NCBI GenBank assembly: GCA_937900255.1 | Contig: CALCDZ010000004.1 | Location: 20,857-84,856 of the forward strand | Reading direction: 5' to 3' | DNA from: an uncultured bacterium | Lineage (GTDB): Bacteria > Patescibacteriota > Patescibacteriia > SG8-24 > DYFX01 | Length of the DNA stretch: 64,000 nt | In this document: positions 1 through 64,000 of the stretch, piece after piece | Layout of the letters: every line of letters starts with the position of its first letter | Numbering within the stretch: the stretch's first letter is position 1 | The notes under the pieces: model-generated | The model's input: only the letters and a program-made list of their open reading frames with translations | Database searches by the model: none | What the model was told of the DNA's origin: nothing | Program-made: the position numbers and the translations under genes

Positions 1-1370
1 ATGACGATCGCGACTTTGAGTTCGCCAAAAAATACGGCGTCGAGATCAAGCAGGTCATCGCGCCGCCCGCCGGCGTTGAATACGATCCTTCCAAGGCCTA
101 CACCGATGCCGGCCTCTTGGTGAACTCCGGCGGTTTCGACGGCCTGGTCTCGACCCACGCCAAACCGGAAATCATCGACGCGCTCGAAACCGCCTCCAAA
201 GGCAAGCGCCAGGTCAACTACCATTTGCGCGACTGGCTCGTTTCCCGTCAGCGGTATTGGGGCGCGCCGATCCCGATCGTCTACTGCGACGAGCACGGCG
301 AACAGCCGGTGCCCGAAGCCCAGCTGCCGGTCCTCCTGCCGACCGACGTCGATTTCCGTCCGACGGGGGAGTCGCCGCTCGCCCGCTCGACGTCCTTCCA
401 CGACGCGACCTGCCCCGTCTGCGGAAAACCCGCCAGGCGCGAAGTCGACACGATGGATACCTTCGTCGATTCTTCCTGGTACTTCCTGCGCTACGCCGAC
501 CCCAAGAACCCGGCCGCATTCGCCGACGGAGCCAAGATCGACGCCTGGTGCCCGGTCGACCTGTACGTCGGCGGCGCTGAGCACGCCGTCCTGCATCTCC
601 TCTATGCGCGGTTCTTCACCAAGGTGCTGCATGACGCCGGCATGGTGAAGTTCGACGAGCCGTTCACGAAGCTCAAGAACCAAGGCCTGATCCTCGGCGA
701 AGACGGGGAGAAGATGTCCAAGTCGCGCGGCAACGTCGTCAATCCGGATGACGTCATCGCCGAGCATGGAGCCGACGCCTTCCGCCTCTACGAGATGTTC
801 ATGGGCGATTTCGAGCAGGTGAAGCCTTGGAGCACGAGCGGCATCATCGGACTGCGCCGCTTCCTCGACAAGGTCTGGAGGCTGCAGATCGGCGATACGG
901 ATACCGCTCCGTCCGTCCGCGCGCTGCTGCATAAGACCATCAGGAAGGTCGGCGAGGATATCGAACACTTCAAGTTCAACACGGCCATCAGCGCCATGAT
1001 GATCTTCGTGAACGAGGCGGAGGGCGCCGCGCTCTCGAAGGACGACTACGGCTCGTTCCTGAAGATCCTCTCGCCCTTCGCCCCGCATTTCTGCGAGGAG
1101 GCCTGGGAGCGTCTTGGGCACGCCGACCGCATCACGCGCTCTTCCTGGCCGGCCTATGACCCGGCACTGACGGTCGACGCCGAGATCGAGATCGCCCTGC
1201 AGGTGACCGGCAAGGTGAAGGATCGCATCACCGTCCCGGCCGATGCCGATGACGCTGAACTAGAACGCCTGGCACTGCAGAACCCGAAAGTCGCGGCCGC
1301 TCTCGAAGGGCGCGCCGTCAAGCAGGTCATCGTGGTGAAAAAGCGTCTTGTGAACATCGTGGCGAGCTGA
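1..1370 (+). CDS. leuS: leucyl-tRNA synthetase, C-terminal ~455 aa (5' end lies upstream of window)
   Basis: Frame-3 reading is open from base 3 (DDRDFEFAKKYGVEIKQVIAPP...). Class-I KMSKS motif (KMSKSRGN); LeuRS-like editing/anticodon-binding C-terminal region; stop at 1368-1370. Confidence 0.9.
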   Translation, partial: DDRDFEFAKKYGVEIKQVIAPPAGVEYDPSKAYTDAGLLVNSGGFDGLVSTHAKPEIIDALETASKGKRQVNYHLRDWLVSRQRYWGAPIPIVYCDEHGEQPVPEAQLPVLLPTDVDFRPTGESPLARSTSFHDATCPVCGKPARREVDTMDTFVDSSWYFLRYADPKNPAAFADGAKIDAWCPVDLYVGGAEHAVLHLLYARFFTKVLHDAGMVKFDEPFTKLKNQGLILGEDGEKMSKSRGNVVNPDDVIAEHGADAFRLYEMFMGDFEQVKPWSTSGIIGLRRFLDKVWRLQIGDTDTAPSVRALLHKTIRKVGEDIEHFKFNTAISAMMIFVNEAEGAALSKDDYGSFLKILSPFAPHFCEEAWERLGHADRITRSSWPAYDPALTVDAEIEIALQVTGKVKDRITVPADADDAELERLALQNPKVAAALEGRAVKQVIVVKKRLVNIVAS

Positions 1371-1380
1371 GAATAAGGAA

Positions 1381-1414
1381 CCGCTCTGCCTGTTCGGCGG
1401 AGCGGTTTTGTGTT
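1381..1414 (+). terminator. rho-independent terminator after leuS
   Basis: CCGCTCTGCC-tgttc-GGCGGAGCGG, a 10-bp stem with one G.U, followed by TTTTGTGTT. Confidence 0.6.
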
Positions 1415-1424
1415 CGGGGCGGGG

Positions 1425-1453
1425 TTGACAAAGAGGGCTTTTCCCGCTACAAC
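1425..1453 (+). promoter_or_regulatory. candidate sigma70-like promoter
   Basis: TTGACA-N17-TACAAC upstream of a GGAGGA Shine-Dalgarno and the NUDIX ORF. Confidence 0.35.
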
Positions 1454-1471
1454 GAGGCCAGTTCACTTGAT

Positions 1472-2002
1472 TTGGAGGATACCGTGACGCAGACACTTCC
1501 AGTCTGGCGACCTTTCGAGCGGACGGACAAGGAGTTGGTCTTTGCATGCCTGCAGGACTCCTACCGCCCGACGGTCCTGGCGCTCATCCGCGATACGAGA
1601 GGACGGCTCCTGCTGGTGCAGTCCGCACGCACCGGCGAATGGGGCTTCGTCCAGGGCGGGGTCGAAGATGGTGAATCGCCGCTTCACGCGCTGAAACGGG
1701 AGGTCTTGGAGGAGCTCGGTGCCGACAGCGCGACGTGCGTGCCGGAACGGTACCTAGGATGCGCCGACATCGATGTCGATCCAGGCACGGGCTATCATCG
1801 ACGCTTCCGGAAAGGCGTGCGCTACTTCCTCTTCGAGCTCACCTACTTCGGACCGGAAATGCCGCCGCTTCAAGCTTCCGAACTCTCCGGCTACGAGTGG
1901 ATCGCGGGCGGCCTCGCCGACCCCCGGTTTCGGGATCTCCTCAAGGGCGGCCGACCGGCGAAGAACCGGCTTTACGTCGACGCCTTGCTCCGCGCCAGCT
2001 GA
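1472..2002 (+). CDS. NUDIX hydrolase
   Basis: Nudix box GGVEDGESPLHALKREVLEELG (GX5EX7REUXEEXGU). Start codon is uncertain: TTG at 1472 or GTG at 1484. Confidence 0.75.
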   Translation: MEDTVTQTLPVWRPFERTDKELVFACLQDSYRPTVLALIRDTRGRLLLVQSARTGEWGFVQGGVEDGESPLHALKREVLEELGADSATCVPERYLGCADIDVDPGTGYHRRFRKGVRYFLFELTYFGPEMPPLQASELSGYEWIAGGLADPRFRDLLKGGRPAKNRLYVDALLRAS

Positions 2003-2004
2003 CA

Positions 2005-2026
2005 GACCGCACTCGCGGTCTTTTTT
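2005..2026 (+). terminator. rho-independent terminator
   Basis: GACCGC-actc-GCGGTC followed by TTTTTT. Confidence 0.6.
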
Positions 2027-2067
2027 CATTGACATCCGCTCGCGCTTTCCGTTAGGAAGGTCTCGCC

Positions 2068-3111
2068 ATGAAGTTTCCGCCCATCTTTTCCGACCTTCCC
2101 AAACGCCCGTTGACGTTCGAGATCGCGGCAGGGGTCATTTTGGCGCTGCTGTTCTGGCGAGGATCATCCGAGGGACGCCTGCCGAAAGCGGTCGGGAACG
2201 GCACGTTCGACCGCTGGCGTGCCATCATCGTGATGCGCGCCGACGTAGTGTTCGACCCGCCCGCATCCTATTGGGTGGAGGGGCTGCTTTTGGGTGCCGA
2301 TCAGGGTTTTTCGTCGAAGTGGCGGGCGGATTTCCGGCGCACCGGGACCAGCCATCTGACCGCCGTGTCCGGCTACAACGTCGGCATGGTGCTCTCCGTC
2401 ACGCTGGCCGTGCTCGCATCGGCACCCTTCGGACGGCATGCGCGGGTAGGCATCGCCATGGGCTGCGTGGCGGCGTTCGTGCTGCTGACAGGCAGTCCCG
2501 GTTCGGTCCTTCGGGCCGCCGTGATGATCGGCGCGGTCGAAGCGGCGCGACTCTTCGGGCGCCCGATCAAACCGATCCGGGCGCTGCTCATCGCGGCGCT
2601 GTGCATCGGCGCCTGTTCGCCGCGAAGTCTGGCGCAGGACCGCGGCTTCCAGCTGTCCGTGCTGGCTTCCTTCGGCCTCGTCACGCTGGCGCCGCCGATG
2701 ACGGACTTCTTCCGGTTCCTGCCCAAGACGGTCGCGGCATGGGCCGGACAGACCTTGGCTGCCACGATCGCCACCGCGCCGCTCATCGCGCTCATGTCCG
2801 GCACGTATTCCTTGGTGGCCCTGCCCGCCAACATCGCCGTCGCGGCCTTCATCCCGGCGCTCATGGGCCTCGGCGCGCTCATCCTCGCCGCGAGCCTCGT
2901 TTCCTTGCCGCTGTCCTTGGCCGTAGCCGGTCTCGCCAAAGGCTTCTTCATGCTACCGTTGGTCCTGATCCGCGCCATGGCTTCTTGGCCAGCGGCAGCC
3001 GTGACCGGTCCGGAGGCGTTCGCCGTGCTGATCGGTGTCGAACTGGCGGCGCTCTTCTTCGTCCTCCGCTGGCGCCGCCGCGCGTCCGAACGCCTCGGTC
3101 TCCATGCGTGA
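2068..3111 (+). CDS. comEC: ComEC/Rec2-family competence membrane protein (membrane 'competence' domain only)
   Basis: Polytopic membrane protein carrying a ComEC-type motif (...TSHLTAVSGYNVGMV...). Ends with TGA overlapping the ATG of the next ORF (ATGCGTGA). Confidence 0.65.
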   Translation: MKFPPIFSDLPKRPLTFEIAAGVILALLFWRGSSEGRLPKAVGNGTFDRWRAIIVMRADVVFDPPASYWVEGLLLGADQGFSSKWRADFRRTGTSHLTAVSGYNVGMVLSVTLAVLASAPFGRHARVGIAMGCVAAFVLLTGSPGSVLRAAVMIGAVEAARLFGRPIKPIRALLIAALCIGACSPRSLAQDRGFQLSVLASFGLVTLAPPMTDFFRFLPKTVAAWAGQTLAATIATAPLIALMSGTYSLVALPANIAVAAFIPALMGLGALILAASLVSLPLSLAVAGLAKGFFMLPLVLIRAMASWPAAAVTGPEAFAVLIGVELAALFFVLRWRRRASERLGLHA

Positions 3112-3769
3112 ATCCTTCTTGAAACGGCATCGCGCCATTTTCGCCGCTTCGGCGGCCGTCTTGACGCTGGCCATCCTCCCGTTCGTCTCGGAAAGATGCG
3201 CGGCGTCGAAGTCCGACGTCCGCGTGCGGTTTTTCGCGCCCGCCCGGGGCGCCTCCGCGCTCATCTCCGGCCGCGATGGTCGTCGCATCCTGATCGACGC
3301 CGCGCCGGACGCGACTGCGCTCGAAGGATTGGCCGACGCCATGCCTTGGTGGAACCGGAAGATCGACGTCTTTCTGGTCGCCCGTCCCGATGCCGAGCAG
3401 GAGCCGGTCTTCCTTTCGATCGTCCGCCGCTATCACGTGAAGGAAATCTGGTGGACCGGGTATGCGCCGGTCGGCGAGCCATGGCGGCGCCTGGCCGCAG
3501 ATGTCCAGGCGTCGGGCATCCCGTCGCGCGCGGTCGGAGCGGGGGACCGTCTCGAGTTCTCCGGCGGTGCCCGTTTCGAGATCACTGCCCCCGACACCTT
3601 CGCCCCCGGGCGCCTCCTGAAGAAATCCGAAGCCGCCGATTCCGGCATCGCCGGGAAGTTCGTCTGCGGAACGGACGTCCTCGCGTTCGGTCCGTTCCTC
3701 GCGCGGAGACCTGACGCGCGTGCCGGGCGGGAATATGCCTGCTCAGGCGGGAAGCTGACGCAGCGGTAG
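3104..3769 (+). CDS. ComEC-associated metallo-beta-lactamase-like domain protein, catalytic motifs degenerate
   Basis: N-terminal TM helix, then a segment colinear with the ComEC lactamase domain (VRFFAPARGASALISGRDGRRILIDAAPD ... KIDVFLVARPDAEQEP). Canonical DVGQGD and HxHxDH positions are replaced by APARGA and ARPDAEQ. Separate frame from the upstream ComEC ORF. Confidence 0.5.
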   Translation: MRESFLKRHRAIFAASAAVLTLAILPFVSERCAASKSDVRVRFFAPARGASALISGRDGRRILIDAAPDATALEGLADAMPWWNRKIDVFLVARPDAEQEPVFLSIVRRYHVKEIWWTGYAPVGEPWRRLAADVQASGIPSRAVGAGDRLEFSGGARFEITAPDTFAPGRLLKKSEAADSGIAGKFVCGTDVLAFGPFLARRPDARAGREYACSGGKLTQR

Positions 3770-3848
3770 GGAAGGCCGCCTCCGTCTTGCCAAGCGGCCG
3801 CGTTTCGGGTACGCTTCCGCCATCAAACGTCATTCTTCTCTCGGAACT

Positions 3849-4346
3849 ATGATCCAACGCTCCCTCATCCTCCTCAAGCCCGACGCACTCGATCGCGGCA
3901 TCGTGGGAGAGATCCTCACCCGGTTCGAACGCGTCGGCGCGAAGCTCGTCGGCATGAAGTTGCTCGTCTCCGAGAAGGACACGGCGCTCAAGCACTACAC
4001 CGAAGACCTCGCCAAGCGCCGCGGCGAGAAGGTCCGCGAACTGATGGTCTCCATGCTGACCTCCGGCCCGATCGTGGCCATCGCCCTGGAAGGCATCGAG
4101 ATCGTCGAAGTCGTCCGCAAGATGATCGGCGCGACCGAACCGAAGAGCGCGGCCCCGGGCACCATCCGCGGCGACTACGCCCACGTTTCCTTCAAGTACG
4201 CGGACGAGAAGCAGATCGGCGTCTTCAACCTCATCCACGCTTCCGGTTCGCCGGAAGAGGCGGAGGTCGAGATCGGCGTCTGGTTCAAGCCCGAGGAATT
4301 GGTCAGCCACGACCCTTCCTACACCAACACCACCATCAAGAAGTGA
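3849..4346 (+). CDS. ndk: nucleoside diphosphate kinase
   Basis: MIQRSLILLKPDA...; NLIHASGS corresponds to the NIIHGSD active-site His region; 165 aa. Confidence 0.9.
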   Translation: MIQRSLILLKPDALDRGIVGEILTRFERVGAKLVGMKLLVSEKDTALKHYTEDLAKRRGEKVRELMVSMLTSGPIVAIALEGIEIVEVVRKMIGATEPKSAAPGTIRGDYAHVSFKYADEKQIGVFNLIHASGSPEEAEVEIGVWFKPEELVSHDPSYTNTTIKK

Positions 4347-4354
4347 GCGCGAAC

Positions 4355-4390
4355 GGAAAAAAGAGCCTGTCGTGGACCGGCTCTTTTTCT
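4355..4390. terminator. possible bidirectional terminator after ndk
   Basis: A-run, GAGCC...GGCTC imperfect hairpin, then T-run (AAAAAAGAGCCtgtcgtggaccGGCTCTTTTTC). Confidence 0.35.
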
Positions 4391-4737
4391 GTCTTGTCGG
4401 TCCTGTCGGAGAGCGGTATGCTGAAGGCGGCCCCGCGTCAGGGAGAACATGTTTTGGGACAATCATTTGGCAGAGTGGCCCGAGAGACTTAGCCGCTTTG
4501 GCGGCCAGGCCGAGGGCTTCAGCGGTAAGAGCAAGGGAAGGCGCCTTCCGGGCATCCCGTAAAGGGTTCTCGGAAGCCCGTCCTCCCAAGCCGGTCGTGC
4601 GGCGCAAGCCGTCCGGCAGCCCACATGACACTTCGCCAAATCATGCCTTCCGCCGCGGGGCCTTGTCGTTTCACGAAAAAAAAGCACGCGCCTGGACGGA
4701 AGGGGGGGGAAGGTTCCTCTCCGCCCGGGCGCGTTTT

Positions 4738-5472
4738 TCATTTGAACAAGGCTGTCGCGGCAGCGACGTAGGCTTTTGCCTTGCTTCTATCGAGCTCGTC
4801 ATCCTCCGTGCGGAGCCGTCCCTCGGCATCCATGCTGAGGAAGGGGAAACGGCTGACGAGTGGCGCCAGTCGGTCGATGGTCTCCGTCGAGAGTCCGCCG
4901 GCCACGCCGATGCCGATCCGGGGATGCCGGTCGCAGATCGCCTGGACGTATGCCTGAGCGGCATCCGTGTCGATCGGAACGCCAAGTCCGCCGCTCATGT
5001 CCACCAGGACGTCAGTGATGCGCCCTCGATACGCATCGAGCCGCGCGGCGACGTCTCCCGGTCCGCTCGCGTCCTTAAGCGCTTGGGGGCCGAGCTGCAG
5101 CACGATTCGCATGCCTTTCGGCATGGCGGGGATGGTCCCAGGTTCCGGCCAGCGGATGTTGAGCTGGAAGCCGTCGAGCCATTCGCCGCCGAGGCGGATG
5201 AGCCTCTCAAGCTGCTCGGACAGCGTCGGCGGGTCGTCCGTCGCGTAATGGATGAGATTCACCGTCCGGCGATCGGGCGGGAACACTCCGGCGATGTCCT
5301 CCACGGGCGGATAGCGGTTCGGCCACTTGTTCCGTGCGCCGGAGAGTGTCTTGCTGCTCGCCAATACGCCGATCATGAGCTGGTGGTCGCCACGGCCCGA
5401 CAGGCCATCAAGCACGGCAGAGACTTCCGACCTTTGCATGAATCCGGTCACGCCGATATACGGTGGTCGCAC
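4738..5472 (-). CDS. TIM-barrel protein resembling phosphoribosylanthranilate isomerase (TrpF family)
   Basis: Colinear with PRAI landmarks: IGVTGF (cf ICGIT), LDGFQL (cf QLHG), VLVDMSGGLG (cf LLDa..GGtG), GIGVAGGLSTETI (cf ILAGGLnpeNV), C-terminal ...SMDAEG (cf GVDvSSG). Start taken at MRPPYIGVTGF. Confidence 0.45.
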   Translation of the reverse strand: MRPPYIGVTGFMQRSEVSAVLDGLSGRGDHQLMIGVLASSKTLSGARNKWPNRYPPVEDIAGVFPPDRRTVNLIHYATDDPPTLSEQLERLIRLGGEWLDGFQLNIRWPEPGTIPAMPKGMRIVLQLGPQALKDASGPGDVAARLDAYRGRITDVLVDMSGGLGVPIDTDAAQAYVQAICDRHPRIGIGVAGGLSTETIDRLAPLVSRFPFLSMDAEGRLRTEDDELDRSKAKAYVAAATALFK

Positions 5473-5617
5473 GATGTTTCTCCTTTTCGGTAGGGAACGA
5501 TGCTTACGGACGCATGGACTATCCTACGCGTCGCTGCATATGTCAAACGGGCGGACGTTTCTCTGTTGAAGCGGCACATGCCAAAGAAAAACATCCGCCG
5601 TGAGCGGATGTCTTTCA

Positions 5618-5692
5618 TGGTCGGGCTGATGGGAATTGAACCCACTGCCTTTCCCACCCCAAGGGAACGCGCTGCCGATGCGCCACAGCCCG
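5618..5692 (-). tRNA. tRNA-Pro (anticodon GGG)
   Basis: Minus-strand cloverleaf CGGGCTG/CAGCCCG acceptor; D stem GCGC/GCGC; anticodon stem TTCCC/GGGAA with loop TTGGGGT; T-arm GTGGG-TTCAATT-CCCAT; encoded ACCA 3' end. Confidence 0.85.
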
Positions 5693-5745
5693 ACGTGGAC
5701 GGGGGTCGCCGATAGACTACAGGGAAAGCTCGCCCGTGGCAAGCC

Positions 5746-6366
5746 TTGGTCGGACCCTCATGGTACGTGCTATCCTGTCTGCATATGGATCGTGCCCTCG
5801 ATCTGCTGCAGAAAGCCCGGACCCGCCCGGCCGCCCGGTTCCTGACCGATTGGCTGCCGCGATTGGGATTGCACGGCGGCGTGGCGCTCGACCTCGGCTG
5901 CGGTTCCGGCGCGGAAGCGGAGTACCTGGCCAAGAACGGTTTCATGGTCGATGCCATCGACAAGAGCGACACGGCCGTCAAATATACGACGGAGCGCTGC
6001 CAGGGCCTGACGGTCGACGTCATCCAAGGCGACTTCCGCGAGTTCCAGCTGCGGCCCGGGTACTACGCGCTCGGCGTCGCCATCAACTCGCTGTCGTTCG
6101 TCGAGAAGGAAGCCTGCCGTAACCTGCTCCTGTCTGTGCAGGCTTCGATCAAGTCCGGCGGCGCGGTCCTGCTCGGCGTCTTCGGACCGGAACATGCCTG
6201 GGCCGCCAGCCGTCCGGACATGAGCTTCTGGACGCCGGAAGAGTTCCGCAAGCTCTGGAACGGCTGGGACATCCTGGCGCTCGACGAATACAAGGGTCCG
6301 TGGCCGCTCGTGAGCGGCGAGGAGATCTACCAGCACCGCCTCCACCTGTCGGCCAAGAAGAGATGA
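5746..6366 (+). CDS. class I SAM-dependent methyltransferase
   Basis: Motif I VALDLGCGSGAEAEYLAKNG; ~200 aa small-molecule/TehB-like MTase architecture. Confidence 0.7.
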   Translation: MVGPSWYVLSCLHMDRALDLLQKARTRPAARFLTDWLPRLGLHGGVALDLGCGSGAEAEYLAKNGFMVDAIDKSDTAVKYTTERCQGLTVDVIQGDFREFQLRPGYYALGVAINSLSFVEKEACRNLLLSVQASIKSGGAVLLGVFGPEHAWAASRPDMSFWTPEEFRKLWNGWDILALDEYKGPWPLVSGEEIYQHRLHLSAKKR

Positions 6367-6378
6367 AAAAACCGGCGC

Positions 6379-6564
6379 TTACGCGACGGCTTTTTCTTTC
6401 GGGGCCAGGGTCCGGATGCAGCGGGTGCAAAGCTTGAGCTTCACGCCGTTCACCGTCTTCGTCTGGAGGTTCACCAGGCGGCGGACTTTGGTCGCGATTT
6501 TGGAGTGGGAGCGGGTGTTCCCGGAGAGGGGACCGCGCTCGCACGCGTCACAGCGGCGGGCCAT
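6379..6564 (-). CDS. rpmB: 50S ribosomal protein L28
   Basis: MARRCDACERGPLSGNTRSHSKIATKVRRLVNLQ..., the L28 signature with SGNxxSH. Start chosen at the second Met of the track ORF. Confidence 0.85.
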   Translation of the reverse strand: MARRCDACERGPLSGNTRSHSKIATKVRRLVNLQTKTVNGVKLKLCTRCIRTLAPKEKAVA

Positions 6565-6600
6565 AGATGCGGGGAAAATCTTTACGTGGGAGGAGCGTAC

Positions 6601-7288
6601 CATGCCTTTCCAGGCTTGGCAAGAGTGTGTATCCTTTCCTCATATGCTCGGCTCCCTTTTCTCCAATCCGATCGAAGGCGTCGCTTGGATCGTGGCGTTC
6701 CTGGCCGCTTTGACGTTCCATGAGTTCAGCCACGGCCTCGCCGCCAAGCTGCAGGGCGACGACACGGCCGAACGGGCCGGGCGCCTCACGCTCAATCCGC
6801 TTTCGCATATCGACCCGATCGGCTTCCTGCTCGTGCTCGTGGCCGGTTTCGGCTGGGCCAAACCGGTGCCGTATAACCCCTACAACCTCCGCAACCAGAA
6901 GTGGGGACCGGTCATCGTCGCTGCGGCGGGGCCTTTGGCCAACCTCCTTCTCTTCGTGATCTCCGGCCTGACGTACCGGGGGCTCGTGGCCGCCGGAGTG
7001 CCGCTTTCGGGCAGTGCGCTCGGGGCGTTCCTCGGTGCCTTGATGGGCGTGAACGTCGTCCTCTTCGCCTTCAACCTCATCCCGTTCCCGCCGCTCGACG
7101 GCTCGAAGTTCCTGCTCCTCGCCCTCCAGCATCCCAAGTACGCCCGCGCCCGCTGGTGGATCGAGACGCGCGGCCCGATGGCGCTCATGCTGCTGGTCAT
7201 CGGTGATTCGTTCCTGCTGAACGGCCTCATCTTCGGCACGCTCATCGACCTCATTTCCGGGTTGGCGTTCAGGCTGATCGGGCTTTGA
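6601..7288 (+). CDS. site-2-protease family zinc metalloprotease (peptidase M50), no PDZ domain
   Basis: HEFSH (HExxH) in TM helix 1 and NLIPFPPLDG (LDG motif) in a later TM; multi-pass. The part of the track ORF upstream of 6601 overlaps rpmB antisense and is rejected. Confidence 0.75.
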
Positions 7289-7469
7289 TCCCGCGCTTCC
7301 TTGACGTCGGGGCGGGGGAGTGATACCTTTCCGGAGTCGAATTACTCCTCCGGATTTCAACGGAGAGATGTAGTGAACATGGTCGCCGACGCGGAGTAGC
7401 TGCCGCCGAAGCGATAAGGATCACGGAATCCCTGCGGATTTCGTGCGTTGCGTTTTCTCAATCAAATCC

Positions 7470-7895
7470 ATGCCTACCATCCACCAGCTCATCAAGCGTC
7501 CGAGGCGCCCGCTCAAGGTCAAGTCCAAGGCGCCGGCCCTCCAGACCGTGCAGAACACCATCAAGCGCTACAAGAAGGAGATGCCGAAGGGTGCTCCGTA
7601 CAAGCGCGGCGTGTGCGTGAAGGTCACCACTATGACCCCGAAGAAGCCGAACTCGGCTCTCCGTAAGATCGCCCGCGTCCGCCTTTCGAACGGCATGGAA
7701 GTCACCGCCTACATCCCGGGCGTCGGACACAACCTCCAGGAGCACTCCATCGTGATGATCCGCGGCGGCCGCGTGAAGGACCTTCCGGGCGTCCGCTACC
7801 ACATCGTCCGCGGCGTCTACGACACCCAGGGCGTCCAGGACCGCCGCCGCTCGCGCTCGATCTACGGCGCCAAGCGCCCGAAGGTCAAGTCCTAA
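7470..7895 (+). CDS. rpsL: 30S ribosomal protein S12
   Basis: [14 protein letters not shown]...KKPNSALRK...; start at the Met preceding PTINQL-like motif. Confidence 0.95.
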
Positions 7896-7922
7896 CTCAT
7901 CAGACGCTGAACTGAAATACCT

Positions 7923-8390
7923 ATGCGCGGCAAGCAAGCCCCCAAGCGTCTGATCAAGCCGGACGCCAAGTACCACTCCGAGACCGTCGCCAAGCTCGTC
8001 AACTACGTGATGCGCGACGGCAAGAAGTCGACCGCCCAGAAGATCGTCTACGGTGCGCTCGCCATCGTCTCCGAGAAGACCAAGAAGGACCCGATCGAGC
8101 AGTTCGAGGAAGCGCTCAAGAACGTCATGCCGCAGGTCGAGGTGAAGAGCCGCCGCGTCGGTGGCGCCAACTACCAGATCCCGACGCCCGTCCGCGGCGA
8201 GCGCCGCATCTCGCTGGGCTTCCGCTGGATCATCGACGCCGCCAACGCCGTGAAGGGCCGTTCGATGGCCGACAAGCTCGGCAACGAGATCGTCTCGGCC
8301 GCCGCCGGCGAAGGCAACGCGGTCAAGAAGAAGATGGACGTCCACCGCATGGCCGAGGCGAACCGCGCCTTCGCGCACTTCGCCCGCTAA
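7923..8390 (+). CDS. rpsG: 30S ribosomal protein S7
   Basis: 155 aa with S7 signature ([13 protein letters not shown]...). Confidence 0.95.
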
Positions 8391-8414
8391 TCCAGGACTT
8401 CTCACCGCTCTTCT

Positions 8415-10496
<2,082 letters not shown>

Positions 10497-10505
10497 GACC
10501 CAGGA

Positions 10506-10535
10506 GACGCCCCGCATCCGCGGGGCGTTTTCGTA
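10506..10535 (+). terminator. rho-independent terminator after fusA
   Basis: GACGCCCCGC-atcc-GCGGGGCGT followed by TTTCGTATT. Confidence 0.6.
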
Positions 10536-10564
10536 TTGACGACATCGCCCGGCCCTGCCATCCT
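10536..10564 (+). promoter_or_regulatory. candidate promoter for orphan gene
   Basis: TTGACG-N17-CATCCT, followed by AAGAGGAGG RBS before the ATG at 10600. Confidence 0.3.
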
Positions 10565-10599
10565 CTTGGCATCCCAAGAACGGGAAGAGGAGGTCTTCA

Positions 10600-11211
10600 A
10601 TGGATCCGCAAATGGAATTGGTGGTGTGGGTGCTCGCGATCGCGGTTCTTGTCTCGGTGGCGATATTCCTGGGCATGTGGCTCAGGGACCGTCGTCGCGA
10701 GCGTCGAGAGGCTCGCGTTCAGCTGCGGTCCGATGTGCACCGCGTGCGCCGCGTGCCGTCCGTCTCGGAGATCGATCGCATCCGTCGCGATTGCGGATAT
10801 CACGCCATCCCATACGAGGACATCGGCACGCACGATGCCGAACTTTCGGAGCTCACGTGCCGAGCGTATCTGGATGATGCCAGAGGTCTACGGGCCTCCC
10901 TCTGCCGGGATGCATGCGGCCACCTGAGGAAGCTGGATGGCATCATCAGATGCCTGGAGGGCGCGAACCAGAAACATCAGTGGTCCGCCATCGGGACGAC
11001 CTGGGAAGATCTGCGCGACCTCACCAGGAAGGGGATGATGGGGGAGGCGCGGAAGATCTACGAGAACGGCGTCAAGCTGCAGGACCGCGGATGGAATCGG
11101 CAGGAGAACATGCGTGCCATCGAAGCTCTTCTGATTTACGCCAACGGCACGCTTCGGGAGCTCGACCCTGAGCTCACCGACGCGGCCTGGACCGCGCTCA
11201 AGGAGGCCTGA
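10600..11211 (+). CDS. hypothetical protein, N-terminal single TM helix
   Basis: ORF with good RBS; N-terminal hydrophobic helix then Arg-rich stretch; no recognisable catalytic motif. Position between fusA and tuf is atypical. Confidence 0.5.
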   Translation: MDPQMELVVWVLAIAVLVSVAIFLGMWLRDRRRERREARVQLRSDVHRVRRVPSVSEIDRIRRDCGYHAIPYEDIGTHDAELSELTCRAYLDDARGLRASLCRDACGHLRKLDGIIRCLEGANQKHQWSAIGTTWEDLRDLTRKGMMGEARKIYENGVKLQDRGWNRQENMRAIEALLIYANGTLRELDPELTDAAWTALKEA

Positions 11212-11302
11212 TGCCTCCTTTTTTCATGCCTTGACACCGGCGCGGATTGCGCTACAGTGGGCCCACTTATCACGTTTTCCCTTGCCTATGAAGGAAGAGA
11301 CA

Positions 11303-11749
11303 ATGAAACGCCTGCTCTCCCTGATCGAGAAGACCGGCGACCGCCTGGTCATCACCGATCCGGCAGGGGAGCATCCCTACGTCATGATGGGGCTGGAACA
11401 CTACGAGAAGCTGGTGGTCGGCGAATGGAAGCCGGAAGCCATCAAGCACGACCCGGCTCCGCCGCAGGCCTTACCCCTCTCCACGGGCTTCCCGGACAAT
11501 AAGCCTCCCAAGCGGGAAATCCCGCTCTGGAAGTCCTCCTCGCCGACTCCGGCAGCGCCGTCGAGCCAACCGACCCTGCCGGTGGCGCCGCCGCCCTTAG
11601 AGAGGCCGAAGGCCCCGACCAGGCCCCCAGTCCAACCGATCGTCCCGCCCCCAGCCCCGCCGACCACACCTTCCGTCCCGGTCCCGCAAGAGGCCGCCCA
11701 GGAAGGCGCAGAGGGTGAAGAGCCGTTCTACCTTGAACCGCTCGAATAG
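11303..11749 (+). CDS. hypothetical Pro-rich protein
   Basis: Start chosen at ATG 11303, preceded by a GAAGGAAGAGA RBS. C-terminal half is low-complexity Pro/Ala/Thr-rich (PPAPPTTPSVPVPQE). Confidence 0.45.
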   Translation: MKRLLSLIEKTGDRLVITDPAGEHPYVMMGLEHYEKLVVGEWKPEAIKHDPAPPQALPLSTGFPDNKPPKREIPLWKSSSPTPAAPSSQPTLPVAPPPLERPKAPTRPPVQPIVPPPAPPTTPSVPVPQEAAQEGAEGEEPFYLEPLE

Positions 11750-11773
11750 CGGAATAAAGCCAAAAAGCCCCAC

Positions 11774-11802
11774 TTGACCGCTTTTCGGCCCTCTGCTACA
11801 CT
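11774..11802 (+). promoter_or_regulatory. candidate promoter of tuf
   Basis: TTGACC-N17-TACACT, 40 bp upstream of the tuf ATG. Confidence 0.45.
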
Positions 11803-11841
11803 CGTCTCCGACACACGTCAACTTTTTTATTTACTATCCGT

Positions 11842-13035
<1,194 letters not shown>

Positions 13036-13046
13036 CAATGCAGTAC

Positions 13047-13074
13047 CCCGGCCCTCTTTCATGAGGGCCGGGGT
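13047..13074 (+). promoter_or_regulatory. perfect 11-bp stem-loop after tuf (no T-run)
   Basis: CCCCGGCCCTC-tttcat-GAGGGCCGGGG; possible partial terminator or mRNA stability element between tuf and rpsJ. Confidence 0.35.
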
Positions 13075-13094
13075 CGCCTGCTGAAAAGATCTTT

Positions 13095-13424
13095 ATGGAA
13101 AAGAAAGCCAAAACCGAGGAAGTCTCCAGCCGGGTCCGGATCAAGATCCGCGCCTATGACCATAAGGTCATCGACCAGTCCACGCGCACCATCATCGAGA
13201 TGGCCCAACGCACGGGCGCGAGCATCAAGGGTCCCGTCCCGCTGCCGACCGAGAAGCACAAGTACACCGTCAACCGCTCGACGTTCGTCCATAAGAACGC
13301 CCGCGAGCAGTACGAGATGCGCGTGCACAAGCGGTTGATCGACATCACCCCGACCCCGAAGACGATCGAGTCGCTGATGAACCTCAACCTCCCGGCCGGC
13401 GTCGACGTCGAAATCAAGATGTAG
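13095..13424 (+). CDS. rpsJ: 30S ribosomal protein S10
   Basis: [16 protein letters not shown]...KGPVPLPT... S10 signature; about 10 extra N-terminal residues. Confidence 0.9.
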
Positions 13425-13750
13425 GAACGGTCCGCGTCCGTACAATCAGTCCCGTGAAGGGAAGGCAGAGAAAGATGGCATGATTTCCGGGTGGCCCTGG
13501 CGCCAAAACCTCTGCAGATGACCTTCGTGGGATCGTGAGCACACCGATACAACTCGACTTGTCTCGAACACGCCAAGCCACGCGTACGACAGATGCAAGA
13601 AGTTTCTTCGCTGATATCCCCGGACATGTCCGGACGGATCGGCGCCGGAACTTCTTGTTTCTGTTACTGCGCGGGTCGGGGGAGGATCCCAAGCGAAACG
13701 GAGACAGGCATCGAACATAATAAAGTGTTCCTCTGCCTTACAAAGCACGT

Positions 13751-14464
13751 ATGAAATTCATCATCGGACGAAAACTCGAAATGTCCCAGCGCTACCGCCC
13801 TTCCGGCGAAGTCGTGCCGGTCACTCTCGTGAAGGTCGAGCCTTGCGTCATCACGCAGCTCCGCACGGACGAGAAGGACGGCTACACCGCCGTCCAGGTC
13901 GGAACCGGTTCCAAGAAGCACCTCGCCAAGCCGCAGGTGGGGCACCTCAAGCCCGTGGCTGAAGCCGGCAACCTGGCCACCCTCCGCGAGTTCCGCCTCG
14001 ACTCCGTCGACGGCATCGCCTTGGGCGCGGTGTGCGACGTCGAATCCTTCGTCTCCGGAGACGTCATCGACGTCACCGGCATCTCGAAGGGCAAGGGTTT
14101 CCAGGGCGTCGTCAAGCGCCATCACTTCCGCGGCGGTCCCGCGACCCACGGTCACAAGGACAACCTCCGCATGCCGGGTTCGATCGGCGCCGGCGGCCAC
14201 CAGCACGTGCATCCGGGCCAGCGCATGGCCGGCCGCATGGGCGGCGACCAGGTCACGGTCAAGCATCTCGAGATCGTCGAAGTCATGGCCGACCAGGGAC
14301 TCATCGCCATCAAAGGCGCGGTCCCGGGAGCCCGCGGCGCCACCCTCCTCGTGGTCGCCCCGAAGGGAGACATGAAGTTCATCGCTGCGAAGGCTCCGGC
14401 CGAAGAGGCCCCGGTCGCGCAGGAAGCGGCTCCCGCTACGGAAGCCGCAGCCGTCACCGAATAA
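13751..14464 (+). CDS. rplC: 50S ribosomal protein L3
   Basis: 237 aa L3 signature (...GKGFQGVVKRHHF...). Confidence 0.95.
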   Translation: MKFIIGRKLEMSQRYRPSGEVVPVTLVKVEPCVITQLRTDEKDGYTAVQVGTGSKKHLAKPQVGHLKPVAEAGNLATLREFRLDSVDGIALGAVCDVESFVSGDVIDVTGISKGKGFQGVVKRHHFRGGPATHGHKDNLRMPGSIGAGGHQHVHPGQRMAGRMGGDQVTVKHLEIVEVMADQGLIAIKGAVPGARGATLLVVAPKGDMKFIAAKAPAEEAPVAQEAAPATEAAAVTE

Positions 14465-14468
14465 ACGT

Positions 14469-15128
14469 ATGCCGAAGATCAACGTCTACAACATGGAGGG
14501 CAAGGTCGTCTCCGAGCGCGAGATGGCCGCCACGCCGTTCGCCGTGAAGGTCAACGAAGGCCTGGTCCACCTCGCTGCCGAAGCGCAGGACGCCAATTCC
14601 CGCGTCGCCGCCGGCCACTCCAAGACCCGCGGTGAAGTCCGCGGCGGAGGCAAGAAGCCCTGGAAGCAAAAGGGGACCGGCCGCGCCCGTCACGGTTCCT
14701 CCCGCTCCCCGATCTGGGTCGGCGGAGGCATCACCTTCGGTCCGCAGTCCGACCGCAACTACTCCAAGAAGATCAACCGCAAGTCGAAGAAGGTCGCGCT
14801 CGCCATGGCGCTCTCCGACAAGGTCCAGAACGGTTTCCTCCTCGGTCTCGACGCCTTCGAGCTGAAGGATGGCAAGACCAAACTCATGGCCGGAATGTTG
14901 AAGAAGCTGCCGGTCGGACGCAAGACCTTGCTGGTCCTTCCGAAGGCCGACAAGCTGGCGATCCGCGCCTCGCGCAACCTCCAGGGCATCTGGACGGCCA
15001 CCGCCGGCGACCTGAACCTGATCGACGTCCTCAAGGCCGACACCGTGCTCGCGCCGGTCGCGACGCTCGACCTGATCGAAAAGGCCTATTCCACTTCCGC
15101 CAAGGCCAAGGCGGGCAAGCGCAACTGA
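14469..15128 (+). CDS. rplD: 50S ribosomal protein L4
   Basis: 219 aa, L4 family (KPWKQKGTGRARHGS). Confidence 0.9.
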   Translation: MPKINVYNMEGKVVSEREMAATPFAVKVNEGLVHLAAEAQDANSRVAAGHSKTRGEVRGGGKKPWKQKGTGRARHGSSRSPIWVGGGITFGPQSDRNYSKKINRKSKKVALAMALSDKVQNGFLLGLDAFELKDGKTKLMAGMLKKLPVGRKTLLVLPKADKLAIRASRNLQGIWTATAGDLNLIDVLKADTVLAPVATLDLIEKAYSTSAKAKAGKRN

Positions 15129-15129
15129 T

Positions 15130-15552
15130 ATGGGAATCTTCAACCGCAAGAAAGACGACGCCAAGGACGCCAAGAAGTCGACCGCGCCCAAGGCCAGCAA
15201 GCCGAAGGCCGAGGCCGCCGAGGCTCCGAAGAAGGAAGCGGCGATGGCCGCGTCTCCCCGCGAGACGGGCGCCGCATACCGCGTCCTCGTCCGCCCGATC
15301 GTCACCGAGAAGACCACCCGCCTCGGCCGCGTCAACCAGTACGCCTTCGAGGTCGCCATGACCGCCAACAAGCTGGAGATCCGCAAGGCCGTGAAAGCCG
15401 TCTACGGCGTCACGCCGACGGACGTCCGTGTCATGCGCATCTTCGGAAAGCCGGTCCGCTCGCGTTCGGGCATGTCCCGCAGGAGCACCTGGCGCAAGGC
15501 GATCGTCACCCTCAAGCAGGGCGATCGCATCGATCAGTTCGCCAACGCCTAA
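15130..15552 (+). CDS. rplW: 50S ribosomal protein L23 with ~45-aa Lys/Ala-rich N-terminal extension
   Basis: L23 core [13 protein letters not shown]...; N-terminal [29 protein letters not shown]. Confidence 0.9.
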
Positions 15553-15562
15553 TCGCCGACGT

Positions 15563-16393
15563 ATGCCGATCAAATCCTACCGACCCACCACCTTCGGACG
15601 TCGCGGCGCTTCCGTCGACACGTTCGAAGACGTCACCAAAAAGGAGCCCGAGAAGTCGTTGCTGATCCACAAGACCCGCATCAGCGGACGCAACTCCCAG
15701 GGCAAGATTACCGTCCGTCACCGTGGCGGCGGCGCCAAGCGGATGATCCGCGTGGTCGATTTCATGCGCGATAAGTACGACGTCCCCGCCCGCGTGGCCG
15801 CGATCGAATACGACCCGGGCCGTGGCGGCCGCCTCGCCCTGCTCAACTACCGCGATGGCGAGAAGCGCTACATCCTGGCCCCCGCCGACCTCAAGGTGGG
15901 GGAGACGGTCCTGTCTTCCAAGGACAAGATCGAGAACAAGATCGGCAACCGCATGCCGCTCAAGCACGTCCCGATCGGCCTCATGGTCCACGACCTCGAA
16001 CTCTATGCCGGGAGCGGCGGCAAGATGGTCCGCGGCGCCGGCAACGGCGCGCAGCTCATGGCCATCGAAGGCGAGATGGCGCAGATCAAGCTGCCCTCCG
16101 GCGAGTATCGCCTGGTTTCGAAGGAGTGCGCGGCTACGATCGGCGTGGTCTCCAATCCCGACCACTGGCTCGTCCGCCTCGGCAAGGCCGGCCGCATGCG
16201 CCACAAGGGCTTCCGCCCGCGCGTCCGCGGCAAGGTCATGAACCCGGTGGATCACCCGCACGGAGGAGGCGAAGGCAAGAACCCGATCGGTCACAAGCAT
16301 CCGAAGACTCCGTGGGGCAAGCCCGCGCTCGGCGTGAAGACCCGCAAGCCCAAGAAGCAGTCGTCCAAATTCATCGTGAAGCGCCGCAAGTAA
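15563..16393 (+). CDS. rplB: 50S ribosomal protein L2
   Basis: [10 protein letters not shown]...[14 protein letters not shown] signature. Start placed at the Met of MPIKSY inside a longer track ORF. Confidence 0.95.
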
Positions 16394-16394
16394 T

Positions 16395-16724
16395 ATGTCT
16401 CGATCACTGAAAAAGGGACCGTTCACGGACCCCAGGCTCCTCGAAAAGCTGTCCAAGGCGAAGCCGGGCGACAAGACCGTCATCAAGACCTGGTCGCGCC
16501 CGTCCGTCATCACGCCCGAGATGATCGGCTTCACGATCGGCGTCCATAACGGCAAGCAGCACGTGCCCGTCATCGTCGTCGAGAACATGGTCGGCCATCG
16601 TCTGGGCGAATTCGCCCCGACCCGCAAGTTCCAGCGCCACGGCGGCAAGCTCACCAAGGAGATCGAGGCCGCCAAGGCCGCCGGTCCCGGCGCCGCTCCG
16701 GCGTCCGCTCCCGCCAAGAAATAA
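16395..16724 (+). CDS. rpsS: 30S ribosomal protein S19
   Basis: [10 protein letters not shown]...GHKLGEF signature. Confidence 0.95.
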
Positions 16725-16730
16725 ACTCCT

Positions 16731-17219
16731 ATGGAAGTCAAAGCCCACACCCGCCATCTCCGCATGTCGTCCCGCAAGGTGCGCCTCGTGGTCGATGCCG
16801 TCCGCGGGATGGCCGTCGAGCCGGCATTGGCGCAGCTGACCTTCATGCCGCGCGCAGCCGCCCGTCCGGTCAAGAAGCTCCTGGAGTCGGCCATCGCCAA
16901 CGCCGAGCACAATTTCCGCCTCGACCGCTCCGGCCTGTTCATCAAGTCGGCGCTGGTCAACCAGGGCCCGACGCTCAAGCGCTGGCGCCCGCGCGCCATG
17001 GGTTCGGCCGCGCCGATCCTGAAGCGCACCTGCCACATCACGCTCGTCCTCGACACCAAGACCGGCGCCAAGCTGGCCGAGGCGCCGAAGGCGTCCAAAG
17101 CCGAAGCGCATGACCATGAAGGCCACGATCACGCCGGCCACGACCATGCGCACGAGGAGAAGCCGAAGAAGGCCGTGAAGAAGGCCGCCGCTAAGAAAAC
17201 CGCCGCGAAGAAGAAGTGA
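16731..17219 (+). CDS. rplV: 50S ribosomal protein L22 with C-terminal His-rich and Lys/Ala-rich tail
   Basis: L22 core (SSRKVRLVVDAVRGM...); tail EAHDHEGHDHAGHDHAHEEKPKKAVKKAAAKK. Confidence 0.9.
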   Translation: MEVKAHTRHLRMSSRKVRLVVDAVRGMAVEPALAQLTFMPRAAARPVKKLLESAIANAEHNFRLDRSGLFIKSALVNQGPTLKRWRPRAMGSAAPILKRTCHITLVLDTKTGAKLAEAPKASKAEAHDHEGHDHAGHDHAHEEKPKKAVKKAAAKKTAAKKK

Positions 17220-17220
17220 T

Positions 17221-17994
17221 ATGGGACACAAAGTCAATCCGAAAATCTTCCGCGTCGGCACCATCTACGGCTGGGATTCGAAGTGGTTCGACCGCAAGGA
17301 TTACCAAGGCCTCCTTCGCCAGGACGTCGAGATCCGCGACTTCCTTCGCGCCGCGCTCCGCGAGGCCGCCATCGACAAGATCGAGATCGACCGCGCCAAC
17401 AACCAGGTGACCATCACCCTGCATTCCGGCAAGCCCGGTTTCGTCATCGGACGCGCCGGCGCCGGCATCGAGGAGCTGAAGAAGCGCCTCCAGGCGAAGT
17501 TCTTCGCGGGCAAGAAGGTCAAGATGCAGCTCAACATCGTCGAGGTCTCGCACCCGACGCTGTCGGCGGCCATCACGGCGCAGAACATGATCGCCGATCT
17601 CGAGAAGCGCATGCCCTTCCGCCGCATCCTGAAGACGACGATCGACCGCGCCCAGAAGGCCGGCGCCCTCGGCATCAAGGTGCAGGTTTCCGGACGCCTG
17701 AACGGCGCCGAAATCTCGCGCCGCGAGATGCTCTCGTGGGGTTCCGTCCCGCTGCAGAACCTGCGCGCCGACATCGACTACGCCGCTGACTTCGCCCGCA
17801 CCATCTTCGGCGCCATCGGCGTCAAGGTCTGGATCTACCGCGGCGAGATCTTCGACGCTTCCGGCATCGCCCCGGCCCTCAAGGGCCCGGCCGAGCGGCC
17901 GTTCCGCCCCGGCGGAGACCGCCGCGGCCCGCGTCCGGCTTCCGGAAGCCGCCCGGCTCCCCGCGCCGCCGCCCCTAAGAAGGCGACCGCCTAA
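17221..17994 (+). CDS. rpsC: 30S ribosomal protein S3
   Basis: MGHKVNPKIFRVG... KH domain plus S3-C; Gly/Arg/Pro-rich C-terminal tail. Confidence 0.95.
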   Translation: MGHKVNPKIFRVGTIYGWDSKWFDRKDYQGLLRQDVEIRDFLRAALREAAIDKIEIDRANNQVTITLHSGKPGFVIGRAGAGIEELKKRLQAKFFAGKKVKMQLNIVEVSHPTLSAAITAQNMIADLEKRMPFRRILKTTIDRAQKAGALGIKVQVSGRLNGAEISRREMLSWGSVPLQNLRADIDYAADFARTIFGAIGVKVWIYRGEIFDASGIAPALKGPAERPFRPGGDRRGPRPASGSRPAPRAAAPKKATA

Positions 17995-18003
17995 GCCACC
18001 GCT

Positions 18004-18420
18004 ATGTTGATTCCCAAAAAAGTCAAGCACCGCAAGTGGCATAAGCTGAAGAGCTCCGGTCTCCAGAAGGCGACCACCAAGCTTTCGCTCAGCTTCGGCG
18101 AGTTCGGCCTCAAGGCCGTCACTCCGGCGTGGGTCACTTCCCGCCAGATCGAAGCGGCGCGGCGCGCCATGGCCCGCTACACCAAGCGCGGCGGCAAGAT
18201 CTGGGTCCGCATCTTCCCCGACAAGCCTGTCACCATGAAGGGCCTCGAGGTCCCCATGGGAGGAGGAAAGGGCAACGTCGATCACTACGTCGCCATCGTC
18301 CGCCCGGGTACCATCGTGTTCGAGATGGACGGCGTCCCGCTCGAGTCCGCTCGCGAGGCGATGCGTCTCGCGGCCTACAAGATGCCGTTCCGCTCGCGCT
18401 TCCTCACCAAGCACGACTGA
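18004..18420 (+). CDS. rplP: 50S ribosomal protein L16
   Basis: 138 aa, L16/L10e family ([13 protein letters not shown]...). Confidence 0.9.
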
Positions 18421-18430
18421 TCCACCCCCT

Positions 18431-18622
18431 ATGAAGATCAAGGAACTCAAGGACAAGCCTCTCGGGGAGCTGGAAAAGATGCTTCGCGAGAGCCGCGAAC
18501 GCCTGCGCGCCCTCCGGTTCGCCGTCGCGACCTCGCAGGAGAGCAAGGTCCGCTCGATCCTGGAGACCCGCAAGACGATCGCCCGGATCCTGACGCTGCT
18601 CACCCAGAACGCCAACCGCTAA
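18431..18622 (+). CDS. rpmC: 50S ribosomal protein L29
   Basis: 63 aa; MKIKELKDKPLGELEKMLRESRERL... Confidence 0.85.
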   Translation: MKIKELKDKPLGELEKMLRESRERLRALRFAVATSQESKVRSILETRKTIARILTLLTQNANR

Positions 18623-18626
18623 CCGT

Positions 18627-18878
18627 ATGACGACTGACAACAACGCGAAAAAGCGCACGCTGGTCGGCACCGTCGTATCCGACAAGATGCAGAAGACGAT
18701 CGTCGTGAAAGTCGACAGCGTCAAGACGCACGCCAAATACGGCAAGCAGTACGTCAAATCCAAGCGCTTCAAGGTCCATGACGAGAAGGACGAGTACAAG
18801 ACGGGTGACAAGGTCACTTTCGTCGAGTGCCGCCCGTACTCGAAGGACAAGTGCTGGCGCGTCATCGGCAAGGCCTGA
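18627..18878 (+). CDS. rpsQ: 30S ribosomal protein S17
   Basis: KRTLVGTVVSDKMQKTIVV... Confidence 0.9.
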   Translation: MTTDNNAKKRTLVGTVVSDKMQKTIVVKVDSVKTHAKYGKQYVKSKRFKVHDEKDEYKTGDKVTFVECRPYSKDKCWRVIGKA

Positions 18879-18896
18879 CGCCAAAACGCCAAACAT

Positions 18897-19268
18897 ATGG
18901 TTCAACATCGAGCGATGCTGAAGGTCGCCGACAACACCGGCGCCCGTAAGCTCCAGGTCATCCGTGTCCTGGGCGGCTACAAGAAGCACTACGCCGTCCT
19001 CGGCGACATCGTCACCTGCGCCATCAAGGAAGCCGTGCCGCACGGCATGGTCAAGAAGGGCGACGTCGTCCACGCGGTCCTGACCCGCACGCACAAGGAG
19101 ACCCGCCGCAAGGACGGCTCCTACATCCGTTTCGACGACAACGCCGCTGTCATCATCGACAAGGCCAGCAAGGAACCGAAGGGCACGCGCATCTTCGGCC
19201 CCGTCGCCCGCGAACTCCGCGCCAAGGGTTTCACGAAGATCGTCTCCCTGGCTCCGGAGGTCGTCTAA
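18897..19268 (+). CDS. rplN: 50S ribosomal protein L14
   Basis: ...[20 protein letters not shown]... Confidence 0.95.
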
Positions 19269-19279
19269 TCTCCATCCCT

Positions 19280-19591
19280 ATGAAGATCAAGAAAGGCGAC
19301 AACGTCCAGATCATGGCCGGCAAGGACCGCGGCAAGACCGGCAAGGTCATCCAGGTCTTCCCTCAGGAAGGCAGGATCGCGGTCGACGGCGTCAACAAGA
19401 CCGTCAAGCACGCCAAGACCCGCAAGCAGGGAGAGAAGGGCCAGAAGATCGAGTTCTTCGGACCGATCGACGCTTCCAACGTCATGCTCGTCGACCCCAA
19501 GACCGGCAAACCGACCCGCGTCGGTTACAAGGTCATGGAGGACGGCCGCAAGGCGCGCGTGGCCAAGAAGAGCAAGGAAACCATCGAATAA
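19280..19591 (+). CDS. rplX: 50S ribosomal protein L24
   Basis: MKIKKGDNVQIMAGKDRGKTGKV... KOW motif. Confidence 0.9.
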   Translation: MKIKKGDNVQIMAGKDRGKTGKVIQVFPQEGRIAVDGVNKTVKHAKTRKQGEKGQKIEFFGPIDASNVMLVDPKTGKPTRVGYKVMEDGRKARVAKKSKETIE

Positions 19592-19595
19592 GCCT

Positions 19596-20132
19596 ATGTT
19601 GCGCGAAACGTACGAAAAGCAGATCGTTCCCGAAATGATGAAGCGCTTCAACTACAAGAACCGGATGTCGGTTCCGAAGCTGAAGCTGGTTTCGGTCAAC
19701 GTAGGCATGTCCACCAACCTCCTCAAGGACCCCAAGATCCCGGAGACCGTCGAGGCGACGCTGACCCGCATCACCGGCCAGAAGCCGGTCAAGACGCTGG
19801 CCAAGAAGTCGATCGCGAGCTTCAAGATCAGGGAAGGCCAGCACATCGGCATGAAGGTCACCCTGCGCGGCGCGCGCATGTGGCACTTCCTCGAGAAGCT
19901 GATCCGCGTCACCCTGCCCCGCGTCCGCGACTTCCGCGGCATCTCGCCGAAACTCGTCGACAAGCAGGGGAACCTCTCCATGGGCTTCAAGGAGTACATC
20001 GCGTTCCCGGAGATCCGCTCCGACGAGATCGAACGCCTCCACGGCGTCCAGGTGACCGTCTCCTCGTCGGCGTCCACCAAGGCCGAAGGCCTGGAACTGT
20101 TCAGACTCATGGGCTTTCCCTTCCACGGCTAA
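19596..20132 (+). CDS. rplE: 50S ribosomal protein L5
   Basis: 178 aa L5 signature. Confidence 0.95.
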   Translation: MLRETYEKQIVPEMMKRFNYKNRMSVPKLKLVSVNVGMSTNLLKDPKIPETVEATLTRITGQKPVKTLAKKSIASFKIREGQHIGMKVTLRGARMWHFLEKLIRVTLPRVRDFRGISPKLVDKQGNLSMGFKEYIAFPEIRSDEIERLHGVQVTVSSSASTKAEGLELFRLMGFPFHG

Positions 20133-20144
20133 GGCCGCACCCCT

Positions 20145-20330
20145 ATGGCAACAGCCAATCAAATCGCCAAATCGAACCGGAAGCCGAAGTTCACGACCCG
20201 CATCGTCCGCCGCTGCTGGCGCTGCGGCCGCCGCCATGGCTACATGCGCGACTTCGACCTCTGCCGCATCTGCTTCCGCGAGCTCGCCAACCGCGGCGAA
20301 ATCCCGGGCATCAAGAAAGCTAGCTGGTAA
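20145..20330 (+). CDS. rpsZ: 30S ribosomal protein S14, type Z (zinc-binding)
   Basis: 61 aa; [23 protein letters not shown], a C4 Zn ribbon. Confidence 0.9.
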
Positions 20331-20333
20331 CCT

Positions 20334-20723
20334 ATGATGACTGATCCCATCGCCGACATGCTCACCCGGCTGCGCAACGCCGCCATGGTGCGCAAGCAGG
20401 AAGTCGTCCTTCCGCTCTCGCGGATGAAGTTCGAGATCGCCAAGATCCTCGAGAAGGAAGGCTTCCTCACGAGCGTCGAAAAGACGGACGCGCATCACGG
20501 CCAGCTCAAGGTGAAGCTTCGCTTCACCGAAGACGGCCCGGCGCTCCGCGACGTCCAGCGCATCTCCAAGCCGGGCCGCCGCGTCTACGCGACCAAGTCC
20601 GAGCTCCCCAAAGTCCTCAACGATCACGGCATCGCCGTCGTCTCGACCTCCGCCGGTCTCATGACCAACAAGGAAGCGCGCAAGCGCGGCCTCGGCGGCG
20701 AGATCGTCTGCGAGATCTACTGA
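20334..20723 (+). CDS. rpsH: 30S ribosomal protein S8
   Basis: MMTDPIADMLTRLRNA... Confidence 0.95.
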   Translation: MMTDPIADMLTRLRNAAMVRKQEVVLPLSRMKFEIAKILEKEGFLTSVEKTDAHHGQLKVKLRFTEDGPALRDVQRISKPGRRVYATKSELPKVLNDHGIAVVSTSAGLMTNKEARKRGLGGEIVCEIY

Positions 20724-20733
20724 TCCCACGACT

Positions 20734-21300
20734 ATGTCTCGCATCGGAAAAAAACCCATCCAGATCCCCTCGGGCGTCGAGGTCGCGATCGATGACCAGG
20801 AAGTCCGCGTCAAGGGCCCGAAAGGGGAACTGAAGCTCCCGCTCCATCGGCACGTGCGCGTCGCGCGCACGAAGCATGACGAGCTGGGCGACGTCCTCGC
20901 GGTCACCGTCAAGGACGAGAACGACAAGAAGGACCGCGCCCTCTGGGGGCTTTTCAGCCGCCTGGTGGCCAACCTGGTGACCGGCGTCACCAAGGGGTAC
21001 GAGAAGTCGCTCGAGTTCGTCGGCGTCGGCTACAAGATCGCCATGAACGGAAAGACCGTGAAGATGGACGTCGGCTTCTCCCATGAAGTGGATTTCCCGC
21101 TCCCGGCCGGCATCGAAGGCAAGGTGGAAAAGAACACCCTGACGCTCTCCGGCATCGACAAGCAGCTGGTCGGCGAAGTCGCCGCCCGGATCCGCCGCAT
21201 CCGCAAGCCCGAACCATACAAGGGCAAGGGCATCAAGTACGTCGACGAAGTCATCCGCCGCAAGGCGGGCAAGGCCGCTAAGGCCACCGGCGCCAAGTAA
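20734..21300 (+). CDS. rplF: 50S ribosomal protein L6
   Basis: [17 protein letters not shown]... Confidence 0.95.
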
Positions 21301-21308
21301 GCGAAGCT

Positions 21309-21683
21309 ATGAAATCCGCCAGCCAAAAGAAGCAGGAATCCCGGACCCGTCGGCGCGCCCGCGTGCGCGCCCGCGTGATCGGCACCGCCAAGCGCCCGCG
21401 TTTGGCCGTCTTCCGCAGCGCGAAGCATATCTACGCCCAGGTGATCGATGACGCCGCCGGCCGCACGCTGGCTGCCGTCTCGGACGCCGAAGTGAAGGGC
21501 GCGAAGGCCGCCGAAGGCATGGATGCCAAAGTCGCCGCGGCATTCGCGGCCGGAGCCGTCCTGGCCGAAAAGGCCAAGAAGGCCGGCATCACCGCTGTCG
21601 TCTTCGACCGCGGGGGCTTCTCGTATCACGGCCGCGTCAAGGCACTCTCCGACGGCGCTCGCGCCGGAGGCCTCGAATTCTAA
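21309..21683 (+). CDS. rplR: 50S ribosomal protein L18
   Basis: 124 aa; ...[18 protein letters not shown]... Confidence 0.9.
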
Positions 21684-21692
21684 GCCGCAATT

Positions 21693-22289
21693 ATGGAGAA
21701 CACCCAAGCACAGCCCGTCGCCGCTTCGGCATCCGAGAACCACGCTCCGCAGCGCGGCGGGTTCGGAGCCCGCGGCCAGGGAGCGCGAGGAGGCGATCGT
21801 CGCGGTCCGCCGCGCGGCCGCCGTCCGGAAGAGCCCAAGGAATTCGACCAGCGCATCCTCTCGCTCGACCGCGTCACGCGCGTCACCAAAGGCGGCAAGC
21901 GCATGCGTTTCCGCGCGACCGTCATCATCGGCGATCATAAGGGGCGCGTCAGCTATGGCGTCGCCAAAGCCGCCGACGTCTCCGCGGCCGTCAACAAGGC
22001 GGTCACCCAGGCCAAGAAGCGGATGCTGACCGTCCTGCTTACCAACGAGACCATCCCGCACCAGTCCGCGGCCAAGTTCGGTTCGGCCAAGGTGCTGATC
22101 AAGCCTGCCCCGAAAGGCACCGGCGTCAAGGCCGGAGGCGCCATGCGCGTCGTCCTTGAGCTGGCCGGCGTCCCCAACATCGTCGGCAAGATCCTGGGCA
22201 GCAAGAACAAGATCAACATCACCAAGGCCACCATCGAAGCTCTCACGAGCCTCCGCTTGAAGCCGGTGAAGGTCGCCGTCGGCGCCTAA
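21693..22289 (+). CDS. rpsE: 30S ribosomal protein S5 with Gly/Arg-rich N-terminal extension
   Basis: S5 core (DRVTRVTKGGKRMRFRATVIIGD...); N-terminal QRGGFGARGQGARGGDRRG. Confidence 0.9.
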   Translation: MENTQAQPVAASASENHAPQRGGFGARGQGARGGDRRGPPRGRRPEEPKEFDQRILSLDRVTRVTKGGKRMRFRATVIIGDHKGRVSYGVAKAADVSAAVNKAVTQAKKRMLTVLLTNETIPHQSAAKFGSAKVLIKPAPKGTGVKAGGAMRVVLELAGVPNIVGKILGSKNKINITKATIEALTSLRLKPVKVAVGA

Positions 22290-22299
22290 GCGAATCGTT

Positions 22300-22737
22300 A
22301 TGCTGAAACTCCACTCGCTCAAGCCCGCCAAGGGCGCCAAGACCAGCACGCGCCGCCTCGGCCGCGGTCCCGGTTCCGGTCGCGGTAAGACCGCCGGTAA
22401 AGGTACCAAGGGCCAGAAGGCCCGCACGGGCGGCCGCAACAAGCTGCGCCTGATGGGCATGAAGATGATCATCCGCCGCATCCCGAAACTGCGCGGTTTC
22501 AAGAGTCATCACGGCAAGGCCGAAGTCATCACGCTCCGCGACCTCCAGAACGCCTTCCCGCAAGGCGGCATCGTCACGCGCGCCGAGCTGGCCAAGCGCG
22601 GCCTGCTCACGGGCGTCAAGGCGGAAGCCAAGGTGGTCGGCGGCGGCGAACTGGCCCGCAAGCTGACGCTCAAGGGCCTCAAGGTCTCTGCGGGAGCCAA
22701 GGCCGCGATCGAGAAGGCCGGCGGCACGGTTGCCTGA
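22300..22737 (+). CDS. rplO: 50S ribosomal protein L15
   Basis: MLKLHSLKPAKGAKTSTRRLGRGPGSGRGKTAGKG... Follows rpsE directly; no L30 gene between them. Confidence 0.9.
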   Translation: MLKLHSLKPAKGAKTSTRRLGRGPGSGRGKTAGKGTKGQKARTGGRNKLRLMGMKMIIRRIPKLRGFKSHHGKAEVITLRDLQNAFPQGGIVTRAELAKRGLLTGVKAEAKVVGGGELARKLTLKGLKVSAGAKAAIEKAGGTVA

Positions 22738-22767
22738 GCCTCGTCGTTGCGGTAGACTGCCTCTCGT

Positions 22768-24051
22768 ATGTGGGCCAAATTCTCCTTGCTCTGGAAACAG
22801 CACGATTTAAGGAACAGTATCCTTAAGGTACTGGGCATCCTGGTCGTCTTCCGCGTCGCCGCGCACATCCCGATCCCAGGCGTCGACATCGCCAACCTGA
22901 GGTCGTTCTTCCAGTCCAACCAGCTGTTGGGCCTGATGAACGTCTTCTCGGGAGGTACGCTCAACAACTTCTCCGTCGTCAGCCTGGGCGTCGGTCCGTA
23001 CATCACGGCCTCGATCATCCTCCAGCTCTTGGCGATGATCGTCCCGAGTCTTGAGGAACTGTCGAAGGACGGCGAACAGGGTCAGCGCAAGATCAACCAG
23101 TACACCCGCATCCTGGCCGTTCCGTTGGCTCTGCTGCAGGCGTACGGCATGATCAACCTCCTCAAGCAGTCCTCCGGCATCTTGCCGAACCTGAGCGTCT
23201 TCAGCCTGGCGACCACCATGCTGACGATGACGGCCGGCACCATCTTCCTGATGTGGCTGGGCGAACTGATCGACGAGCAGAAGATCGGCAACGGCATCTC
23301 GTTCCTGATCTTCGCGGGCATCGTCGCCCGCCTGCCGGATGCCGTCTCGCAGGCCATCCTGACCTACGACCCGACCAAGCTTGTGGCCTACGCCGCCTTC
23401 GCCCTGGTCGGCTTCGCCACCATCGCCGGCGTCGTGCTCATCACGGAGGCCCAGCGCAACATTCCGGTGACCTACGCCAAGCGCGTGGCCGGCACCAGCA
23501 CCACCGGCGGATCCAGCACGCATCTGCCGCTGCGCGTCAACATGGCCGGCGTGATCCCGATCATCTTCGCGATCTCCATCATCCTCTTCCCGCCGATGAT
23601 CGCGCAGTTCTTCGTCCACGCCAAGACGGCTTGGCTCGCCGCCGCGGCCGCCAAGACGATTACCCTGTTCCAGAACCAGCTGGTCTACGGCATCTCCTAC
23701 TTCGTGCTGGTCCTGGTCTTCACCTACTTCTACACGGCCGTCGTGTTCAAGCCGGAGCAGATCGCCGAGAACCTCCAGAAGCAGGGCGGCTACGTCCCGG
23801 GCATCCGTCCTGGCAAGCCGACGGCCGACTATCTGATGTATACCGTGAACCGCATCACCCTGGCCGGAGCCGTCTCGATCGCGATCATCGCGGTCCTGCC
23901 GCTCATCGTCCAGCAGTTCCTGACCGGTACCAAGAACCTGGTCGTCGGCGGCTCGTCGCTCCTCATCGTCGTCTCGGTCGTGCTGGAGATCGTCCGGCAG
24001 ATCGAATCCCAGATGACCATGCGCGAATACGACTACGACGCGGTGAAATAA
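22768..24051 (+). CDS. secY: preprotein translocase subunit SecY
   Basis: 427 aa, 10 TM segments, SecY signature (...[12 protein letters not shown]...). Confidence 0.95.
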
Positions 24052-24145
24052 GGAAACCTAAAAGGGCGGCCGAAAGGCCGTTCTTTCGGTTCTTGACACC
24101 CGTGGTTGCGTCCGTGGTAGGAGGCAGGGGTATACTCTTAACGAT

Positions 24146-24391
24146 ATGCCAATGCTCACCCAGGACGACCTTAAAGCCATCGGTCAGCTCGTCGATGAAA
24201 AGATGGACCAGAAGTTCTTGAAATTTGAGGCGTGCATCGTACCGGAGATCGTCAAACAGGTCGGGGAAAAGGTCGTGGCGGACGTGGGCGAGATGATCGA
24301 CGAGAACATCTTGCCGGAATTCGATCGCCTCGAAAATCGTCTCGTCACCAAGTCCTACCTCGACGATAAGCTCGCGGGCTACGTGAAGTAG
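24146..24391 (+). CDS. small acidic hypothetical protein (81 aa)
   Basis: ORF located between secY and the GxGD-like membrane protein; no TM segment; Asp/Glu-rich; no recognised motif. Confidence 0.4.
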   Translation: MPMLTQDDLKAIGQLVDEKMDQKFLKFEACIVPEIVKQVGEKVVADVGEMIDENILPEFDRLENRLVTKSYLDDKLAGYVK

Positions 24392-24400
24392 GTGTTTTGA

Positions 24401-25267
24401 ATGTCTGACCTTTCGCCGCACCGTCCCGCCATCGTGCTGCCGAAAGGGGAGCGGGTCTCGATTCTGGTCCATGGGCTGCTGATCTTCGGGGGCGTGGGTG
24501 CCATGGCGCTTGGCGCGACTTCGAAGACGGCGTCGTTGGGCGGCGCTGTCCTATCGCAGGCCGTCTCCGTGCCATACCTGCTGGCAGCATTCTTGCTGAT
24601 CGTGTCCATACCGTCCTTGGCGCTGAAAGTGTCCAGGAATCCCGCCGTGTTCAGGGGCCTGTTCGCGCTCCTCATTTTCATGGGGTCCTGGTCCATCGCA
24701 GGCACGTATCTGCCGCCCGCCCCTGCGCTCCTCGTCGCGGCGGCCATCACGCTGCTTCATGCGTTTTGGAAAACGGCCATGGCCGCGAATGCGTCCCTCG
24801 CGATCGGCACGGCAGGCATCGCGGCAGGTATCGCGAAGGTTTTTTCTCCGGACGCCCTGCTGTTCCTTTTGACGGCGCTCTCTTTTTACGATATCTTGGC
24901 GGTCTATCGGACCGGACATATGGTCAGGATGTTCCGGGAACTGCGTTCTCTCGGCGCGGTCCTCGCCTTCCTGCTCACGCCGCTGCGTTTTTCGGATCTG
25001 ACGACACCCGCAGCTTCGAGGCCTGAACGTCCCGGCATGCTGCTCGGCGTCGGCGACGTGTTCATGCCGGTCGCGCTGGCCTGCGCCGCGCTCCGTCAAG
25101 GCTTCCTGCCGGCCGTCGCCGCGGTTTCCGGTGCCGCGGCGGGGTTCGCCGCGACGTATCTGCTGTATCTCGCCCAACCGAAACGCGCGCCGATGCCCGC
25201 GTTGCCGCCCATCGCCCTCGGAGCGATCATCGCCTACGCCGTCTCACTCCTCATCCAGCACCCATGA
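24401..25267 (+). CDS. polytopic membrane protein with presenilin/signal-peptide-peptidase-like GxGD aspartyl-protease motifs (A22-like)
   Basis: About 9 predicted TM helices. LSFYDILAVY (YD inside a TM), then ~55 aa later LGVGDVFMP (GxGD inside a TM), then PMPALPPIA (PAL motif) before the last TM. Order and spacing match presenilin/SPP/archaeal PSH. Confidence 0.55.
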   Translation: MSDLSPHRPAIVLPKGERVSILVHGLLIFGGVGAMALGATSKTASLGGAVLSQAVSVPYLLAAFLLIVSIPSLALKVSRNPAVFRGLFALLIFMGSWSIAGTYLPPAPALLVAAAITLLHAFWKTAMAANASLAIGTAGIAAGIAKVFSPDALLFLLTALSFYDILAVYRTGHMVRMFRELRSLGAVLAFLLTPLRFSDLTTPAASRPERPGMLLGVGDVFMPVALACAALRQGFLPAVAAVSGAAAGFAATYLLYLAQPKRAPMPALPPIALGAIIAYAVSLLIQHP

Positions 25268-26013
25268 AGAAGATGAAAGTCGCCGTCATCGGCACCCTGG
25301 CTTCCGGCAAGGGCACGCAGTCGCACATCCTCTCGGTCCTGATGGGCGCGCCGGCCGTCTCGATCGGAGACCTGCTCCGGGATCTCCAAGGGGAAGATTC
25401 GGAGCGCGGGCGCTCCGCAAAGGTCGAGATGGCTAAAGGCGCATTCGTTCCGGACGGCGTCATCCTTCCGCTCGTCAAGGCTTGGATTTCCAAGCGTCCG
25501 AAAGGATGGATCGTCGACGGTTTTCCGCGTTCGATCGCGCAGGCTGATGCCTGCGCGCGGTTCTTCAAGCCGGATGCGGTCGTCTATCTCGAGATCCCGG
25601 ATGCGGAAGCGCTGCGGCGCAGCACGTACCGGCGCGTCTGCTCGAAGTGCAAGACCAACTATAATCTCGCCACCCAGCCGCCTCATGATCCGCAAGGACG
25701 TTGCGACGTCTGCGGCGGCACGCTCGTCCGCCGCGAGGATGACGCGCCTGAAATCGTCGAGCGACGCCTGCGCCATCATCATGAGGTCACCGAACCCCTC
25801 AAGCAGCGGTTCGCGAAGAGCCGGCGCCTCGTCCTGGTCGACGCCAGGGACGGCATCCCGGAGGTCGCCCGCGAAGTCCAGCGTCAGCTCGAATCGTTCA
25901 TGGCCGCGCGAGACCGCAAAAGGAGGATCGCCGCATGGTGCCTCTTCGCGACGGCAGCGGCTCTTTCCATCGCCGTCCTCTGCGTCTATACCGGATGGGT
26001 CCTGAATGGCTGA
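25264..26013 (+). CDS. adk: adenylate kinase (Zn-lid type) with C-terminal hydrophobic tail
   Basis: P-loop IGTLASGKGTQ, SIGDLLRD, VDGFPRSIAQAD, Cys4 lid (CSKC...CDVC). Final ~30 aa are hydrophobic (IAAWCLFATAAALSIAVLCVYTGWVL). The ATG overlaps the upstream stop. Confidence 0.85.
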   Translation: MKKMKVAVIGTLASGKGTQSHILSVLMGAPAVSIGDLLRDLQGEDSERGRSAKVEMAKGAFVPDGVILPLVKAWISKRPKGWIVDGFPRSIAQADACARFFKPDAVVYLEIPDAEALRRSTYRRVCSKCKTNYNLATQPPHDPQGRCDVCGGTLVRREDDAPEIVERRLRHHHEVTEPLKQRFAKSRRLVLVDARDGIPEVAREVQRQLESFMAARDRKRRIAAWCLFATAAALSIAVLCVYTGWVLNG

Positions 26014-26052
26014 ATTGACTCCGGCCTTCAAAAAAGCTATCTTCTTGGGGTT

Positions 26053-26829
26053 ATGGCCATCGTGATTTACGGAGAAAAAGAGATCGTATCCCTCCGCCAA
26101 GGCGGCAAGCTCCTTGCGGAGATTTTGGGCGAACTGGCACGGATGACCGCTCCCGGAGTCTCGACCGCCAACCTCGATGCGCACGCGGAAAAGCGCATGC
26201 GCGACGCGGGTGGGGCGCCGTCTTTCAAGGGGTACAAGGCCGGCGGCAACGTGCCTTTCAACGGCACGGTCTGCACGTCCATCAATCATGAAGTGGTCCA
26301 TGCGCCTCCGTACCCAGGTCGCACCCTCAAGGAAGGGGACATCATCTCCCTCGATATCGGCATGCGCTACGAGGGCCTTTGCACGGACATGGCCGTCACG
26401 GTACCGGTCGGCAAGGTGCCGGAAAAGGCGCTCAGGCTCATCCGGGTCACGCGCGATTCGCTCTTGGCGGGCGTCGAGAACGTCCGACCTGGCGGCAAGA
26501 TCAGGAATATCGGCAAGGCGGTCCAAGCGGTCGTGGAGAGCGGCGGTTTCGGCGTCGTGCGCGCCCTGGTGGGTCACGGCGTCGGTCATGCCGTCCACGA
26601 GGATCCTCAGGTCCCGAACTTCGACGATCCCGATTCCCCGAAAGTCGTCATGAAGAAGGGGATGGTCTTGGCCATCGAGCCGATGGTCACCGAGGGATCG
26701 TGGGAGGTGGAAATGGCTCGGGACCAATGGACCATCTTCACCCAGGACCGCAGGCTCGCCGCCCACTGGGAAGTGACGGTCGCGGTGACGGAAGACGGCT
26801 ACGAGATCCTGACGCCCTTGCCGGTGTGA
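26053..26829 (+). CDS. map: methionine aminopeptidase type I
   Basis: 258 aa pita-bread fold; metal ligands in the conserved positions (D...D...H...E...E pattern). Confidence 0.9.
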   Translation: MAIVIYGEKEIVSLRQGGKLLAEILGELARMTAPGVSTANLDAHAEKRMRDAGGAPSFKGYKAGGNVPFNGTVCTSINHEVVHAPPYPGRTLKEGDIISLDIGMRYEGLCTDMAVTVPVGKVPEKALRLIRVTRDSLLAGVENVRPGGKIRNIGKAVQAVVESGGFGVVRALVGHGVGHAVHEDPQVPNFDDPDSPKVVMKKGMVLAIEPMVTEGSWEVEMARDQWTIFTQDRRLAAHWEVTVAVTEDGYEILTPLPV

Positions 26830-27248
26830 ATATCCTCTCGATCGATCACGGTTCGAAGCGCGTCGGCCTGGCGATCGGTTCGACCGAAACCGGCACCGCC
26901 GCCCCGCTCCGCGTCCTTCCGCACCGAGGAGAGGCGGCGCTCATCGATGACATCAAGGCTATCGTCCGGAAAGAATCCGTCGGATGCGTGATCGTCGGCG
27001 AGCCTTTTTCGAACTCCGGCGGCGCCAGCGCCCAGACCGATCTCGTCCGGGTCTTCGCTTCCAAGCTGGCGGATGCGCTCGGCGTCCCGGTCACGCTCCA
27101 GGATGAGCGCCTTTCGAGCCGTGAGATCGAAGCGCATATGCAGGCGATGGGTGGGAAGAAGGCGTGGAAAGCGTCCGGTCTGGACCGGGACTCCGCCGCC
27201 GCGACCCTCTTCCTGCAGTTGTATCTCGACCGGAGAGCCTTGCCATGA
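26826..27248 (+). CDS. ruvX: Holliday-junction resolvase-like RuvX/YqgF
   Basis: GTG start overlapping the map stop; ILSIDHGSKRVGLAIGS...; RNase H-like YqgF family, ~140 aa. Confidence 0.8.
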   Translation: MNILSIDHGSKRVGLAIGSTETGTAAPLRVLPHRGEAALIDDIKAIVRKESVGCVIVGEPFSNSGGASAQTDLVRVFASKLADALGVPVTLQDERLSSREIEAHMQAMGGKKAWKASGLDRDSAAATLFLQLYLDRRALP

Positions 27249-28009
27249 CCACCTTCCACGCCCGCGGCATCATCCTGCGCCGGGAGATCTGGCGCGATGC
27301 CGCCCGGCTCTACACCATCTATACCCGCGAGTCGGGCAAGCTTCTGGCGGTCGGGCGCGGCACGCGCAAGCTGCTCTCGAAGCTCGGCGCGCATCTCGAA
27401 CCCTACACCCTGGTCGACCTGCACCTGGCGCGCGGCCGCAAGTCGGAGACGATCTGCGGCGCCGTCACGCTGCGGGCTTCGGAACCGCTGGCGTCGGACG
27501 ACGAACGCTATCTGGCCGCCTCGTTCACGGCCGAAGCGGTCGATCATTTCGTGAAGACGGGCGAGCGCGACGACGACCTTTGGAACCTGATCGAAAGTTG
27601 GTACGCGGACCTTTCCGTGCTGCCCGAGGACCGCATCGGCGCCCGTCTCTCCGTCTTCGTCTGGCGCTTCATGGCGCACCTCGGATACCACCCCAAGCTG
27701 GACGAGTGCCTCGAATGCGGGCGTGCCTTGCGTTATGAAGCCGTGCGCTTCCTGCCGGCGCGCGGCGCGGCCTGCTGCCGCCTTTGCCCGCTCGACGAAC
27801 GATCCTTGGCCGGCTCCGTCTCCCTTGCGGCCTCCGAACGGGATGGGATCGCCGAATGCCTCGAAGGGAACCCCATGCCGCTTCCTTCTCCCGCCGTCCG
27901 TACCGCCGCCTTGGCGCTGCTCGAAGCCCACCTCGACCGCCCGCTCACCAGCCTGCCGTTCGTCCAGGCGTGCGTGGCGGATGTTTCGCGTGCTATACTT
28001 GAGGCATGA
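27245..28009 (+). CDS. recO: DNA repair protein RecO
   Basis: N-terminal OB fold (MTTFHARGIILRRE...), C-terminal Zn finger CLECGRAL...CCRLC. Confidence 0.75.
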   Translation: MTTFHARGIILRREIWRDAARLYTIYTRESGKLLAVGRGTRKLLSKLGAHLEPYTLVDLHLARGRKSETICGAVTLRASEPLASDDERYLAASFTAEAVDHFVKTGERDDDLWNLIESWYADLSVLPEDRIGARLSVFVWRFMAHLGYHPKLDECLECGRALRYEAVRFLPARGAACCRLCPLDERSLAGSVSLAASERDGIAECLEGNPMPLPSPAVRTAALALLEAHLDRPLTSLPFVQACVADVSRAILEA

Positions 28010-28704
28010 ATTCTATGGAACCGATCCATCAAAAACCTGACTTTTCGCGCCGGCCGGTGGCCGGAATGATCGTCATCCTGTTCGCGGCGCTGTTCATTGG
28101 CGGGTGGTTATATGTCGATGCCGTCCGAAACGAACTTGAATCAAAGGTCGAAGCCGCAGATGCGCGGACAGCGAGCGTCAAATCTGCGCTTACCGAGTTC
28201 GCGCGCCAACAGACTGTTCAGACACTTGCGGTCTCCTCAAAGGATCAGGATGAAAAGCCTTTTCCGCTTCCCGGAACGCCATTTGCCATCTTCCTTCCCA
28301 AGGACTTAGAAGCGGATGCTACAGGTCCTGACAGCGCAAGATTCACAAGAGGTGGTGAAGTCGTGATGTCGTTCAGTTGCGACACCCGGGAAGTTCAAGC
28401 GGCACGGAAGGGAAAGACGCTTGGTCCGGCCACGGTGATTCCGTTTTCTGAAATTGGCTGCGAGGGCGAAGGGTCAGACTGTGACGGTTTTCTAGAAAGG
28501 ATTACGGCGGGATCTGCAGCACTCTATAGCTTTGATAAGGATATCCGTCCGCGTTCTGCGATTGTCATGCAGGCAAAAGGAAGTGCACGCGCCTGCGCGC
28601 TGACGGAACGCATCACGAAATATGCCGTCGACCAGAATCTCGGCCCACATTTTTCGAACCTTTTTAACCTCCATTACGCAAGCAATTTCGCCAGCAGTAA
28701 TTGA
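28006..28704 (+). CDS. hypothetical membrane-anchored or secreted protein (lower G+C than surroundings)
   Basis: ATGA overlap with the recO stop; N-terminal TM/signal (VAGMIVILFAALFIGGWLYV); several Cys; no recognised domain; visibly more A+T than its neighbours. Confidence 0.5.
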   Translation: MNSMEPIHQKPDFSRRPVAGMIVILFAALFIGGWLYVDAVRNELESKVEAADARTASVKSALTEFARQQTVQTLAVSSKDQDEKPFPLPGTPFAIFLPKDLEADATGPDSARFTRGGEVVMSFSCDTREVQAARKGKTLGPATVIPFSEIGCEGEGSDCDGFLERITAGSAALYSFDKDIRPRSAIVMQAKGSARACALTERITKYAVDQNLGPHFSNLFNLHYASNFASSN

Positions 28705-28706
28705 GG

Positions 28707-28738
28707 GAAGGCCCGCCTTCCGGCGGGTCTTGTTTTTC
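28707..28738 (+). terminator. rho-independent terminator
   Basis: AAGGCCCGCC-ttcc-GGCGGGTCTT, a 10-bp stem with one G.U, followed by GTTTTTCC. Confidence 0.65.
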
Positions 28739-28767
28739 CGCAAGTTCCGGGCTAAGGTAAGCCTGCT

Positions 28768-30066
28768 ATGGAATACACCCTCGTCAAAGATATCGCCGCC
28801 AAGGCGGGCCAGGACGTCCTCTTGAAAGGCTGGTGCTACAACTTCCGCTCGTCCGGTTCGATCTTCTTCCTGCAGCTGCGCGACGGCTCCGGCCGCATCC
28901 AGGCCGTCGTCTCCAAGAAGGAGATCGGCGAAGACGCCTGGAACGCCTGCCAGTCGCTCTCGATCGAAGCGTCGGTCGAGGTCGAAGGCGCGGTGAAGGC
29001 CGAACCGCGTTCGGCCTCCGGTTTCGAGATCCAGGCCAGATCCGTGCGCGTCGTCGCCCTGCCGTCCCAGGAGTTCCCGATCGGCAAGAAGGAGCACGGC
29101 GTCGAGTTCCTGATGGACATGCGGCACCTCTGGCTGCGCAGCTCGCGCCAGGAGGCGATCCTGCGCGTCCGCGACGAGATCGAGTTCGCCATGCGCGAAT
29201 TCATGCGCGAGCGGGGATTCACCCTGACCGATTCGCCGATCTTCACGCCGAACGCCGCCGAGAGCACCTCGGAGCTGTTCGAAGTGAAATATTTCGACGA
29301 CAAGGCCTACCTCTCCCAGTCCGGACAGCTGTACCTTGAAGCCACTTCCAGCGCGCTCGGCAAGAGCTACTGCTTCGGTCCGACCTTCCGCTCCGAAAAA
29401 TCCAAGACGCGCCGCCACCTGACGGAGTTCTGGATGCTGGAGGCCGAAGCGTCCTTCATGGACTATGTCCAGAACATGCAGCTGCAGGAGGACCTGGTCG
29501 TCCATGTGGTGAAGAAAGTGCTGGCCAACCGCCGCGAGGACTTGAAGACGCTGGAGCGCGACGTCGCGCCGCTCGAACAGGTCGCGGAGGGCGGTTTCCC
29601 GCGCATCACTCACGCCGAAGCGGTCGCCAAGCTCCGCGAGCTCGGCAGCGACATCAAGGAAGGGGACGACCTCGGCGCCGACGACGAGACGCTCCTCACC
29701 CAGCAATACGACAAGCCGATCTTCGTCCACCACTATCCGGTCGAGATCAAGGCCTTCTACATGAAGCCAGACCCTCAGGACCCCAGCCGCGTCCTGAACG
29801 ACGACCTGCTCGCCCCCGAAGGCTATGGCGAGATCATCGGCGGTTCCCAGCGCATCGACGATCTGGCGCTGCTCGAACAGCGCATCAAGGATCACGGCCT
29901 GCCGATGGAAGCCTTCGAATGGTATCTCGACATCCGCCGCTACGGCTCCGTCCCGCACTCCGGCTTCGGCATCGGCCTCGAACGCACCGTCGCCTGGATC
30001 TGCAAGCTTCCGCACGTCCGCGAGACCATCCCGTTCGCGCGGCTGTTGAACAGGTTGAAGCCTTAG
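28768..30066 (+). CDS. asnS: asparaginyl-tRNA synthetase
   Basis: 432 aa class-II aaRS; FRSEKSKTRRHLTEFWMLEAE is the AsnRS motif-2 region; N-terminal OB anticodon-binding domain. Confidence 0.9.
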   Translation: MEYTLVKDIAAKAGQDVLLKGWCYNFRSSGSIFFLQLRDGSGRIQAVVSKKEIGEDAWNACQSLSIEASVEVEGAVKAEPRSASGFEIQARSVRVVALPSQEFPIGKKEHGVEFLMDMRHLWLRSSRQEAILRVRDEIEFAMREFMRERGFTLTDSPIFTPNAAESTSELFEVKYFDDKAYLSQSGQLYLEATSSALGKSYCFGPTFRSEKSKTRRHLTEFWMLEAEASFMDYVQNMQLQEDLVVHVVKKVLANRREDLKTLERDVAPLEQVAEGGFPRITHAEAVAKLRELGSDIKEGDDLGADDETLLTQQYDKPIFVHHYPVEIKAFYMKPDPQDPSRVLNDDLLAPEGYGEIIGGSQRIDDLALLEQRIKDHGLPMEAFEWYLDIRRYGSVPHSGFGIGLERTVAWICKLPHVRETIPFARLLNRLKP

Positions 30067-30072
30067 CACGCA

Positions 30073-30921
30073 ATGCCTCTTATTGATTCGTTGGTTTCAA
30101 GTGCATCCAATACCGTTGCGTATTTTGATGACCATCAAGGTTTTCTGACGGTTGTTGGGTGGTTTGCTGCAGCCGTTCTCGGTTTGTTGTTTGGTTTGAG
30201 ACAGCAAAAACAAGCCCTTAGGGATCAAGCTAGATTGGAGATATATAAAGATATCAATCAAGACAAACACCAATTGATTGAGGCCTATATCGAATTGTCG
30301 ACAACGGTTTCTAAATTTGGATTGAGTACAACCTTCATAAATTTGAAGGGTAGAAAGAATGGCGTGACTACGGATAAAACTGAGCTAGATATATGGCAAG
30401 AGTACAGCAACCGATCGCTCGAGAGTATCAGTAAGTTTGTCGATGCCTATAGAAAGTTTTGGGGATCTGTCGATTCATGGATAGGAATGATGCGGGACCT
30501 GCAGAAAGCTAAAGATTTATACTTTAAGAAGTTAACGGATCTGAGCAGTAGTCTTTGGGTACTACAGAGAGAATTTTCTGATCTGGGGACTGAATTAATT
30601 GTCGACAGTGCGAGTTTTTATTCAAAGGAGAAATCTCTAGAAGAAGAAATTCAAACCAAGTACAACGAGATCTCAGAAACCATTGGCTTTACGGATGATT
30701 TTATGATGCTTATTCATAACGAATTGATTGGCGGTGTGGTCGGTTTTACAAAACGTCCAAGAGAGGACGTGTATGTAAGCGCACCCGTCACAATAAGCGT
30801 ATTGACAAATAAAGGTTTCAAGAAAGTTACTATGAAACCTGTCACTAAGAAATCCCCCTGGTATAGAGAGGTGAACTTGGCTGGAATCCCCGACGACCAA
30901 GAAAATAAGCGTGGGGTCTGA
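30073..30921 (+). CDS. hypothetical membrane-anchored protein encoded on a strongly A+T-rich, gene-sized island
   Basis: Starts 6 bp after the asnS stop. One N-terminal TM helix (VVGWFAAAVLGLLFGL), the rest predicted helical and charged. Codon usage is A/T-rich, unlike every neighbouring gene. Confidence 0.55.
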   Translation: MPLIDSLVSSASNTVAYFDDHQGFLTVVGWFAAAVLGLLFGLRQQKQALRDQARLEIYKDINQDKHQLIEAYIELSTTVSKFGLSTTFINLKGRKNGVTTDKTELDIWQEYSNRSLESISKFVDAYRKFWGSVDSWIGMMRDLQKAKDLYFKKLTDLSSSLWVLQREFSDLGTELIVDSASFYSKEKSLEEEIQTKYNEISETIGFTDDFMMLIHNELIGGVVGFTKRPREDVYVSAPVTISVLTNKGFKKVTMKPVTKKSPWYREVNLAGIPDDQENKRGV

Positions 30922-30932
30922 ACAGGCAGGCC

Positions 30933-31748
30933 CTAGCCCAACCGGAATCCCCGCATCGAGATGCTGCCGTAGACGACGCCTTCGTTGAAGAACGAGGGCG
31001 TTTCGTCTTTTTCTTGGAGGCCGAGGGCGTAGAGCATCGGCCAGTAATGGTCGGGCGTGGGGATGGAGAGCTGGGCGGCGTGGCCGAGGTTCGCGTAGTC
31101 GATGAGGGCGTCGTGGTCGCCATCGGCGATGAGTTTGTGGGAGACGGCGTCGAACTCGGCGGCCCAATCGAACGGGCGGTCCGCGGAGGGGTCGATCATG
31201 CCGAGGTTGTGCACGATGTTGCCGCTGCCCATGATCAGCACGCCTTTGCGGCGCAGGGGAGCGAGCGCCCGCCCGAGGTCGTAGTGGAAGCGCGACGGCT
31301 TGGTATAGTCGAGGCTCAGCTGGAAGGTCGGGACGTCGGCGTCCGGGTAAAGGCGTTTCAACACCGACCAGGTGCCGTGGTCGAGGCCCCACTCGGTGTC
31401 GAGCCCGATCGGGAAACCTTCCGCCGCCCGACGTGCCTCTTCAGCCGCGGCCGGTGCGCCCGGACAGGGGTAGCGCTGGTCGTAGAGCTCCTGAGGGAAG
31501 CCGTAGAAATCGTGGATGGTGCGCGGTTCGGCCGAGACGTTGACCATCGTGCCTTTCACGAACCAGTGCGCGGAAATCGAAAGGACGGCGCGCGGCTTGG
31601 GCAGCTCCCGTCCGATTTCCGTCCACGTCCGCGAGAACGCGTTGTCCGTGATGGCATTCATCGGATCGCCATGCCCGACGAACAGGACCGGCATCCGTTC
31701 GGTGGCAGGGAACGCTCCGGCGGCCGACTGGAATTCCTTGATGGTCAT
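30933..31748 (-). CDS. ygiD: extradiol ring-cleavage dioxygenase, class III (LigB / 4,5-DOPA dioxygenase YgiD family)
   Basis: Colinear with E. coli YgiD: MPVLFVGHGDPMN, SAHWF, TIHDFYGFPQELY, SGNIVHNL, PTPDHYWPMLY. Start chosen at MTIKEF (272 aa). Confidence 0.8.
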   Translation of the reverse strand: MTIKEFQSAAGAFPATERMPVLFVGHGDPMNAITDNAFSRTWTEIGRELPKPRAVLSISAHWFVKGTMVNVSAEPRTIHDFYGFPQELYDQRYPCPGAPAAAEEARRAAEGFPIGLDTEWGLDHGTWSVLKRLYPDADVPTFQLSLDYTKPSRFHYDLGRALAPLRRKGVLIMGSGNIVHNLGMIDPSADRPFDWAAEFDAVSHKLIADGDHDALIDYANLGHAAQLSIPTPDHYWPMLYALGLQEKDETPSFFNEGVVYGSISMRGFRLG

Positions 31749-31872
31749 ATGAGAGCAGTATACCCGTATCCGACTTCGGTCAGAAGTACCTAAAAAATGG
31801 CTTATATAAGCTATTTTTATCGAATCCGTGGCGAGTTGAACATCCGGCAGCCGCATGTTAGAGTGCCTTCAT

Positions 31873-33282
31873 ATGGAATCCCAGAAACGTATTTTTGTTT
31901 TGGAAACGCTCCAGCATATCGGCGAGGAAGTCGTGCTCAAAGGGTGGGTGCATGTGCGCCGCAACATGGGCAAGATGATCTTCATCGAGCTGCGCGACCG
32001 CACCGGCATCATCCAGGTCGTCTTCCACCCGGGCAATCCGGACGCGCTCGCCGCGGCCGCCGATCTCCGTTCCGAATACGTCGTGGCTATCCGCGGCAAG
32101 GTCAACAAGCGGCCGGAGAAGCAGGTCATGGCCGAACAGCCGACGGGCACGGTCGAGTTCGAAGCGCTCGAACTGACGGTGCTGAACGCCGCCAAGACGC
32201 CCCCCTTCGAACTCACGGCCGATACGCGCGGCGTCGATGAGGAATTGCGGTTGAAGTACCGCTATCTCGACTTGCGGTCCGAACGCATGCGCAAGAACAT
32301 CGAGCTGCGTCACAAGGTCACCAAGTTCTTCCGCGATTTCCTGACGGAAAAGAATTTCTTCGAGATCGAGACGCCCATCCTGACCAAGGGCACGCCGGAA
32401 GGCTCGCGCGAATACCTGGTGCCGTCGCGCCTGCACGCCGGCAAGTTCTACGTGCTGCCGCAGTCGCCCCAGCAGTTCAAGCAGCTGCTCATGGTCGCCG
32501 GCATGGAGCGCTACTTCCAGGTGGCGCGCTGCTTCCGCGACGAGGACCAGCGCGGCGACCGCCAGCCGGAATTCACCCAGCTCGATATGGAGATGTCGTT
32601 CATCGAGGAAGAGGATATCATCTCGCTCATCGAGGAGATGCTCATCAAGCTGGTGGAGACCGTGTCGCCGGAGAAGAAGATCCTCCAGAAGCCCTTCCCG
32701 CGCCTGTCCTACAAGGAGGCGATGGAGAAGTACGGCAACGACAAGCCGGACCTGCGCGTCAACAAGGACGACCCGAACGAGCTGGCTTTCTGCTGGGTCG
32801 TCGATTTCCCGCTCTTCGAGAAATCCGAGTCCGAAGGCCGTCTCGTTTCCGCCCATCACCCTTTCACCGCCCCTCGCGACGAGCATAAGGCGATGCTCGA
32901 CACCGACCCGGCCAGCGTCATCGCCAAGGCGTATGACATTGTGCTGAACGGCTACGAGATCGGCGGCGGCTCCATCCGTATCCACGACCGCGAGACCCAG
33001 AAGAAGATCTTCCAGATCCTGGGCGCCACCGACGAGGAGATCCAGTCGCGCTTCGGCCACATGCTGGAAGCCTTCGAGTACGGCGCGCCTCCGCATGGCG
33101 GCTGCGCTCCGGGCATCGACCGCATCGTCATGCTCCTGGCGGGGGAACCGAACATCCGCGAGGTCATCACCTTCCCCAAGACCGGCGACGCGCGCGACCC
33201 GATGATGGGCGCTCCCGCCCCCATGCCGGAAGCCCAATTGCAGGAAGCGCACATCCTGGCCTTGGCCCCGAAAATGAAGTAA
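31873..33282 (+). CDS. aspS: aspartyl-tRNA synthetase, bacterial-type core without the GAD insertion domain
   Basis: N-terminal OB domain; [38 protein letters not shown]. Only ~470 aa versus ~590 for GAD-containing enzymes. Confidence 0.9.
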
Positions 33283-33291
33283 AATAGCCCT

Positions 33292-33894
33292 ATGGCTGTC
33301 GCCAAACCGCTCCTCACGTATCTCGACAAGGCCGAAATCTCGTACGAAATCGTCCCTCACAAGAAGGTCTACACCGCCTATGATTTGGCGCAGACGCTCG
33401 GCGAGAAGCTCGACGGCATCGCCAAGACGCTGCTCGTGAAGGTAGAGCTCCCGAAAGTCGACAAGCGTGGCAAGCATTACATCCTGGTGATTCCCGCTTC
33501 GTATCGGGCCAACTTCGCCAAGATCAAGAAAGCGCTGAAGGCCAAGAAGGTGGAGATGGCGGTCGAGAAGACGCTCAAGAAGCTGAAGCTCAACCCGGGA
33601 GCGATCACGCCGTTCGGCGGCTATCACAAGCTGGAAATCCTGGTCGATAAGGCCCTGCTCAAGACCAAGCACGCCCTGGTGTCGGCCGGCGCTCACACCG
33701 AAGCCCTGCGCGTGAAGGTCAAGGACTTGCATGAGAAGGAAGGCGCCACGCTCGGCCAGTTCGGCGACAAGGCCAAGATCCAGCTCCAGAAATTCATGAA
33801 GAAGGCCGCCGGGAACGGCGTGAAGAAGGCTGCGAAGAAGGTCGTCAAGGCGTTCGGGAAGGCCAAGAAGGTCCTGAAGAAAAAGAAGGCTTGA
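33292..33894 (+). CDS. ybaK: YbaK/ProX-type aminoacyl-tRNA deacylase domain with C-terminal Lys-rich tail
   Basis: Colinear with E. coli YbaK (AKTLLVKV, KKALKAKKVEMA, GAITPFGG, LVSAGA), then ~45 aa of KKAAGNGVKKAAKKVVKAFGKAKKVLKKKKA. Confidence 0.75.
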   Translation: MAVAKPLLTYLDKAEISYEIVPHKKVYTAYDLAQTLGEKLDGIAKTLLVKVELPKVDKRGKHYILVIPASYRANFAKIKKALKAKKVEMAVEKTLKKLKLNPGAITPFGGYHKLEILVDKALLKTKHALVSAGAHTEALRVKVKDLHEKEGATLGQFGDKAKIQLQKFMKKAAGNGVKKAAKKVVKAFGKAKKVLKKKKA

Positions 33895-34595
33895 TGTACG
33901 GGATTAAGATCGAGAAATTCGAAGGTCCTCTCGACCTCCTGCTCAAGCTGATCGAGCGGGAGGAGCTTGATATCACGCAGGTCGCGCTCGCCAAGGTCAC
34001 CGACCAATATATCGATCAGCTGAAGGCCTTGGCGGAAATCCCGGCCGAAGAATTGGCGGACTTCCTGGTCGTGGCGGCCCGGTTGCTGTTCCTCAAGTCC
34101 AAGATGCTGCTGCCTTTGCTGCAGTGGGACGAGGAGGACGAGGATGGCGACCTGGAACGGCGCCTCCGGATGTACAAGGAGTACGTCGAAGCGGCCAAGA
34201 AGATCCAAGCCATGCTTTCCAAGCGGCGGCATACCTTCGTCCGCGAGAAACCACCGGCCTCCGCGCTCGGTTTCGCCCCGCCTAAGGACCTGACGGCAGA
34301 CAAGATGGCGGAACTTTTCCGGGACGTGCTCCGCCGCCTGGTGCCGGTGGTCAAGCCGCCCGAAGGCGTCATCGAGAAGACCGTCTCGATCCATGAGAAG
34401 ATCCGTTCCATCCAGGATCTCATCGCCAAGCATTCGCGCCTCAGCTTCTCGGGCATGCTCAAGGACGCCGGCACGCGCGCCGAGATCATCGTCACGTTCC
34501 TGGCGCTGCTCGAACTGGTCAAGCAACGGCACGTGACCGTCCGGCAAGGCGCCCACTTCGGCGAGATCGAGCTCGAGACCGCCTCATCCACGTAA
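33891..34595 (+). CDS. scpA: segregation and condensation protein A
   Basis: MMYGIKIEKFEGPLDLLLKLIEREELDIT... Confidence 0.85.
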   Translation: MMYGIKIEKFEGPLDLLLKLIEREELDITQVALAKVTDQYIDQLKALAEIPAEELADFLVVAARLLFLKSKMLLPLLQWDEEDEDGDLERRLRMYKEYVEAAKKIQAMLSKRRHTFVREKPPASALGFAPPKDLTADKMAELFRDVLRRLVPVVKPPEGVIEKTVSIHEKIRSIQDLIAKHSRLSFSGMLKDAGTRAEIIVTFLALLELVKQRHVTVRQGAHFGEIELETASST

Positions 34596-34604
34596 GCCAC
34601 GGCC

Positions 34605-35210
34605 ATGTCGGTCAAATCGGAAATCGAAAGCCTGCTGTTCGTCTCCAGCCGCCCGCTCACGGTCAAGCGGCTGGCAGAAATCACGGGACATCCCAAGGAA
34701 GAGGTCGCGGGAGCGCTCGAAGCGCTCACCTCCGAGCTTGACGCTCGCGCGGACGCCGGTTTCGTCGTGCTCCGGAGCGGGGATGAAGTGCAGCTGGCTA
34801 CCAGCCCGGACAACGCCGAGATGGTCAAAGGCTTCCTGAAGGACGAGAGCTTCGGCGAACTCACCCGCCCCGCGCTTGAGACGCTCACGATCATCGGCTA
34901 CCGCGGCCCGCTCACCAAGGCCGAACTCGAGCAGATCCGCGGCGTCAACTGCAGCCTGATCCTGCGCAACCTGATGATCCGCGGTCTGGTGGAGACCGAG
35001 GGCGGCAAGACCGATGATCCGACCGCCCCCGCCCTCTACCGCACGACGTTCGATTTCCTCCGCTATCTCGGCCTGCGGTCGACATCGGAACTTCCCGACT
35101 ACGAGCATCTCCGCAGCGACGAGAACCTGCAGAAGCTCATCGAGGCGCAAAAGCCTCCGACCGCCGCCCCGGCCGAAAATCCGACCGAACCTCAAACTGA
35201 CGCCGCTTGA
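34605..35210 (+). CDS. scpB: segregation and condensation protein B
   Basis: Tandem winged-helix ScpB (IESLLFVSSRPLTVKRLAEI...). Confidence 0.85.
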   Translation: MSVKSEIESLLFVSSRPLTVKRLAEITGHPKEEVAGALEALTSELDARADAGFVVLRSGDEVQLATSPDNAEMVKGFLKDESFGELTRPALETLTIIGYRGPLTKAELEQIRGVNCSLILRNLMIRGLVETEGGKTDDPTAPALYRTTFDFLRYLGLRSTSELPDYEHLRSDENLQKLIEAQKPPTAAPAENPTEPQTDAA

Positions 35211-36166
35211 CGGTTCGTATGGCCGCTTTTTTCCTGCACATGCTCATGCTCTCGGTCTTTACGGGCGTCACCGCTCGCACGGACCTTTTGCGCCCGCCGT
35301 CGGTCACGTTCGCCGCCGCTCCTTCGAGCGGCGATTCTGCGCAGCCTGGGCCGTCGCAAGGGCCGAAGGATTCGGCCGTCGCACCTCCGCGCAAGATCGA
35401 CCCGGCAAGCCTGGGCGTCCGCCTGACGGCGCCGACCTCGGCCTTGGTCGACGTCCGGAGCGGCGAGATCCTTTTTTCGGAAGGCGACGACCGCGTGGCT
35501 CCGATCGCCTCGATCACCAAGCTCATGACCGCGCTCGTCCTGCTCGACGCGAAACCGGACTGGGACGCGCCGGTCACGATCGAGGCGGGCGACAACGCCC
35601 TTGAGGGCATCCAGTATCTCAAGGTAGGGGACACGCTTTCGGCTCGCGACGCCTTCAAGGTCATGCTGGTCGGTTCGGCCAACAACTGCGCGATGGCCCT
35701 TTCGCGTTCCGCGGGCATGACCCGCGAGCAGTTCGTCGCCCGGATGAATTCCAAGGCGCGCGAGCTCGGGCTGTCCCACACCGTCTTCGTCGACCCGACA
35801 GGCTACTTGCCGCAGAACCGTTCCGTCGCGCTGGAGGTTGCGCGCTTGGCGTACGCGGCGGTCTCGCGTCCGGAAGTGCGCGACGCCCTCACGACCAAGC
35901 GCCTCAGCGTCCGTACCTCCGCAGGCGTCGAACGGGACGTTCCCGCGACGGACGAGCTGCTTGACAGTTTCCTGAACCAGGGCGATTTCCAGATCGTCGG
36001 CGGCAAGACCGGCTATACGCAGGAAGCCGGCTATACGCTCGTATTGCGCGCCAAGAAGGGCGCTGCTGACGTCATCGCGGTGACGCTCGGCAGCTCCAGT
36101 TCCGACGCGCGTTTCCAGGACGCCAAGAGCCTGCTGTTCTGGGGATTCAAAACGTTCGAATGGTGA
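35207..36166 (+). CDS. D-alanyl-D-alanine carboxypeptidase (peptidase S11, PBP5-like)
   Basis: Signal/TM N-terminus; SxxK (ASITK), SxN (GSANN), KTG (GGKTGYT) motifs. Confidence 0.8.
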   Translation: MTVRMAAFFLHMLMLSVFTGVTARTDLLRPPSVTFAAAPSSGDSAQPGPSQGPKDSAVAPPRKIDPASLGVRLTAPTSALVDVRSGEILFSEGDDRVAPIASITKLMTALVLLDAKPDWDAPVTIEAGDNALEGIQYLKVGDTLSARDAFKVMLVGSANNCAMALSRSAGMTREQFVARMNSKARELGLSHTVFVDPTGYLPQNRSVALEVARLAYAAVSRPEVRDALTTKRLSVRTSAGVERDVPATDELLDSFLNQGDFQIVGGKTGYTQEAGYTLVLRAKKGAADVIAVTLGSSSSDARFQDAKSLLFWGFKTFEW

Positions 36167-36187
36167 ACGTGCTAGAATGGAGGGACT

Positions 36188-37351
36188 ATGCGTATCGCCA
36201 TCGATTGCCGACCGATCACGGATCCGGAGAGCGGGGGAATGGCCGGCATCGGCCACTACGCGCATTCGCTGGTCCGGCATCTTCTCAGGATCGACGAGGA
36301 AAACGCCTATACCCTTCTTTTTGACGAGCGCGTCTCCAAGGATACGGTCAACCTCCTGATCGGAGGCCATCGCAACGCCGAGCGGAAGATCCTGCCGCTT
36401 TCCCGTTTCAAGCGGTTTTTCCCGTATGCGTACTCTCACCGGTACGTGGCTTCGGCGATCGTGAAGACCGGCGCGGACATCTTTCACGGCACGACCGGCA
36501 GCCTGCCTCTCGGATATCGCGGCCGCAGCGTCGTCACGGTCCATGATATGGCGATTTACCTGCACCCGGAGTGGTTCCCGGGCGGGCAGTTCTTTTCCCG
36601 CAGGCTGGTCGTGCCGGCCAGCTTGAGGCGCGCCGAGAGGCTGATCGCCGTTTCGGAGTCCACCAAAGAGGACTTGCGGCGGCTGTTCCTGGTGCCGTCC
36701 GAGAAGATCGCCGTCGTGCATGAAGGCGTCGAGCCGCCGCCGCCCGGAGCCTGGGACCTGCCGGCCCTCAAGGGTTTGGAGAAGCCGTATCTGCTGTTCC
36801 TCGGGACGGTCGAGCCCCGCAAGAACGTCGAAGGGCTCGTCAGGGCGTATGTCTCGCTGGCCGAGCGTTTCCCGAAGTTGGCATCCGGAGCCGAACTCGT
36901 GATCGCCGGCGGCCGCGGTTGGAAATCCGAGGCGGCTTTCGCCGCCATCGAGGCCGCCAACCGCCGTTTCGGGCGTTCCGGCCCGCGCATCCGCGCGCTC
37001 GGATACGTGCCGGAAGAGGACAAGATCGCGCTCATGGCGCGTGCCAAGGCTTTCGTCTTCCCCAGCCGCTATGAAGGCTTCGGTTTGCCCGTGCTCGAAG
37101 CCATGGCCCTCGGCGTGCCGGTCATCACGTCCAACCTTTCTTCTTTGCCGGAGATCGCTGGGCGCGGAGCGGCCCTGCTGGTCGATCCGGAAAATCCGGT
37201 CGAAATCTCGCTGGCGATGAAGCACCTCCTGGAGGACGAAGCCAAGCGCGCCGAACTCGGCCGCCGCGGGCTCATGCGTTCGACCGATTTCCGCTGGGAC
37301 AAGATGGCGGGGGAGACGCTCGAAGTCTATGAGGAAGCGGCCAGGGCTTGA
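36188..37351 (+). CDS. glycosyltransferase family 4
   Basis: GT-B fold; C-terminal EGFGLPVLEAMALGVPVITSN (EX7E-type motif). Confidence 0.8.
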   Translation: MRIAIDCRPITDPESGGMAGIGHYAHSLVRHLLRIDEENAYTLLFDERVSKDTVNLLIGGHRNAERKILPLSRFKRFFPYAYSHRYVASAIVKTGADIFHGTTGSLPLGYRGRSVVTVHDMAIYLHPEWFPGGQFFSRRLVVPASLRRAERLIAVSESTKEDLRRLFLVPSEKIAVVHEGVEPPPPGAWDLPALKGLEKPYLLFLGTVEPRKNVEGLVRAYVSLAERFPKLASGAELVIAGGRGWKSEAAFAAIEAANRRFGRSGPRIRALGYVPEEDKIALMARAKAFVFPSRYEGFGLPVLEAMALGVPVITSNLSSLPEIAGRGAALLVDPENPVEISLAMKHLLEDEAKRAELGRRGLMRSTDFRWDKMAGETLEVYEEAARA

Positions 37352-37393
37352 CGCTCCAGGCCCCTTCGGTTATAGTTCCGCTAGCCATATCGA

Positions 37394-37469
37394 CGCGGGG
37401 TAGAGCAGTTGGCAGCTCGGCGGGCCCATAACCCGCAGGTCGCGGGTTCGAGTCCCGCCCCCGCAACCA
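37394..37469 (+). tRNA. initiator tRNA-Met (anticodon CAU)
   Basis: C1:A72 mismatch; anticodon stem GCGGG/CCCGC with three G-C pairs; loop CCCATAA; T-arm GCGGG-TTCGAGT-CCCGC; encoded CCA. Confidence 0.9.
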
Positions 37470-37470
37470 A

Positions 37471-37504
37471 AAGACCCTCAGCTTCACCGCTGAGGGTCTT
37501 TTCG
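37471..37504. terminator. strong bidirectional rho-independent terminator
   Basis: AAGACCCTCAGC-ttcacc-GCTGAGGGTCTT, a perfect 12-bp stem flanked by A-run and T-run; between tRNA-fMet (+) and the sigma gene (-). Confidence 0.7.
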
Positions 37505-37520
37505 TAAAGAAAAATCGCCG

Positions 37521-38558
37521 TCATCTGCGGCGATCCGTGCGGATTTCGGAGAGGATCGCGCCCAGCCCTCTGGACTTTCGGAGTTTGCGCATGAGTTGGA
37601 CGTCGATCTGCCGGATCCTTTCCCCGCTCAGTCGGCAGATGGCCCCGATTTCCTTGTAGGTGAGGCCGTTGCCGCCCTTCAGCCCGTAGCGCAGTTTAAG
37701 GATCTTCCTTTCCAGCGGGGTCAGCGCTTGGATGGCTTCCTTCAGTCTTGCGGCGGCGGCTTCCGGTATCAGCGTCGTCCAAGGCGGCGTCTCTTCAGCT
37801 TCTTCCGACGGGACGCTTTCCCCCAAGGTCGCACCTCCTTCGTCCATCGTTGCGATAGGACGATCGAGCGAGAGCGGTTGGCGGAGGTTCGTCTGGATTC
37901 GGCGTATGTTCTTGATGAGCGCCTTCAGCGACAAGGACCCATGATCGCCCTCGCGCCGTTTCAGCTTATCCGCGGCATGGAGCGCTTGGGCGACTTCCTC
38001 ATCGTGGGGTTCACGACCCAACCGCGCCCGCAATTCCGCGCGTGCGACGTCGACCCTGCGCGAGAACGTCAGCATCTGCGACGGGATGCGTATCAGTCGC
38101 GCCTTGCGCGTTATCGCGTGCCCGATGCGCTGCCGTATCCACCAAGTCGCGTAGGTCGAGAACCGTACGCCCCGGCGTTCATCATAGCGTAGTGCGGCGC
38201 ACATCAACCCGATGCCGCCCTCCTGCATGAGGTCCTCGATCGGCATGACCGATTGCCCATGATGATTGCGTACATGGGCGATGACGAGACCCAGATTCGA
38301 TCGGACGAAGCGGTCCCGCAGTTTCAGGCCTTCCGGCGTGGCGTAGCGGGAAAAGATCGTATCGATATCGTGGACGTCTTGCACCCCTGCCGATTCGGCG
38401 GCCTTTTTGGTCGCTTCCACATGGGCGCGCATTTCGCATCCGATCTGGCGCTCCTCTTCAAGCGTCAGGAGCCTTGATTTGCCATCAGCGAGCCTTTTTC
38501 GGAGGCTTCCGGGCGTATCGCCAGCCGCGTGTTGGGCGGTCTTTTTCCCGTTTCGCAT
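37521..38558 (-). CDS. RNA polymerase sigma-70 family factor (RpoD-like, no region 1.1)
   Basis: Region 2 DLMQEGGIGLMCAALRYDERRGVRFSTYATWWIRQRIG, region 3, and region 4 HTH (LTYKEIGAICRLSGERIRQI); 345 aa. Confidence 0.85.
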   Translation of the reverse strand: MRNGKKTAQHAAGDTPGSLRKRLADGKSRLLTLEEERQIGCEMRAHVEATKKAAESAGVQDVHDIDTIFSRYATPEGLKLRDRFVRSNLGLVIAHVRNHHGQSVMPIEDLMQEGGIGLMCAALRYDERRGVRFSTYATWWIRQRIGHAITRKARLIRIPSQMLTFSRRVDVARAELRARLGREPHDEEVAQALHAADKLKRREGDHGSLSLKALIKNIRRIQTNLRQPLSLDRPIATMDEGGATLGESVPSEEAEETPPWTTLIPEAAAARLKEAIQALTPLERKILKLRYGLKGGNGLTYKEIGAICRLSGERIRQIDVQLMRKLRKSRGLGAILSEIRTDRRR

Positions 38559-38685
38559 GCGGTCCTCCCGCGCGTTCCCGATGAAGCCGGGCGCTCTCCC
38601 ATGTCAGCAGGTACCTTCTCCGATGTCAAGCCGCGGCTCTTGCCAAACGAAAGGGTTTTTGATAGCATTTTGCCGGTAAGCCCGC

Positions 38686-38762
38686 GGCGGGATAGCTCAG
38701 TTGGTTAGAGCGTGGGACTCATAAGCCCAAGGTCGAGGGTTCAACTCCCTCTCCCGCTACCA
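38686..38762 (+). tRNA. tRNA with CAU anticodon (elongator Met or lysidine-modified Ile2)
   Basis: GGCGGGA/TCCCGCT acceptor (G1.U72); D-loop AGTTGGTTA; anticodon loop CTCATAA; T-arm GAGGG-TTCAACT-CCCTC; encoded CCA. Confidence 0.8.
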
Positions 38763-38765
38763 GAA

Positions 38766-38796
38766 AAGACCTCATCGCGAGATGGGGTTTTTTCTT
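38766..38796 (+). terminator. rho-independent terminator after tRNA
   Basis: CCTCATC-gcga-GATGGGG followed by TTTTTTCTTT. Confidence 0.5.
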
Positions 38797-38813
38797 TGCT
38801 GACGTCAACGGCG

Positions 38814-40115
38814 CTATACGGCGTGGACCTGGATGCCATCCAGCAATGCGTTGACGGCCTTGCCGCCGAAATACCGGCTCAGTTTCAGGGACTTGGCGGG
38901 CGTCGGCTGCGGAAGTCCGCCTGCGTCATTCACGACCTTTTCCAGCCAATCGAATATGACGGGCTGCGAGGTGCCGGCTCCTCCGACCTGGCAATGGCTG
39001 GCCGCCCACCCCTCATCAAAAAGGAACTCGTGAAAGGAGGCGGGTCGAGGCAGATCCTTCATGAACTGAAGTGCGGTGAGTCCCGTCCGCTCGTTGGTCT
39101 GCGCGTATTCGGCTTCTCCGTACAGGAGCAATACGGGACGATCCATTTTGGGCGCCAGATCCTTGACGCTGAAGGGTTTCCAGAATTCCATCACCTCATG
39201 CGGTTCCGAGACCCCCATCATCCAGCGGAAGTGATTCATGAGGCCGAACAGCTGGATGTTCCTGCTTTCCAGGAAAGCGAAGACGGCATCGTTCTTGAAG
39301 ATCGCCGGCATCGTCGCATCCCACGCCTCGTTGACGTCCACGGCCATGCCGTTGGCGATGCACGCGCAGATGCGTTTTTCGTAGGCGGTGATGCGTACTC
39401 CTAGCCCTGCACCCATGGAATAGCCGATGAGGGCGATCTTTTTCTCATCGACCTCCTCGCGACGGACCAGCCAATCCACGACCGCCTTGGCCGGCGCCTC
39501 ATAGTCGGCACGCAGGTGGAAACTGGGATTCATCTGCAGCGCGCTCCATTGGCCTGGTCCTTCGAACGTCAGGAAATTCCAGCCGCGTTCCGCAGCCGCG
39601 AAGCCGATCCAATGGACCAGCTCTTCGTTCGTCGAATCGCCTCCGTTCACGGCCATGAGCGTCGGACGCTTCCCGGCCCGCCTGGCCGGCAGGAAGTACC
39701 CGGGCATTTCAGCGCCTTCGAACGGAATGCGGATCGGTTCGACCCGGGCATCGAGGAGCCCTGCTCCTTTTTCGAAAGCCTCGCGGCTTTTCCTGATGGC
39801 GGCTGTGCGGCGCGGGTCGAGATGATCGGTGAAATACATGCCGGTCCGCGTGTAGTTGCTCGCCCGAAGATAGGCTTCGCGCGCTGTCACGAGGCTGCCT
39901 GCTTGATGCGCCTTTTCCGCTTTTTGAAGGACATCATCGGCCAGGGCGAGCCACTCCTTGATCCAGCTCTCGCGGTCGCCTTTCCTGATCCTTCCGGTCG
40001 CGGCGAGGCATTCGTCGAGCGCGGCACCTTTCGTCGGAGCGACACTGAGGGCCCTGATGACGTCGAACGATTCGGTGCCGACGTCCATCTGACGGTCCCT
40101 GAAGTCGAGATTCAT
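38814..40115 (-). CDS. alpha/beta-fold hydrolase with helical N-terminal domain (FrsA/DUF1100-like)
   Basis: Nucleophile elbow GYSMG; prolyl-oligopeptidase-like alpha/beta core; 433 aa. Confidence 0.55.
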   Translation of the reverse strand: MNLDFRDRQMDVGTESFDVIRALSVAPTKGAALDECLAATGRIRKGDRESWIKEWLALADDVLQKAEKAHQAGSLVTAREAYLRASNYTRTGMYFTDHLDPRRTAAIRKSREAFEKGAGLLDARVEPIRIPFEGAEMPGYFLPARRAGKRPTLMAVNGGDSTNEELVHWIGFAAAERGWNFLTFEGPGQWSALQMNPSFHLRADYEAPAKAVVDWLVRREEVDEKKIALIGYSMGAGLGVRITAYEKRICACIANGMAVDVNEAWDATMPAIFKNDAVFAFLESRNIQLFGLMNHFRWMMGVSEPHEVMEFWKPFSVKDLAPKMDRPVLLLYGEAEYAQTNERTGLTALQFMKDLPRPASFHEFLFDEGWAASHCQVGGAGTSQPVIFDWLEKVVNDAGGLPQPTPAKSLKLSRYFGGKAVNALLDGIQVHAV

Positions 40116-40142
40116 GGTTTTATCGATAGGTGAGTGAGCGGC

Positions 40143-40610
40143 CTATTTCCTCGCGTCATCGCCGAAAGCATCTTCGACTTCGGCGAGGACGCGCAGAAAC
40201 GCATCTATCTCTTCCTTAGGGCGTTCACGCATGATTCGCCTGAGCTTGTCCAGCGTCGGCGCCGCGTGACGCTCATGCGCTTCGAACGCAGCCCGTCCCT
40301 TCGGCGTCAGTTCCAGCGGCGTTTCCCTGCGGTTATGGCCTTGTCTCGTCTTTTTCACGAGGCCGTCGGCCGTCAACTTGGTGACGATCTGGGAAATCGC
40401 GCCCTTCGTTACCATCGCGTGTCCGCTCAGGGCGGTGATGGTTGCGGCGCGGTTCTTCCCGATGGCCTCGATGACGTGGAGCGTGGAGGGGCCGAGAAGG
40501 CGATTCCCGACCCGCAGAGGCTTTTTGGATGCCGCCTCGTATATCAGGAAGATCCTGGAAAAGATCTTGACGCCCTCTTCAAGGCGATGCCGGATGTCTC
40601 GGGCATGCAT
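40143..40610 (-). CDS. MarR-family transcriptional regulator
   Basis: Winged HTH (ATITALSGHAMVTKGAISQIVTKLTADGLVKK), 155 aa. Confidence 0.8.
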   Translation of the reverse strand: MHARDIRHRLEEGVKIFSRIFLIYEAASKKPLRVGNRLLGPSTLHVIEAIGKNRAATITALSGHAMVTKGAISQIVTKLTADGLVKKTRQGHNRRETPLELTPKGRAAFEAHERHAAPTLDKLRRIMRERPKEEIDAFLRVLAEVEDAFGDDARK

Positions 40611-40626
40611 ACGATGTCTGCCAATG

Positions 40627-40650
40627 GTTTAGTATCTAAACTATTAGTAA
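40627..40650. promoter_or_regulatory. candidate MarR operator
   Basis: Perfect palindrome GTTTAG-tat-CTAAAC plus a repeated TTAGTA half-site, in an A+T-rich patch between the divergent marR-like and ydjM-like genes. Confidence 0.4.
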
Positions 40651-40776
40651 CATGCGCGGCTCCCGAAGTCAACTCCGTTGGAGGACGCGGGGCCGAGATC
40701 GCGATTCCGGAGCGGTATGCCTCGGGCGGGGAGTGGCCGGACCGTTGCCGCCGGCGTACGCCGGTGCTATACTCCC

Positions 40777-41265
40777 ATGCGTATGTTCATCACGACGCAC
40801 GCCGCGATCGGCGCTTTGGTGGGGGTCGCCGTACCGAACCGGTATCTGGCCTTCGCGCTCGGGTTCCTCTCGCACTTCCTGGCGGACCGCATCCCGCATG
40901 GGGACGAGCACATGCTCGATGGCTACAAATCAGGCGAAAAGACCAGGCGGGCGGTCGCCTACGTCACGATCGATTCGGTCATCGCCATGTACGTGACGTT
41001 GATGATCCTCTCGAACGCGCCCGCCGACCTGCACGGCCCGATGAAATGGGGACTCATCGGCAGCGTCCTCCCGGACCTCCTCGTCGGCGTCTATGAGCTC
41101 ACCAAGGTCCAACCGTTCTTCCGTCGCTTCACCGCCTTCCATCACCAGAACCACCATCTCTGGATCGGCAAGTACCGCAAGGGCAAGGACATCCCGTTCA
41201 AGTGGGGAGTGGCCTATCAGATGGTCGCCGCCGTCATCCTGGTCAAGATCGCCGTGCTCGGTTGA
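40777..41265 (+). CDS. membrane-bound metal-dependent hydrolase (YdjM/DUF457-like)
   Basis: Multi-TM with the HFLADRIPHGDEH motif typical of the DUF457/YdjM family. Start chosen at MRMFITTH. Confidence 0.45.
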   Translation: MRMFITTHAAIGALVGVAVPNRYLAFALGFLSHFLADRIPHGDEHMLDGYKSGEKTRRAVAYVTIDSVIAMYVTLMILSNAPADLHGPMKWGLIGSVLPDLLVGVYELTKVQPFFRRFTAFHHQNHHLWIGKYRKGKDIPFKWGVAYQMVAAVILVKIAVLG

Positions 41266-41268
41266 TCG

Positions 41269-41299
41269 AAAAAAGCCTCTCCGGCCGGAGGGGCTTTTT
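41269..41299. terminator. bidirectional rho-independent terminator
   Basis: AAAAA-GCCTCTCCGG/CCGGAGGGGC-TTTTTT; serves ydjM-like (+) and tRNA-Leu (-). Confidence 0.6.
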
Positions 41300-41385
41300 T
41301 GGTGCCACGGGAGGGACTTGAACCCTCATGACCTTGCGATCGGGGGATTTTGAGTCCCCTGCGTCTGCCATTTCGCCACCGTGGC
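41300..41385 (-). tRNA. tRNA-Leu (anticodon CAA), long variable arm
   Basis: Minus-strand GCCACGG/CCGTGGC acceptor; 3-bp D stem; anticodon stem GGGGA/TCCCC with loop CTCAAAA; 15-nt variable arm; T-arm GAGGG-TTCAAGT-CCCTC; ACCA end. Confidence 0.85.
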
Positions 41386-41447
41386 GCGGTTTTCAGCGCG
41401 AAACTAGGCTCAGTTTATGGCACGGTCGGACCCTTGTCAATCGTGCC

Positions 41448-41476
41448 TTGCCGTGCTCGTACCCCTCGGCTACACT
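41448..41476 (+). promoter_or_regulatory. candidate parA promoter, leaderless or near-leaderless
   Basis: TTGCCG-N17-TACACT; the -10 ends 2-8 nt before the first in-frame ATGs (41479/41485). Same -10 hexamer as the tuf candidate promoter. Confidence 0.35.
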
Positions 41477-41484
41477 GTATGCGT

Positions 41485-42270
41485 ATGGCCCTCATCCTTT
41501 CGGTCGTCAATCAAAAAGGGGGAGTCGGAAAGACCACCACGGCCGTGAACCTGGGAGCGTATCTGGCGCGCCAAGGCAAGTTCGTGCTGCTGGTCGACCT
41601 CGATCCGCAGTGCAATGCCACGTCCAATCTGGGCCACGATCATCACGCCATCGAGAAGGGCGTCTACGAGGCCATCACCGGCCAGGCGGATTTCCGGGAT
41701 ATCATCGTCCCGACCACGATCGAAGGCTATCGACTGGCCCCGGCCACGCCGAACTTGGCGGGCGCGAGCGTCGAGCTGGTCGGCGCGGAACGCCGCGAGT
41801 TCAAGCTGGCCGATGCCATGATGGGCATCCGTCATGATTACGATTTCATCATCATCGATTCCCCGCCGTCCCTCGGCCTCCTGACGGTCAACGGCCTGAT
41901 CGCGGCCGACCAGGTGCTCATCCCGGTCCAGGCCGAGTACTTCGCGCTGGAAGGTTTGAGCGCCCTCATGAAGACGATCGACCTGGTCAAGGAGCACGTC
42001 AAGCCGGAGCTCTCCGTGCTCGGCGCCGTCATCACGATGTTCGACGGCCGCAACAAGCTCTCCAACGAGGTCATGGCCGAACTGTACAAGTATTTCCCGG
42101 ACAAGATCTTCCGTTCGGCCGTCCCGAGGAACGTCCGCTTGGCAGAAGCGCCTTCCTACGGCAAGTCGATCATCGATTACGATCCGGGTTCCAAAGGCGC
42201 CAAGGCCTATGAGCGGCTGGCGGAAGAGGTCATCGCCGCCGTGGAAAAAACCGAACTTGCCGCCGTATGA
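41485..42270 (+). CDS. parA: chromosome partitioning ATPase ParA/Soj
   Basis: Deviant Walker A KGGVGKTTTAVNLGAY; start may be 41479 (MRM...). Confidence 0.9.
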   Translation: MALILSVVNQKGGVGKTTTAVNLGAYLARQGKFVLLVDLDPQCNATSNLGHDHHAIEKGVYEAITGQADFRDIIVPTTIEGYRLAPATPNLAGASVELVGAERREFKLADAMMGIRHDYDFIIIDSPPSLGLLTVNGLIAADQVLIPVQAEYFALEGLSALMKTIDLVKEHVKPELSVLGAVITMFDGRNKLSNEVMAELYKYFPDKIFRSAVPRNVRLAEAPSYGKSIIDYDPGSKGAKAYERLAEEVIAAVEKTELAAV

Positions 42271-43166
42271 AGGGGGGACTCGGGAGGGGTCTTTCATCGT
42301 TGATTCCCAACAAGCCGGCAGAACCGGTCGCGACGCCGCAAGCGGCAGCCGTTTCACCCAAGCCGGGTGAAGCCTTGGAACAGGTTCCCGTCGGGGAGCG
42401 CATCCTGCACGTCCCGGTCGGTGACATCGTCCCGAACCCGCACCAGCCGCGTCGCGAGTTCCATGCCGAGGAGCTCGAGGAGCTGATCTCTTCCATCAAG
42501 GAGTTCGGCATCCTTCAACCGATCACCGTCACCGAAAAACCGAACGGCCTGTATGAGCTGATCGCCGGCGAGCGGCGCCTGCGTTCCGCCAAGGAAGCGG
42601 GTCTCAAGAAGGTGCCGGTCATCGTCCGTGACGCCACCGAGCAGGAAAAACTGGAACTTGCGCTGATCGAGAACATCCAGCGCGCCGACCTTTCGCCGAT
42701 CGAGGAGGCGCACGCCTATGCCAAGCTGGCCGAGGAGTTCGGCCTGACCCAGGAGAAGGTCGCGGAACGCGTCGGCAAGAGCCGTTCCGTCGTCGCCAAC
42801 ACCCTCCGGCTGCTCGGATTGCCGGGCGAGATGCAGATGGCGCTCGCCGACGGGCGCATCTCGATGTCGATGGCGCGGGTGCTCTGCGGCATGGACGAGG
42901 CCAAGGAGCGCAAGGCGATGTTCGAGCGGATGCTCCAAGGCGATTTCAACGTCCGCCAGGCCGAAGCCGTCTCGCGCGAACGCAAAGGGGGGGAGAAGGC
43001 CCGAGGATCGGTCAAGGACGTCAACCTCATGGCCGTCGAGGAGGAGCTCCGCCGCGCGCTCGGCACCAAGGTGGGCGTCCAGAAGAAAGGGCACAACGGC
43101 AGGATCACCATCGAGTTCTATTCCGACGAGGAGTTCAAGGGGATCGTCGACCGGTTGAGAGGATGA
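42267..43166 (+). CDS. parB: chromosome partitioning protein ParB/Spo0J
   Basis: LGRGLSSLIP, ParB box GERRLRSAKEAG, HTH. Confidence 0.9.
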   Translation: MKGGLGRGLSSLIPNKPAEPVATPQAAAVSPKPGEALEQVPVGERILHVPVGDIVPNPHQPRREFHAEELEELISSIKEFGILQPITVTEKPNGLYELIAGERRLRSAKEAGLKKVPVIVRDATEQEKLELALIENIQRADLSPIEEAHAYAKLAEEFGLTQEKVAERVGKSRSVVANTLRLLGLPGEMQMALADGRISMSMARVLCGMDEAKERKAMFERMLQGDFNVRQAEAVSRERKGGEKARGSVKDVNLMAVEEELRRALGTKVGVQKKGHNGRITIEFYSDEEFKGIVDRLRG

Positions 43167-43201
43167 AAAGACGCCTGGCTTCAGCCGAGGCGCCTTTTTT
43201 T
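43167..43201. terminator. possible bidirectional terminator between parB and rel
   Basis: Imperfect GC hairpin GACGCCTGGC...GCCGAGGCGCC followed by TTTTTTT. Confidence 0.4.
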
Positions 43202-44641
43202 CGCGTAGGATTTGATCCGGTCCTTCGCATGATGGGTCTTGACGAACTTCAGCCAGTCTCCGTTCGGCCCTTTGCGGTGCTTGTCGATGACGATTTCGCA
43301 CATGTCGCCGGAGTAGAGGCAGGCGTCGAGCGGCGCGATCTCGTTGTTGATGCGGGCGGCGGCGCACTTGTCCCCGATGGCGGAATGGATGGCATAGGCG
43401 AAGTCGACCGGGCAGGCGTCTTCGGGCAGGTCGATGACGTCGCCCTTCGGCGTGAAGACGAAGATGCGTTTCTGGAAGACGTCGATCTTGAGCTTCTCGA
43501 CGGATTCGAGCAGCGTGCCTGGGGCCTCCATCGTTTCCTTCTGGAGCTTGACGAGCTCCTTGACCCAGGCGAGCTGCGCGTTGATGATGGCGGGCGATTC
43601 CTTGCCCTGTTCCACGTAGTGCCAATGCGCGGCGATGCCGTACTCGGACTCCTCGTGCATCTGTTCGGTGCGGATCTGGATCTCGACGATCTCCCCGCCG
43701 TCGCAGAAGACGGTCGTGTGCAGCGATTGGTAGCCGTTGGGTTTCGGCTGGGCGATGTAGTCCTTGATGCGGCCCTTGAGCGGCTTCCACAGCTGGTGGA
43801 CGATGCCAAGCGTCGCATAGCAGTCCGCCACGGTCGGCACGATCACGCGCAACGCCACCAGGTCGTAGATCTTGTCGAGGTTGCGTCCGTGCTTCATCAG
43901 CTTCTTGTAGAGGCTGTAGATGTGCTTGGTGCGCCCGTGGATGTCGAGGAGCGCGATGCGGTTCTTTTCGAGCTCGCCCGAGATCCTTTCCCCGATCTTC
44001 TTGAGGTAGCGTTCCTTGGCGCGATACCGGTCTTTCACCAGGCCCGAGACCCAGGCATAGTCCTTCGGGTTCACGTATCTGAAGGAAAGGTCCTCCAAGC
44101 GGCCTTGGATGAAACCCATGCCGAGCCGGTTGGCGATCGGCGCGTAGATTTCCAGCGTCTCGAGGGCGATCCGGGCGCGCTTGCGCTGCGGCAGGGCATC
44201 GAGGGTGGAGAGGTTGTGGAGGCGGTCCGCGAACTTGATCAGGATGACGCGGATGTCCGAGGCCATCGCCACGAACATCTTGCGGAGGTTCTCCACGTAC
44301 CGTTCCATGCCGCGGTACTTGATCTTCCCGAGCTTGGTGATGCCGCCGACCATCGAGGCGACGTCCTTGCCGAAGAGCTTCTCGATGTCCAAGAGGGTGA
44401 CGGGCGTATCTTCCGGGACGTCATGCAGGAGCCCGGCGACGATCATGTTTTCCGGCAGCCGCAGCTTGGCGAGCGTGATGGCCGTCTCGACCGAGTGGTT
44501 GATGTACGGCTCGCCGGAGGCGCGTTTCTGGCCTTCATGCGCCTTTTCGGCGAAATCATAAGCCAGCTCGATCGTGTCGAGGTCGGTCTTGGGCGAATAT
44601 TCCTTCACGGTTTCCAGCAGGCGGGAGAGGCCCATAGACAT
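43181..44641 (-). CDS. (p)ppGpp synthetase/hydrolase Rel/SpoT homologue, short form (HD-Synth-TGS only)
   Basis: HD domain (LLHDVPEDT), RelA/SpoT synthetase domain (YQSLHTTV), TGS (VFTPKGDVIDLPEDACPVDFAY...); 486 aa, no ACT/RRM C-terminus. Confidence 0.85.
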   Translation of the reverse strand: MSMGLSRLLETVKEYSPKTDLDTIELAYDFAEKAHEGQKRASGEPYINHSVETAITLAKLRLPENMIVAGLLHDVPEDTPVTLLDIEKLFGKDVASMVGGITKLGKIKYRGMERYVENLRKMFVAMASDIRVILIKFADRLHNLSTLDALPQRKRARIALETLEIYAPIANRLGMGFIQGRLEDLSFRYVNPKDYAWVSGLVKDRYRAKERYLKKIGERISGELEKNRIALLDIHGRTKHIYSLYKKLMKHGRNLDKIYDLVALRVIVPTVADCYATLGIVHQLWKPLKGRIKDYIAQPKPNGYQSLHTTVFCDGGEIVEIQIRTEQMHEESEYGIAAHWHYVEQGKESPAIINAQLAWVKELVKLQKETMEAPGTLLESVEKLKIDVFQKRIFVFTPKGDVIDLPEDACPVDFAYAIHSAIGDKCAAARINNEIAPLDACLYSGDMCEIVIDKHRKGPNGDWLKFVKTHHAKDRIKSYAKKRRLG

Positions 44642-44688
44642 CCAGCCTAAAACAAAACCTCCCCTTTAGGGAAGGGGGAGGTCTCGTC

Positions 44689-46920
44689 TCATTCCTCCTT
44701 CTGCGGCGCGTCCTTGGTGAAGTCGCACTCCTTGTTGGAGCAGGCGATCTTGTGGTCCTTGGCGAAGACCAGGAGCTCCTTGCACTTCGGGCAGACTTCG
44801 CCGGTCGGCTTGGACCACATGGCGAAGTCGCAGTCTGGGTAGCGCGAGCAGGCGTAGAAGTTGCGGCCTTTACGGGAGCGCTTTTCGATGACGTCTCCTT
44901 CCTTGCACTTTGGGCATTTGGCCCCGGTCAGCTTCTTGATCTGCTTGGTGAACTTGCAGTCCGGATACTTGGAACAGGAGAGGAAGGCGCCGAAGCGGCC
45001 GCGTTTGACCATCATCGGGGCGCCGCACGTCTCGCAGACTTCGCCGGCCGCCTGTTCCTGCGCGGCGTCCTGCGCGGCCTTGTCCTTCTCGTCGTACGGC
45101 TTGGTGGTCTTGCATTCGGGGTAGCCGGAGCAGGCGTAGAACTTGCCGAAGCGGCCGAACTTGATGATCATCGGCTTGCCGCACTTCTCGCACTTCTCGT
45201 CCGTCTCCGTTTCCGTCAAGCCCTTCTTGGAGAGCTCCTTCTCCTTCACGTCCAGGTTCTCATGGAACGGCCCGTAGAACGACGAGATGACCGGTACCCA
45301 GGCCTGCGTCCCTTCGGCGATGTCGTCGAGGGTGTTTTCCATGTTGGCCGTGAAGTCGTAGTCCACGATGGACGCGAAATGCTCGACCAGGAGGTCGTTC
45401 ACCAGGAGGGCCAATTCGGTCGGCTTGAGGCGGCGTTCGTCCTTCTCGACGTAGCCGCGGTCGATGACGGTCGAGATGGTCGGGGCGTAGGTCGACGGGC
45501 GGCCGATGCCGCGTTCTTCCAGCGCCTTCACGAGCGTCGCTTCCGAATAGCGCGGCGGCGGTTCGGTGAAGTGCCGCTTGGGATCGATCGACTTCGCTTC
45601 GAGCGCGTCCTTCTCCTCCAGCGGCGGCAGCAGGTTCTCCTTCATGTCCGTCTGGTAGACGCTCATGAAGCCGGGCTTGTCGACGATCGAGCCGGTGGCG
45701 CGGAAGCGGTAGGGGGTGCCGCTCGCGATGGTGGCGGAGGTCGTCTCGATTTCGGCATCCTTCATCTGGGACGCCATGGCGCGTCGCCAGATCAGCTCGT
45801 AGAGCTTGTTCTGCCGGTCGTCCAGGTATTGCCTGACGGATTCGGGCGTGCGCATCGCGGAGGTGGGCCGGATGGCTTCGTGGGCTTCCTGCGCGCCTTT
45901 GGACTTGGTCTTGTAGACGCGCGCTTCCGGCGAGACGTCGTTCGGGAACGTTTCCTTCAGGTACGCATGCGTCTCTTCCAGGAACTTCTGGGCGAGGTTG
46001 ACCGAGTCGGTACGCATGTAGGTGATGAGACCGACCGACCCTTCCTCGCCGAGCTCGACGCCTTCATACAGCTGCTGCGCCAGCATCATGGTCTGCTTGG
46101 CGGAGTAGCCGAGCTTGTTGTTGGAGTCCTGCTGGAGGGTGGAGGTGGTGAACGGCGCGGCGGGGGAGCGCTTGCTCGTCTTCTTTTCGACCGTCTCGAT
46201 CGAGTAGGAGGCTTTTTCCAGCGTCTTCAAGATGCCCTTGGCTTCCGCCTCGTTCGGGATGGCCATCTTGTCGAGCGTCTCGCCGTCCTTGCTGTGAAGC
46301 CGGGCTTCGAAAGCCGTCGGCACGCCCTTCTTCAGGAACTCGGCTTCGATCGACCAGTATTCTTCCGGCTTGAAAGCCAGGACTTCGCGTTCGCGCTCGA
46401 CGATCAGGCGGACGACTACCGACTGCACGCGTCCGGCCGAAAGCCCGCGGGCGACTTTGCGCCAGAGGAACGGCGAAAGCTCGTACCCGACCAGGCGGTC
46501 GAGCACGCGGCGGGCCTGTTGGGCGTCGACCATGCGTTCGTCGATGTGGCGGGGCGCCTTGAGGGCGTGCTCGATGGCCTCCTTGGTGATCTCGTGGAAG
46601 GTGATGCGCTTGGCTTTCTCCGCCTTGATCTTCAGGAGCTCGCTCAGGTGCCAGGAGATGGCCTCTCCTTCGCGGTCTTCATCCGTCGCGAAGTAGATCT
46701 CGTCGGCGGCCTTGGCGGCCTTCCGGAGTTCGGCCACCACCTTGGTGGACTTCTTCGGGATGACGTATTTGGGGGCGAAATCGTGCTTGATGTCGATGCC
46801 CATGGTGGACGTCGGCAGGTCGCGCACGTGCCCGAAGGAGGACAGGACCTTATAGCCCTTGCCCAGGAACTTCGAGATGGTTTTCGCTTTGGTGGGGGAC
46901 TCGACGATGATGAGTTTCAT
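44689..46920 (-). CDS. topA: DNA topoisomerase I
   Basis: Toprim MKLIIVESPTKAKTI..., active-site Tyr region, four C-terminal C4 zinc ribbons. Start at MKLIIV inside a longer track ORF. Confidence 0.9.
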   Translation of the reverse strand: MKLIIVESPTKAKTISKFLGKGYKVLSSFGHVRDLPTSTMGIDIKHDFAPKYVIPKKSTKVVAELRKAAKAADEIYFATDEDREGEAISWHLSELLKIKAEKAKRITFHEITKEAIEHALKAPRHIDERMVDAQQARRVLDRLVGYELSPFLWRKVARGLSAGRVQSVVVRLIVEREREVLAFKPEEYWSIEAEFLKKGVPTAFEARLHSKDGETLDKMAIPNEAEAKGILKTLEKASYSIETVEKKTSKRSPAAPFTTSTLQQDSNNKLGYSAKQTMMLAQQLYEGVELGEEGSVGLITYMRTDSVNLAQKFLEETHAYLKETFPNDVSPEARVYKTKSKGAQEAHEAIRPTSAMRTPESVRQYLDDRQNKLYELIWRRAMASQMKDAEIETTSATIASGTPYRFRATGSIVDKPGFMSVYQTDMKENLLPPLEEKDALEAKSIDPKRHFTEPPPRYSEATLVKALEERGIGRPSTYAPTISTVIDRGYVEKDERRLKPTELALLVNDLLVEHFASIVDYDFTANMENTLDDIAEGTQAWVPVISSFYGPFHENLDVKEKELSKKGLTETETDEKCEKCGKPMIIKFGRFGKFYACSGYPECKTTKPYDEKDKAAQDAAQEQAAGEVCETCGAPMMVKRGRFGAFLSCSKYPDCKFTKQIKKLTGAKCPKCKEGDVIEKRSRKGRNFYACSRYPDCDFAMWSKPTGEVCPKCKELLVFAKDHKIACSNKECDFTKDAPQKEE

Positions 46921-46955
46921 ATCGTGGCGGAAGATACCAACGCGGCGTGACGGCG

Positions 46956-47828
46956 TCAAGTATATAAGGTATAGCGCCCGCCGCCAACCGAGCGGACAAG
47001 CCCTTTGAGTTCCAGTGCCGTCAGTACGCCGGAAACGGCCGTGACGGAGAGCTGCAGGGCGCGTGAAAGCGCGTCGGCGGTGTCGATGCCGGTCGCCAGT
47101 TTTTCGGCCACGGCGCGCTCGGGCGGCGGCAGGTCTTCCATCGGGAACAGTCGGCCTTGGCGGCCGCCGTTACGGACCTCGAACCCGAGCGCTTGGGCGA
47201 GATCATCCGGTCCGTTGATGGGCGTGGCGCCGTTCCTGATCAGCTCGTTAGGGCCCTGCGAGTTCTCTTGCGTGATCGCTCCCGGCACGGCCCAGACCTC
47301 CCGGCCCATGTCGAGCGCCAGCTTGGCGGTGATCATCGCGCCGGATTTATGGGGCGCTTCGATGACCAGGACCGCCCTACTCAGAGCGGCGATCAGGCGG
47401 TTGCGCTCCGGGAAATGATGGGGCAGAGACGGCGCGCCGGGAGGGTATTCGCTCATGATCGCGCCGCCCGATTCCAGGATGCGCTTGGCGAGCCCGGCAT
47501 GGCTGCTCGGGGAGATCGATCGGTCATCGATCCCGCCGCCGATGATCGCGACGGTCATTCCGCCGCCCTCGACCGCCGTCTCGTGGGCCACCCCGTCGAT
47601 GCCGAGCGCGAGGCCGCTTACGACCGGTACGCCCAGCCGGACGAGTTCGCGCACCAGCAGTTCCGTGCAGGCGCGCCCGTACGGCGTGATGCGGCGGGTA
47701 CCTACGACGGCCACCCCGGGCGTCTTCGGCAGCTGCCCGCGCAAGAACAGCCGCGTGGGCGTGGGAGAGGTATGCTGCACTCCTTGAGGCCAGTCGGGAT
47801 CGTTCGGTCGAAGAAGACGTTGTTCCAT
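46956..47828 (-). CDS. dprA: DNA processing protein DprA (Smf)
   Basis: Rossmann-like DprA core (SGLALGIDGVAHETAVEGGG, TVAIIGGGID) plus C-terminal winged helix. Confidence 0.8.
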   Translation of the reverse strand: MEQRLLRPNDPDWPQGVQHTSPTPTRLFLRGQLPKTPGVAVVGTRRITPYGRACTELLVRELVRLGVPVVSGLALGIDGVAHETAVEGGGMTVAIIGGGIDDRSISPSSHAGLAKRILESGGAIMSEYPPGAPSLPHHFPERNRLIAALSRAVLVIEAPHKSGAMITAKLALDMGREVWAVPGAITQENSQGPNELIRNGATPINGPDDLAQALGFEVRNGGRQGRLFPMEDLPPPERAVAEKLATGIDTADALSRALQLSVTAVSGVLTALELKGLVRSVGGGRYTLYT

Positions 47829-47921
47829 AGTTTCTCGGGCCTAGCAGACCTGACGCCCGGCATGCAAGTTCTCCGCTTGACAGCCACCGGTTTTTGGCGT
47901 ATTTTCGCTGGTCCTGCGCGC

Positions 47922-49412
47922 ATGATGCGTGCAGGCGTCCTTATCGAATCGTTTTGCGTCCGGACGGACGCTTGGAGGATGAACATGTCGCTTCGCGTCC
48001 TTTGTACTCGACTGGGCTCCGCGCCCGACGATCAGACCATCGAACCGTCTTGCGGCGTCATGGACGTCTATGACGGTTCGGTGCACATCCGTAGGGTGGT
48101 GGTCGACTGCGGCTGCATCCCGATCCATTCGGGCGTGCCGTTCGGGCGGCGCAGCTGGCTTCTTCCGGACCTCGCGTTCTTCAAGGACAGTCGACCGATC
48201 GATGCCGTCTGCATCACGCACGTCCATGGTGATCATTCCGGGGCTCTGGCGCTGCTCATCCCGTACTTGTCGCCGACGGCCAGGATTTGGATGACGATGC
48301 CCTCATATGCTTCGTTCCAGGCCTATCTTGAGGCGGATCTCAAGTCCGCCTTGAAAAGCGAACGGCGCGGCGGACGGCGCGAAACGCTCGGAAGCGCCGC
48401 TGAAATCGTGCAAGTCGAACCAAGGATTCATCCGATCGCCAAGCCGGGAGAGTATGAGATCCTTCCGGGGCTCAGGGCCTATGTCCACCCGGAGGGCCAT
48501 GTCCGCGGCGCGTGCTCGTTCACGTTCCGTGTCGGCGGACGGAACATCCACTACGCCGGCGACCGCTGTTCTCATGACCAGCCGGGCATCAAGGGCGGTC
48601 GTCCGCTGCCCGAGGCGTGGCGTCCGCACGTCATCGCGGCATCCGACTGCACGTACGGCGCGGACCTCGAGTCCGATGCCCGCAGCTGGGACAGCGAGAT
48701 GCGGAAAGGGCGCGAGCTCGTGAGGGAGGCCGTGGCGCGTCGGGCGCCCGTGCTCTGTTGCGCCTTCGGGGTGCACCGAGGAAGCGCGATCGTCCATGGC
48801 CTGCAAGAGCTCGGATTGTCGGAGCTCCTCCTCGACGGCGCCTGTCGTATCCATACGAAGATCGCGATGTCGGAGCAGGGGAGCTGGTCCGATTCGGATA
48901 CGCCGCTCGATATCGGCAACGCGAGGTTCGTGATGGGGGAGGAGCGCGATGGATTGGCGAAGGATGGAGAGCCTCGCGTCGTCGTCTCGACGCCGGGGAT
49001 GGGCGGGCCGGGAGGGGCGGCAAGCGCCTGGAAAGGGGAGTTGCTGCCGAATCCTGACGCCCTCGTCCTCTTCGCCAGCGGCTACCTGGCCAAGGGCAGC
49101 GATGGCGCGCGCATCATGGCCGCCGTTGCCGAACGGGAACGGACCGGCGTGGCTCCTGTGCTGGACTTCGAGGGTCGCGATGAGCGAGGTCCGATGGTCG
49201 AAAGCTTGGCGGTCGCCTGCCGGGTCGCCCAGATCCGCACGGGCGGTCACGATTCCCGGGCCGACATCCTCAGATGGTTCGGACAGTACAAGCCGGAAAC
49301 CGCCGTCCTTTGCCATGGGTCGTCGGCGGCCCTGGCATCGGTGGCGTCGGAGCTCCGTGGGTTCATTCCGAACCTTGTCATCGGCGTCCGGACCCTAGAA
49401 ATCGATATTTGA
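47922..49412 (+). CDS. beta-CASP family MBL-fold nuclease (RNA-metabolising metallo-beta-lactamase type)
   Basis: MBL motifs VVVDCG, HVHGDHSG (HxHxDH), EGHVRGA, YAGD; beta-CASP motifs A SDCTYG, B GGHDSRADIL, C LCHGSS. Start at 47922; the upstream track ORF extension overlaps dprA and is rejected. Confidence 0.65.
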   Translation: MMRAGVLIESFCVRTDAWRMNMSLRVLCTRLGSAPDDQTIEPSCGVMDVYDGSVHIRRVVVDCGCIPIHSGVPFGRRSWLLPDLAFFKDSRPIDAVCITHVHGDHSGALALLIPYLSPTARIWMTMPSYASFQAYLEADLKSALKSERRGGRRETLGSAAEIVQVEPRIHPIAKPGEYEILPGLRAYVHPEGHVRGACSFTFRVGGRNIHYAGDRCSHDQPGIKGGRPLPEAWRPHVIAASDCTYGADLESDARSWDSEMRKGRELVREAVARRAPVLCCAFGVHRGSAIVHGLQELGLSELLLDGACRIHTKIAMSEQGSWSDSDTPLDIGNARFVMGEERDGLAKDGEPRVVVSTPGMGGPGGAASAWKGELLPNPDALVLFASGYLAKGSDGARIMAAVAERERTGVAPVLDFEGRDERGPMVESLAVACRVAQIRTGGHDSRADILRWFGQYKPETAVLCHGSSAALASVASELRGFIPNLVIGVRTLEIDI

Positions 49413-49451
49413 GCCTATTCGCACGCGGTCATAAGCCGCGTGTTTCTATTT

Positions 49452-49492
49452 TGATATAATCTATTGACAAAACAGGCTTTTCGTGCTATCCT
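49452..49492 (+). promoter_or_regulatory. strong candidate promoter (extended -10 plus -35/-10 pair)
   Basis: TGATATAAT extended -10 at 49452-49460, immediately followed by TTGACA-N17-TATCCT (49464-49492), in an A+T-rich spacer; AAGGAGGA RBS 6 nt before ATG 49556. Confidence 0.5.
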
Positions 49493-49555
49493 ACGTGGTC
49501 ACGCAGGCATTCTGCCCGCCACTGACACCCCACCCGTTTTCAAGGAGGATTTCAC

Positions 49556-50587
49556 ATGGGGACCAAGATCTTTATCCGCGACCTGGAAGCCGTCAACTTC
49601 GACAAGCTCGTTGCGCTCGCCCTCGAGTCCTGCACTGTACTCGGCTTATCGCCCGATGAGCTCCAGCCGGTGGTCGGCGAGCAGACCGACGCCTCGATCG
49701 ATCTCGAAGGCTTGGTCGACCCGTATCGCGGCCCCAACATCCGATCGCTGACCGAGGCGTATGCGGTTCACCGCGGTCTCGTGACGGCCGATGCCGATGG
49801 GCACGCGATCCAGAGCAAGATCCCCGGACTCGTGAGCCTGTGCACGGTCCTGGCCGAGAATCACGGCAAGGTCGCGGGTGTTCAAGGGGGCGGTCTCTAT
49901 CGTAAGGGGCTGATCCCGAACTTCGCCCGGAACCTGCCGCTTCTCGCCGGGGATGCGCCCGCACTGATCGTCAAGATCATCGGCGCGATCGTCGCGGTGC
50001 TCAAGAACCCGGACGCCAAACTGGCGCTCGTCGGCCTTTCCCTCGAGAGGGAGTGGGTCGGGATCGCCACGCGGTTCGGGTGTGCCGAGCAGCAGGTCAT
50101 GAACGAGGCGCGGCGCATGGCGTGCGATCTGCGCGCTCGTGACCTTGAGAACGCCCGCACCTTCGATCTGCGGCACGCACCGGACACGAAGGGGTTGGTC
50201 CTCGTGACCAAGAACCCCAACCTCATGAAGCACCTCTGGCGCGCGCTCGGCGATCTGCGCGCTCCGATCGGAGTGGCGCTGGTGAAGAACCCGCACACGG
50301 GCCGCATCGCGTTGCTCACCGCCTCTCTCGTGAAGGTCGATCTGCATGCCGTCGAGGCCTCGCTCCATGCGGGCTTCCCCGGCGCTCGGTTCGACGTCAA
50401 TCACGCGGCAGGGCGCGTCATTTGGGACCCGTCGGTCTCCGAGGCTCCTGGCCCGGGAATCGACGCCTTCCAGGAGATCGTGCGGAAGGACCTGTCTTTC
50501 GTCCGTGACGCCTCGATCCCGAACGCCGTTCCGGCACCTTCGATGAAGGTGTCGATCGGCGACCGGCACGCATCCAAGCGCGCCTGA
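49556..50587 (+). CDS. hypothetical protein (343 aa), no confident family assignment
   Basis: Strong promoter and Shine-Dalgarno. Only a weak resemblance to the DHHA1 G..H.AAG element (GARFDVNHAAG); no clear DHH motif. Confidence 0.5.
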   Translation: MGTKIFIRDLEAVNFDKLVALALESCTVLGLSPDELQPVVGEQTDASIDLEGLVDPYRGPNIRSLTEAYAVHRGLVTADADGHAIQSKIPGLVSLCTVLAENHGKVAGVQGGGLYRKGLIPNFARNLPLLAGDAPALIVKIIGAIVAVLKNPDAKLALVGLSLEREWVGIATRFGCAEQQVMNEARRMACDLRARDLENARTFDLRHAPDTKGLVLVTKNPNLMKHLWRALGDLRAPIGVALVKNPHTGRIALLTASLVKVDLHAVEASLHAGFPGARFDVNHAAGRVIWDPSVSEAPGPGIDAFQEIVRKDLSFVRDASIPNAVPAPSMKVSIGDRHASKRA

Positions 50588-50600
50588 CCGTCTCAACACG

Positions 50601-50630
50601 ACGCCTCCCCGGTTCTCGGGGAGGCGTTTT
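50601..50630. terminator. bidirectional rho-independent terminator
   Basis: ACGCCTCCCC-ggttctc-GGGGAGGCGT followed by TTTTCACGTT; overlaps the pth stop codon. Confidence 0.6.
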
Positions 50631-51196
50631 CACGTTCCGATATTGAAGAGATTCATCGCCCGTGTCACGTCCTCCTTCAGCGCCGTCTCGATCGCGTCGG
50701 CCGCCTTCGCGACCATCTCCTGCGCGACATGCTTCTCTTCCGGCCCGAACGGCTGCAGCACGTAATCCTCGATCGGCACCGGCGTCGCCGGACGTCCGAT
50801 GCCCAGGCGGAAGCGCGTGAACGCCCGGTCGCCGAGGCGTTCGATGACGGAAGCGATGCCGTTGTGCCCGCCCGAGGAGCCTCCGACGCGGATGCGGAGC
50901 TTGCCGAGCGGCAGGTCCAGGTCATCGTGCGCGACCCAGACGTCGGCCGGGACGAGCTTGAAGTAACGCGCGCAGGCGGCGACGGAAGCGCCCGAGAGGT
51001 TCATGAAGGTGTGCGGCCGGAGCAGCAGCACATCCTTCCCATGCGCGCGGCCCTTGCCGATATCGCCGTCGAACCGCGTATCGTAGTGCCCGAACCCCCA
51101 GCGCTCCGCCAGCTGGTCGACCACCCGGAACCCGAGGTTGTGCCGGGTCTTTTCGTATTTCGCGCCCGGATTGCCCAAGCCGACGATCAGGATCAT
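50630..51196 (-). CDS. pth: peptidyl-tRNA hydrolase
   Basis: MILIVGLGNPGAKYEKTRHNLGF...; start at MILIVGL inside a longer track ORF. Confidence 0.9.
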   Translation of the reverse strand: MILIVGLGNPGAKYEKTRHNLGFRVVDQLAERWGFGHYDTRFDGDIGKGRAHGKDVLLLRPHTFMNLSGASVAACARYFKLVPADVWVAHDDLDLPLGKLRIRVGGSSGGHNGIASVIERLGDRAFTRFRLGIGRPATPVPIEDYVLQPFGPEEKHVAQEMVAKAADAIETALKEDVTRAMNLFNIGT

Positions 51197-51246
51197 ATGG
51201 ACGCATTCTACACCAAAAAACGCCCCTCGCGGAGCGTCTTTTGTCC

Positions 51247-52626
51247 TCACTTCTCGATCTCGCGGTAGTTGACGATGACCGGCGTGCCCTCGAGGCCGAA
51301 CTCGTCGCGCAGGCGGTTCTCGACGAACTTGGTGATGGTCGGGTCGGTGAAGTTCTTGTCCTTCACCAGCATGATGAACTTCGGCGGCGTGGTGCCGTTC
51401 TGGCGGATGCCGTAGACGTGGGTCTGCTTGCGCTTCTGTCCGAGCATCGTCTTGTTGCGGGAGATGCGGGAGGCCAGGTACGGCTTGACGCGCTTCTCGA
51501 CGAAACGGTCGAGCTCCTCGTTGGTCAGCTCGCGTTCGCGGGCGGCTTTCACCTTGAGCGCCATGTCGAGCAGGTTCTGCACCCGCATGCCGGTCTTGGC
51601 CGAGACGAAGGCGATCGGCGCCCAGCGCAGGAAGGGGAGCGAGAGATAGATCTCTTCCCGTTGCTCATCCGCGCTCTTGGTGGTCTTTTCGGTAAGCGTG
51701 TCCCACTTGTTGAGCACGATGACGATGCCTTTGCCGGAGTCGGAAGCGAGGCCGGCCAGATGCTGGTCCTGCTGCTCGACTCCTTGGCTCACGTCGATCA
51801 CCAGGAAGACGACGTCGGCCTGCTGGATGGCGGTCAGGCTCTTGCCGACGCTGACCGATTCGAGGCCTTTGGCGATATGCGACCGCTTGCGGATGCCGGC
51901 CGTGTCGACCACCAGGATCGGGCGGTCCTTGTAGAAGAGGAGGGTATCCTGAGGTTCGCGGGTGGTGTGCGGGACCTCCGAGACGATGACGCGGTCCTCG
52001 CCGATCATGGCGTTCAGGAGCGACGATTTGCCGACGTTCGGGCGTCCGATCATGGCGATCGTGACGTCGGGGACGATCTTGTCGAGCGGGAGCTCGAGCG
52101 CGGTGAACTCCTCGAAGATGCGGTCCAGCAGGTCGCCGGTGCCGGCGCCGCTCGCGGCGGAGACGGCCATCGGCTCGCCGAGCCCGAGCTTCTTCCATTC
52201 GTCGCCGACCTCGCGCTGCTGCGCCGGGCCGTCGGCCTTGTTGACCGCCAGGATGACCGGACGGCCCGCCTTGCGGAGCTCCTTGGCGAGCACGATGTCC
52301 GTCGAAAGCGGCCCGGTCAGGGCGTCCCCGAGGAAGACGATCACGTGCGATTTCTGGGCGGCGCGCAGGGCCTGCTTGCGGACGTTCACTTCGATCTCGT
52401 CCTGCTTGATGATGTCCAAGCCGCCGGTGTCGAGGAGCGTCAGGAGCTGTCCGCGCCAGCGCGCCATGCCGACGCCGATGTCGCGGGTCGTGCCAGGGAC
52501 GTCCGAAACGATGGCCTGATTGTCCTCGATCAACCGGTTGAACAGCGAAGATTTCCCGACGTTCTTGCGTCCGACGAGCGCGACCGATGGCGAGGCGTGT
52601 ACCTTTGGCTTTTCTTTGGTCGGCAT
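51247..52626 (-). CDS. der: ribosome-biogenesis GTPase Der (EngA)
   Basis: Two tandem G domains (GRKNVGKSSLFN, GRPNVGKSSLLN) plus C-terminal KH-like domain. Confidence 0.9.
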   Translation of the reverse strand: MPTKEKPKVHASPSVALVGRKNVGKSSLFNRLIEDNQAIVSDVPGTTRDIGVGMARWRGQLLTLLDTGGLDIIKQDEIEVNVRKQALRAAQKSHVIVFLGDALTGPLSTDIVLAKELRKAGRPVILAVNKADGPAQQREVGDEWKKLGLGEPMAVSAASGAGTGDLLDRIFEEFTALELPLDKIVPDVTIAMIGRPNVGKSSLLNAMIGEDRVIVSEVPHTTREPQDTLLFYKDRPILVVDTAGIRKRSHIAKGLESVSVGKSLTAIQQADVVFLVIDVSQGVEQQDQHLAGLASDSGKGIVIVLNKWDTLTEKTTKSADEQREEIYLSLPFLRWAPIAFVSAKTGMRVQNLLDMALKVKAARERELTNEELDRFVEKRVKPYLASRISRNKTMLGQKRKQTHVYGIRQNGTTPPKFIMLVKDKNFTDPTITKFVENRLRDEFGLEGTPVIVNYREIEK

Positions 52627-52627
52627 A

Positions 52628-54088
52628 TCATTTGATGGCGTCCTGGCCGAGGATGATGAGGAAGTCGACGCCGTCGCTCGCGGGCTGCTGGCCGTTGGAT
52701 AGCGCGATGTTCGATGGAGTAAGGCCGGTGGCGAGATACCCCGGCAGGGTCAGCGCCACGTCGGCGCCGAGCAGGTTGCGGAGCGTCTGGAGCTCCTCGG
52801 GATGCGCGCCGTCGCTCAGGTCGTAGACGGTCGTGCGCGGCAGGTCGGTCTTCTTGGAGTTGCCGATGCGGACCACTTCGTAGCCGATCTTGGCGACGGC
52901 GTCCTGAGTCTTCTTCGCGAGTCCCGGCTGCGTCGTGCCGTTGCGGATCTCGACGCGGATCGGCGCCGCTGCGGCTTTCGCGGCCGCCCCATCCGACTTC
53001 GTCTCGAGAAGCCTCGAGGCGATCCGCTGGACGTCGCTCCAATCGCCTTTACGCGGAAGGAGCACGTAGGCGTCGACGCCGGAGAGGGGGATGGTCGTGG
53101 CGTAAAGCGGTCCTTCAGGGTCGTCGCTGAGGACGCGGTGGACCATCGTGGAGCGATCGAGCCCGCGCAGGCCCTTCGCCAGCGCGACGATCTCCCAGAG
53201 CTCCATGTTGGTGACGACGTGATTCTGGAGCGTTTCGAGCACGCTGGCCACTCGCGAAGGATTGAGCAGGGTGTCGATCGAGACCAGTTTGTCCTTGAGC
53301 GCCAGGAGGACTTTCTGCTGCCGCCGGCTCCGGGCGAAGTCCGACCCTTCGCCGTTGTTGCCATGGCGCGAGCGGGCGTATTCTAGAGCGGTGTCGCCGT
53401 TCATCGTTTGGCGCCCCTTCTGGAACGAGACCGTCTTATAAAGCGCGTCATCGGTCGGATAGGCGTAATCGGTGAAGGCTTGGTCGACGTCGATCGTGAC
53501 CCCGCCGACGTCGTCGACCAGCGTCTTGTAGGCCGAGAAATCCACGCGCACGTAGTAGTCGATCGGTTGGTCGAGCAGGCGTCCGATGACGCGCGCCGTC
53601 GCTTCGCCGCCGGAACGCGGCTTGCTGTTCTCGGCCAGCGCGTTCACGGCGTTGATCTTGTTGGAGCCGCCTTCCGGCAGCGGGATCCAGAGGTCGCGGG
53701 GGAGCGAAAGGATGCCGACTTGGGAAGTCGACGGCTTGAAAGTGACGAACAGCATGGTGTCGGTCAGGTGGGGCCCGTCGTGCCCTTCGCCGCCCTCTCC
53801 GAGCACCAGGATGTTGATGCGGTCGCGGTCCTCGCCGCTCAGCTTCTTTTCGGAAGTGCCGACCAGCCGACGGACCTGCTCGATCAAGGAGACCTTCTTG
53901 CCGCCAGGAGCCGGATTGATCCTCGAGGCGGCGGAAATCAGCCTGGCCGAAGCGAGGGAGAAGAACAGGGGAACGAGCAGCGCGGCGGCCGCCAGGGCGA
54001 TGGCGACGCCCTTCCAAAACGAAAAACGGCGCCGAGGCAGCAGGCTTCCGGTTTCTTGGTCAAGCAGGTTGATTTTCGGCGGCTTCAT
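52628..54088 (-). CDS. LytR-CpsA-Psr (LCP) family protein
   Basis: N-terminal TM anchor; LCP core (RINILVLGEGGEG...DTMLFVTF...LSLPRDLWIPLP); C-terminal LytR_C-like domain. Confidence 0.8.
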   Translation of the reverse strand: MKPPKINLLDQETGSLLPRRRFSFWKGVAIALAAAALLVPLFFSLASARLISAASRINPAPGGKKVSLIEQVRRLVGTSEKKLSGEDRDRINILVLGEGGEGHDGPHLTDTMLFVTFKPSTSQVGILSLPRDLWIPLPEGGSNKINAVNALAENSKPRSGGEATARVIGRLLDQPIDYYVRVDFSAYKTLVDDVGGVTIDVDQAFTDYAYPTDDALYKTVSFQKGRQTMNGDTALEYARSRHGNNGEGSDFARSRRQQKVLLALKDKLVSIDTLLNPSRVASVLETLQNHVVTNMELWEIVALAKGLRGLDRSTMVHRVLSDDPEGPLYATTIPLSGVDAYVLLPRKGDWSDVQRIASRLLETKSDGAAAKAAAAPIRVEIRNGTTQPGLAKKTQDAVAKIGYEVVRIGNSKKTDLPRTTVYDLSDGAHPEELQTLRNLLGADVALTLPGYLATGLTPSNIALSNGQQPASDGVDFLIILGQDAIK

Positions 54089-54117
54089 CGTGGGGGCTTG
54101 CGAGACGGAAATAAGCC

Positions 54118-54146
54118 TGCTAGACTGGCGACTACCCGTGTATAAT
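54118..54146 (+). promoter_or_regulatory. candidate promoter for tRNA-Val
   Basis: Perfect TATAAT at 54141-54146 with a weak -35 (TGCTAG) 17 nt upstream. Confidence 0.25.
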
Positions 54147-54189
54147 AGGAAAGGAACGCGCGTTTGTCCAGGTCACGGCGTTCCAGCGC

Positions 54190-54266
54190 GGACGTTTGGC
54201 TCAGCCGGTTAGAGCGCTGTCTTCACACGACAGAGGTCGGTGGTTCGAATCCACCAACGTCCACCA
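54190..54266 (+). tRNA. tRNA-Val (anticodon CAC)
   Basis: GGACGTT/AACGTCC acceptor; D-arm GCTC-AGCCGGTTA-GAGC; anticodon stem CTGTC/GACAG with loop TTCACAC; T-arm GGTGG-TTCGAAT-CCACC; encoded ACCA. Confidence 0.85.
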
Positions 54267-54336
54267 GCCTTCGCCAAGGCTTCGGCTGACACGCCATCCG
54301 AGGAAGGCTTCGCGAAGATTGGTCTAGAAACTTCAC

Positions 54337-54966
54337 ATGCCCGCAACTCTCCCGACTCCCGCGTTGGAGGAACAAAAGACCGAGCCCGGAAACCAGGCAC
54401 CCGGGGCCGACCCCTCGTTTTTCGTCCGGCTCGGGCGTTTCGGGATGGAGATCGCCGAGATCGTCGTCATCTCGCTCGCCATCATCCTGCCGATCCGGTA
54501 CTTCCTGGTGCAGCCCTTTTATGTCAAAGGCGCCTCGATGGAGCCGACGTTCGATGACCGCGAGTACCTGATCATCGACGAATTGAGCTATCGCCTGCGC
54601 CACGCGGAACGTGGTGAAGTGGTCGTGTTCCGGTACCCGCTCGACCCCAGGCAGTTCTTCATCAAGCGCGTCATCGGTCTTCCCGGCGAGACGGTGAAGG
54701 TGTCGGGGCGGAAAGTCACCATCATCAACGCCGCGCACCCGGACGGCTTCATCCTGGACGAGACCGCGTATCTTTCTCCTGACGTCCCGACCGAAGGCGA
54801 ACGGACCATCAAGCTCAGTCACGACGAGTACTTCGTGATGGGCGATAACCGCACCGCCAGCCTGGATTCCCGCATCTTCGGGCCGCTCCCGGCCCAAGAC
54901 GTCGTCGGCCGGGTCTGGATCCGCGGATGGCCCATCGATCGAGCGACCGTTTTCCGAGCACCATAA
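54337..54966 (+). CDS. lepB: signal peptidase I
   Basis: S26 motifs GASMEPT (Ser nucleophile), KRVIGLPGE (Lys), GDNRTASLDSR; N-terminal TM anchor. Start may be at 54445 instead. Confidence 0.85.
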   Translation: MPATLPTPALEEQKTEPGNQAPGADPSFFVRLGRFGMEIAEIVVISLAIILPIRYFLVQPFYVKGASMEPTFDDREYLIIDELSYRLRHAERGEVVVFRYPLDPRQFFIKRVIGLPGETVKVSGRKVTIINAAHPDGFILDETAYLSPDVPTEGERTIKLSHDEYFVMGDNRTASLDSRIFGPLPAQDVVGRVWIRGWPIDRATVFRAP

Positions 54967-54987
54967 CCCAGCGCACTAAACGCCCGC

Positions 54988-56532
54988 ATGACCAAGATGA
55001 AAAAGACCCCGTCGGTCAAGGCGCCGGCTCCCGCCAAGGCCGGGACCGGAAGCAAGCCGGCCGCGGCGCCGTCGGCGCCCGGGACGGAGGAGATCCAGCA
55101 GAAGCCGAAACGCACCGCGCCCACGCCCCAGGCCCTGCGCGGCATGAAGGACATCTTGCCGGTGGACCAGAAGTATTGGATGCATGTCCGCGCGTGCGTG
55201 GAATCGATCGCCGGCACCTTCGGGTTCGAGCGCATCGATACGCCCATCCTTGAAGAGTCATCGCTGTTCGTCCGCGGTACCGGCAAGCACACCGATATCG
55301 TCGAGAAGGAGATGTTCTCGTTCGTCGACCAGGGCGGGGAATCCATGGCGCTTCGCCCCGAGTTCACGCCGTCGGTCACCCGCGCGTACATCAACCATGG
55401 CATGTGGAACCAGCCCCAGCCGATCAAATGGTTCACCTGGGGGCCGGTCTTCCGCCACGAGCGCCCTCAAGCCGGGCGTTTCCGCCAGTTCACCCAGTCC
55501 GGACTGGACGTCTTCGGCGACCGGCATCCGGTCATCGACGCCAACCTGATTTTCGCGGCGCACACCTTGTTCAAGGACCTCGGGATCGAAGCGCTGGTGC
55601 AGGTCAATTCGATCGGCGACCTCGCCTCGCGCGAAGCGTACAAGAACGAGCTCGTCTCGTACTATCGCAGCAAGCGTTCCCAGACGTGCGAGAACTGCAA
55701 GAAGCGCCTCCTCAAGAACCCGCTGCGCGTCCTCGATTGCAAGGAGGAAGGTTGCCAGGCCATCAAGGCCGAAGCGCCGCAGATCGTGGATTTCCTGAAC
55801 GAGGAATCCAAGAACCATTTCATCCGCGTGCTCGAATACCTGGACGAGCTGGAAGTGCCGTATCAGCTCCAGCCGCACTTGGTCCGCGGACTCGATTACT
55901 ACAGTCATACGGTGTTCGAGATCGTCGGCGCCGAAGAGGCGGACAAGTCGGGTTCGCAGGCGGTGCTCGCGGCGGGCGGCCGCTATGACGGCCTCATGGA
56001 GATCCTCGGCGGCAATCCGATACCGGCTGTCGGGTTCGCCTGGGGGATCGAGCGCATCATCCTTCGCCTCAAGGAAAAGTCCGTGCGTGTCCCGGACCTG
56101 CAGACCGCAGACGTCTTCGTCGCCCAGCTCGGCGAACCGGCCCGGCGCAAGACGCTCGCCCTGTTCAATGCCCTCAGGAAGGAGGGCGTGCGCGTGGGTG
56201 AAAGCTTCTCCCGCGATGCCCTCAAGCAGCAGCTGGAGATCGCCAACCGCCTCGGCGTGCGCTATACCGTCATCCTCGGCCAGAAGGAAGTCCTCGACGG
56301 GACCGCGCTCATCCGCGACATGGATTCGGGCATCCAGGAGATCGTCGACTTCAAGAAATGCGTCGCCGAACTCAAGCGCAAGCTGGCCATGCCGGCTCCG
56401 CCCAAGGCTCCTCCCGCGCCGGTTCCTCCGGAGCAGGAGGATCCGCTCCTGGCTGAAGAGCCGATGAAGGTCGACGAGGAGGAAGAAGAAACGGAAGGGG
56501 AGGACGGTGAATCGAAGAAACGGAAGAAGTAG
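54988..56532 (+). CDS. hisS: histidyl-tRNA synthetase with N- and C-terminal low-complexity extensions
   Basis: Class-II motifs (ALRGMKDILP..., FRHERPQAGRFRQF, GGRYDGL). N-terminal ~40 aa Lys/Ala/Pro-rich; C-terminal EEEETEGEDGESKKRKK. Confidence 0.9.
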   Translation: MTKMKKTPSVKAPAPAKAGTGSKPAAAPSAPGTEEIQQKPKRTAPTPQALRGMKDILPVDQKYWMHVRACVESIAGTFGFERIDTPILEESSLFVRGTGKHTDIVEKEMFSFVDQGGESMALRPEFTPSVTRAYINHGMWNQPQPIKWFTWGPVFRHERPQAGRFRQFTQSGLDVFGDRHPVIDANLIFAAHTLFKDLGIEALVQVNSIGDLASREAYKNELVSYYRSKRSQTCENCKKRLLKNPLRVLDCKEEGCQAIKAEAPQIVDFLNEESKNHFIRVLEYLDELEVPYQLQPHLVRGLDYYSHTVFEIVGAEEADKSGSQAVLAAGGRYDGLMEILGGNPIPAVGFAWGIERIILRLKEKSVRVPDLQTADVFVAQLGEPARRKTLALFNALRKEGVRVGESFSRDALKQQLEIANRLGVRYTVILGQKEVLDGTALIRDMDSGIQEIVDFKKCVAELKRKLAMPAPPKAPPAPVPPEQEDPLLAEEPMKVDEEEEETEGEDGESKKRKK

Positions 56533-56533
56533 G

Positions 56534-56562
56534 AAAAGCCCGCCTGTACAGGCGGGCTTTTC
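56534..56562 (+). terminator. rho-independent terminator after hisS
   Basis: AAAA-GCCCGCC-tgtaca-GGCGGGC-TTTTCC. Confidence 0.65.
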
Positions 56563-56577
56563 CGCGCTATCCTCGAC

Positions 56578-58086
56578 ATGACTATGCCTATCGAAGGACG
56601 GGAACGGTCCGGAACGTTCGTCGCGGACGCCGCGGCGGCGTGCATCGCCATCATCCTCGGCTTGATCGCCGAATATCTTTTCCATGGGAAGCCGATCGGG
56701 GCCTCTTTCCCGGCATTCGCGGTCCTGTGCGCCGCCGGGCTGGTTCTCGCCCTGCGCTTGCGCGGGAGGTCCCTTCCGCGCTCCGCGTGGATCGTCATGC
56801 TTCCGCTCGTCGGCTTTTCCGGGATGCTCGCTTTCCGTGCGAACCCGGCGCTCGCCTGCATCAACGTCGCATGCAGTTTCGGTTCGTTCCTCCTTCTCGT
56901 CTCGGTGGCGTCCGGGCGGAAGGTCCGCGACTACGACCTCTCTGGCTATGCGAAGCTCGTTGCCCGTTCGATCGCCTTCATCCCGTCCGGCGTCCGGACG
57001 GCGGTCGGCCTTTGGGGCTACGGCACCCGCGATGCCAAGAGGGGGCGTGTACGTCAATTCTTGAAAGGGGCGTTGATCGCCCTTCCGTTCCTGCTCGCGT
57101 TCGGCGCCCTGTTCGCGTCGGCGGACCTGGCGTTCGACAAGTTCTTCCGGAATCTCCTTTCGGGTTTCTCCTTCCTCCGGTTCCAGGATGCGGTCTTTTG
57201 GGTCTTCATCGCGGCCGCTTTCCTTCTCGGGGCGTACGTGGCGGCAGGCAAGACGCACGAAGATCCTTCAGGCGCGGAAGCCGTACCCGAATCCGGATCC
57301 GACCACGTCCTTTCGATTTCGACGTCGCTTGCGCTCGTGAATGCCTTGTTCCTGGCGTTCATAGTCTTCCAGGTCGAGTATCTCTTCGGCGGCGCCGGGA
57401 ACGTCGGGCGGCTGGGGCTCACCTATGCGACCTATGCGCGGCGCGGTTTCTTCGAGCTTCTGGCCGTGACGGGGCTGTCGTTCCTGATGCTGCTCGGTTT
57501 CGAACGCCTCCTTTCCGGAAAGGGGGGCGGGCATGCGAAGGCCTTCAAGGCGCTTTCCTCGGTGCACGTCCTCCTCGTCGGCGCGGTCATCGCTTCGGCG
57601 CATCAACGTCTCGTCCTTTACGAGGACGCGTACGGTTTCACGACGCCCAGGTTCTTCGCGCACGCGTTCGTCTTCCTTCTTGGGGCCATGTTCCTCGTGC
57701 TCGCCGCCAAGATCGTCCTGGATCGCGATGGCCGTTGGTCGGCGTTCCGGCTGCTTGCCGCCGCCGCCGTCTTCTGCGCGTGCCTGGACGTCATCAATCC
57801 CGACGCCTTCGTGGCGGCCAGGAACCTGGAACGTTATCGGCAGACGGGAAAGATCGACGCGACCTATCTCGCCGGCCTTTCTTCGGACGCCATCCCGACG
57901 GCCATCGTGCTGCTCGATGTGAAGGATCCCGACGTCGCCGTGCGCTACGCGGAAGGCCTGCGCCGCAATCCGTACGTCCGGGCCCTTTCCGCGCGCCCCT
58001 GGTACGCCTTCGATTTCTCCGATGCCGCCGCCGCGTCCCTTCTGCGCGCCCGCGCGTCCGATGCCGCCTCCCCGAAAGGATATTGA
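56578..58086 (+). CDS. large multi-pass membrane protein of unknown function (possibly DUF4173-like)
   Basis: 502 aa, about 10 hydrophobic helices; no catalytic motif recognised. Confidence 0.4.
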   Translation: MTMPIEGRERSGTFVADAAAACIAIILGLIAEYLFHGKPIGASFPAFAVLCAAGLVLALRLRGRSLPRSAWIVMLPLVGFSGMLAFRANPALACINVACSFGSFLLLVSVASGRKVRDYDLSGYAKLVARSIAFIPSGVRTAVGLWGYGTRDAKRGRVRQFLKGALIALPFLLAFGALFASADLAFDKFFRNLLSGFSFLRFQDAVFWVFIAAAFLLGAYVAAGKTHEDPSGAEAVPESGSDHVLSISTSLALVNALFLAFIVFQVEYLFGGAGNVGRLGLTYATYARRGFFELLAVTGLSFLMLLGFERLLSGKGGGHAKAFKALSSVHVLLVGAVIASAHQRLVLYEDAYGFTTPRFFAHAFVFLLGAMFLVLAAKIVLDRDGRWSAFRLLAAAAVFCACLDVINPDAFVAARNLERYRQTGKIDATYLAGLSSDAIPTAIVLLDVKDPDVAVRYAEGLRRNPYVRALSARPWYAFDFSDAAAASLLRARASDAASPKGY

Positions 58087-58166
58087 CCTTAAAGACGCCC
58101 CCTGGTATCCTCTTCTTGAGACCCACTCGTCTCTCAATTTTTAGTGGAAAGGAAGGTGTATCGTTT

Positions 58167-58418
58167 GTGGTTGAAGTCAAACGCAAAAAAGGAGAAAGTT
58201 TCGAAGCCCTGCTTCGCCGTTTCAGCCGCCGCATCCAACAGAGCGGCCGGGTTCTTCAGGCCAAGAAAGTCCGCTTTCATCATCCTGAAAAGAACAAGAA
58301 CGCCCAACGCGATGCCGCGCTCCGACGCCAGTTTCTCAGCGCGCGCCGCGAATATCTGCTCAAGAGCGGCAAGCTGAAGGAAGAGGAGTTCGGCGCCCGC
58401 AAGAGCCATCGCGGCTAA
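58167..58418 (+). CDS. rpsU: 30S ribosomal protein S21
   Basis: GTG start preceded by GGAAAGGAAGG; VEVKRKKGESFEALLRRFSRR...RREYLLKSGK matches the S21 signature. It is in a different frame from the 58144 track ORF. Confidence 0.75.
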   Translation: MVEVKRKKGESFEALLRRFSRRIQQSGRVLQAKKVRFHHPEKNKNAQRDAALRRQFLSARREYLLKSGKLKEEEFGARKSHRG

Positions 58419-58465
58419 GCCCCGCCCCGGCGCCAGCCGGAGCCTCGCCTAGAACATTCGTCCGT

Positions 58466-58918
58466 ATGCCCCTCAGAAACGAGATCGAAACGCGCTTCGT
58501 GCAGGCGATGAAGGCGAAGGACGCCGCCTCGCTCTCCGTCTTCCGGATGCTGCGTTCGGCGCTCAAGAACGCCGAAATCGACAAGCAGGTCAAGGAGCTG
58601 GATGACGACCAGACGCTGGAAGTCATCGCACGGGAGGTCAAGAAGCTCAAGGACGCCATGACGGACTTCGAGAAAGCCGGGCGCCAAGACCTTCTTGCAC
58701 AGGCGTCGTCCGAAGTCGCCTTGCTCGCCCAGTTCCTGCCCGCTCAGCTCTCCGAAGCGGATGTCTCGGCCGCCGTGGCCAAGAAGGCCTCCGAACTCGG
58801 CCTCTCCGGCGAAGCGGCCTACGGCCGGCTGATGGGGGAGGTCATGAAGGACCTGAAAGGAAAGACGGACGGAGCCGCAGTCGGCAAGGCCGTCAAAGCG
58901 TTCCTGCAAAATACGTAG
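58466..58918 (+). CDS. yqeY: GatB/YqeY domain protein
   Basis: 150 aa; MPLRNEIETRFVQAMKAKDAASLSVFRMLRSALKNAEID... YqeY family; conserved rpsU-yqeY adjacency. Confidence 0.75.
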   Translation: MPLRNEIETRFVQAMKAKDAASLSVFRMLRSALKNAEIDKQVKELDDDQTLEVIAREVKKLKDAMTDFEKAGRQDLLAQASSEVALLAQFLPAQLSEADVSAAVAKKASELGLSGEAAYGRLMGEVMKDLKGKTDGAAVGKAVKAFLQNT

Positions 58919-58949
58919 AAAGACGGAGAACGGTAGCCCATCCTTTCCC

Positions 58950-60728
58950 ATGCTTACAGGAAGGAAGCCATGCTCCAGACCGCTCGCAAGAGCCGCCTTC
59001 ACGGCCGCCTGTTTCGTGTTGGCGGTTTTTGCGTCTCTGGGAGCGGCGCATGCGGCGCATGCCCAGGGCGTGACGTCCAACGAAGTGCTGCCGACCGAAG
59101 TCGGTGCGGCCATTGGCACGGGCAGCGGCGATATCCGCATCACGATCGCGCGTATCGTCCGCGCCGCGCTCGGTCTCTTGGGGACCGTCGCCCTGCTGCT
59201 CGTCCTGTATGCCGGCTTCCTCTGGATGACGGCTTCGGGGGATGAGGACAAGATCGCGCGGGCGAAGAATACGCTCGCCGGCGCGCTCGTCGGGCTGGCG
59301 ATCATCCTGTCGGCGTTCGGCATCACGTCGCTCATCATCAGCCGCCTGCTCGGCGCAAGCGAAGGCGGGGGACCGGGCACGATCGGAGGGTCCGGTGCCA
59401 TCGATTCCGCCTGCATCGGCCTGTCCGCGACTTGCTCGGCCGGCGCGCTCGGCAACGGCATCGTCGAAAGCCATTACCCGTCCCGTAACGCGACCGGCGT
59501 CCCGCGCAATACCCGTATCGCCGTCACTTTCAAGGAGAAGATCGACCCCGCTTCTTTGGTGGTCGGAGGCGCCACGTCCACCGTCGCCATCCTGAAATCT
59601 TCCCAGGTCTCCGGTACCGACAACCGCTTCCTTCAGAAGTTCAGCCAGGCGCTGACGCCCGCCGCCATCGCAGTCGCCCCGTCCGCCGACGGCAGGACGT
59701 TCGTCTTCATGCAGAAGAACTGCCCGTCGGACTGTTTCGGAAGCCCGTCGGAAAACGTCTTCTATACCGTGGCGCTGCGGGGAGGTTCCGATGGCATCAA
59801 GAAAGCCGACGGCAGTCCCGCCTTCGGAGGGACGTTCAGTTCCGGGTATCTTTGGGAGTTCCAGGTCTCGACCAAGATCGATACGACCCCTCCGCACGTC
59901 AGCGCCGTCGTGCCTGCGTCCGGGGAGACGGGCGTGGCGCGCAACTCGATGGTGCAAGTCGATTTCGACGAGGCGATCGATCCGGTCAGCGCTGCGGCGG
60001 GCCTTTCGGTCGCGCGTTCGGGCGGCGTCGCCGTCCAGGGCGATGCGCGGATCGGGAACGCCTATCGTACGCTCGAATTCCGCACCAACGACCTTTGCGG
60101 CACCAACTCCTGCGGCGAGAAGGTCTACTGCCTGCCGGGGAACCAGTCGATCGCCGTCAGGGTCAAGGCGGACGGCCTGACCGCGACGCCGCCTCTCGGA
60201 CTGTATCCGCCGAGCGGCGTGACCGACATGGCCGGCAACTCGCTTGACGGCAACGGCAACGGCGCCGCGCAGGGCAGCCCGTCGGATGACTATCCGTTCT
60301 CGTTCACGACAGGCGACAAGATCGACCTGGTCCCGCCGAAAGTCGTCTCCCAGGACCCGGGCATCCTTCAGGGCGACGTCCCTCGCGACCTCCCGATGTC
60401 CGCCACCTTTTCCAAGCTGATGAGCGCGACCAGCATCACGACCGATACGATGCGCCTCATGGCGGTCCCCGGAGCCCCGACCAACTACGCGGTGACCAGC
60501 CAACCGGTCTCCTCGGTCACGGGCGGGGAACCCGACCAGACGAAAGCCGTGTTCCAGCACGATCTCCTCAGTACCGATCAGGCGTATGCGGCCGACCTGA
60601 CGTCCGGATTGCGCGACCTGCACCAGAACTGCTTCTTCCCGGGCGGAGGGCAGACCGTCTGCACCGGCAGCGAACCGTATTGCTGCAACGGCCAGCCTTC
60701 GACGACCGCCTGCGGCTTCCTTCCCTAG
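58950..60728 (+). CDS. secreted/membrane-anchored large protein: signal peptide, VirB2/T4SS-pilin-like two-helix domain, Ig-like region, Cys-rich C-terminus
   Basis: Signal peptide ending AHAAHA|QG. Two hydrophobic helices in pilin-like arrangement (IVRAALGLLGTVALLLVLYAGFLWMTASGDEDKIARAKNTLAGALVGLAIILSAF). Ig-like ectodomain; terminal QNCFFPGGGQTVCTGSEPYCCNGQPSTTACGFLP. Confidence 0.6.
   Translation: MLTGRKPCSRPLARAAFTAACFVLAVFASLGAAHAAHAQGVTSNEVLPTEVGAAIGTGSGDIRITIARIVRAALGLLGTVALLLVLYAGFLWMTASGDEDKIARAKNTLAGALVGLAIILSAFGITSLIISRLLGASEGGGPGTIGGSGAIDSACIGLSATCSAGALGNGIVESHYPSRNATGVPRNTRIAVTFKEKIDPASLVVGGATSTVAILKSSQVSGTDNRFLQKFSQALTPAAIAVAPSADGRTFVFMQKNCPSDCFGSPSENVFYTVALRGGSDGIKKADGSPAFGGTFSSGYLWEFQVSTKIDTTPPHVSAVVPASGETGVARNSMVQVDFDEAIDPVSAAAGLSVARSGGVAVQGDARIGNAYRTLEFRTNDLCGTNSCGEKVYCLPGNQSIAVRVKADGLTATPPLGLYPPSGVTDMAGNSLDGNGNGAAQGSPSDDYPFSFTTGDKIDLVPPKVVSQDPGILQGDVPRDLPMSATFSKLMSATSITTDTMRLMAVPGAPTNYAVTSQPVSSVTGGEPDQTKAVFQHDLLSTDQAYAADLTSGLRDLHQNCFFPGGGQTVCTGSEPYCCNGQPSTTACGFLP
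59064..59336 (+). repeat. direct repeat copy 1 (~270 bp, ~90% identical to copy 2; 78-bp identical core at 59186-59263)
   Basis: DNA encoding the pilin-like N-terminal domain. The core ACCGTCGCCCTGCTGCTCGTCCTGTATGCCGGCTTCCTCTGGATGACGGCTTCGGGGGATGAGGACAAGATCGCGCG recurs verbatim at 60947-61024. Confidence 0.8.
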
Positions 60729-60730
60729 AC

Positions 60731-63700
60731 TATGATGCCGTCCTTCCGCCGACATCGCGCATGGATCATCGGGCTGGCGCTCTTCGCGTCCTGCTTCTGG
60801 TTCCTGGCGGCGCACGGCGTCCATGCTCAAGGCGTGACGTCCAACGAACTGCTCCCGACATCGGTCGGCACGGCGATCGGTACCGGAACGACCGATATCC
60901 GCATCACGATCGCGCGTGTCATCCGCGTGGCGCTCGGCCTTCTCGGGACCGTCGCCCTGCTGCTCGTCCTGTATGCCGGCTTCCTCTGGATGACGGCTTC
61001 GGGGGATGAGGACAAGATCGCGCGCGCCAAGAAGACGCTCACCGGGGCGGTCATCGGGCTCGCGATCATCCTGTCGGCGTTCGCCATCACCCAGTTCGTG
61101 CTGAATGCGCTCGTATCCGCCACGACCCAGGGCGAAGTCACGGGCCCGGGCGGTGGCGGCGGGGGAGGAGGCCTCGGTGGCGGCGGAAACGGCGGGGCTT
61201 TCCGGCCGACCGGCATCCAGCCGAAGGGTTCGTTGCGCAAATACGACGTGGTCGCGTCCGTGACGTTCAATGCCGCTCCGACCGGGGATGCGGCCAACAT
61301 CAAGGCGAATGTCCTGCTCGAGAAGGTCGCCGGCGGCGCGCGGACGCCGGTCGATTACGATCCGATCGTCCAGAACGATACGATCCGCCTCCAACCCGTC
61401 CAGGCCTGCCCTCCTCCGAACGGAGGCAAGCGTTGCCTTGAACCGAACCAGGAATACCAGGTCACGGTCCGGGCCGGTCTCAAGAACGCCTCATCTTCCG
61501 ACCCACGCACCGTCAATTGCGGCATCGGCGCGAACTGCACGCAGGCGTTCAAGACGGGTTCGGTCGTCGGCACCGGATCCCCGACGGTCTCGATCGCTTC
61601 TCCTCTCGATGGCGCGTCCGTCCCGGCCGGAGACCTGATCGCGCTGCAATCGATTTCCACCGATCAGGATGGCATCGCCACCGTCGAATATTCGGCCGAC
61701 GGCGCCTTTTTCGCTTCCGACGGCGCCGCGCAGCGCGTGGCGGCTTCCACGTATTCAAGCCAAGTCTTTTGGGATGACGCCGCTTTCGTTCCGGTCAAGA
61801 GAGTCACGCTCACGGCGCGCGCGACCAATATCGACGGGGACTCGGCGGATTCGGCGCCCGTACATGTGACCGTACGCCCTGCCGCCTGTTTCGATCACGT
61901 GAAGGACGGCGACGAGGTCGGCGTCGATTGCGGCGGCTCTTGCGGCGCCTGCACGGGTGCGGCCTGCACGTCGGACGCCAGCTGCAGTTCCGGCCAGTGC
62001 CGGAACGGGGTATGCGTGGAGAACCCGCAGATCACGGACGTGCAGTTGCGCGACGGGAAACCCGGTAATCTCGTGACGATCACGGGGCTTCATTTCGGAT
62101 CGCAGCCGGGCACGGTCACTTTCCTCGGGGCGTCGGCGGCAGGGGATGAGAAGTCGGCCCCCCTGGCCTCGTGCGGCGGCGCGTGGTCCGATACGCGTGT
62201 CGTCATCGCCGTCCCGTCCGGTGCCGTCACCGGACCGATCCAGGTAGCGGTCGCCGGCGGAGCGAAGAAGGACGCAACGAACGACGCGTTTGGACCGATC
62301 ATCGCCGATTTCCAAGTCAATGACACGGCGCGTCCCGGCATCTGTTCCGTCGCGCCGGCAAGCGTGAAGACGGGGCTGCCCATGACCGTGACCGGCCTCG
62401 CGTTCGGCGCGGCGCAAGGCGATTCCCGCATCCAGCTCGCGCGCGCAGCTTCCGACTGCAGCCAGATCCAGGATTGGTCCAGTGCGGCAGAAGTCCCGCA
62501 GGTCCCGTCATGGTCCGACACCTCCGTGCGTCCGGTCATGCCGAACGTGGATACGGGTTCGGACGGGGCGCAGTACCTGATGCGCGTGACGGTCGGCGGC
62601 CAGCCCTCGAACGTCGCCTGCGTGCGCGCCGAACCGCCGTCGGCCGGCACGGAACCGCATATCGATCTCATCACTCCGGATTCGGGGTCCGTCGGGACGT
62701 ACGTTTCGCTGCTCGGTTCGAATTTCGGCACGGGCGGCACCGTCCGTTTCAGGAACGCGGCAGGCGAGGCGATCGGGGACGTCAGTTTCCCCGCCCAGTG
62801 CGCGGCCGGCTATTGGACCGATTCCAGCGTGACCGTCAAGGTTCCCGCCAAGTTCACGACGCCGGCCGATACGCCCGTCGCGTTGAATCCGCCGTACGAC
62901 GTGACGGTCGTGCGTTCCGATGGCCGCAGTTCCAACGCGCGCCCGTTCGTCATCGACACCGCTCCCGTGCCTCCCGGCATCTGCCGCATCGACCCAGACA
63001 ACGGCCCGGCCGGAAGCGCCGTCACGCTGTATGGAGAGAATTTCGGCGACATCGCGGCGAACGACCTGCCCTCCTTCTCCGCACTGCATCCTGACGCGGT
63101 CAGTTTTCATGACCATAAGCCTGCCTCGTCGATCGGCCAATGGGGATCTTCCGGCATCAAGGCCGTCGTCCCTGACGGCGCGTTGACCGGGCCCGCCGTC
63201 ATCAAGACCTATTCCGGAAGCGCCGCTTTGGCTTCGAACGGCATCAATTTCCGCGTCAGCGATTGCCGCCAAGCGGGCGGAGACGCGGCGTGCGGAAACG
63301 GACGCGCTTGCTGCGGGGACGGGTCTTGCCGCGCCTCGTGCGGCGGCTCGTCGGCGATCGGCGGATACGCCTGGAAGTTCTCGACCGGACCGATTCCCGT
63401 CTTCCCCGTCGTGATCGAGAACGCGACGTGCCAAGTCTCGGCTCCGACTTCGATGCCGAGCCCTAACCCGTTCAAATCGGCGCAGGACGTCTGCACCGAC
63501 ATTGGCGCGATCGCGGTGCGCTTCAGCCTGCCGATGGATCCCGCGACGTTCCACAGCGGCAACGTCGTGCTGGAATCTTGCGGCACCGGGACGTCCGTTT
63601 CCGGGACGTGCACGACCGTGGCCGGCGTCGGCACGCCATCGGCCGTCCCATACGACCCGGAAGGGCGTACCGAGCTCAAGCTCCCGATCGGGGGCTTGCA

Positions 63701-64000
63701 GCCCGGCACGTGGTATCGGCTGACGCTGAAGGATCGCATCCTGAGTCTCGGATCGCCTGATCGCGCGGCGCAGCCGCTCGATGGGAACTCCGACGGCAAG
63801 GCCGGAGGTGCCTACGTCACGACTTTCAAGACCGGCAGCGCGCCCTGCGCGCTCTCCGGCGTGCACGTCGATCCGGCCAGCGGCCTCATTTCCGCCGCCG
63901 ATGCGCAGGAGGCGTACGCGGCGTTCCCGCTCTCGAACCGTTGCATCATCCTCTCTTGCGCCGGGCGTTCCGTCTCCTGGTCCTCTTCCGACACGTCGAA
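60731..64000 (+). CDS. paralogous giant surface protein (>1089 aa, 3' end beyond window): signal peptide, pilin-like domain, Gly-rich linker, Cys-rich modules, at least three IPT/TIG-like domains
   Basis: Frame-2 ORF from ATG 60731, 2 nt after the upstream stop, has no stop codon up to 64000 and is not in the ORF track because it is unterminated. N-terminal ~100 aa nearly identical to the upstream gene. IPT/TIG-like starts at ITDVQLRDGKPGNLVTITGLHFG, IDLITPDSGSVGTYVSLLGSNFG, ICRIDPDNGPAGSAVTLYGENFG. Cys-rich modules CGGSCGACTGAACTSDASCSSGQCRNGVCV and DCRQAGGDAACGNGRACCGDGSCRASCGG. Confidence 0.6.
60828..61090 (+). repeat. direct repeat copy 2
   Basis: See copy 1; spacing ~1.76 kb. Confidence 0.8.

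Follow-up and report, generated by a model that had tools for sequence, protein, structure and literature searches.

A presenilin homologue gene between secY and adk in one clade of Patescibacteria

In the 64,000-nucleotide stretch of DNA analysed here (the window), which comes from an uncultured bacterium of the Patescibacteriota, the gene immediately upstream of adk encodes a protein of 288 residues (ORF288) that, judged by its sequence and by a structural model, is a member of the A22 presenilin/signal-peptide peptidase (SPP) family, on the branch of the archaeal presenilin homologue (PSH). The identification itself is not new, as public annotation pipelines already name such proteins; its gene arrangement is lineage-specific and conserved. 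We consider it likely that ORF288 is a functional stand-alone protease of the PSH type, which would cleave transmembrane (TM) helices, would adopt the presenilin orientation and would be expressed from a transcription unit of its own, the small upstream gene (ORF81) being optional. The features of the locus are as follows.

22768-24051, + strand: secY, closing gene of the ribosomal-protein (spc) cluster (Pfam SecY, E 7e-106)
24061-24094, + strand: intrinsic-terminator-like hairpin, AAAGGGCGGCC-GAAA-GGCCGTTCTTT, then CGGTTCTT
24093-24145, + strand: promoter-like 5' element of ORF81, TTGACA ... TGGTAGGAGG ... GTATACTCTTAACGAT
24146-24391, + strand: ORF81, small acidic soluble coiled-coil protein, lineage-specific (ORF map)
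24401-25267, + strand: ORF288, PSH-type presenilin/SPP-family (A22, PF06550) protease, 288 residues (Pfam, PDB, AlphaFold2)
25264-26013, + strand: adk (Pfam ADK, 3e-27, and ADK_lid)
about 25930-25998, + strand: predicted C-terminal tail anchor of Adk, residues about 223-245 (hydropathy peak 2.24)
26053-26829, + strand: map, methionine aminopeptidase (Pfam Peptidase_M24, E 2.8e-45)

Assignment to the A22 family, fold and membrane orientation

According to the ORF map, the order of secY, the 81-residue gene, the 288-residue gene and adk, their coordinates, their shared direction and their junctions (94 bp between secY and ORF81, 9 bp between ORF81 and ORF288, and -4 bp between ORF288 and adk) are all as a preliminary description of this DNA had given them. 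At the last of these, the stop codon of ORF288 and the start codon of adk overlap in a 4-bp ATGA, as they do throughout the close clade of related loci. The SecY protein of the window is 79-90% identical to that of related loci. The region and its flanks do not differ in GC content, which gives no hint of recent transfer; a recent horizontal insertion was rejected on account of this lack of a GC anomaly and of the old synteny described below.

The preliminary description had proposed that the 288-residue product carries the three hallmark motifs of A22 proteases, and all three were indeed found, in the expected order and spacing: LSFYDILAVY at residues 160-169 (with D164), LGVGDVFMP at 215-223 (with D219) and PMPALPPIA at 264-272, with the cores YD (163-164), GVGD (216-219) and PALPP (266-270) separated by 55 and 47 residues. 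Among the profiles of the A22 families, PF06550 ('SPP, presenilin aspartyl protease') matched ORF288 with an E-value of 8.6e-11 and 42.3 bits, above the Pfam GA of 23.9, in an alignment spanning profile positions 101-280 of 283, and two others stayed under their cut-offs, namely PF04258 (A22B, eukaryotic SPP/SPPL; E 0.0013, 18.9 bits against 23.3) and PF01080 (A22A, presenilin proper; 15.2 bits against 34.3, C-terminal part only). The NCBIfam model of archaeal PSH, NF041679, aligned over the full length with 46.8 bits against an equivalog cut-off of 125, suggesting that ORF288 is a PSH homologue on a divergent branch, a non-equivalog by NCBI's criterion. When the PDB sequences were searched with phmmer, the sole match was the Methanoculleus PSH (4hyc, E 7.9e-5), and the alignment placed YD on YD, GVGD on GMGD and PALPP on AGLPP in register. 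Residues Y163, D164, G216, G218 and D219 and the PALPP motif are invariant in 21 of 21 ORF288 homologues (28-62% identity). Across the 85 sequences formed by the window and the fetched loci, Y163, D164, G216, G218, D219, L268 and P269 are likewise invariant, so that both aspartates are kept in every relative, and position 266 is P or A and position 267 A or G, (P/A)(A/G)LPP being present in 85 of 85.

An AlphaFold2 model of ORF288, built from the 21 homologues (pLDDT 84, pTM 0.84), contains nine long helices, in agreement with the approximately nine TM helices suggested earlier. In this model helix 150-171 contains D164, and D219 opens helix 217-233, so that the two aspartates lie in TM6 (with YD) and TM7 (with GxGD), which are consecutive. 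The PALPP motif (P266-P270) stands ahead of the last helix, 268-286 (TM9). Short beta-strands (189-192 and 213-216) are modelled right before GxGD. A Foldseek search of the PDB with the model returned PSH, SPPL2a or presenilin-1 as all of the best 23 matches, with TM-scores of 0.6-0.74 and a steep fall below them; identity to PSH in the structure comparison was ~21%. A chance match of the motifs is ruled out by the PF06550 score, the register with 4hyc, the Foldseek matches and the invariance in 85 of 85 sequences.

The orientation in the membrane was called solely by the positive-inside rule. In ORF288, 15 lysine and arginine residues fall in the N-terminus and the odd-numbered loops and 3 in the even-numbered loops, and the same bias holds across 21 of 21 homologues (11-16 in odd loops versus 1-3 in even loops), which predicts a cytoplasmic N-terminus and TM6-7 loop and a C-terminus outside. 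The predicted orientation is thus presenilin-like (N-in/C-out). The topology of SPP is opposite to that of presenilin, a difference that has been tied to their substrates, which are of type II for SPP and of type I for presenilin (PMC2947513).

Distribution and gene neighbourhood of the PSH family

A word-indexed search retrieved 42 close clusters, all 42 with PF06550. One of them bears the NCBI name 'presenilin family intramembrane aspartyl protease [Patescibacteria group bacterium]', and several bear the JGI name 'presenilin-like A22 family membrane protease'. Among 1.84 billion cluster representatives, 1,613 relatives were retrieved with a profile at E<=1e-3, 271 of them at E<=1e-30, and at least 130 GTDB species were found to have a PSH relative in a narrow pattern scan of one genome per species. 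The 80 relatives kept out of these 130 all belong to Patescibacteria (including Paceibacter, Minisyncoccota, Yanofsky-, Nealson-, Buchanan- and Uhrbacteria) or to DPANN archaea (including Woese-, Pace- and Undinarchaeota). The PSH family is, then, a housekeeping-type gene across Patescibacteria and DPANN archaea. The earlier statement that such proteases are rare in bacteria is right for bacteria overall, but does not apply to Patescibacteria, with the 130 GTDB species and the names already assigned by NCBI and JGI. No paper discussing the bacterial PSH members was found in the literature searched, which excludes the intramembrane aspartyl protease survey of Raut et al. (2021).

Gene neighbourhoods were compared by tblastn across 86 loci (numbered with the prefix L). 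The order secY-(variable)-PSH-adk-map-ruvX-recO is kept in relatives with 47-54% PSH identity, and a relative with 37% identity has secY-PSH-adk-map-ruvX up to the contig limit; in a relative with 27% identity the gene occupies a different site, adjoining a DsbA-like gene. In the close clade, adk lies directly 3' of PSH in 12 of 12 GTDB loci, and secY lies upstream wherever the contig reaches. Among the 86 loci, the only distant ones with secY-PSH-adk are L005, L027, L075 and L086. The others lack both secY and adk in the ~4 kb around PSH, and about 65 of the 86 loci have the gene at other sites. Thus, the gene does lie between secY and adk in the lineage of the window, an arrangement limited to one clade. 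A Pfam census of the immediate neighbours of PSH in the loci without secY turned up only a mixture of housekeeping genes, most often NIF3 (13), radical SAM/ELP3-like (12) and beta-CASP RNase (9), with RtcB/archease and MetK also among the commoner neighbours, and it revealed neither a secretion gene nor a constant functional partner.

In a neighbour-joining tree, which is approximate and carries no support values, every secY-linked PSH sequence falls in one clade, and the DPANN sequences are nested among the bacterial ones. As far as sequences can tell, the secY-linked clade fits a single relocation in the distant past, kept ever since. The linkage to secY is kept down to 33-37% PSH protein identity. 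Persistence beside secY over such deep divergence may reflect a functional link with secretion, although the orientation argument plays this down.

The Adk protein downstream also sets the close clade apart. In the window and in 14 of 14 close-clade loci it is about 250 residues long and ends in a basic patch, a hydrophobic helix of ~22 residues and a TGYILNS-type terminus, whereas in the deeper secY-linked loci (L005, L027, L075 and L086) it is about 212-217 residues long and the tail is absent, suggesting that the PSH-adk linkage is older than the tail. The translational coupling of a membrane-tethered Adk to an intramembrane protease is an unusual pairing.

The secY-ORF81 spacer, transcription and ORF81

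The 94-nt spacer between secY and ORF81 folds as RNA with -36.3 kcal/mol (z -2.4) and contains a strong hairpin, AAAGGGCGGCC-GAAA-GGCCGUUCUUU, with a U-rich stretch after it. In 11 related loci (including L001, L004, L007, L008, L009, L011, L012, L016, L018 and L027) secY is followed by a hairpin flanked by an A-run and a T-run, the stem sequence being different in each; that of L004 is a textbook terminator, AAAACCCGCCC-TCAT-GGGCGGGTTTTT. A simple terminator scan of the spacer did not list the hairpin at 24061-24094. The ~55 nt ahead of the ORF81 start are near-identical between loci (L001, L003, L008, L012, L018 and L089) and read TTGACA..GGTTGC..TGNTAGGAG..GTATACTCYTAACG(A)TATG; the ORF81 proteins of these loci show mostly 41-48% identity, with 79% in L018. 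In L004, which has no ORF81, a GGTACACT..ACGTATG version of the element stands directly ahead of PSH. The 5' element (24093-24145) occurs once in the window, no match for the spacer or the element was found in Rfam, and in a scan with the sigma-70 consensus the spacer showed no canonical site.

We infer that the spacer may hold first a terminator or attenuator and then a promoter. The conserved hairpin and 5' element make co-transcription of PSH with the spc operon doubtful. Consequently, of the earlier proposal that all these genes are co-transcribed in the spc operon, the link to secY has become questionable, whereas the PSH-adk unit, with its 4-bp overlap, is robust. Transcription would probably start at the presumed promoter just past the terminator that follows secY, although some read-through may occur, and this separate start would give an ORF81-PSH-adk-map unit expressed at a housekeeping level. 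In three loci (L001, L089 and L091) an antisense DUF3467 gene lies between the small ORF and PSH.

As described earlier, ORF81 is acidic (pI 4.5) and has no TM segment, its hydropathy profile showing no hydrophobic stretch. Its relatives form only 15 clusters in 5.8 billion proteins and share both ends, MxxLTQDDLKAIG at the N-terminus and ENRLVTKSYLDDKLAxYV at the C-terminus, around a repetitive middle of variable length; these shared termini across the 15 clusters indicate a real conserved gene. The AlphaFold2 model of ORF81 is a single long helix (residues 6-65). No match was found in Pfam, NCBIfam or PADLOC, and PHROG gave only phrog_747 at a sub-threshold E-value of 0.052. A defence-system or phage origin of either ORF81 or PSH was rejected, PADLOC giving 0 matches and PHROG no significant one.

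The 81-residue protein had also been proposed as a partner or substrate of the protease, a suggestion at odds with its distribution. ORF81 is missing from five close loci: in L007, L009, L011 and L016 the gap between secY and PSH holds other cargo (ImmA/IrrE-like and HTH genes, a methyltransferase-like gene and others), and in L004 the gap is just 53 bp. Moreover, L087 and L088 carry a copy of ORF81 with 70% identity in the fusA-tuf interval. Given these absences, the copy after fusA and the nature of the protein, a TM-free single-helix coiled coil, a role as obligate partner or substrate of PSH is unlikely. ORF81 appears instead to be optional cargo at junctions of highly expressed genes, and not a PSH subunit.

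Relation to known proteases and candidate function

The reference for PSH is MCMJR1, the presenilin homologue of Methanoculleus marisnigri (PDB 4hyc, 4hyg and 4y6k; PF06550; NF041679), which is the best match of ORF288 by both sequence and structure. The two proteins have 288 and 301 residues and share the nine-TM fold, with YD in TM6, GxGD in TM7 and (P/A)(A/G)LPP before TM9. Both are stand-alone, nicastrin, APH-1 and PEN-2 partners not being apparent; no gamma-secretase partner genes were seen in the PSH neighbourhood of the window or of the compared related loci. ORF288 differs from MCMJR1 in being bacterial (Patescibacteria), in its low identity and its score under the NF041679 equivalog cut-off, in the setting of its gene between secY and an adk with a predicted tail anchor, and in being known from sequence and a model. 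SPP and SPPL2a (A22B; PDB 9k92 and 9k93) have the same fold and the same catalytic motifs, but ORF288 scores under the PF04258 cut-off, its predicted orientation is opposite to that of SPP, and it has neither the PA domain nor the additional N-terminal regions of SPPL2a. Presenilin-1, the catalytic subunit of gamma-secretase (A22A; PDB 6idf and 6iyc), shares with ORF288 the fold (TM-score 0.62-0.68), the orientation predicted here, with its cytoplasmic TM6-7 loop, and the strands modelled before GxGD; in presenilin-1, the beta-strands formed at this position pair with the substrate. In contrast to presenilin-1, ORF288 has neither partner subunits nor the long autoproteolytic loop, and its PF01080 score is below the cut-off. 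A possible overlap in removing TM remnants exists with RseP/RasP (M50) and SppA (S49), bacterial intramembrane proteases active in signal-peptide clearance, which have unrelated folds and mechanisms (metallo and serine, respectively).

Asp-dependent intramembrane proteolysis has been shown for archaeal PSH (PMC2947513). By analogy, ORF288 would cut peptide bonds inside single TM helices, with D164 and D219 activating water. Its preferred substrates would be type I helices (N-out/C-in) whose ectodomains are short, for instance the stubs left after shedding or sorting. Signal peptides are N-in/C-out and so are not predicted substrates of an N-in PSH, N-out/C-in stubs being a better fit; a general role in the clearing or processing of TM stubs is therefore favoured over that of a dedicated signal-peptide peptidase. 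Two kinds of substrates had been put forward in the preliminary description. The large proteins with T4SS/VirB2-like pilin domains find no support, since nothing connects them to PSH, and the case for signal-anchored proteins is weakened, as the predicted orientation favours type I helices over signal peptides. A search of the window for C-terminally anchored candidate substrates of the LPXTG type yielded none that was convincing.

An alternative that we regard as unlikely is that PSH acts as a signal-peptide peptidase of the Sec pathway, clearing the N-in/C-out remnants left after the cut by signal peptidase I, as eukaryotic SPP does. The position of PSH beside secY throughout a clade, even among its most diverged members (33-37% identity), speaks for it, as do the words 'signal-peptide peptidase' in the name of the best Pfam model, PF06550, and the proposal of archaeal homologues as signal-peptide peptidase candidates (PMC8305020). 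However, the predicted orientation of PSH is opposite to that of SPP, a conserved terminator-like hairpin stands between secY and PSH, and the ~65 of 86 loci in which PSH has other neighbours (NIF3, radical-SAM, beta-CASP, RtcB and similar genes) have no secretion genes nearby. An M50 site-2-type protease is encoded in the window as well (6416-7288, shortly before rpsL, a position shared by L087), and in E. coli and B. subtilis it is the M50/S2P family that clears signal peptides.

Two further readings bring in the tail of Adk. That the SecY translocon, PSH and tail-anchored Adk form a membrane-proximal housekeeping module, in which PSH would act on TM remnants or control the tethered Adk, seems to us distinctly improbable. 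Still less probable is that PSH and tail-anchored Adk are a functional pair, with PSH releasing or turning over the tethered Adk or both assembling near the translocon. The ATGA overlap of the two genes in the window and the close clade would agree with such a pair, as would the conserved basic patch, ~22-residue tail and TGYILNS end that distinguish close-clade Adk from other Adk proteins; eukaryotic SPP, moreover, cleaves tail-anchored proteins. On the other hand, the N-in/C-out orientation of a tail anchor does not suit an N-in enzyme of the presenilin type, and the four deeper loci keep PSH-adk without the tail, so that the linkage came first. Finally, a non-proteolytic protein with the presenilin fold (a channel or scaffold), or an unrelated polytopic protein with chance motifs, might be argued from the low bit scores on curated models (42-47) and the low identity to PSH, but is extremely improbable given the absolute conservation of the catalytic residues and PAL region amid otherwise 24-60% identity, the motifs in register with PSH and full-length fold matches to A22 enzymes only.

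In the literature found, no natural substrate is known for any prokaryotic presenilin homologue, and the function of the Haloferax homologue is listed as 'Unknown' (PMC9263693). The status of PSH as a regular component of Patescibacteria genomes narrows the search for substrates, as do its long stay, in one lineage, between secY and a membrane-anchored adk and its predicted presenilin-like orientation. These findings should ease the hunt for native substrates and the choice of small stand-alone enzymes for work on the gamma-secretase-type mechanism. If the module of SecY, PSH and anchored Adk were true, it would provide the first physiological role and the first natural substrate for any prokaryotic presenilin homologue, and would be a sign, too, that CPR bacteria and DPANN archaea share genes.

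The secY-PSH gap

The gap between secY and the gene for the presenilin/SPP-family protease homologue (PSH) is a hot spot of variable cargo, as seen in the following related loci (L handles):

L007, 2373-4000, variable gap cargo
L011, 2920-4000, variable gap cargo
L016, 1634-2414, variable gap cargo
L001, L015, L089 and L091, variable cargo upstream of PSH

The cargo differs between loci. Two kinds are antisense genes, one ImmA/IrrE-like (HEIGH) and accompanied by an HTH pair, the other DUF3467; the remaining kinds are a methyltransferase-like ORF and a GrpB gene, and in L004 the gap contains no cargo gene. A separate family of ORFs of ~80 aa (..EQIxKLTFxxxxLDQKQRExV..) fills the gap of deeper lineages, the L005 copy being apparently frameshifted:

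L005, 5748-5968, ~80-aa ORF
L027, 3586-3825, ~80-aa ORF
L075, 3628-3870, ~80-aa ORF

The spacer 3' of secY (window 24052-24145; also in L001, L004, L007-L009, L011, L012, L016, L018 and L027) contains a putative terminator hairpin, which keeps its place from locus to locus although its sequence differs. In most of these loci the hairpin is directly followed by a TTGACA box, in place of which L004 carries a GGTACACT version. Loci that have the small acidic ORF (ORF81 in the window) also share a near-identical DNA element of ~55 nt upstream of it, and comparison of the post-secY spacer element with Rfam gave no match.

A tail-anchored adenylate kinase

Downstream of PSH, the adenylate kinase ends in a C-terminal tail anchor, composed, from N to C, of a basic patch, ~22 hydrophobic residues and a short conserved end:

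25264-26013, adk with tail anchor (tail about 25930-25998)

The tail is common to all loci of the close clade, the nearest relatives with the secY-PSH-adk order (L001, L003, L004, L007-L009, L011-L013 and L015-L018); Adk of the deeper loci with this order (L005, L027, L075 and L086) has no tail anchor. To our knowledge, no bacterial Adk tethered to the membrane has been described.

Other junctions of the ribosomal super-operon and the pilin-domain protein

Further genes were found in or beside the ribosomal super-operon, and a pilin-domain protein near the window end:

6416-7288 (+), gene of the site-2 protease family (Peptidase_M50), immediately 5' of the rpsL-rpsG-fusA operon
10600-11211 (+), 203-aa ORF with a weak DUF4381 match, between fusA and tuf
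L087 4001-4297 and L088 123-419, ORF81 homologue (70% identical), between fusA and tuf
58950-60728 (+), 592-aa protein that combines Big_5 Ig-like repeats with a T4SS_pilin (VirB2-like) domain at its N-terminus

The M50 gene occupies the same position in L087; thus, a second intramembrane protease also adjoins a ribosomal-protein operon. The ORF81 homologue, beside which lie three antisense genes, places the ORF81 family at more than one super-operon junction. The 203-aa ORF is a further insertion within the super-operon. The VirB2-like domain of the protein near the window end agrees with the earlier note; nothing links this protein to PSH, for which such proteins had been named as conceivable substrates.

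Bacterial and archaeal relatives

Loci that are clearly closely related to this Patescibacteria window occur in many MAG records whose titles read 'uncultured Gammaproteobacteria' or 'uncultured Candidatus Saccharibacteria', including L009 (SecY 90% identical), L011-L014, L016, L017 and many others, and the taxon names on these records look unreliable.

The DPANN homologues of PSH (L021, L022, L024 and L028; Woese-, Pace- and Undinarchaeota), whose neighbouring genes include RtcB, archease, MCM and DUF763, are 29-33% identical to the window protein, as near to it as most Patescibacteria homologues. In an approximate neighbour-joining tree, calculated without support values, they fall among the bacterial sequences, a nesting that hints at sharing of the PSH gene between CPR and DPANN.

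Follow-up and report, generated by a model that had tools for sequence, protein, structure and literature searches.

The window, the 64-kb stretch of DNA analysed in this work, carries upstream of asnS a ribosomal-protein operon followed by secY, adk, map, ruvX and recO, and further downstream aspS, a gene for a YbaK-like editing protein and scpA/B. Between asnS and a convergent gene for a LigB-family extradiol dioxygenase (here termed ligB) lies an island whose single open reading frame (ORF) encodes a membrane-anchored protein of 282 aa (Table 1). The window asnS showed 85-93% identity to asnS of related Patescibacteria, and because the nearest asnS proteins carry the labels Patescibacteria, Magasanikbacteria or Uhrbacteria, the window was assigned to the Candidate Phyla Radiation (CPR), for which its G+C content is unusually high.

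Table 1. Features of the asnS-ligB locus (window coordinates)
Feature	Position	Strand	Remarks
asnS (asparagine-tRNA ligase), native	28768-30066	+	Pfam tRNA-synt_2, tRNA_anti-codon
Left direct-repeat copy, functional last 30 nt of asnS (GCGCGGCTGTTGAACAGGTTGAAGCCTTAG)	30037-30066	+	Aligns with 30909-30936
Inserted island	30067-30932		866 nt; no counterpart in L087 and L100; G+C 41% versus 63%
Gene for 282-aa membrane-anchored protein, predicted four-helix bundle, unnamed family	30073-30921	+	Homology search, family alignment (A1), AF2 model
Single transmembrane helix, codons 24-42, near-invariant G29-W30	30142-30198	+	Hydropathy maximum
Most conserved stretch, codons 208-248 (DDFMxLxHNEL, R230, L244-T245-x-x-G248)	30694-30816	+	Near-invariant columns in alignments A1 and A2
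Right direct-repeat copy, decayed asnS 3' end (GCGTGGGGTCTGAACAGGCAGGCCCTAG)	30909-30936	+	Ends at the ligB stop
ligB (LigB-family extradiol dioxygenase), convergent, native	30933-31856	-	Pfam LigB; same position in L087 and L100
Intrinsic-terminator-like hairpin and U-tract in the ligB 3' end	30971-31015	+	Pattern scan, RNA fold

The ORF starts 6 nt past the asnS stop (30066) and ends 11 nt short of the convergent ligB stop, as had been noted when the locus was first described. The original prediction that a gene-sized A+T-rich island is abruptly set between asnS and the dioxygenase gene was checked by sliding-window G+C and GC3 calculations. The G+C content of the ORF was 40.9%, versus 63.1% for the 64-kb window, and in sliding 849-nt windows (sd 3.1%) the ORF was the unique minimum within the 64 kb. 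Its GC3 value was 0.43, compared with 0.83 ± 0.07 for the 66 other ORFs (z = -5.5); the z value of the overall G+C content was -8.0. These data confirmed the low G+C content of the ORF, far beyond chance. The island gene is compositionally foreign, and its horizontal acquisition is established. In agreement with the prediction that neither an integrase nor a tRNA target flanks the island, the ORF listing contained no second gene within it, no tRNA gene was found near it (the nearest is at 37394), and no homologues of the kinds of recombinase, restriction-modification (R-M) and TnpB proteins encoded beside other members of the family were found in the 64-kb window. This nearest gene is one of two for tRNA-Met (CAT), at 37394-37469 and 38686-38762, separated by 1.2 kb.

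A pattern scan of positions 28500-32100 revealed no sigma-70-like promoter. The hairpin in the 3' end of ligB had a folding energy of -23.8 kcal/mol (z = -3.8), which none of 200 shuffled sequences equalled in stability, and its sequence is conserved in two relatives that lack the island, L087 and L100, where it would terminate asnS. The absence of a promoter-like site in the scanned region, the 6-nt gap and the downstream terminator suggest that the island gene would belong to the asnS transcript, in line with the predicted read-through from asnS. This transcript likely ends at the hairpin, and we infer that the island gene has been placed between asnS and the likely terminator of asnS itself. 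The accompanying claim that there is no terminator holds for the island, but not for its surroundings, since the strong hairpin and U-tract follow in ligB. A further terminator-like G+C-rich hairpin with a T-run is located at 28708-28731 (+), between a gene for a 232-aa protein and asnS, and therefore asnS may start its own transcript within the next 36 nt.

Two other details of the locus were recorded. The asnS stop (TAG) and the island ATG share a reading frame, two codons apart (30064-30075), so that read-through of the stop would yield a fusion of AsnRS with the membrane protein; with a one-in-three chance of occurring, the shared frame is probably coincidental. The G+C content also dips to 47-50% at 31700-31900, between the divergent ligB and aspS genes, where the listed ORFs overlap (ligB, 307 aa versus 271-285 aa in relatives; aspS, 475 versus 467-468); the true starts of both genes are probably further in, and this stretch probably represents a shared promoter region.

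Insertion at the 3' end of asnS

The claim that the gene had been seamlessly inserted behind asnS was checked by its presence or absence in related genomes. In the two empty-site relatives, L087 and L100, whose asnS is about 89% identical to that of the window, the ORF was absent and the gene order was the same, the stops of asnS and ligB lying 4 nt apart in L087 and overlapping as CTAG in L100. When L087 and L100 were aligned to the window by blastn, the alignments ended at 30062 and 30067 and picked up again at 30935 and 30930, respectively. The empty sites, together with these alignment breaks, indicate that the 866 nt between 30067 and 30932 were added, and the insertion at the asnS-ligB junction is precise and clean.

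Flanking repeats had been reported as absent from the locus, but the far end of the island was found to carry a second, imperfect copy of the final 30 nt of asnS in direct orientation. The two copies share 22 matches in 30 columns plus one 2-nt gap, and the empirical p value was about 0.0015 (of the 30-nt windows across the 64 kb, only 0.15% scored equally well against the asnS end); the likeness may reach about 50 nt, the extra length adding little score. The right copy occupies the place of the asnS end in the empty sites and has CTG and CCC like the relatives, while the functional left copy in asnS has TTG and CCT. The right copy also supplies the last four codons and the TGA stop of the ORF, whose tail (codons 258-282) has a G+C content of 50%, between those of island and host, lies beyond the conserved end of the family and is predicted to be disordered. 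A repeat of this kind resembles an attachment site and fits the pattern left when DNA integrates at a gene's 3' end and that end is regenerated; because it is short and degenerate, we consider it suggestive. An exact 10-nt repeat, GGAATCCCCG, at 30883 and 30944 was also considered and was attributed to chance, about one exact 10-mer repeat being expected within 1.4 kb. At three loci of other family members (L102, behind secA; L103, behind a Mur ligase gene; and L101), no significant duplication of the 3' end of the upstream gene was detected.

The arrangement behind asnS has several traits in common with genomic islands of the tyrosine-integrase type that occupy the 3' end of a conserved gene, namely, its foreign composition, the empty site that relatives have, and the duplication of the target-gene end, by which the gene is left intact. 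It differs from them in that the island measures only 866 nt, holds a single gene without an integrase and is flanked by a degenerate repeat.

Two explanations that would do without an insertion were considered. That the gene is native and ancestral, with losses in the relatives instead of a gain in the lineage of the window, is disfavoured and in our judgement very improbable: the asnS-aspS interval is different in every relative examined, so losses do occur, but the G+C content of the gene is 22 points under that of the host and its GC3 value is similarly displaced, the homologues nearest to it belong to A+T-rich genomes and reach an identity of only about 30%, the duplicated asnS end would be the mark of an insertion event, and the compact empty site is present in two separate relatives. 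An assembly or binning chimera deserves still less credence. The source is a metagenome of low coverage (about 6x, in one assembly), and two other assemblies of the same population (contigs L002 and L001) end at 31276 and 31313, in ligB, 340-380 nt beyond the island, where the breaks could be due to that low coverage or to local strain variation; on the other hand, the sequence across both junctions is 100% identical in three assemblies (NCBI, with a 275-kb contig, ENA and Logan), synteny picks up again exactly after one gene, and the apparent target duplication is present.

The protein family, its predicted structure and its gene neighbourhoods

The protein had been described as an orphan, and in a word-indexed protein search it retrieved itself alone, with one more protein when a family profile was used. 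This description did not stand, since an exhaustive HMMER (phmmer) search of 1.84 billion cluster representatives yielded 50 relatives with E<1e-3, 29 of them with E<1e-10, of 235-300 aa and about 30% identity. The matches were near full-length, those of the 29 representatives at E<1e-10 covering residues about 24-257 of 282, and almost all of the members are unnamed metagenome singletons. Thus, what looked like an orphan belongs to a rare but defined family with a structural model, about 50 sequence clusters in size and without a name in any database; it is this protein family that is new, the horizontal acquisition of a small gene being itself a known phenomenon.

No convincing family match was obtained in Pfam, NCBIfam, PADLOC or PHROGs, the 42 aligned members having been used for the first three. 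The window protein had no match at E<=1 among the PADLOC-DB v2 HMMs, the 42 members gave scattered weak PADLOC matches (the best, to gop, with E = 9e-4 in 3 of 42), and the sole PHROG match of the window protein had E = 0.052. When the window protein and the protein P0128 were used as queries in tblastn searches, no match was obtained in 50,697 phage genomes or in 72,556 plasmids, and two pattern scans of IMG/VR did not find the family. A sequence-profile search of the PDB returned coiled-coil noise alone.

The conserved features of the family in alignment A1 are a G-W pair in the membrane helix, Y58, W108, W136, an MPxL turn, the DDFMxLxHNEL motif, R230 and a C-terminal hairpin with LTxxG. 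In the secondary structure of the model, the most conserved stretch comprises the final part of the last bundle helix together with the beta-hairpin. The window protein is identical at 21 of 30 family-conserved positions and deviates, among others, by P141R, L150Y, W182F and W185K, and because several conserved positions differ, the window copy may be impaired. At the positions conserved in at least 93% of the members, G29, W30, Y58, W136, D209, R230, L244, T245 and G248 are kept, L150Y being the exception.

AlphaFold (AF2) gave an unusable model from the single sequence (pLDDT 40), whereas the run with the family alignment reached a pLDDT of 89.8 and a pTM of 0.80. In this model, a short N-terminal helix precedes a membrane helix (residues 24-42) that runs into a long up-and-down four-helix bundle, followed by a beta-hairpin at 239-254. 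Both the hydropathy profile and the model agree with the originally predicted order of one N-terminal transmembrane helix and a helical domain; most family members likewise have one transmembrane helix, and some have two or three. Among the 42 members, a mean of 0.7 Lys+Arg residues was counted on the N-side of the membrane helix versus 3.9 on the C-side, so that, by the positive-inside rule, the topology would be N-out/C-in with a cytoplasmic bundle. From the helix order of the model, the polar residues Y58, W136, D209, H215, N216 and R230 should cluster at the membrane-proximal end of the bundle. Fold searches returned generic four-helix bundles alone, and because the fold matches are generic, the predicted structure gives no mechanistic lead. 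An HEPN-type Rx4-6H motif composed of H215 and R230 was discarded, since their order and spacing in alignment A1 are wrong. The four-helix-bundle (4HB) sensors of chemoreceptors (Tar/Tsr) and histidine kinases were compared as well. The Pfam 4HB_MCP match is absent from the family of the window protein, and the chemoreceptor bundle is periplasmic and lies between two membrane helices, in contrast to the single membrane helix and predicted cytoplasmic bundle of the family.

Ten family contexts outside the window were recovered (L089, L090-92, L093, L094, L095, L097, L099, L101, L102 and L103), and a plain count placed six of them in mobile-element or defence neighbourhoods. In L097, the family gene lies within a type I R-M operon with the order hsdM, NYN, two small ORFs, family gene, hsdS, ORF, Fic and hsdR. 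In L095, it is located directly behind a gene for an 814-aa HSDR_N/N6_Mtase/Methylase_S fusion and adjoins TnpB, and in L090-92 the order is MazG-like, a helicase matching the PADLOC models AbiO/Nhi/PDC-S41, RadC, ORF, family gene and Fic. Large serine recombinases are encoded in the remaining three, with the orders small ORFs, family gene, Prim-Pol/AAA_25 and recombinase (L093); family gene, ORF, recombinase, N6_N4 methylase, HTH and 807-aa protein (L099); and ParB-methylase, SNase, family gene and recombinase (L101). No defence or mobility genes were found in the other four contexts, two of which are unremarkable (L089 and L094), the other two having the family gene between secA and dxs (L102) or between a Mur ligase gene and, further on, tpiA (L103). 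Comparison of these loci shows the family as stand-alone mobile cargo of R-M operons, defence islands and serine-recombinase elements. No partner gene was conserved across nine family loci, and no conjugation (T4SS) genes were present in any family context. In 11 of 12 loci, the A+T content of the family gene exceeded that of the surrounding host locus, the difference being 1-9 points in the ten contexts outside the window, and from this offset a donor of about 45-50% G+C would be expected for the window copy.

In L102 (at 2022-2048) and L103 (at 4462-4485), the solitary family gene has the same orientation as the essential gene in front of it (secA and the Mur ligase gene, respectively) and lies 23-26 nt past it, an arrangement that echoes that of the island gene behind asnS. 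Between the penicillin-binding protein gene and the Mur ligase gene of L103 there is, moreover, a bAvd/23S_rRNA_IVP-type gene (2719-3108); bAvd-type proteins are accessory proteins of diversity-generating retroelements.

Origin and possible function of the island gene

We lean, with slightly better than even confidence, towards the view that the island represents what is left of mobile DNA, a single gene taken up horizontally at the asnS 3' end, and that its protein is likely to exclude phages or mobile DNA. An element would have integrated at the 3' end of asnS in the high-G+C CPR genome, duplicating the last 30 nt of the gene, and the rest of the element, any integrase included, would have been deleted afterwards, the donor having had roughly 45-50% G+C. 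The island gene would then be read as part of the asnS transcript up to the ligB hairpin, and the protein, at the inner face of the cytoplasmic membrane, would most likely exclude phages or incoming mobile DNA in the manner of a single-gene abortive-infection or superinfection-exclusion protein, with the conserved polar cluster as its putative working site. By gene neighbourhood, a defence or exclusion function is plausible through association only, because six of the ten contexts contain R-M, defence or mobile-element genes. More tentatively, and as a proposal that we regard as doubtful, the family may constitute an unrecognised stand-alone, membrane-tethered defence protein without a partner, captured even by ultra-small CPR episymbionts and riding a tRNA-synthetase transcript.

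The original interpretation had placed the gene among defence, abortive-infection or addiction modules, or alternatively among phage morons. Its defence part fits the same six contexts, but no PADLOC match and no partner gene were found. A type II toxin-antitoxin system was rejected, given a single gene in the window and no neighbour conserved across the family loci, and the addiction reading fails because the partner gene is absent. The moron reading loses weight, since the family was not detected in the viral collections. Overall, the foreign, precisely placed and membrane-anchored gene of that interpretation was borne out, while the orphan status, the lack of repeats and the addiction module were not.

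Two other explanations of the acquired gene have to be weighed. It is rather unlikely, to our mind, that the protein is mobile-element cargo without a defence role, serving element maintenance or transfer (as in entry exclusion), membrane stress or the envelope, or the interface between episymbiont and host, the link with R-M genes then reflecting shared variable regions. Such a role would agree with the lack of matches to known defence models, with the four contexts without defence genes, with the mostly membrane or secreted proteins held by the variable slots nearby in the lineage, and with a generic bundle fold that sensors and scaffolds also use. It is at odds with the copy within a type I R-M operon with NYN and Fic and with those adjoining the R-M fusion and the Nhi/AbiO-like helicase, which are classic places for defence genes, and, as regards transfer, with the absence of T4SS genes from all family contexts. 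Quite unlikely is a gene without function that an integrated, since decayed element left behind and that is passively transcribed behind asnS, as might be argued from the solitary gene without an integrase, the decayed right-hand repeat, the predicted disordered C-terminal tail fused to duplicated asnS sequence and the several changed conserved positions. The reading frame is nevertheless intact over all 282 codons, the positions conserved in at least 93% of the members are kept with the one exception, and a compact genome in which asnS and ligB otherwise overlap would not be expected to retain 850 bases without function.

By architecture, AbiC and AbiP of lactococci come nearest among the described proteins; they are single-gene, membrane-anchored systems with an extramembrane domain without an assignable fold (PMC13064643). 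Like the family of the window protein, AbiC and AbiP are products of stand-alone genes and combine an N-terminal membrane helix or helices with one extramembrane domain; they differ from it in that no AbiC PADLOC match was obtained among the 42 family members at E<=0.1 and that the tblastn search of the 72,556 plasmids gave no match. Because no sequence link was found, the family may work like AbiC/AbiP and is not taken as a member of it.

Small membrane-anchored proteins that act without a partner and are constitutively produced are also known from prophages as superinfection-exclusion proteins, i.e. the Sie2009 type, T4 Imm and P22 SieA. The window protein would resemble them as a small membrane-anchored product of a foreign gene, located in the cytoplasmic membrane and without a partner; in contrast to those prophage genes, the family turned up neither in phage genomes nor in IMG/VR, and the bulk of its protein is predicted to be cytoplasmic. 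PrrC and RloC are examples of accessory genes for defence that lie within type I R-M loci, a situation resembled by the family member located between hsdM and hsdS together with NYN and Fic genes. Unlike PrrC and RloC, the family has neither an HEPN Rx4-6H motif nor an ATPase domain, and the window copy is near no R-M gene.

In Patescibacteria, horizontal transfer has been documented, defence genes included (PMC12455944), so that the acquisition event is in itself unsurprising. The locus also presents the uptake of foreign DNA by a streamlined CPR genome at base-pair resolution, with its slot, its putative target duplication, its empty site and its expression apparently borrowed from an essential gene. 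Given its neighbourhoods, with R-M operons, an Nhi/AbiO-like helicase, Fic and serine-recombinase elements, the family is a concrete candidate for a function in defence or exclusion that would be new and carried out by a single gene. If this function is true, the gene would be an addition to the short list of Patescibacteria defence genes; if not, it would be an ordinary small horizontally transferred gene.

Accessory genes around asnS

The asnS-aspS interval was also occupied by other genes in relatives. In L085 (7407-7901, minus strand), it holds genes for 88-aa and 73-aa proteins with the look of a toxin of the HigB/RelE kind and an antitoxin of the ParD/RHH kind, their Pfam matches falling below the curated cut-off in either case, plus a 197-aa protein; if the pair is real, an addiction module fills the slot that in the window holds the island. 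In L083 (7312-11079), the nearest of the relatives with a long contig, whose asnS is 92% identical to that of the window, the interval encodes a 122-aa protein, an M23 peptidase, a 205-aa protein and a 443-aa beta-propeller-like protein with RTX repeats, and lacks ligB, which indicates that ligB is not fixed behind asnS. A 412-aa membrane-anchored protein is encoded in the interval of L004, and in the distant relatives L003 and L004 the genes behind asnS are unrelated to that of the window protein. The gene orders compared show the asnS-aspS interval to be a recurrent slot for accessory genes in the lineage of the window. The recO-asnS interval varies too, with 0-3 genes among relatives, and both variable intervals taken together show that two accessory-gene slots flank asnS in this lineage.

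In the window, the recO-asnS interval encodes a membrane-anchored protein of 232 aa (28006-28704, +), whose gene has the second-lowest composition among the ORFs (G+C 53%, GC3 0.54). Its first 50 residues or so, comprising the membrane helix and the motif WLYVDxVxNELExK, are common to the same-slot genes of relatives, and its C-terminal part is unrelated to them; these genes would seem to form a native family in which the outer domain changes fast. A weak PHROG match of this protein to an Rz-like spanin (E = 0.0055) was also recorded.

Follow-up and report, generated by a model that had tools for sequence, protein, structure and literature searches.

The window analysed in this study is a 64,000-nucleotide stretch of DNA from an uncultured, ultrasmall bacterium. 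The first-pass annotation took the organism for a member of the CPR/Patescibacteria, and this was borne out. Two consecutive genes lie at the end of the window, and all features described below are on the forward strand. The first gene, P1 (58950..60728, 592 aa), encodes a signal peptide, a VirB2-like pilin head, a Gly-rich linker, a Big_5 Ig-like ectodomain and a conserved Cys-rich C-terminus. The second gene, P2, encodes a giant pilin-headed protein. It starts with the ATG at 60732 and remains an open frame up to the window end (60732..64000, codons 1–1,089 of 3,185), beyond which it extends for about 6.3 kb. The two genes are separated by 3 nt (TAG ACT ATG), one more than the 2-nt gap counted earlier, and their abutting arrangement is what suggests that they may be co-translated.

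Because P2 has no stop codon inside the window, the window alone could not decide whether the gene is a pseudogene or a misassembly, with the shared head as a recent functionless local duplication. A downstream stop was the check named in the first-pass annotation. The full-length gene was found as an uninterrupted 3,185-aa ORF (L001/L002, 2794–12351) in an independent ENA assembly, on a contig that matches the window without differences along 6,062 nt, and therefore P2 is intact. It is also present on a 275,627-bp NCBI contig, together with P1 and further genes of the window, and the protein is the representative of its own cluster (P0123). Furthermore, orthologues of both P1 and P2 occur in dozens of species, and the A-type and B-type heads form separate orthologous lineages. 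Decay or artefact was rejected on these grounds and keeps a negligible probability.

P1 and P2 begin with nearly the same module. Their N-termini share 73% identity over 120 aa (BLASTP, 1e-48), and the string LGTVALLLVLYAGFLWMTASGDEDKIARAK...LAIILSAF quoted earlier is found in both. Past the N-terminal module, BLASTP detected no significant similarity between the two proteins, so the description of the pair as paralogous holds for the heads and not for the remainder. In P1, the predicted signal peptide covers aa 1–38 (58950..59063; hydrophobic aa 11–38, AlphaFold helix aa 11–31) with a predicted signal peptidase I site AHA-QG. In P2, it covers aa 1–32 (60732..60827; hydrophobic aa 9–30, AlphaFold helix aa 6–26) with a predicted cleavage VHA-QG. 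The cleavage sites and the membrane orientation were assigned by eye from the sequence. The pilin-like head follows directly. In P1 it spans aa 39–136 (59064..59357), where AlphaFold places helices at 62–93 and 99–136 around a short charged turn. In P2 it spans aa 33–131 (60828..61124), with helices 56–88 and 93–135, the turn 89–92 and the motif YAGFLWMTASGDEDKIARAKK. The hydropathy scan and AlphaFold agree on a signal peptide followed by a hairpin of two helices, joined by a turn of 4–5 residues, in both proteins, as had been proposed together with an A-x-A site, which is read from the sequence; the pLDDT is 87–93 across the P2 hairpin.

The pilin-like nature of the heads, claimed in the first-pass annotation, is supported by profile searches and by alignment over whole stand-alone pilins. 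The T4SS_pilin model PF18895 scored 36.2 bits with P1 (aa 65–129) and 35.2 bits with P2 (aa 60–123), above the Pfam gathering score of 26.6. An HMM built from 118 stand-alone PF18895 members gave 126–128 bits for the head of P1 and 149 bits for that of P2, and both heads align end to end with whole stand-alone 110–160-aa VirB2-like pilins of Patescibacteria. When the P2 head was aligned with 73 stand-alone pilins, the family-invariant residues G72, G83, T88, G91 and G109 were kept. PF04956 (TrbC/VirB2) matched 27 of 75 aligned family members (best E 7e-08) and neither P1 nor P2 themselves at E<=1. NCBIfam NF045849 (Mbov_0395 pilin-like conjugal transfer protein) gave 33.3 and 33.2 bits for P1 and P2, below its 40-bit cutoff; by sequence, the heads are related to this family but are not an equivalog of it. 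Fold searches with the head returned generic helical hairpins alone, and a PDB sequence search with the head profile or P1 gave spurious designed-repeat matches only. Type IV pilin identity was also considered and rejected, as P1 and P2 contain no G-F(T/S)LxE prepilin peptidase site and no PF07963 match. In a homologue search with the head alone, the best 120 relatives were all 83–230 aa long. This search under-samples long proteins and missed P2, itself a cluster representative, so it was not used to judge the rarity of fusions; their occurrence rests on an exhaustive HMMER scan and on locus analysis.

The ectodomain of P1 (aa 165–592, 59442..60725) is composed of tandem beta-sandwich Ig-like domains, with 12 Cys and the C-terminal motif QNCF..C..CC..C. 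Big_5 matched it in three stretches (Pfam, 85.6 bits). The AlphaFold model of P1 has a pLDDT of 83.7, exceeding 90 across most of the ectodomain. Foldseek matched the ectodomain to bacterial Ig domains of L,D-transpeptidases and of the S-layer proteins SbsC and Sap, and no enzyme fold was detected with the model and Foldseek. At E<=1e-30 the P1 family numbers 723 representatives; of the 150 top-ranking ones, most are full-length and collinear, and 23 columns of the ectodomain are invariant among 51 orthologues.

In P2, the head is followed by a poly-Gly linker (aa 138–156, 61143..61199, read from the sequence), a Big_7 Ig-like domain (PF17957, 34.8 bits; aa 284–333, 61581..61730), four IPT/TIG domains (PF01833, 56.4 bits in four stretches, best 432–509; about aa 432–842, 62025..63257) and a Big_5 Ig-like domain (PF13205, 30.5 bits in the window part and 47.3 bits in the full-length protein; aa 910–1003, 63459..63740). 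The outer limits of the IPT/TIG region were read from the sequence by eye, and short Cys-rich modules flank this region on either side. A weak sequence match to an IPT/TIG protein in the PDB was also obtained (8co1, E 3.5e-4). The Ig-like and IPT/TIG ectodomains noticed earlier were thus recovered by Pfam: Big_5 in P1, and Big_7, Big_5 and four TIG stretches in P2. The Cys-rich modules are of another kind than the EGF/PSI-like one first supposed. No PSI, EGF or Sema model from Pfam matched the window part or the full-length P2 at E<=1. The full-length protein contains seven matches to TIGR02232 'myxo_disulf_rpt' (50.5 bits, cutoff 20.8), all at aa 1364 or later and so past the window end, together with nine matches to the pattern CGNG..E.CD. 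DUF4215 by itself stayed below threshold in P2 (20.1 versus 27). These repeats are therefore of the myxo-type Cys-rich acidic class (DUF4215/TIGR02232).

The P2 orthologues are collinear over aa 1–2800. Conservation peaks in the head, and the final ~350 aa vary. VWA, malectin or laminin-G lectin modules occur in the distal quarter of P2 relatives, and no known binding domain was matched in the C-terminal ~170 aa of this P2. The P2 family comprises 167 proteins at E<=1e-20. The best 120 of them measure 1,865–4,744 aa, and among these 120 the named organisms are Patescibacteria or unassigned, except for one Methylomirabilis-labelled and one Eisenbacteria-labelled record. The expectation that CPR bacteria have huge surface proteins headed by this domain is borne out by these families, mostly from Patescibacteria. 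In public annotation, these genes are labelled only 'Ig-like', 'IPT/TIG', 'DUF4215' or 'hypothetical', and relatives of P2 appear as 'DUF4215 domain-containing' or 'cysteine-rich repeat protein'. Sortase (LPXTG) anchoring of P1 and P2 was rejected, because motif and hydropathy scans found neither an LPXTG motif nor a C-terminal hydrophobic segment in either protein. Both mature chains have an even number of Cys, 12 in P1 and 168 in P2.

The pair is no local oddity: the two genes form a conserved cassette whose housekeeping surroundings are fixed. A pilin-headed gene of ~600 aa is directly followed by a pilin-headed giant of 1,550–3,450 aa in 73 of 80 species-level loci, and five of the seven loci without a second pilin-headed ORF stop at a contig edge. 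The two heads of one genome are 58–73% identical in this clade, about as close as orthologues. OZ246408.1 is an example of a complete or near-complete genome with the cassette. The gene order around the pair is lepB-hisS-rpsU-yqeY-[pair]-TSP3 membrane proteins-ybeY-dgkA-ftsA-ftsZ, of which the part from lepB to P2 recurs across the 80 related loci. In the window, the upstream block (54337..58918; Pfam, gene calls) consists of lepB (54337–54966), hisS (54988–56532), a DUF4153 membrane protein (56578–58086) that falls outside the clusters conserved across related loci, rpsU (about 58167–58418) and yqeY (58466–58918). The signal peptidase I gene lepB stands four genes upstream of the pair, and this position is conserved. 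The genes directly downstream encode TM-anchored TSP3-repeat proteins, here as well as in related loci. A promoter/terminator scan of the 20-kb contig gave counts at chance level, from which no operon boundaries were derived.

Secretion machinery was searched for around the cassette. A Pfam scan of 20 ORFs between 24 and 58 kb of the window identified no T4SS component among them; no VirB4-sized ORF occurs elsewhere in the window except a presumed EF-G, assigned by position. No T4SS genes were found in the 8 kb downstream of P2, no T4SS family recurs within +/-10 kb among the 80 related loci, and VirB4, VirB6 and VirD4 were found near the cassette neither here nor in these loci. The two short-pilin arrays that were examined have no T4SS genes within 10 kb either. 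The first-pass annotation had also tentatively linked the surface proteins to an intramembrane protease. This presenilin-like gene is real (PF06550, 24.4 kb), but it lies 34 kb away and outside the neighbourhood conserved in the 80 loci, so the link was set aside for want of positional and comparative support. DGR retroelements adjoin the cassette in some relatives; their variable repeat is in a separate upstream gene and not in P1 or P2.

The best reading of these data sees in P1 and P2 two surface proteins inherited vertically as a pair, each a complete VirB2/TrbC-type pilin with a C-terminal extracellular extension. The precursors would be inserted via Sec and cleaved by signal peptidase I after AHA (P1) or VHA (P2). 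The mature proteins would then form a helical hairpin in the cytoplasmic membrane, with the N-terminus out, the short K/R-rich turn in and the C-terminus out, and everything after the Gly-rich linker would therefore be extracellular. Given the even counts, all the Cys could pair as disulfides. P2 would form a long fibre of Ig-like domains, TIG domains and putative Ca-binding Cys-rich acidic repeats, with a length of the order of 100 nm at about 3.5–4 nm per 100-residue domain. Its membrane-proximal 2,800 residues are conserved, and the lineage-variable distal tip may serve as the contact or binding module. P1 would be the short invariant partner with 3–4 Ig domains, and the membrane proteins with TSP3 repeats, whose genes follow directly downstream, are probably accessory components that bind Ca. 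The two proteins would most likely serve in contact with, or adhesion to, a host cell or substrate. Judged from sequence and predicted structures, we give somewhat better than even weight to P1 and P2 being surface fibres that are anchored by a pilin hairpin, carry a variable contact tip and are likely used for host or substrate contact or adhesion. Since both genes recur as a pair in many related species, we consider them a probable core apparatus for cell-surface contact, apparently undescribed so far.

The adhesin role has to be tempered in several respects. Strong collinearity and a single copy are unusual for host-specific adhesins, and a structural component of the envelope fits them equally well. 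In addition, the genes that flank the pair conservedly serve housekeeping and division rather than host interaction, which speaks against this role. So do the C-terminal ~170 aa of this P2, with their lack of a match to a known binding domain, the absence of T4SS genes around the cassette and the merely generic hairpins retrieved by fold searches with the head. The hairpin might then be merely a membrane anchor, and P1, P2 and the TSP3 proteins might build a Ca-stabilised surface layer or lattice that serves integrity or division and not host contact. Such a scaffold would agree with the fixed position of the pair between rpsU-yqeY and ybeY-dgkA-ftsA-ftsZ in many species, with its single-copy, collinear and vertical inheritance, with the many acidic repeats of Ca-binding type (TSP3, TIGR02232), and with the best structural matches of the P1 ectodomain, which include S-layer SbsC and Sap as well as BIg domains, associated with the cell wall, of L,D-transpeptidases. 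However, the variable distal end of P2 and the VWA, malectin and lectin modules of its relatives are typical of ligand-binding tips and not of lattice proteins, a single chain of 3,000 residues in beads would be an unusual S-layer subunit, and the order next to ftsAZ may have no other cause than the strong conservation of gene order in small genomes. We regard the scaffold as rather doubtful.

Another reading concerns the heads, which might co-polymerise with short VirB2-like pilins encoded elsewhere, so that P1 and P2 would be built-in minor or tip subunits of a T4SS-type pilus of Patescibacteria, with ectodomains that project from the filament. The heads share the consensus of the short pilins and are as similar to them as those are to one another (median 38–42% identity), and the head, being the best-conserved part of all 3,185 aa, is under more constraint than a mere membrane anchor would be expected to require. 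The identity of 58–73% between the two heads of a genome would also fit the co-evolution of interacting parts. In the structures of F-type and T-type pili, VirB2-type pilins expose their termini on the outside of the filament, and a C-terminal extension is therefore geometrically possible. Essential VirB2-like arrays have been described in Patescibacteria for which the adhesin was not found (PMC12102498, PMC12857230). On the other hand, the surroundings of the cassette, here and in the 80 related loci, showed no VirB4, VirB6 or VirD4, the two short-pilin arrays examined have no T4SS gene within 10 kb, and a Patescibacterial VirB2 pilus has not yet been seen (PMC12857230). Moreover, an appendage of 3,000 residues would be tolerable in a tightly packed helical filament only at low stoichiometry or at an end, and the generic hairpins returned for the head make its fold uninformative on this point. 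Integration of P1 and P2 into a pilus seems unlikely. The hypothesised T4SS-type pilus of Patescibacteria as a composite filament, with a shaft of short VirB2-like pilins into which P1 (Ig-like) and P2 (a ~100-nm adhesin with a swappable tip) are inserted by their heads, is a similarly speculative proposal. If true, this would be the first natural fusion of a VirB2-type pilin to an ectodomain; the 'missing adhesin' of these epibionts would be accounted for, and uncultivated bacteria of the Uhrbacteria and Magasanikbacteria types would share a host-contact organelle throughout the lineage.

Patescibacteria account for much of bacterial diversity and live attached to other microbes. To our knowledge, almost nothing is known of the contact mechanism outside Saccharibacteria. 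The pair described here is present in dozens of species-level genomes and combines the VirB2-like pilin module with a short Ig-like protein in one case and with a giant fibre, variable at its binding tip, in the other, which makes it a concrete, testable candidate contact apparatus for Parcubacteria-side lineages. It also indicates that very large surface proteins can start with a conjugative-pilin hairpin as their N-terminal module, which bears on the membrane insertion and extraction of the pilin fold. No prior description of pilin-headed giant proteins was found in the literature searched, from which subscription journals were largely absent.

Several known systems can be compared with P1 and P2. 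The Pam pilus of CPR is built with donor-strand-exchange Ig pilins (bioRxiv 10.64898/2026.03.03.709456) and was dismissed as a different system. The plexin/MET-like layout (Sema-PSI-IPT) suggested earlier did not hold: P2 shares with these receptors several IPT/TIG domains amid small Cys-rich modules, but Sema, PSI and EGF models found no match in it at E<=1, and the likeness is one of domain type only. The seven TIGR02232 matches connect P2 with the Myxococcus-type Cys-rich acidic repeat proteins (TIGR02232/DUF4215), although the repeat covers only about a fifth of P2, carries no assigned function and has no bearing on the pilin head or the cassette.

Another comparison is with VirB2/TrbC-type conjugative pilins, specifically the VirB2-like pilins of Patescibacteria. 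Arrays of these PF18895 pilins (Quinonero-Coronel et al. 2025, PMC12102498) are widespread in the phylum and essential in one cultivated species, and no adhesin has been detected (PMC12102498, PMC12857230); the array of Ca. Southlakia epibionticum was reported by Wang et al. 2023, as reviewed in PMC12857230. P1 and P2 share with them the signal peptide, two hydrophobic helices, a short charged turn, the motif YAGFLWMTAgG..ekv.kAK, an HMM score above threshold, the tandem of two pilin-type genes and the phylum. In contrast, the known pilins have about 100–230 aa and end right after helix 2, whereas P1 (592 aa) and P2 (3,185 aa) fall outside this size range and run on for 450 and 3,050 residues. 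The described arrays contain 2–11 short, divergent members (mean 25% identity) and are often near virB4, whereas P1 and P2 are a fixed pair with orthologous A and B members, around which no T4SS genes were found. Fusions or giant pilin members are unmentioned in PMC12102498 and PMC12857230.

With the giant modular adhesins of the RTX and LPXTG types (Ig-like/TIG/VWA), the pair shares a very long chain of Ig-like domains with Ca-binding repeats, a distal module for ligand binding that varies (VWA, malectin or lectin in P2 relatives) and anchoring at one end. It differs from them in that the anchor of P1 and P2 is an N-terminal pilin hairpin predicted to lie in the cytoplasmic membrane, instead of a sortase signal or a type 1 retention module, and in that P2 is a single-copy protein conserved collinearly across a class-level group.

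Two plus-strand genes close the window. The first, P1 (58950-60728), encodes 592 aa and ends with a TAG stop; the second, P2, starts with an ATG at 60732 and continues as an open frame of 1,089 codons to the last window base. The stop and the ATG are separated by the three bases ACT, which corrects the 2-nt gap of the first-pass annotation. BLASTP of P1 against P2 yields a single matching segment, the N-terminal 120 residues (73% identity, E 1e-48), so the tandem paralogy proposed earlier holds for the pilin-like heads and not for the ectodomains behind them. The window has a G+C content of 63%, and its real genes show strong third-position GC. The annotated genes around the pair are all housekeeping by Pfam and gene calls (signal peptidase I, HisRS, a DUF4153 membrane protein, S21, YqeY, Der, a LytR-family protein, topoisomerase I, RelA/SpoT, ParAB and aminoacyl-tRNA synthetases). 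At 30001-32000 the G+C falls to 52.6%, against about 63% elsewhere. This dip surrounds a LigB-family dioxygenase-like gene (30936-31856, minus strand) that has a class II (D/K/N-type) aminoacyl-tRNA synthetase gene on either side (28768-30063, 31855-33279), and the stretch may be a foreign insertion.

An exact-sequence lookup of P1 led to a 20.5-kb ENA contig that is identical to the window across the shared 6,062 nt and carries the whole of P2, a protein of 3,185 aa. Both genes are also present on a 275,627-bp NCBI contig. Gene 2 is intact. Behind the N-terminal head and a poly-Gly linker, P2 contains one Big_7 domain, three TIG stretches in the full-length scan (four in the scan of the window part), one Big_5 domain and, from residue 1364 onwards, seven matches to the Cys-rich acidic repeat TIGR02232; 168 Cys follow the signal peptide. 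The linker and the IPT/TIG-like domains were thus read correctly from the window. PSI, EGF and Sema models gave no match to full-length P2, so the EGF/PSI-like modules of a plexin/MET-like layout find no support; the Cys-rich repeats that a model does recognise, those of TIGR02232, all lie past the end of the window. An LPXTG signal was looked for and is absent. Presenilin/signal-peptide-peptidase-type membrane proteases are unusual for bacteria; the one at 24401-25264 is a real gene (PF06550, 42.3 bits versus 23.9), and its suggested link to the pair has no positional support. The observation of the pair is confirmed; its earlier interpretation was largely right on the domains and wrong or unsupported on the EGF/PSI/plexin analogy and the protease link.

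The head matches PF18895 (T4SS_pilin) in both proteins, at 36.2 bits in P1 and 35.2 bits in P2 against a gathering score of 26.6, as the VirB2-like assignment had predicted. Both also score about 33 bits with an NCBIfam mycoplasma ICE pilin-like family, just under its 40-bit cutoff. When the head was aligned with 73 stand-alone pilins, P2 residues 1-135 corresponded one-to-one with the short proteins through signal peptide, short N-terminal segment, helix 1, turn, helix 2 and 'ATxG' end. Five invariant columns (G72, G83, T88, G91 and G109) and the motif YAGFLWMTAgGnEEKv.KAK are retained. PF04956 (TrbC/VirB2) is also matched by 27 of the 75 aligned sequences, which connects the family with genuine conjugative pilins; P1 and P2 themselves fall below that model. 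AlphaFold places the P2 hairpin at helices 56-88 and 93-135 (pLDDT about 90), in agreement with the proposed architecture of a signal peptide followed by two helices. Fold searches with the hairpin returned generic hairpins only and were uninformative, a PDB sequence search with the head found no related entry, and a type IV prepilin motif was looked for and is absent. Judged by sequence, the head is a complete member of the VirB2-like pilin family.

A homologue search with P2 residues 1-134 returned 180 relatives. The best 120 of them are proteins of 83-230 aa with PF18895, and the organisms named for them are almost all Magasanik-, Uhr-, Falkow- or Paceibacteria, with two labels from outside Patescibacteria. 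The word-index head search missed P2 itself, although it is a cluster representative (P0123) containing the exact query, and P1 was hidden behind a 47-aa fragment that represents its cluster. The lengths from that search alone would therefore wrongly suggest that fusions are absent.

The P1 model, computed by AlphaFold with the family alignment (pLDDT 83.7, pTM 0.72), shows the hairpin and, beyond a disordered Gly-rich linker (138-163), a rigid array of beta-sandwiches at pLDDT above 90. Its PDB matches by Foldseek are the BIg domains in mycobacterial L,D-transpeptidases and, among S-layer proteins, SbsC and Sap (E about 1e-9), which bears out the Ig-like region first noted; no catalytic fold was found. 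An exhaustive HMMER scan of 1.84 billion representatives with P1 as query gave 22,965, 5,094 and 723 matches at E-value limits of 1e-3, 1e-10 and 1e-30, respectively. Among the best 150, the majority have a length of 540-700 aa and the majority can be aligned to the end starting near residue 15, so P1 is one member of a large family of the same architecture. A 51-member alignment has 23 invariant columns over the entire length, the C-terminal Cys cluster included.

With full-length P2 as the query, 167 proteins were retrieved at E<=1e-20. The best 120 of these are 1,865-4,744 aa long, and nearly all carry PF18895, Big_5 and TIG. Where names are given they read 'DUF4215', 'cysteine-rich repeat', 'IPT/TIG', 'Ig-like' or 'Multiple EGF-like-domain', and where an organism is given it is Patescibacteria save for one Candidatus Eisenbacteria label. 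Twenty-four complete orthologues are collinear with P2 over residues 1-2800 (occupancy mostly 0.8-1.0), with the head as the best-conserved block (mean identity to P2 0.58), and the last ~350 residues are poorly conserved (occupancy 0.2-0.6). The extra domains of relatives lie in the distal quarter: VWA at 2823-2990 of 3,107 in P0411, Malectin at 2506-2675 of 2,858 in P0406, and a Laminin-G-type lectin (2198-2336) and Malectin (2733-2899) in P0408 (3,191 aa). Because residues 1-2800 are collinear and the distal domains differ, P2 can be described as an exchangeable far end on a conserved stalk and anchor. The C-terminal ~170 residues of P2 (aa ~3015-3185; 11836-12348 of the ENA contig; IRVTWKNPPDVKDIDTHV...IYYSNKG...WDDTG...) have no Pfam match, and orthologues conserve them poorly. 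VWA, malectin or lectin modules occupy the equivalent position in relatives, and this segment is a candidate new binding domain.

The P1-family alignment was searched against one genome per GTDB species, giving at least 287 confirmed stretches, and pilin heads were located with a short-pilin HMM in the best 80 loci. Behind the ~600-aa gene, 73 of the 80 have another pilin-headed ORF on the same strand, whose head alignment begins a median 34 nt past the P1 stop; 5 of the other 7 reach a contig edge no more than 300 nt from P1. Those second genes that are complete form size classes of 1,550-1,880, about 2,400 and 3,058-3,453 aa, besides two shorter complete ORFs of 388 and 936 aa. The 1,550-1,880-aa form makes its own cluster (L011, L013, L018, L034, L040, L041 and others). 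A protein of ~870-1,130 aa often stands behind it (L034, L041), and also behind differently clustered second genes (L033, L046, L047, L066); in the course of evolution the giant may have broken up, or may have arisen by fusion.

Flanking-gene clusters recur in the order lepB-hisS-rpsU-yqeY-P1-P2, then one to three TM-anchored TSP3 proteins and ybeY-dgkA-ftsA-ftsZ, with pth-der-lytR on the opposite strand ahead of lepB. On the ENA contig, P2 is directly followed by three small proteins with overlapping stops and starts, each carrying bacterial thrombospondin-type-3 (Ca-binding) repeats as well as a single TM segment at its N-terminus, and then by ybeY, dgkA, ftsA, ftsZ, nrdR and htrA. P1, P2 and their TSP3 neighbours are inherited together. 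No recurrent T4SS component was found within +/-10 kb of the cassette in the 80 loci. Every record title with a lineage name is Patescibacteria, apart from TPA records titled Gammaproteobacteria. About three dozen loci (L003, L009, L012, L013 and others) bear the TPA title 'uncultured Gammaproteobacteria bacterium', and one 'uncultured bacterium'; the Gammaproteobacteria titles look mislabelled, since these loci have the gene content of Patescibacteria and their nearest relatives there. Five of the 80 loci encode a reverse transcriptase of ~330 aa (RVT_1), a few genes upstream of the cassette. Three of these have a classic diversity-generating-retroelement repeat pair (L044 5867-6000/6359-6492; L048 6969-7098/7594-7723; L069 5058-5195/5553-5690) with 13-21 mismatches, nearly all at one copy's adenines. 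P1 and P2 were rejected as targets because the variable repeat sits in a separate upstream gene.

The nearest neighbour outside its own genome is another first-gene head for 62-65 of 73 first heads, and another second-gene head for 62-68 of 73 second heads, which places them in separate orthologous lineages. Both share about 40% mutual identity and a single consensus with the short pilins. Across the dataset, head identity has a median of 45% inside one genome and of 41% from one genome to another; in the window's clade (L003-L006; heads at 58950-59357 and 60732-61124 in the window) the two heads of a genome are 58-73% identical, near orthologue level, which hints at co-evolution or gene conversion. 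The closest short relatives sit, in two cases, in arrays of 6-11 consecutive PF18895 genes (L083 6769-14911; L084 9015-11613), some members being 200-330 aa. Sugar-nucleotide and solute-binding genes lie nearby, and no T4SS genes were found within 10 kb of these two arrays.

P1 and P2 each join a complete pilin-type signal peptide and hairpin to large extracellular-type domains. VirB2/TraA-type pilins have both termini outside and the inter-helix loop on the cytoplasmic face. By analogy, after signal-peptidase I cleavage, predicted between AHA and QG in P1 and between VHA and QG in P2, the ectodomains would lie outside the cell, in agreement with even Cys counts and abundant Ca-binding repeats. 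The architecture, from which we infer the function of the pair, suggests that P2 would be a long fibre making contact through its distal module and P1 its short invariant partner. The head could be a mere anchor, but no part of P2 is more constrained than the head, whose pilin-specific motif persists group-wide; this conservation is the strongest argument that it does more. Heads might dock into a filament of short pilins, or be recognised by the same insertion/extraction machinery.

The adjacent pilin-headed surface proteins seen in the window are thus more general and interesting than one local odd gene pair. Quinonero-Coronel et al. applied PF18895 and PF04956 to 3,035 genomes of Patescibacteria and reported VirB2-like pilins in 1,948 assemblies, in arrays of 2-11 genes, with no adhesins detected (PMC12102498); its passages on the relevant terms mention no fusions or giant members. 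A 2025 T4SS review regards a pilus in these monoderms as an 'intriguing', unproven possibility (PMC12857230). Our literature search found no paper describing the cassette; one JGI name already gives the domain combination as 'type IV secretion system pilin/Big-like domain-containing protein'. The 6-11-gene arrays holding the closest short relatives are as described for Patescibacteria pilins (PMC12102498). P1 and P2 resemble the described VirB2-like pilins in the sequence of the head, whereas the described members are small and T4SS-linked. These results indicate that the pair, with the conjugative-pilin hairpin as its base, is probably a conserved and apparently undescribed surface apparatus among Parcubacteria-side Patescibacteria.
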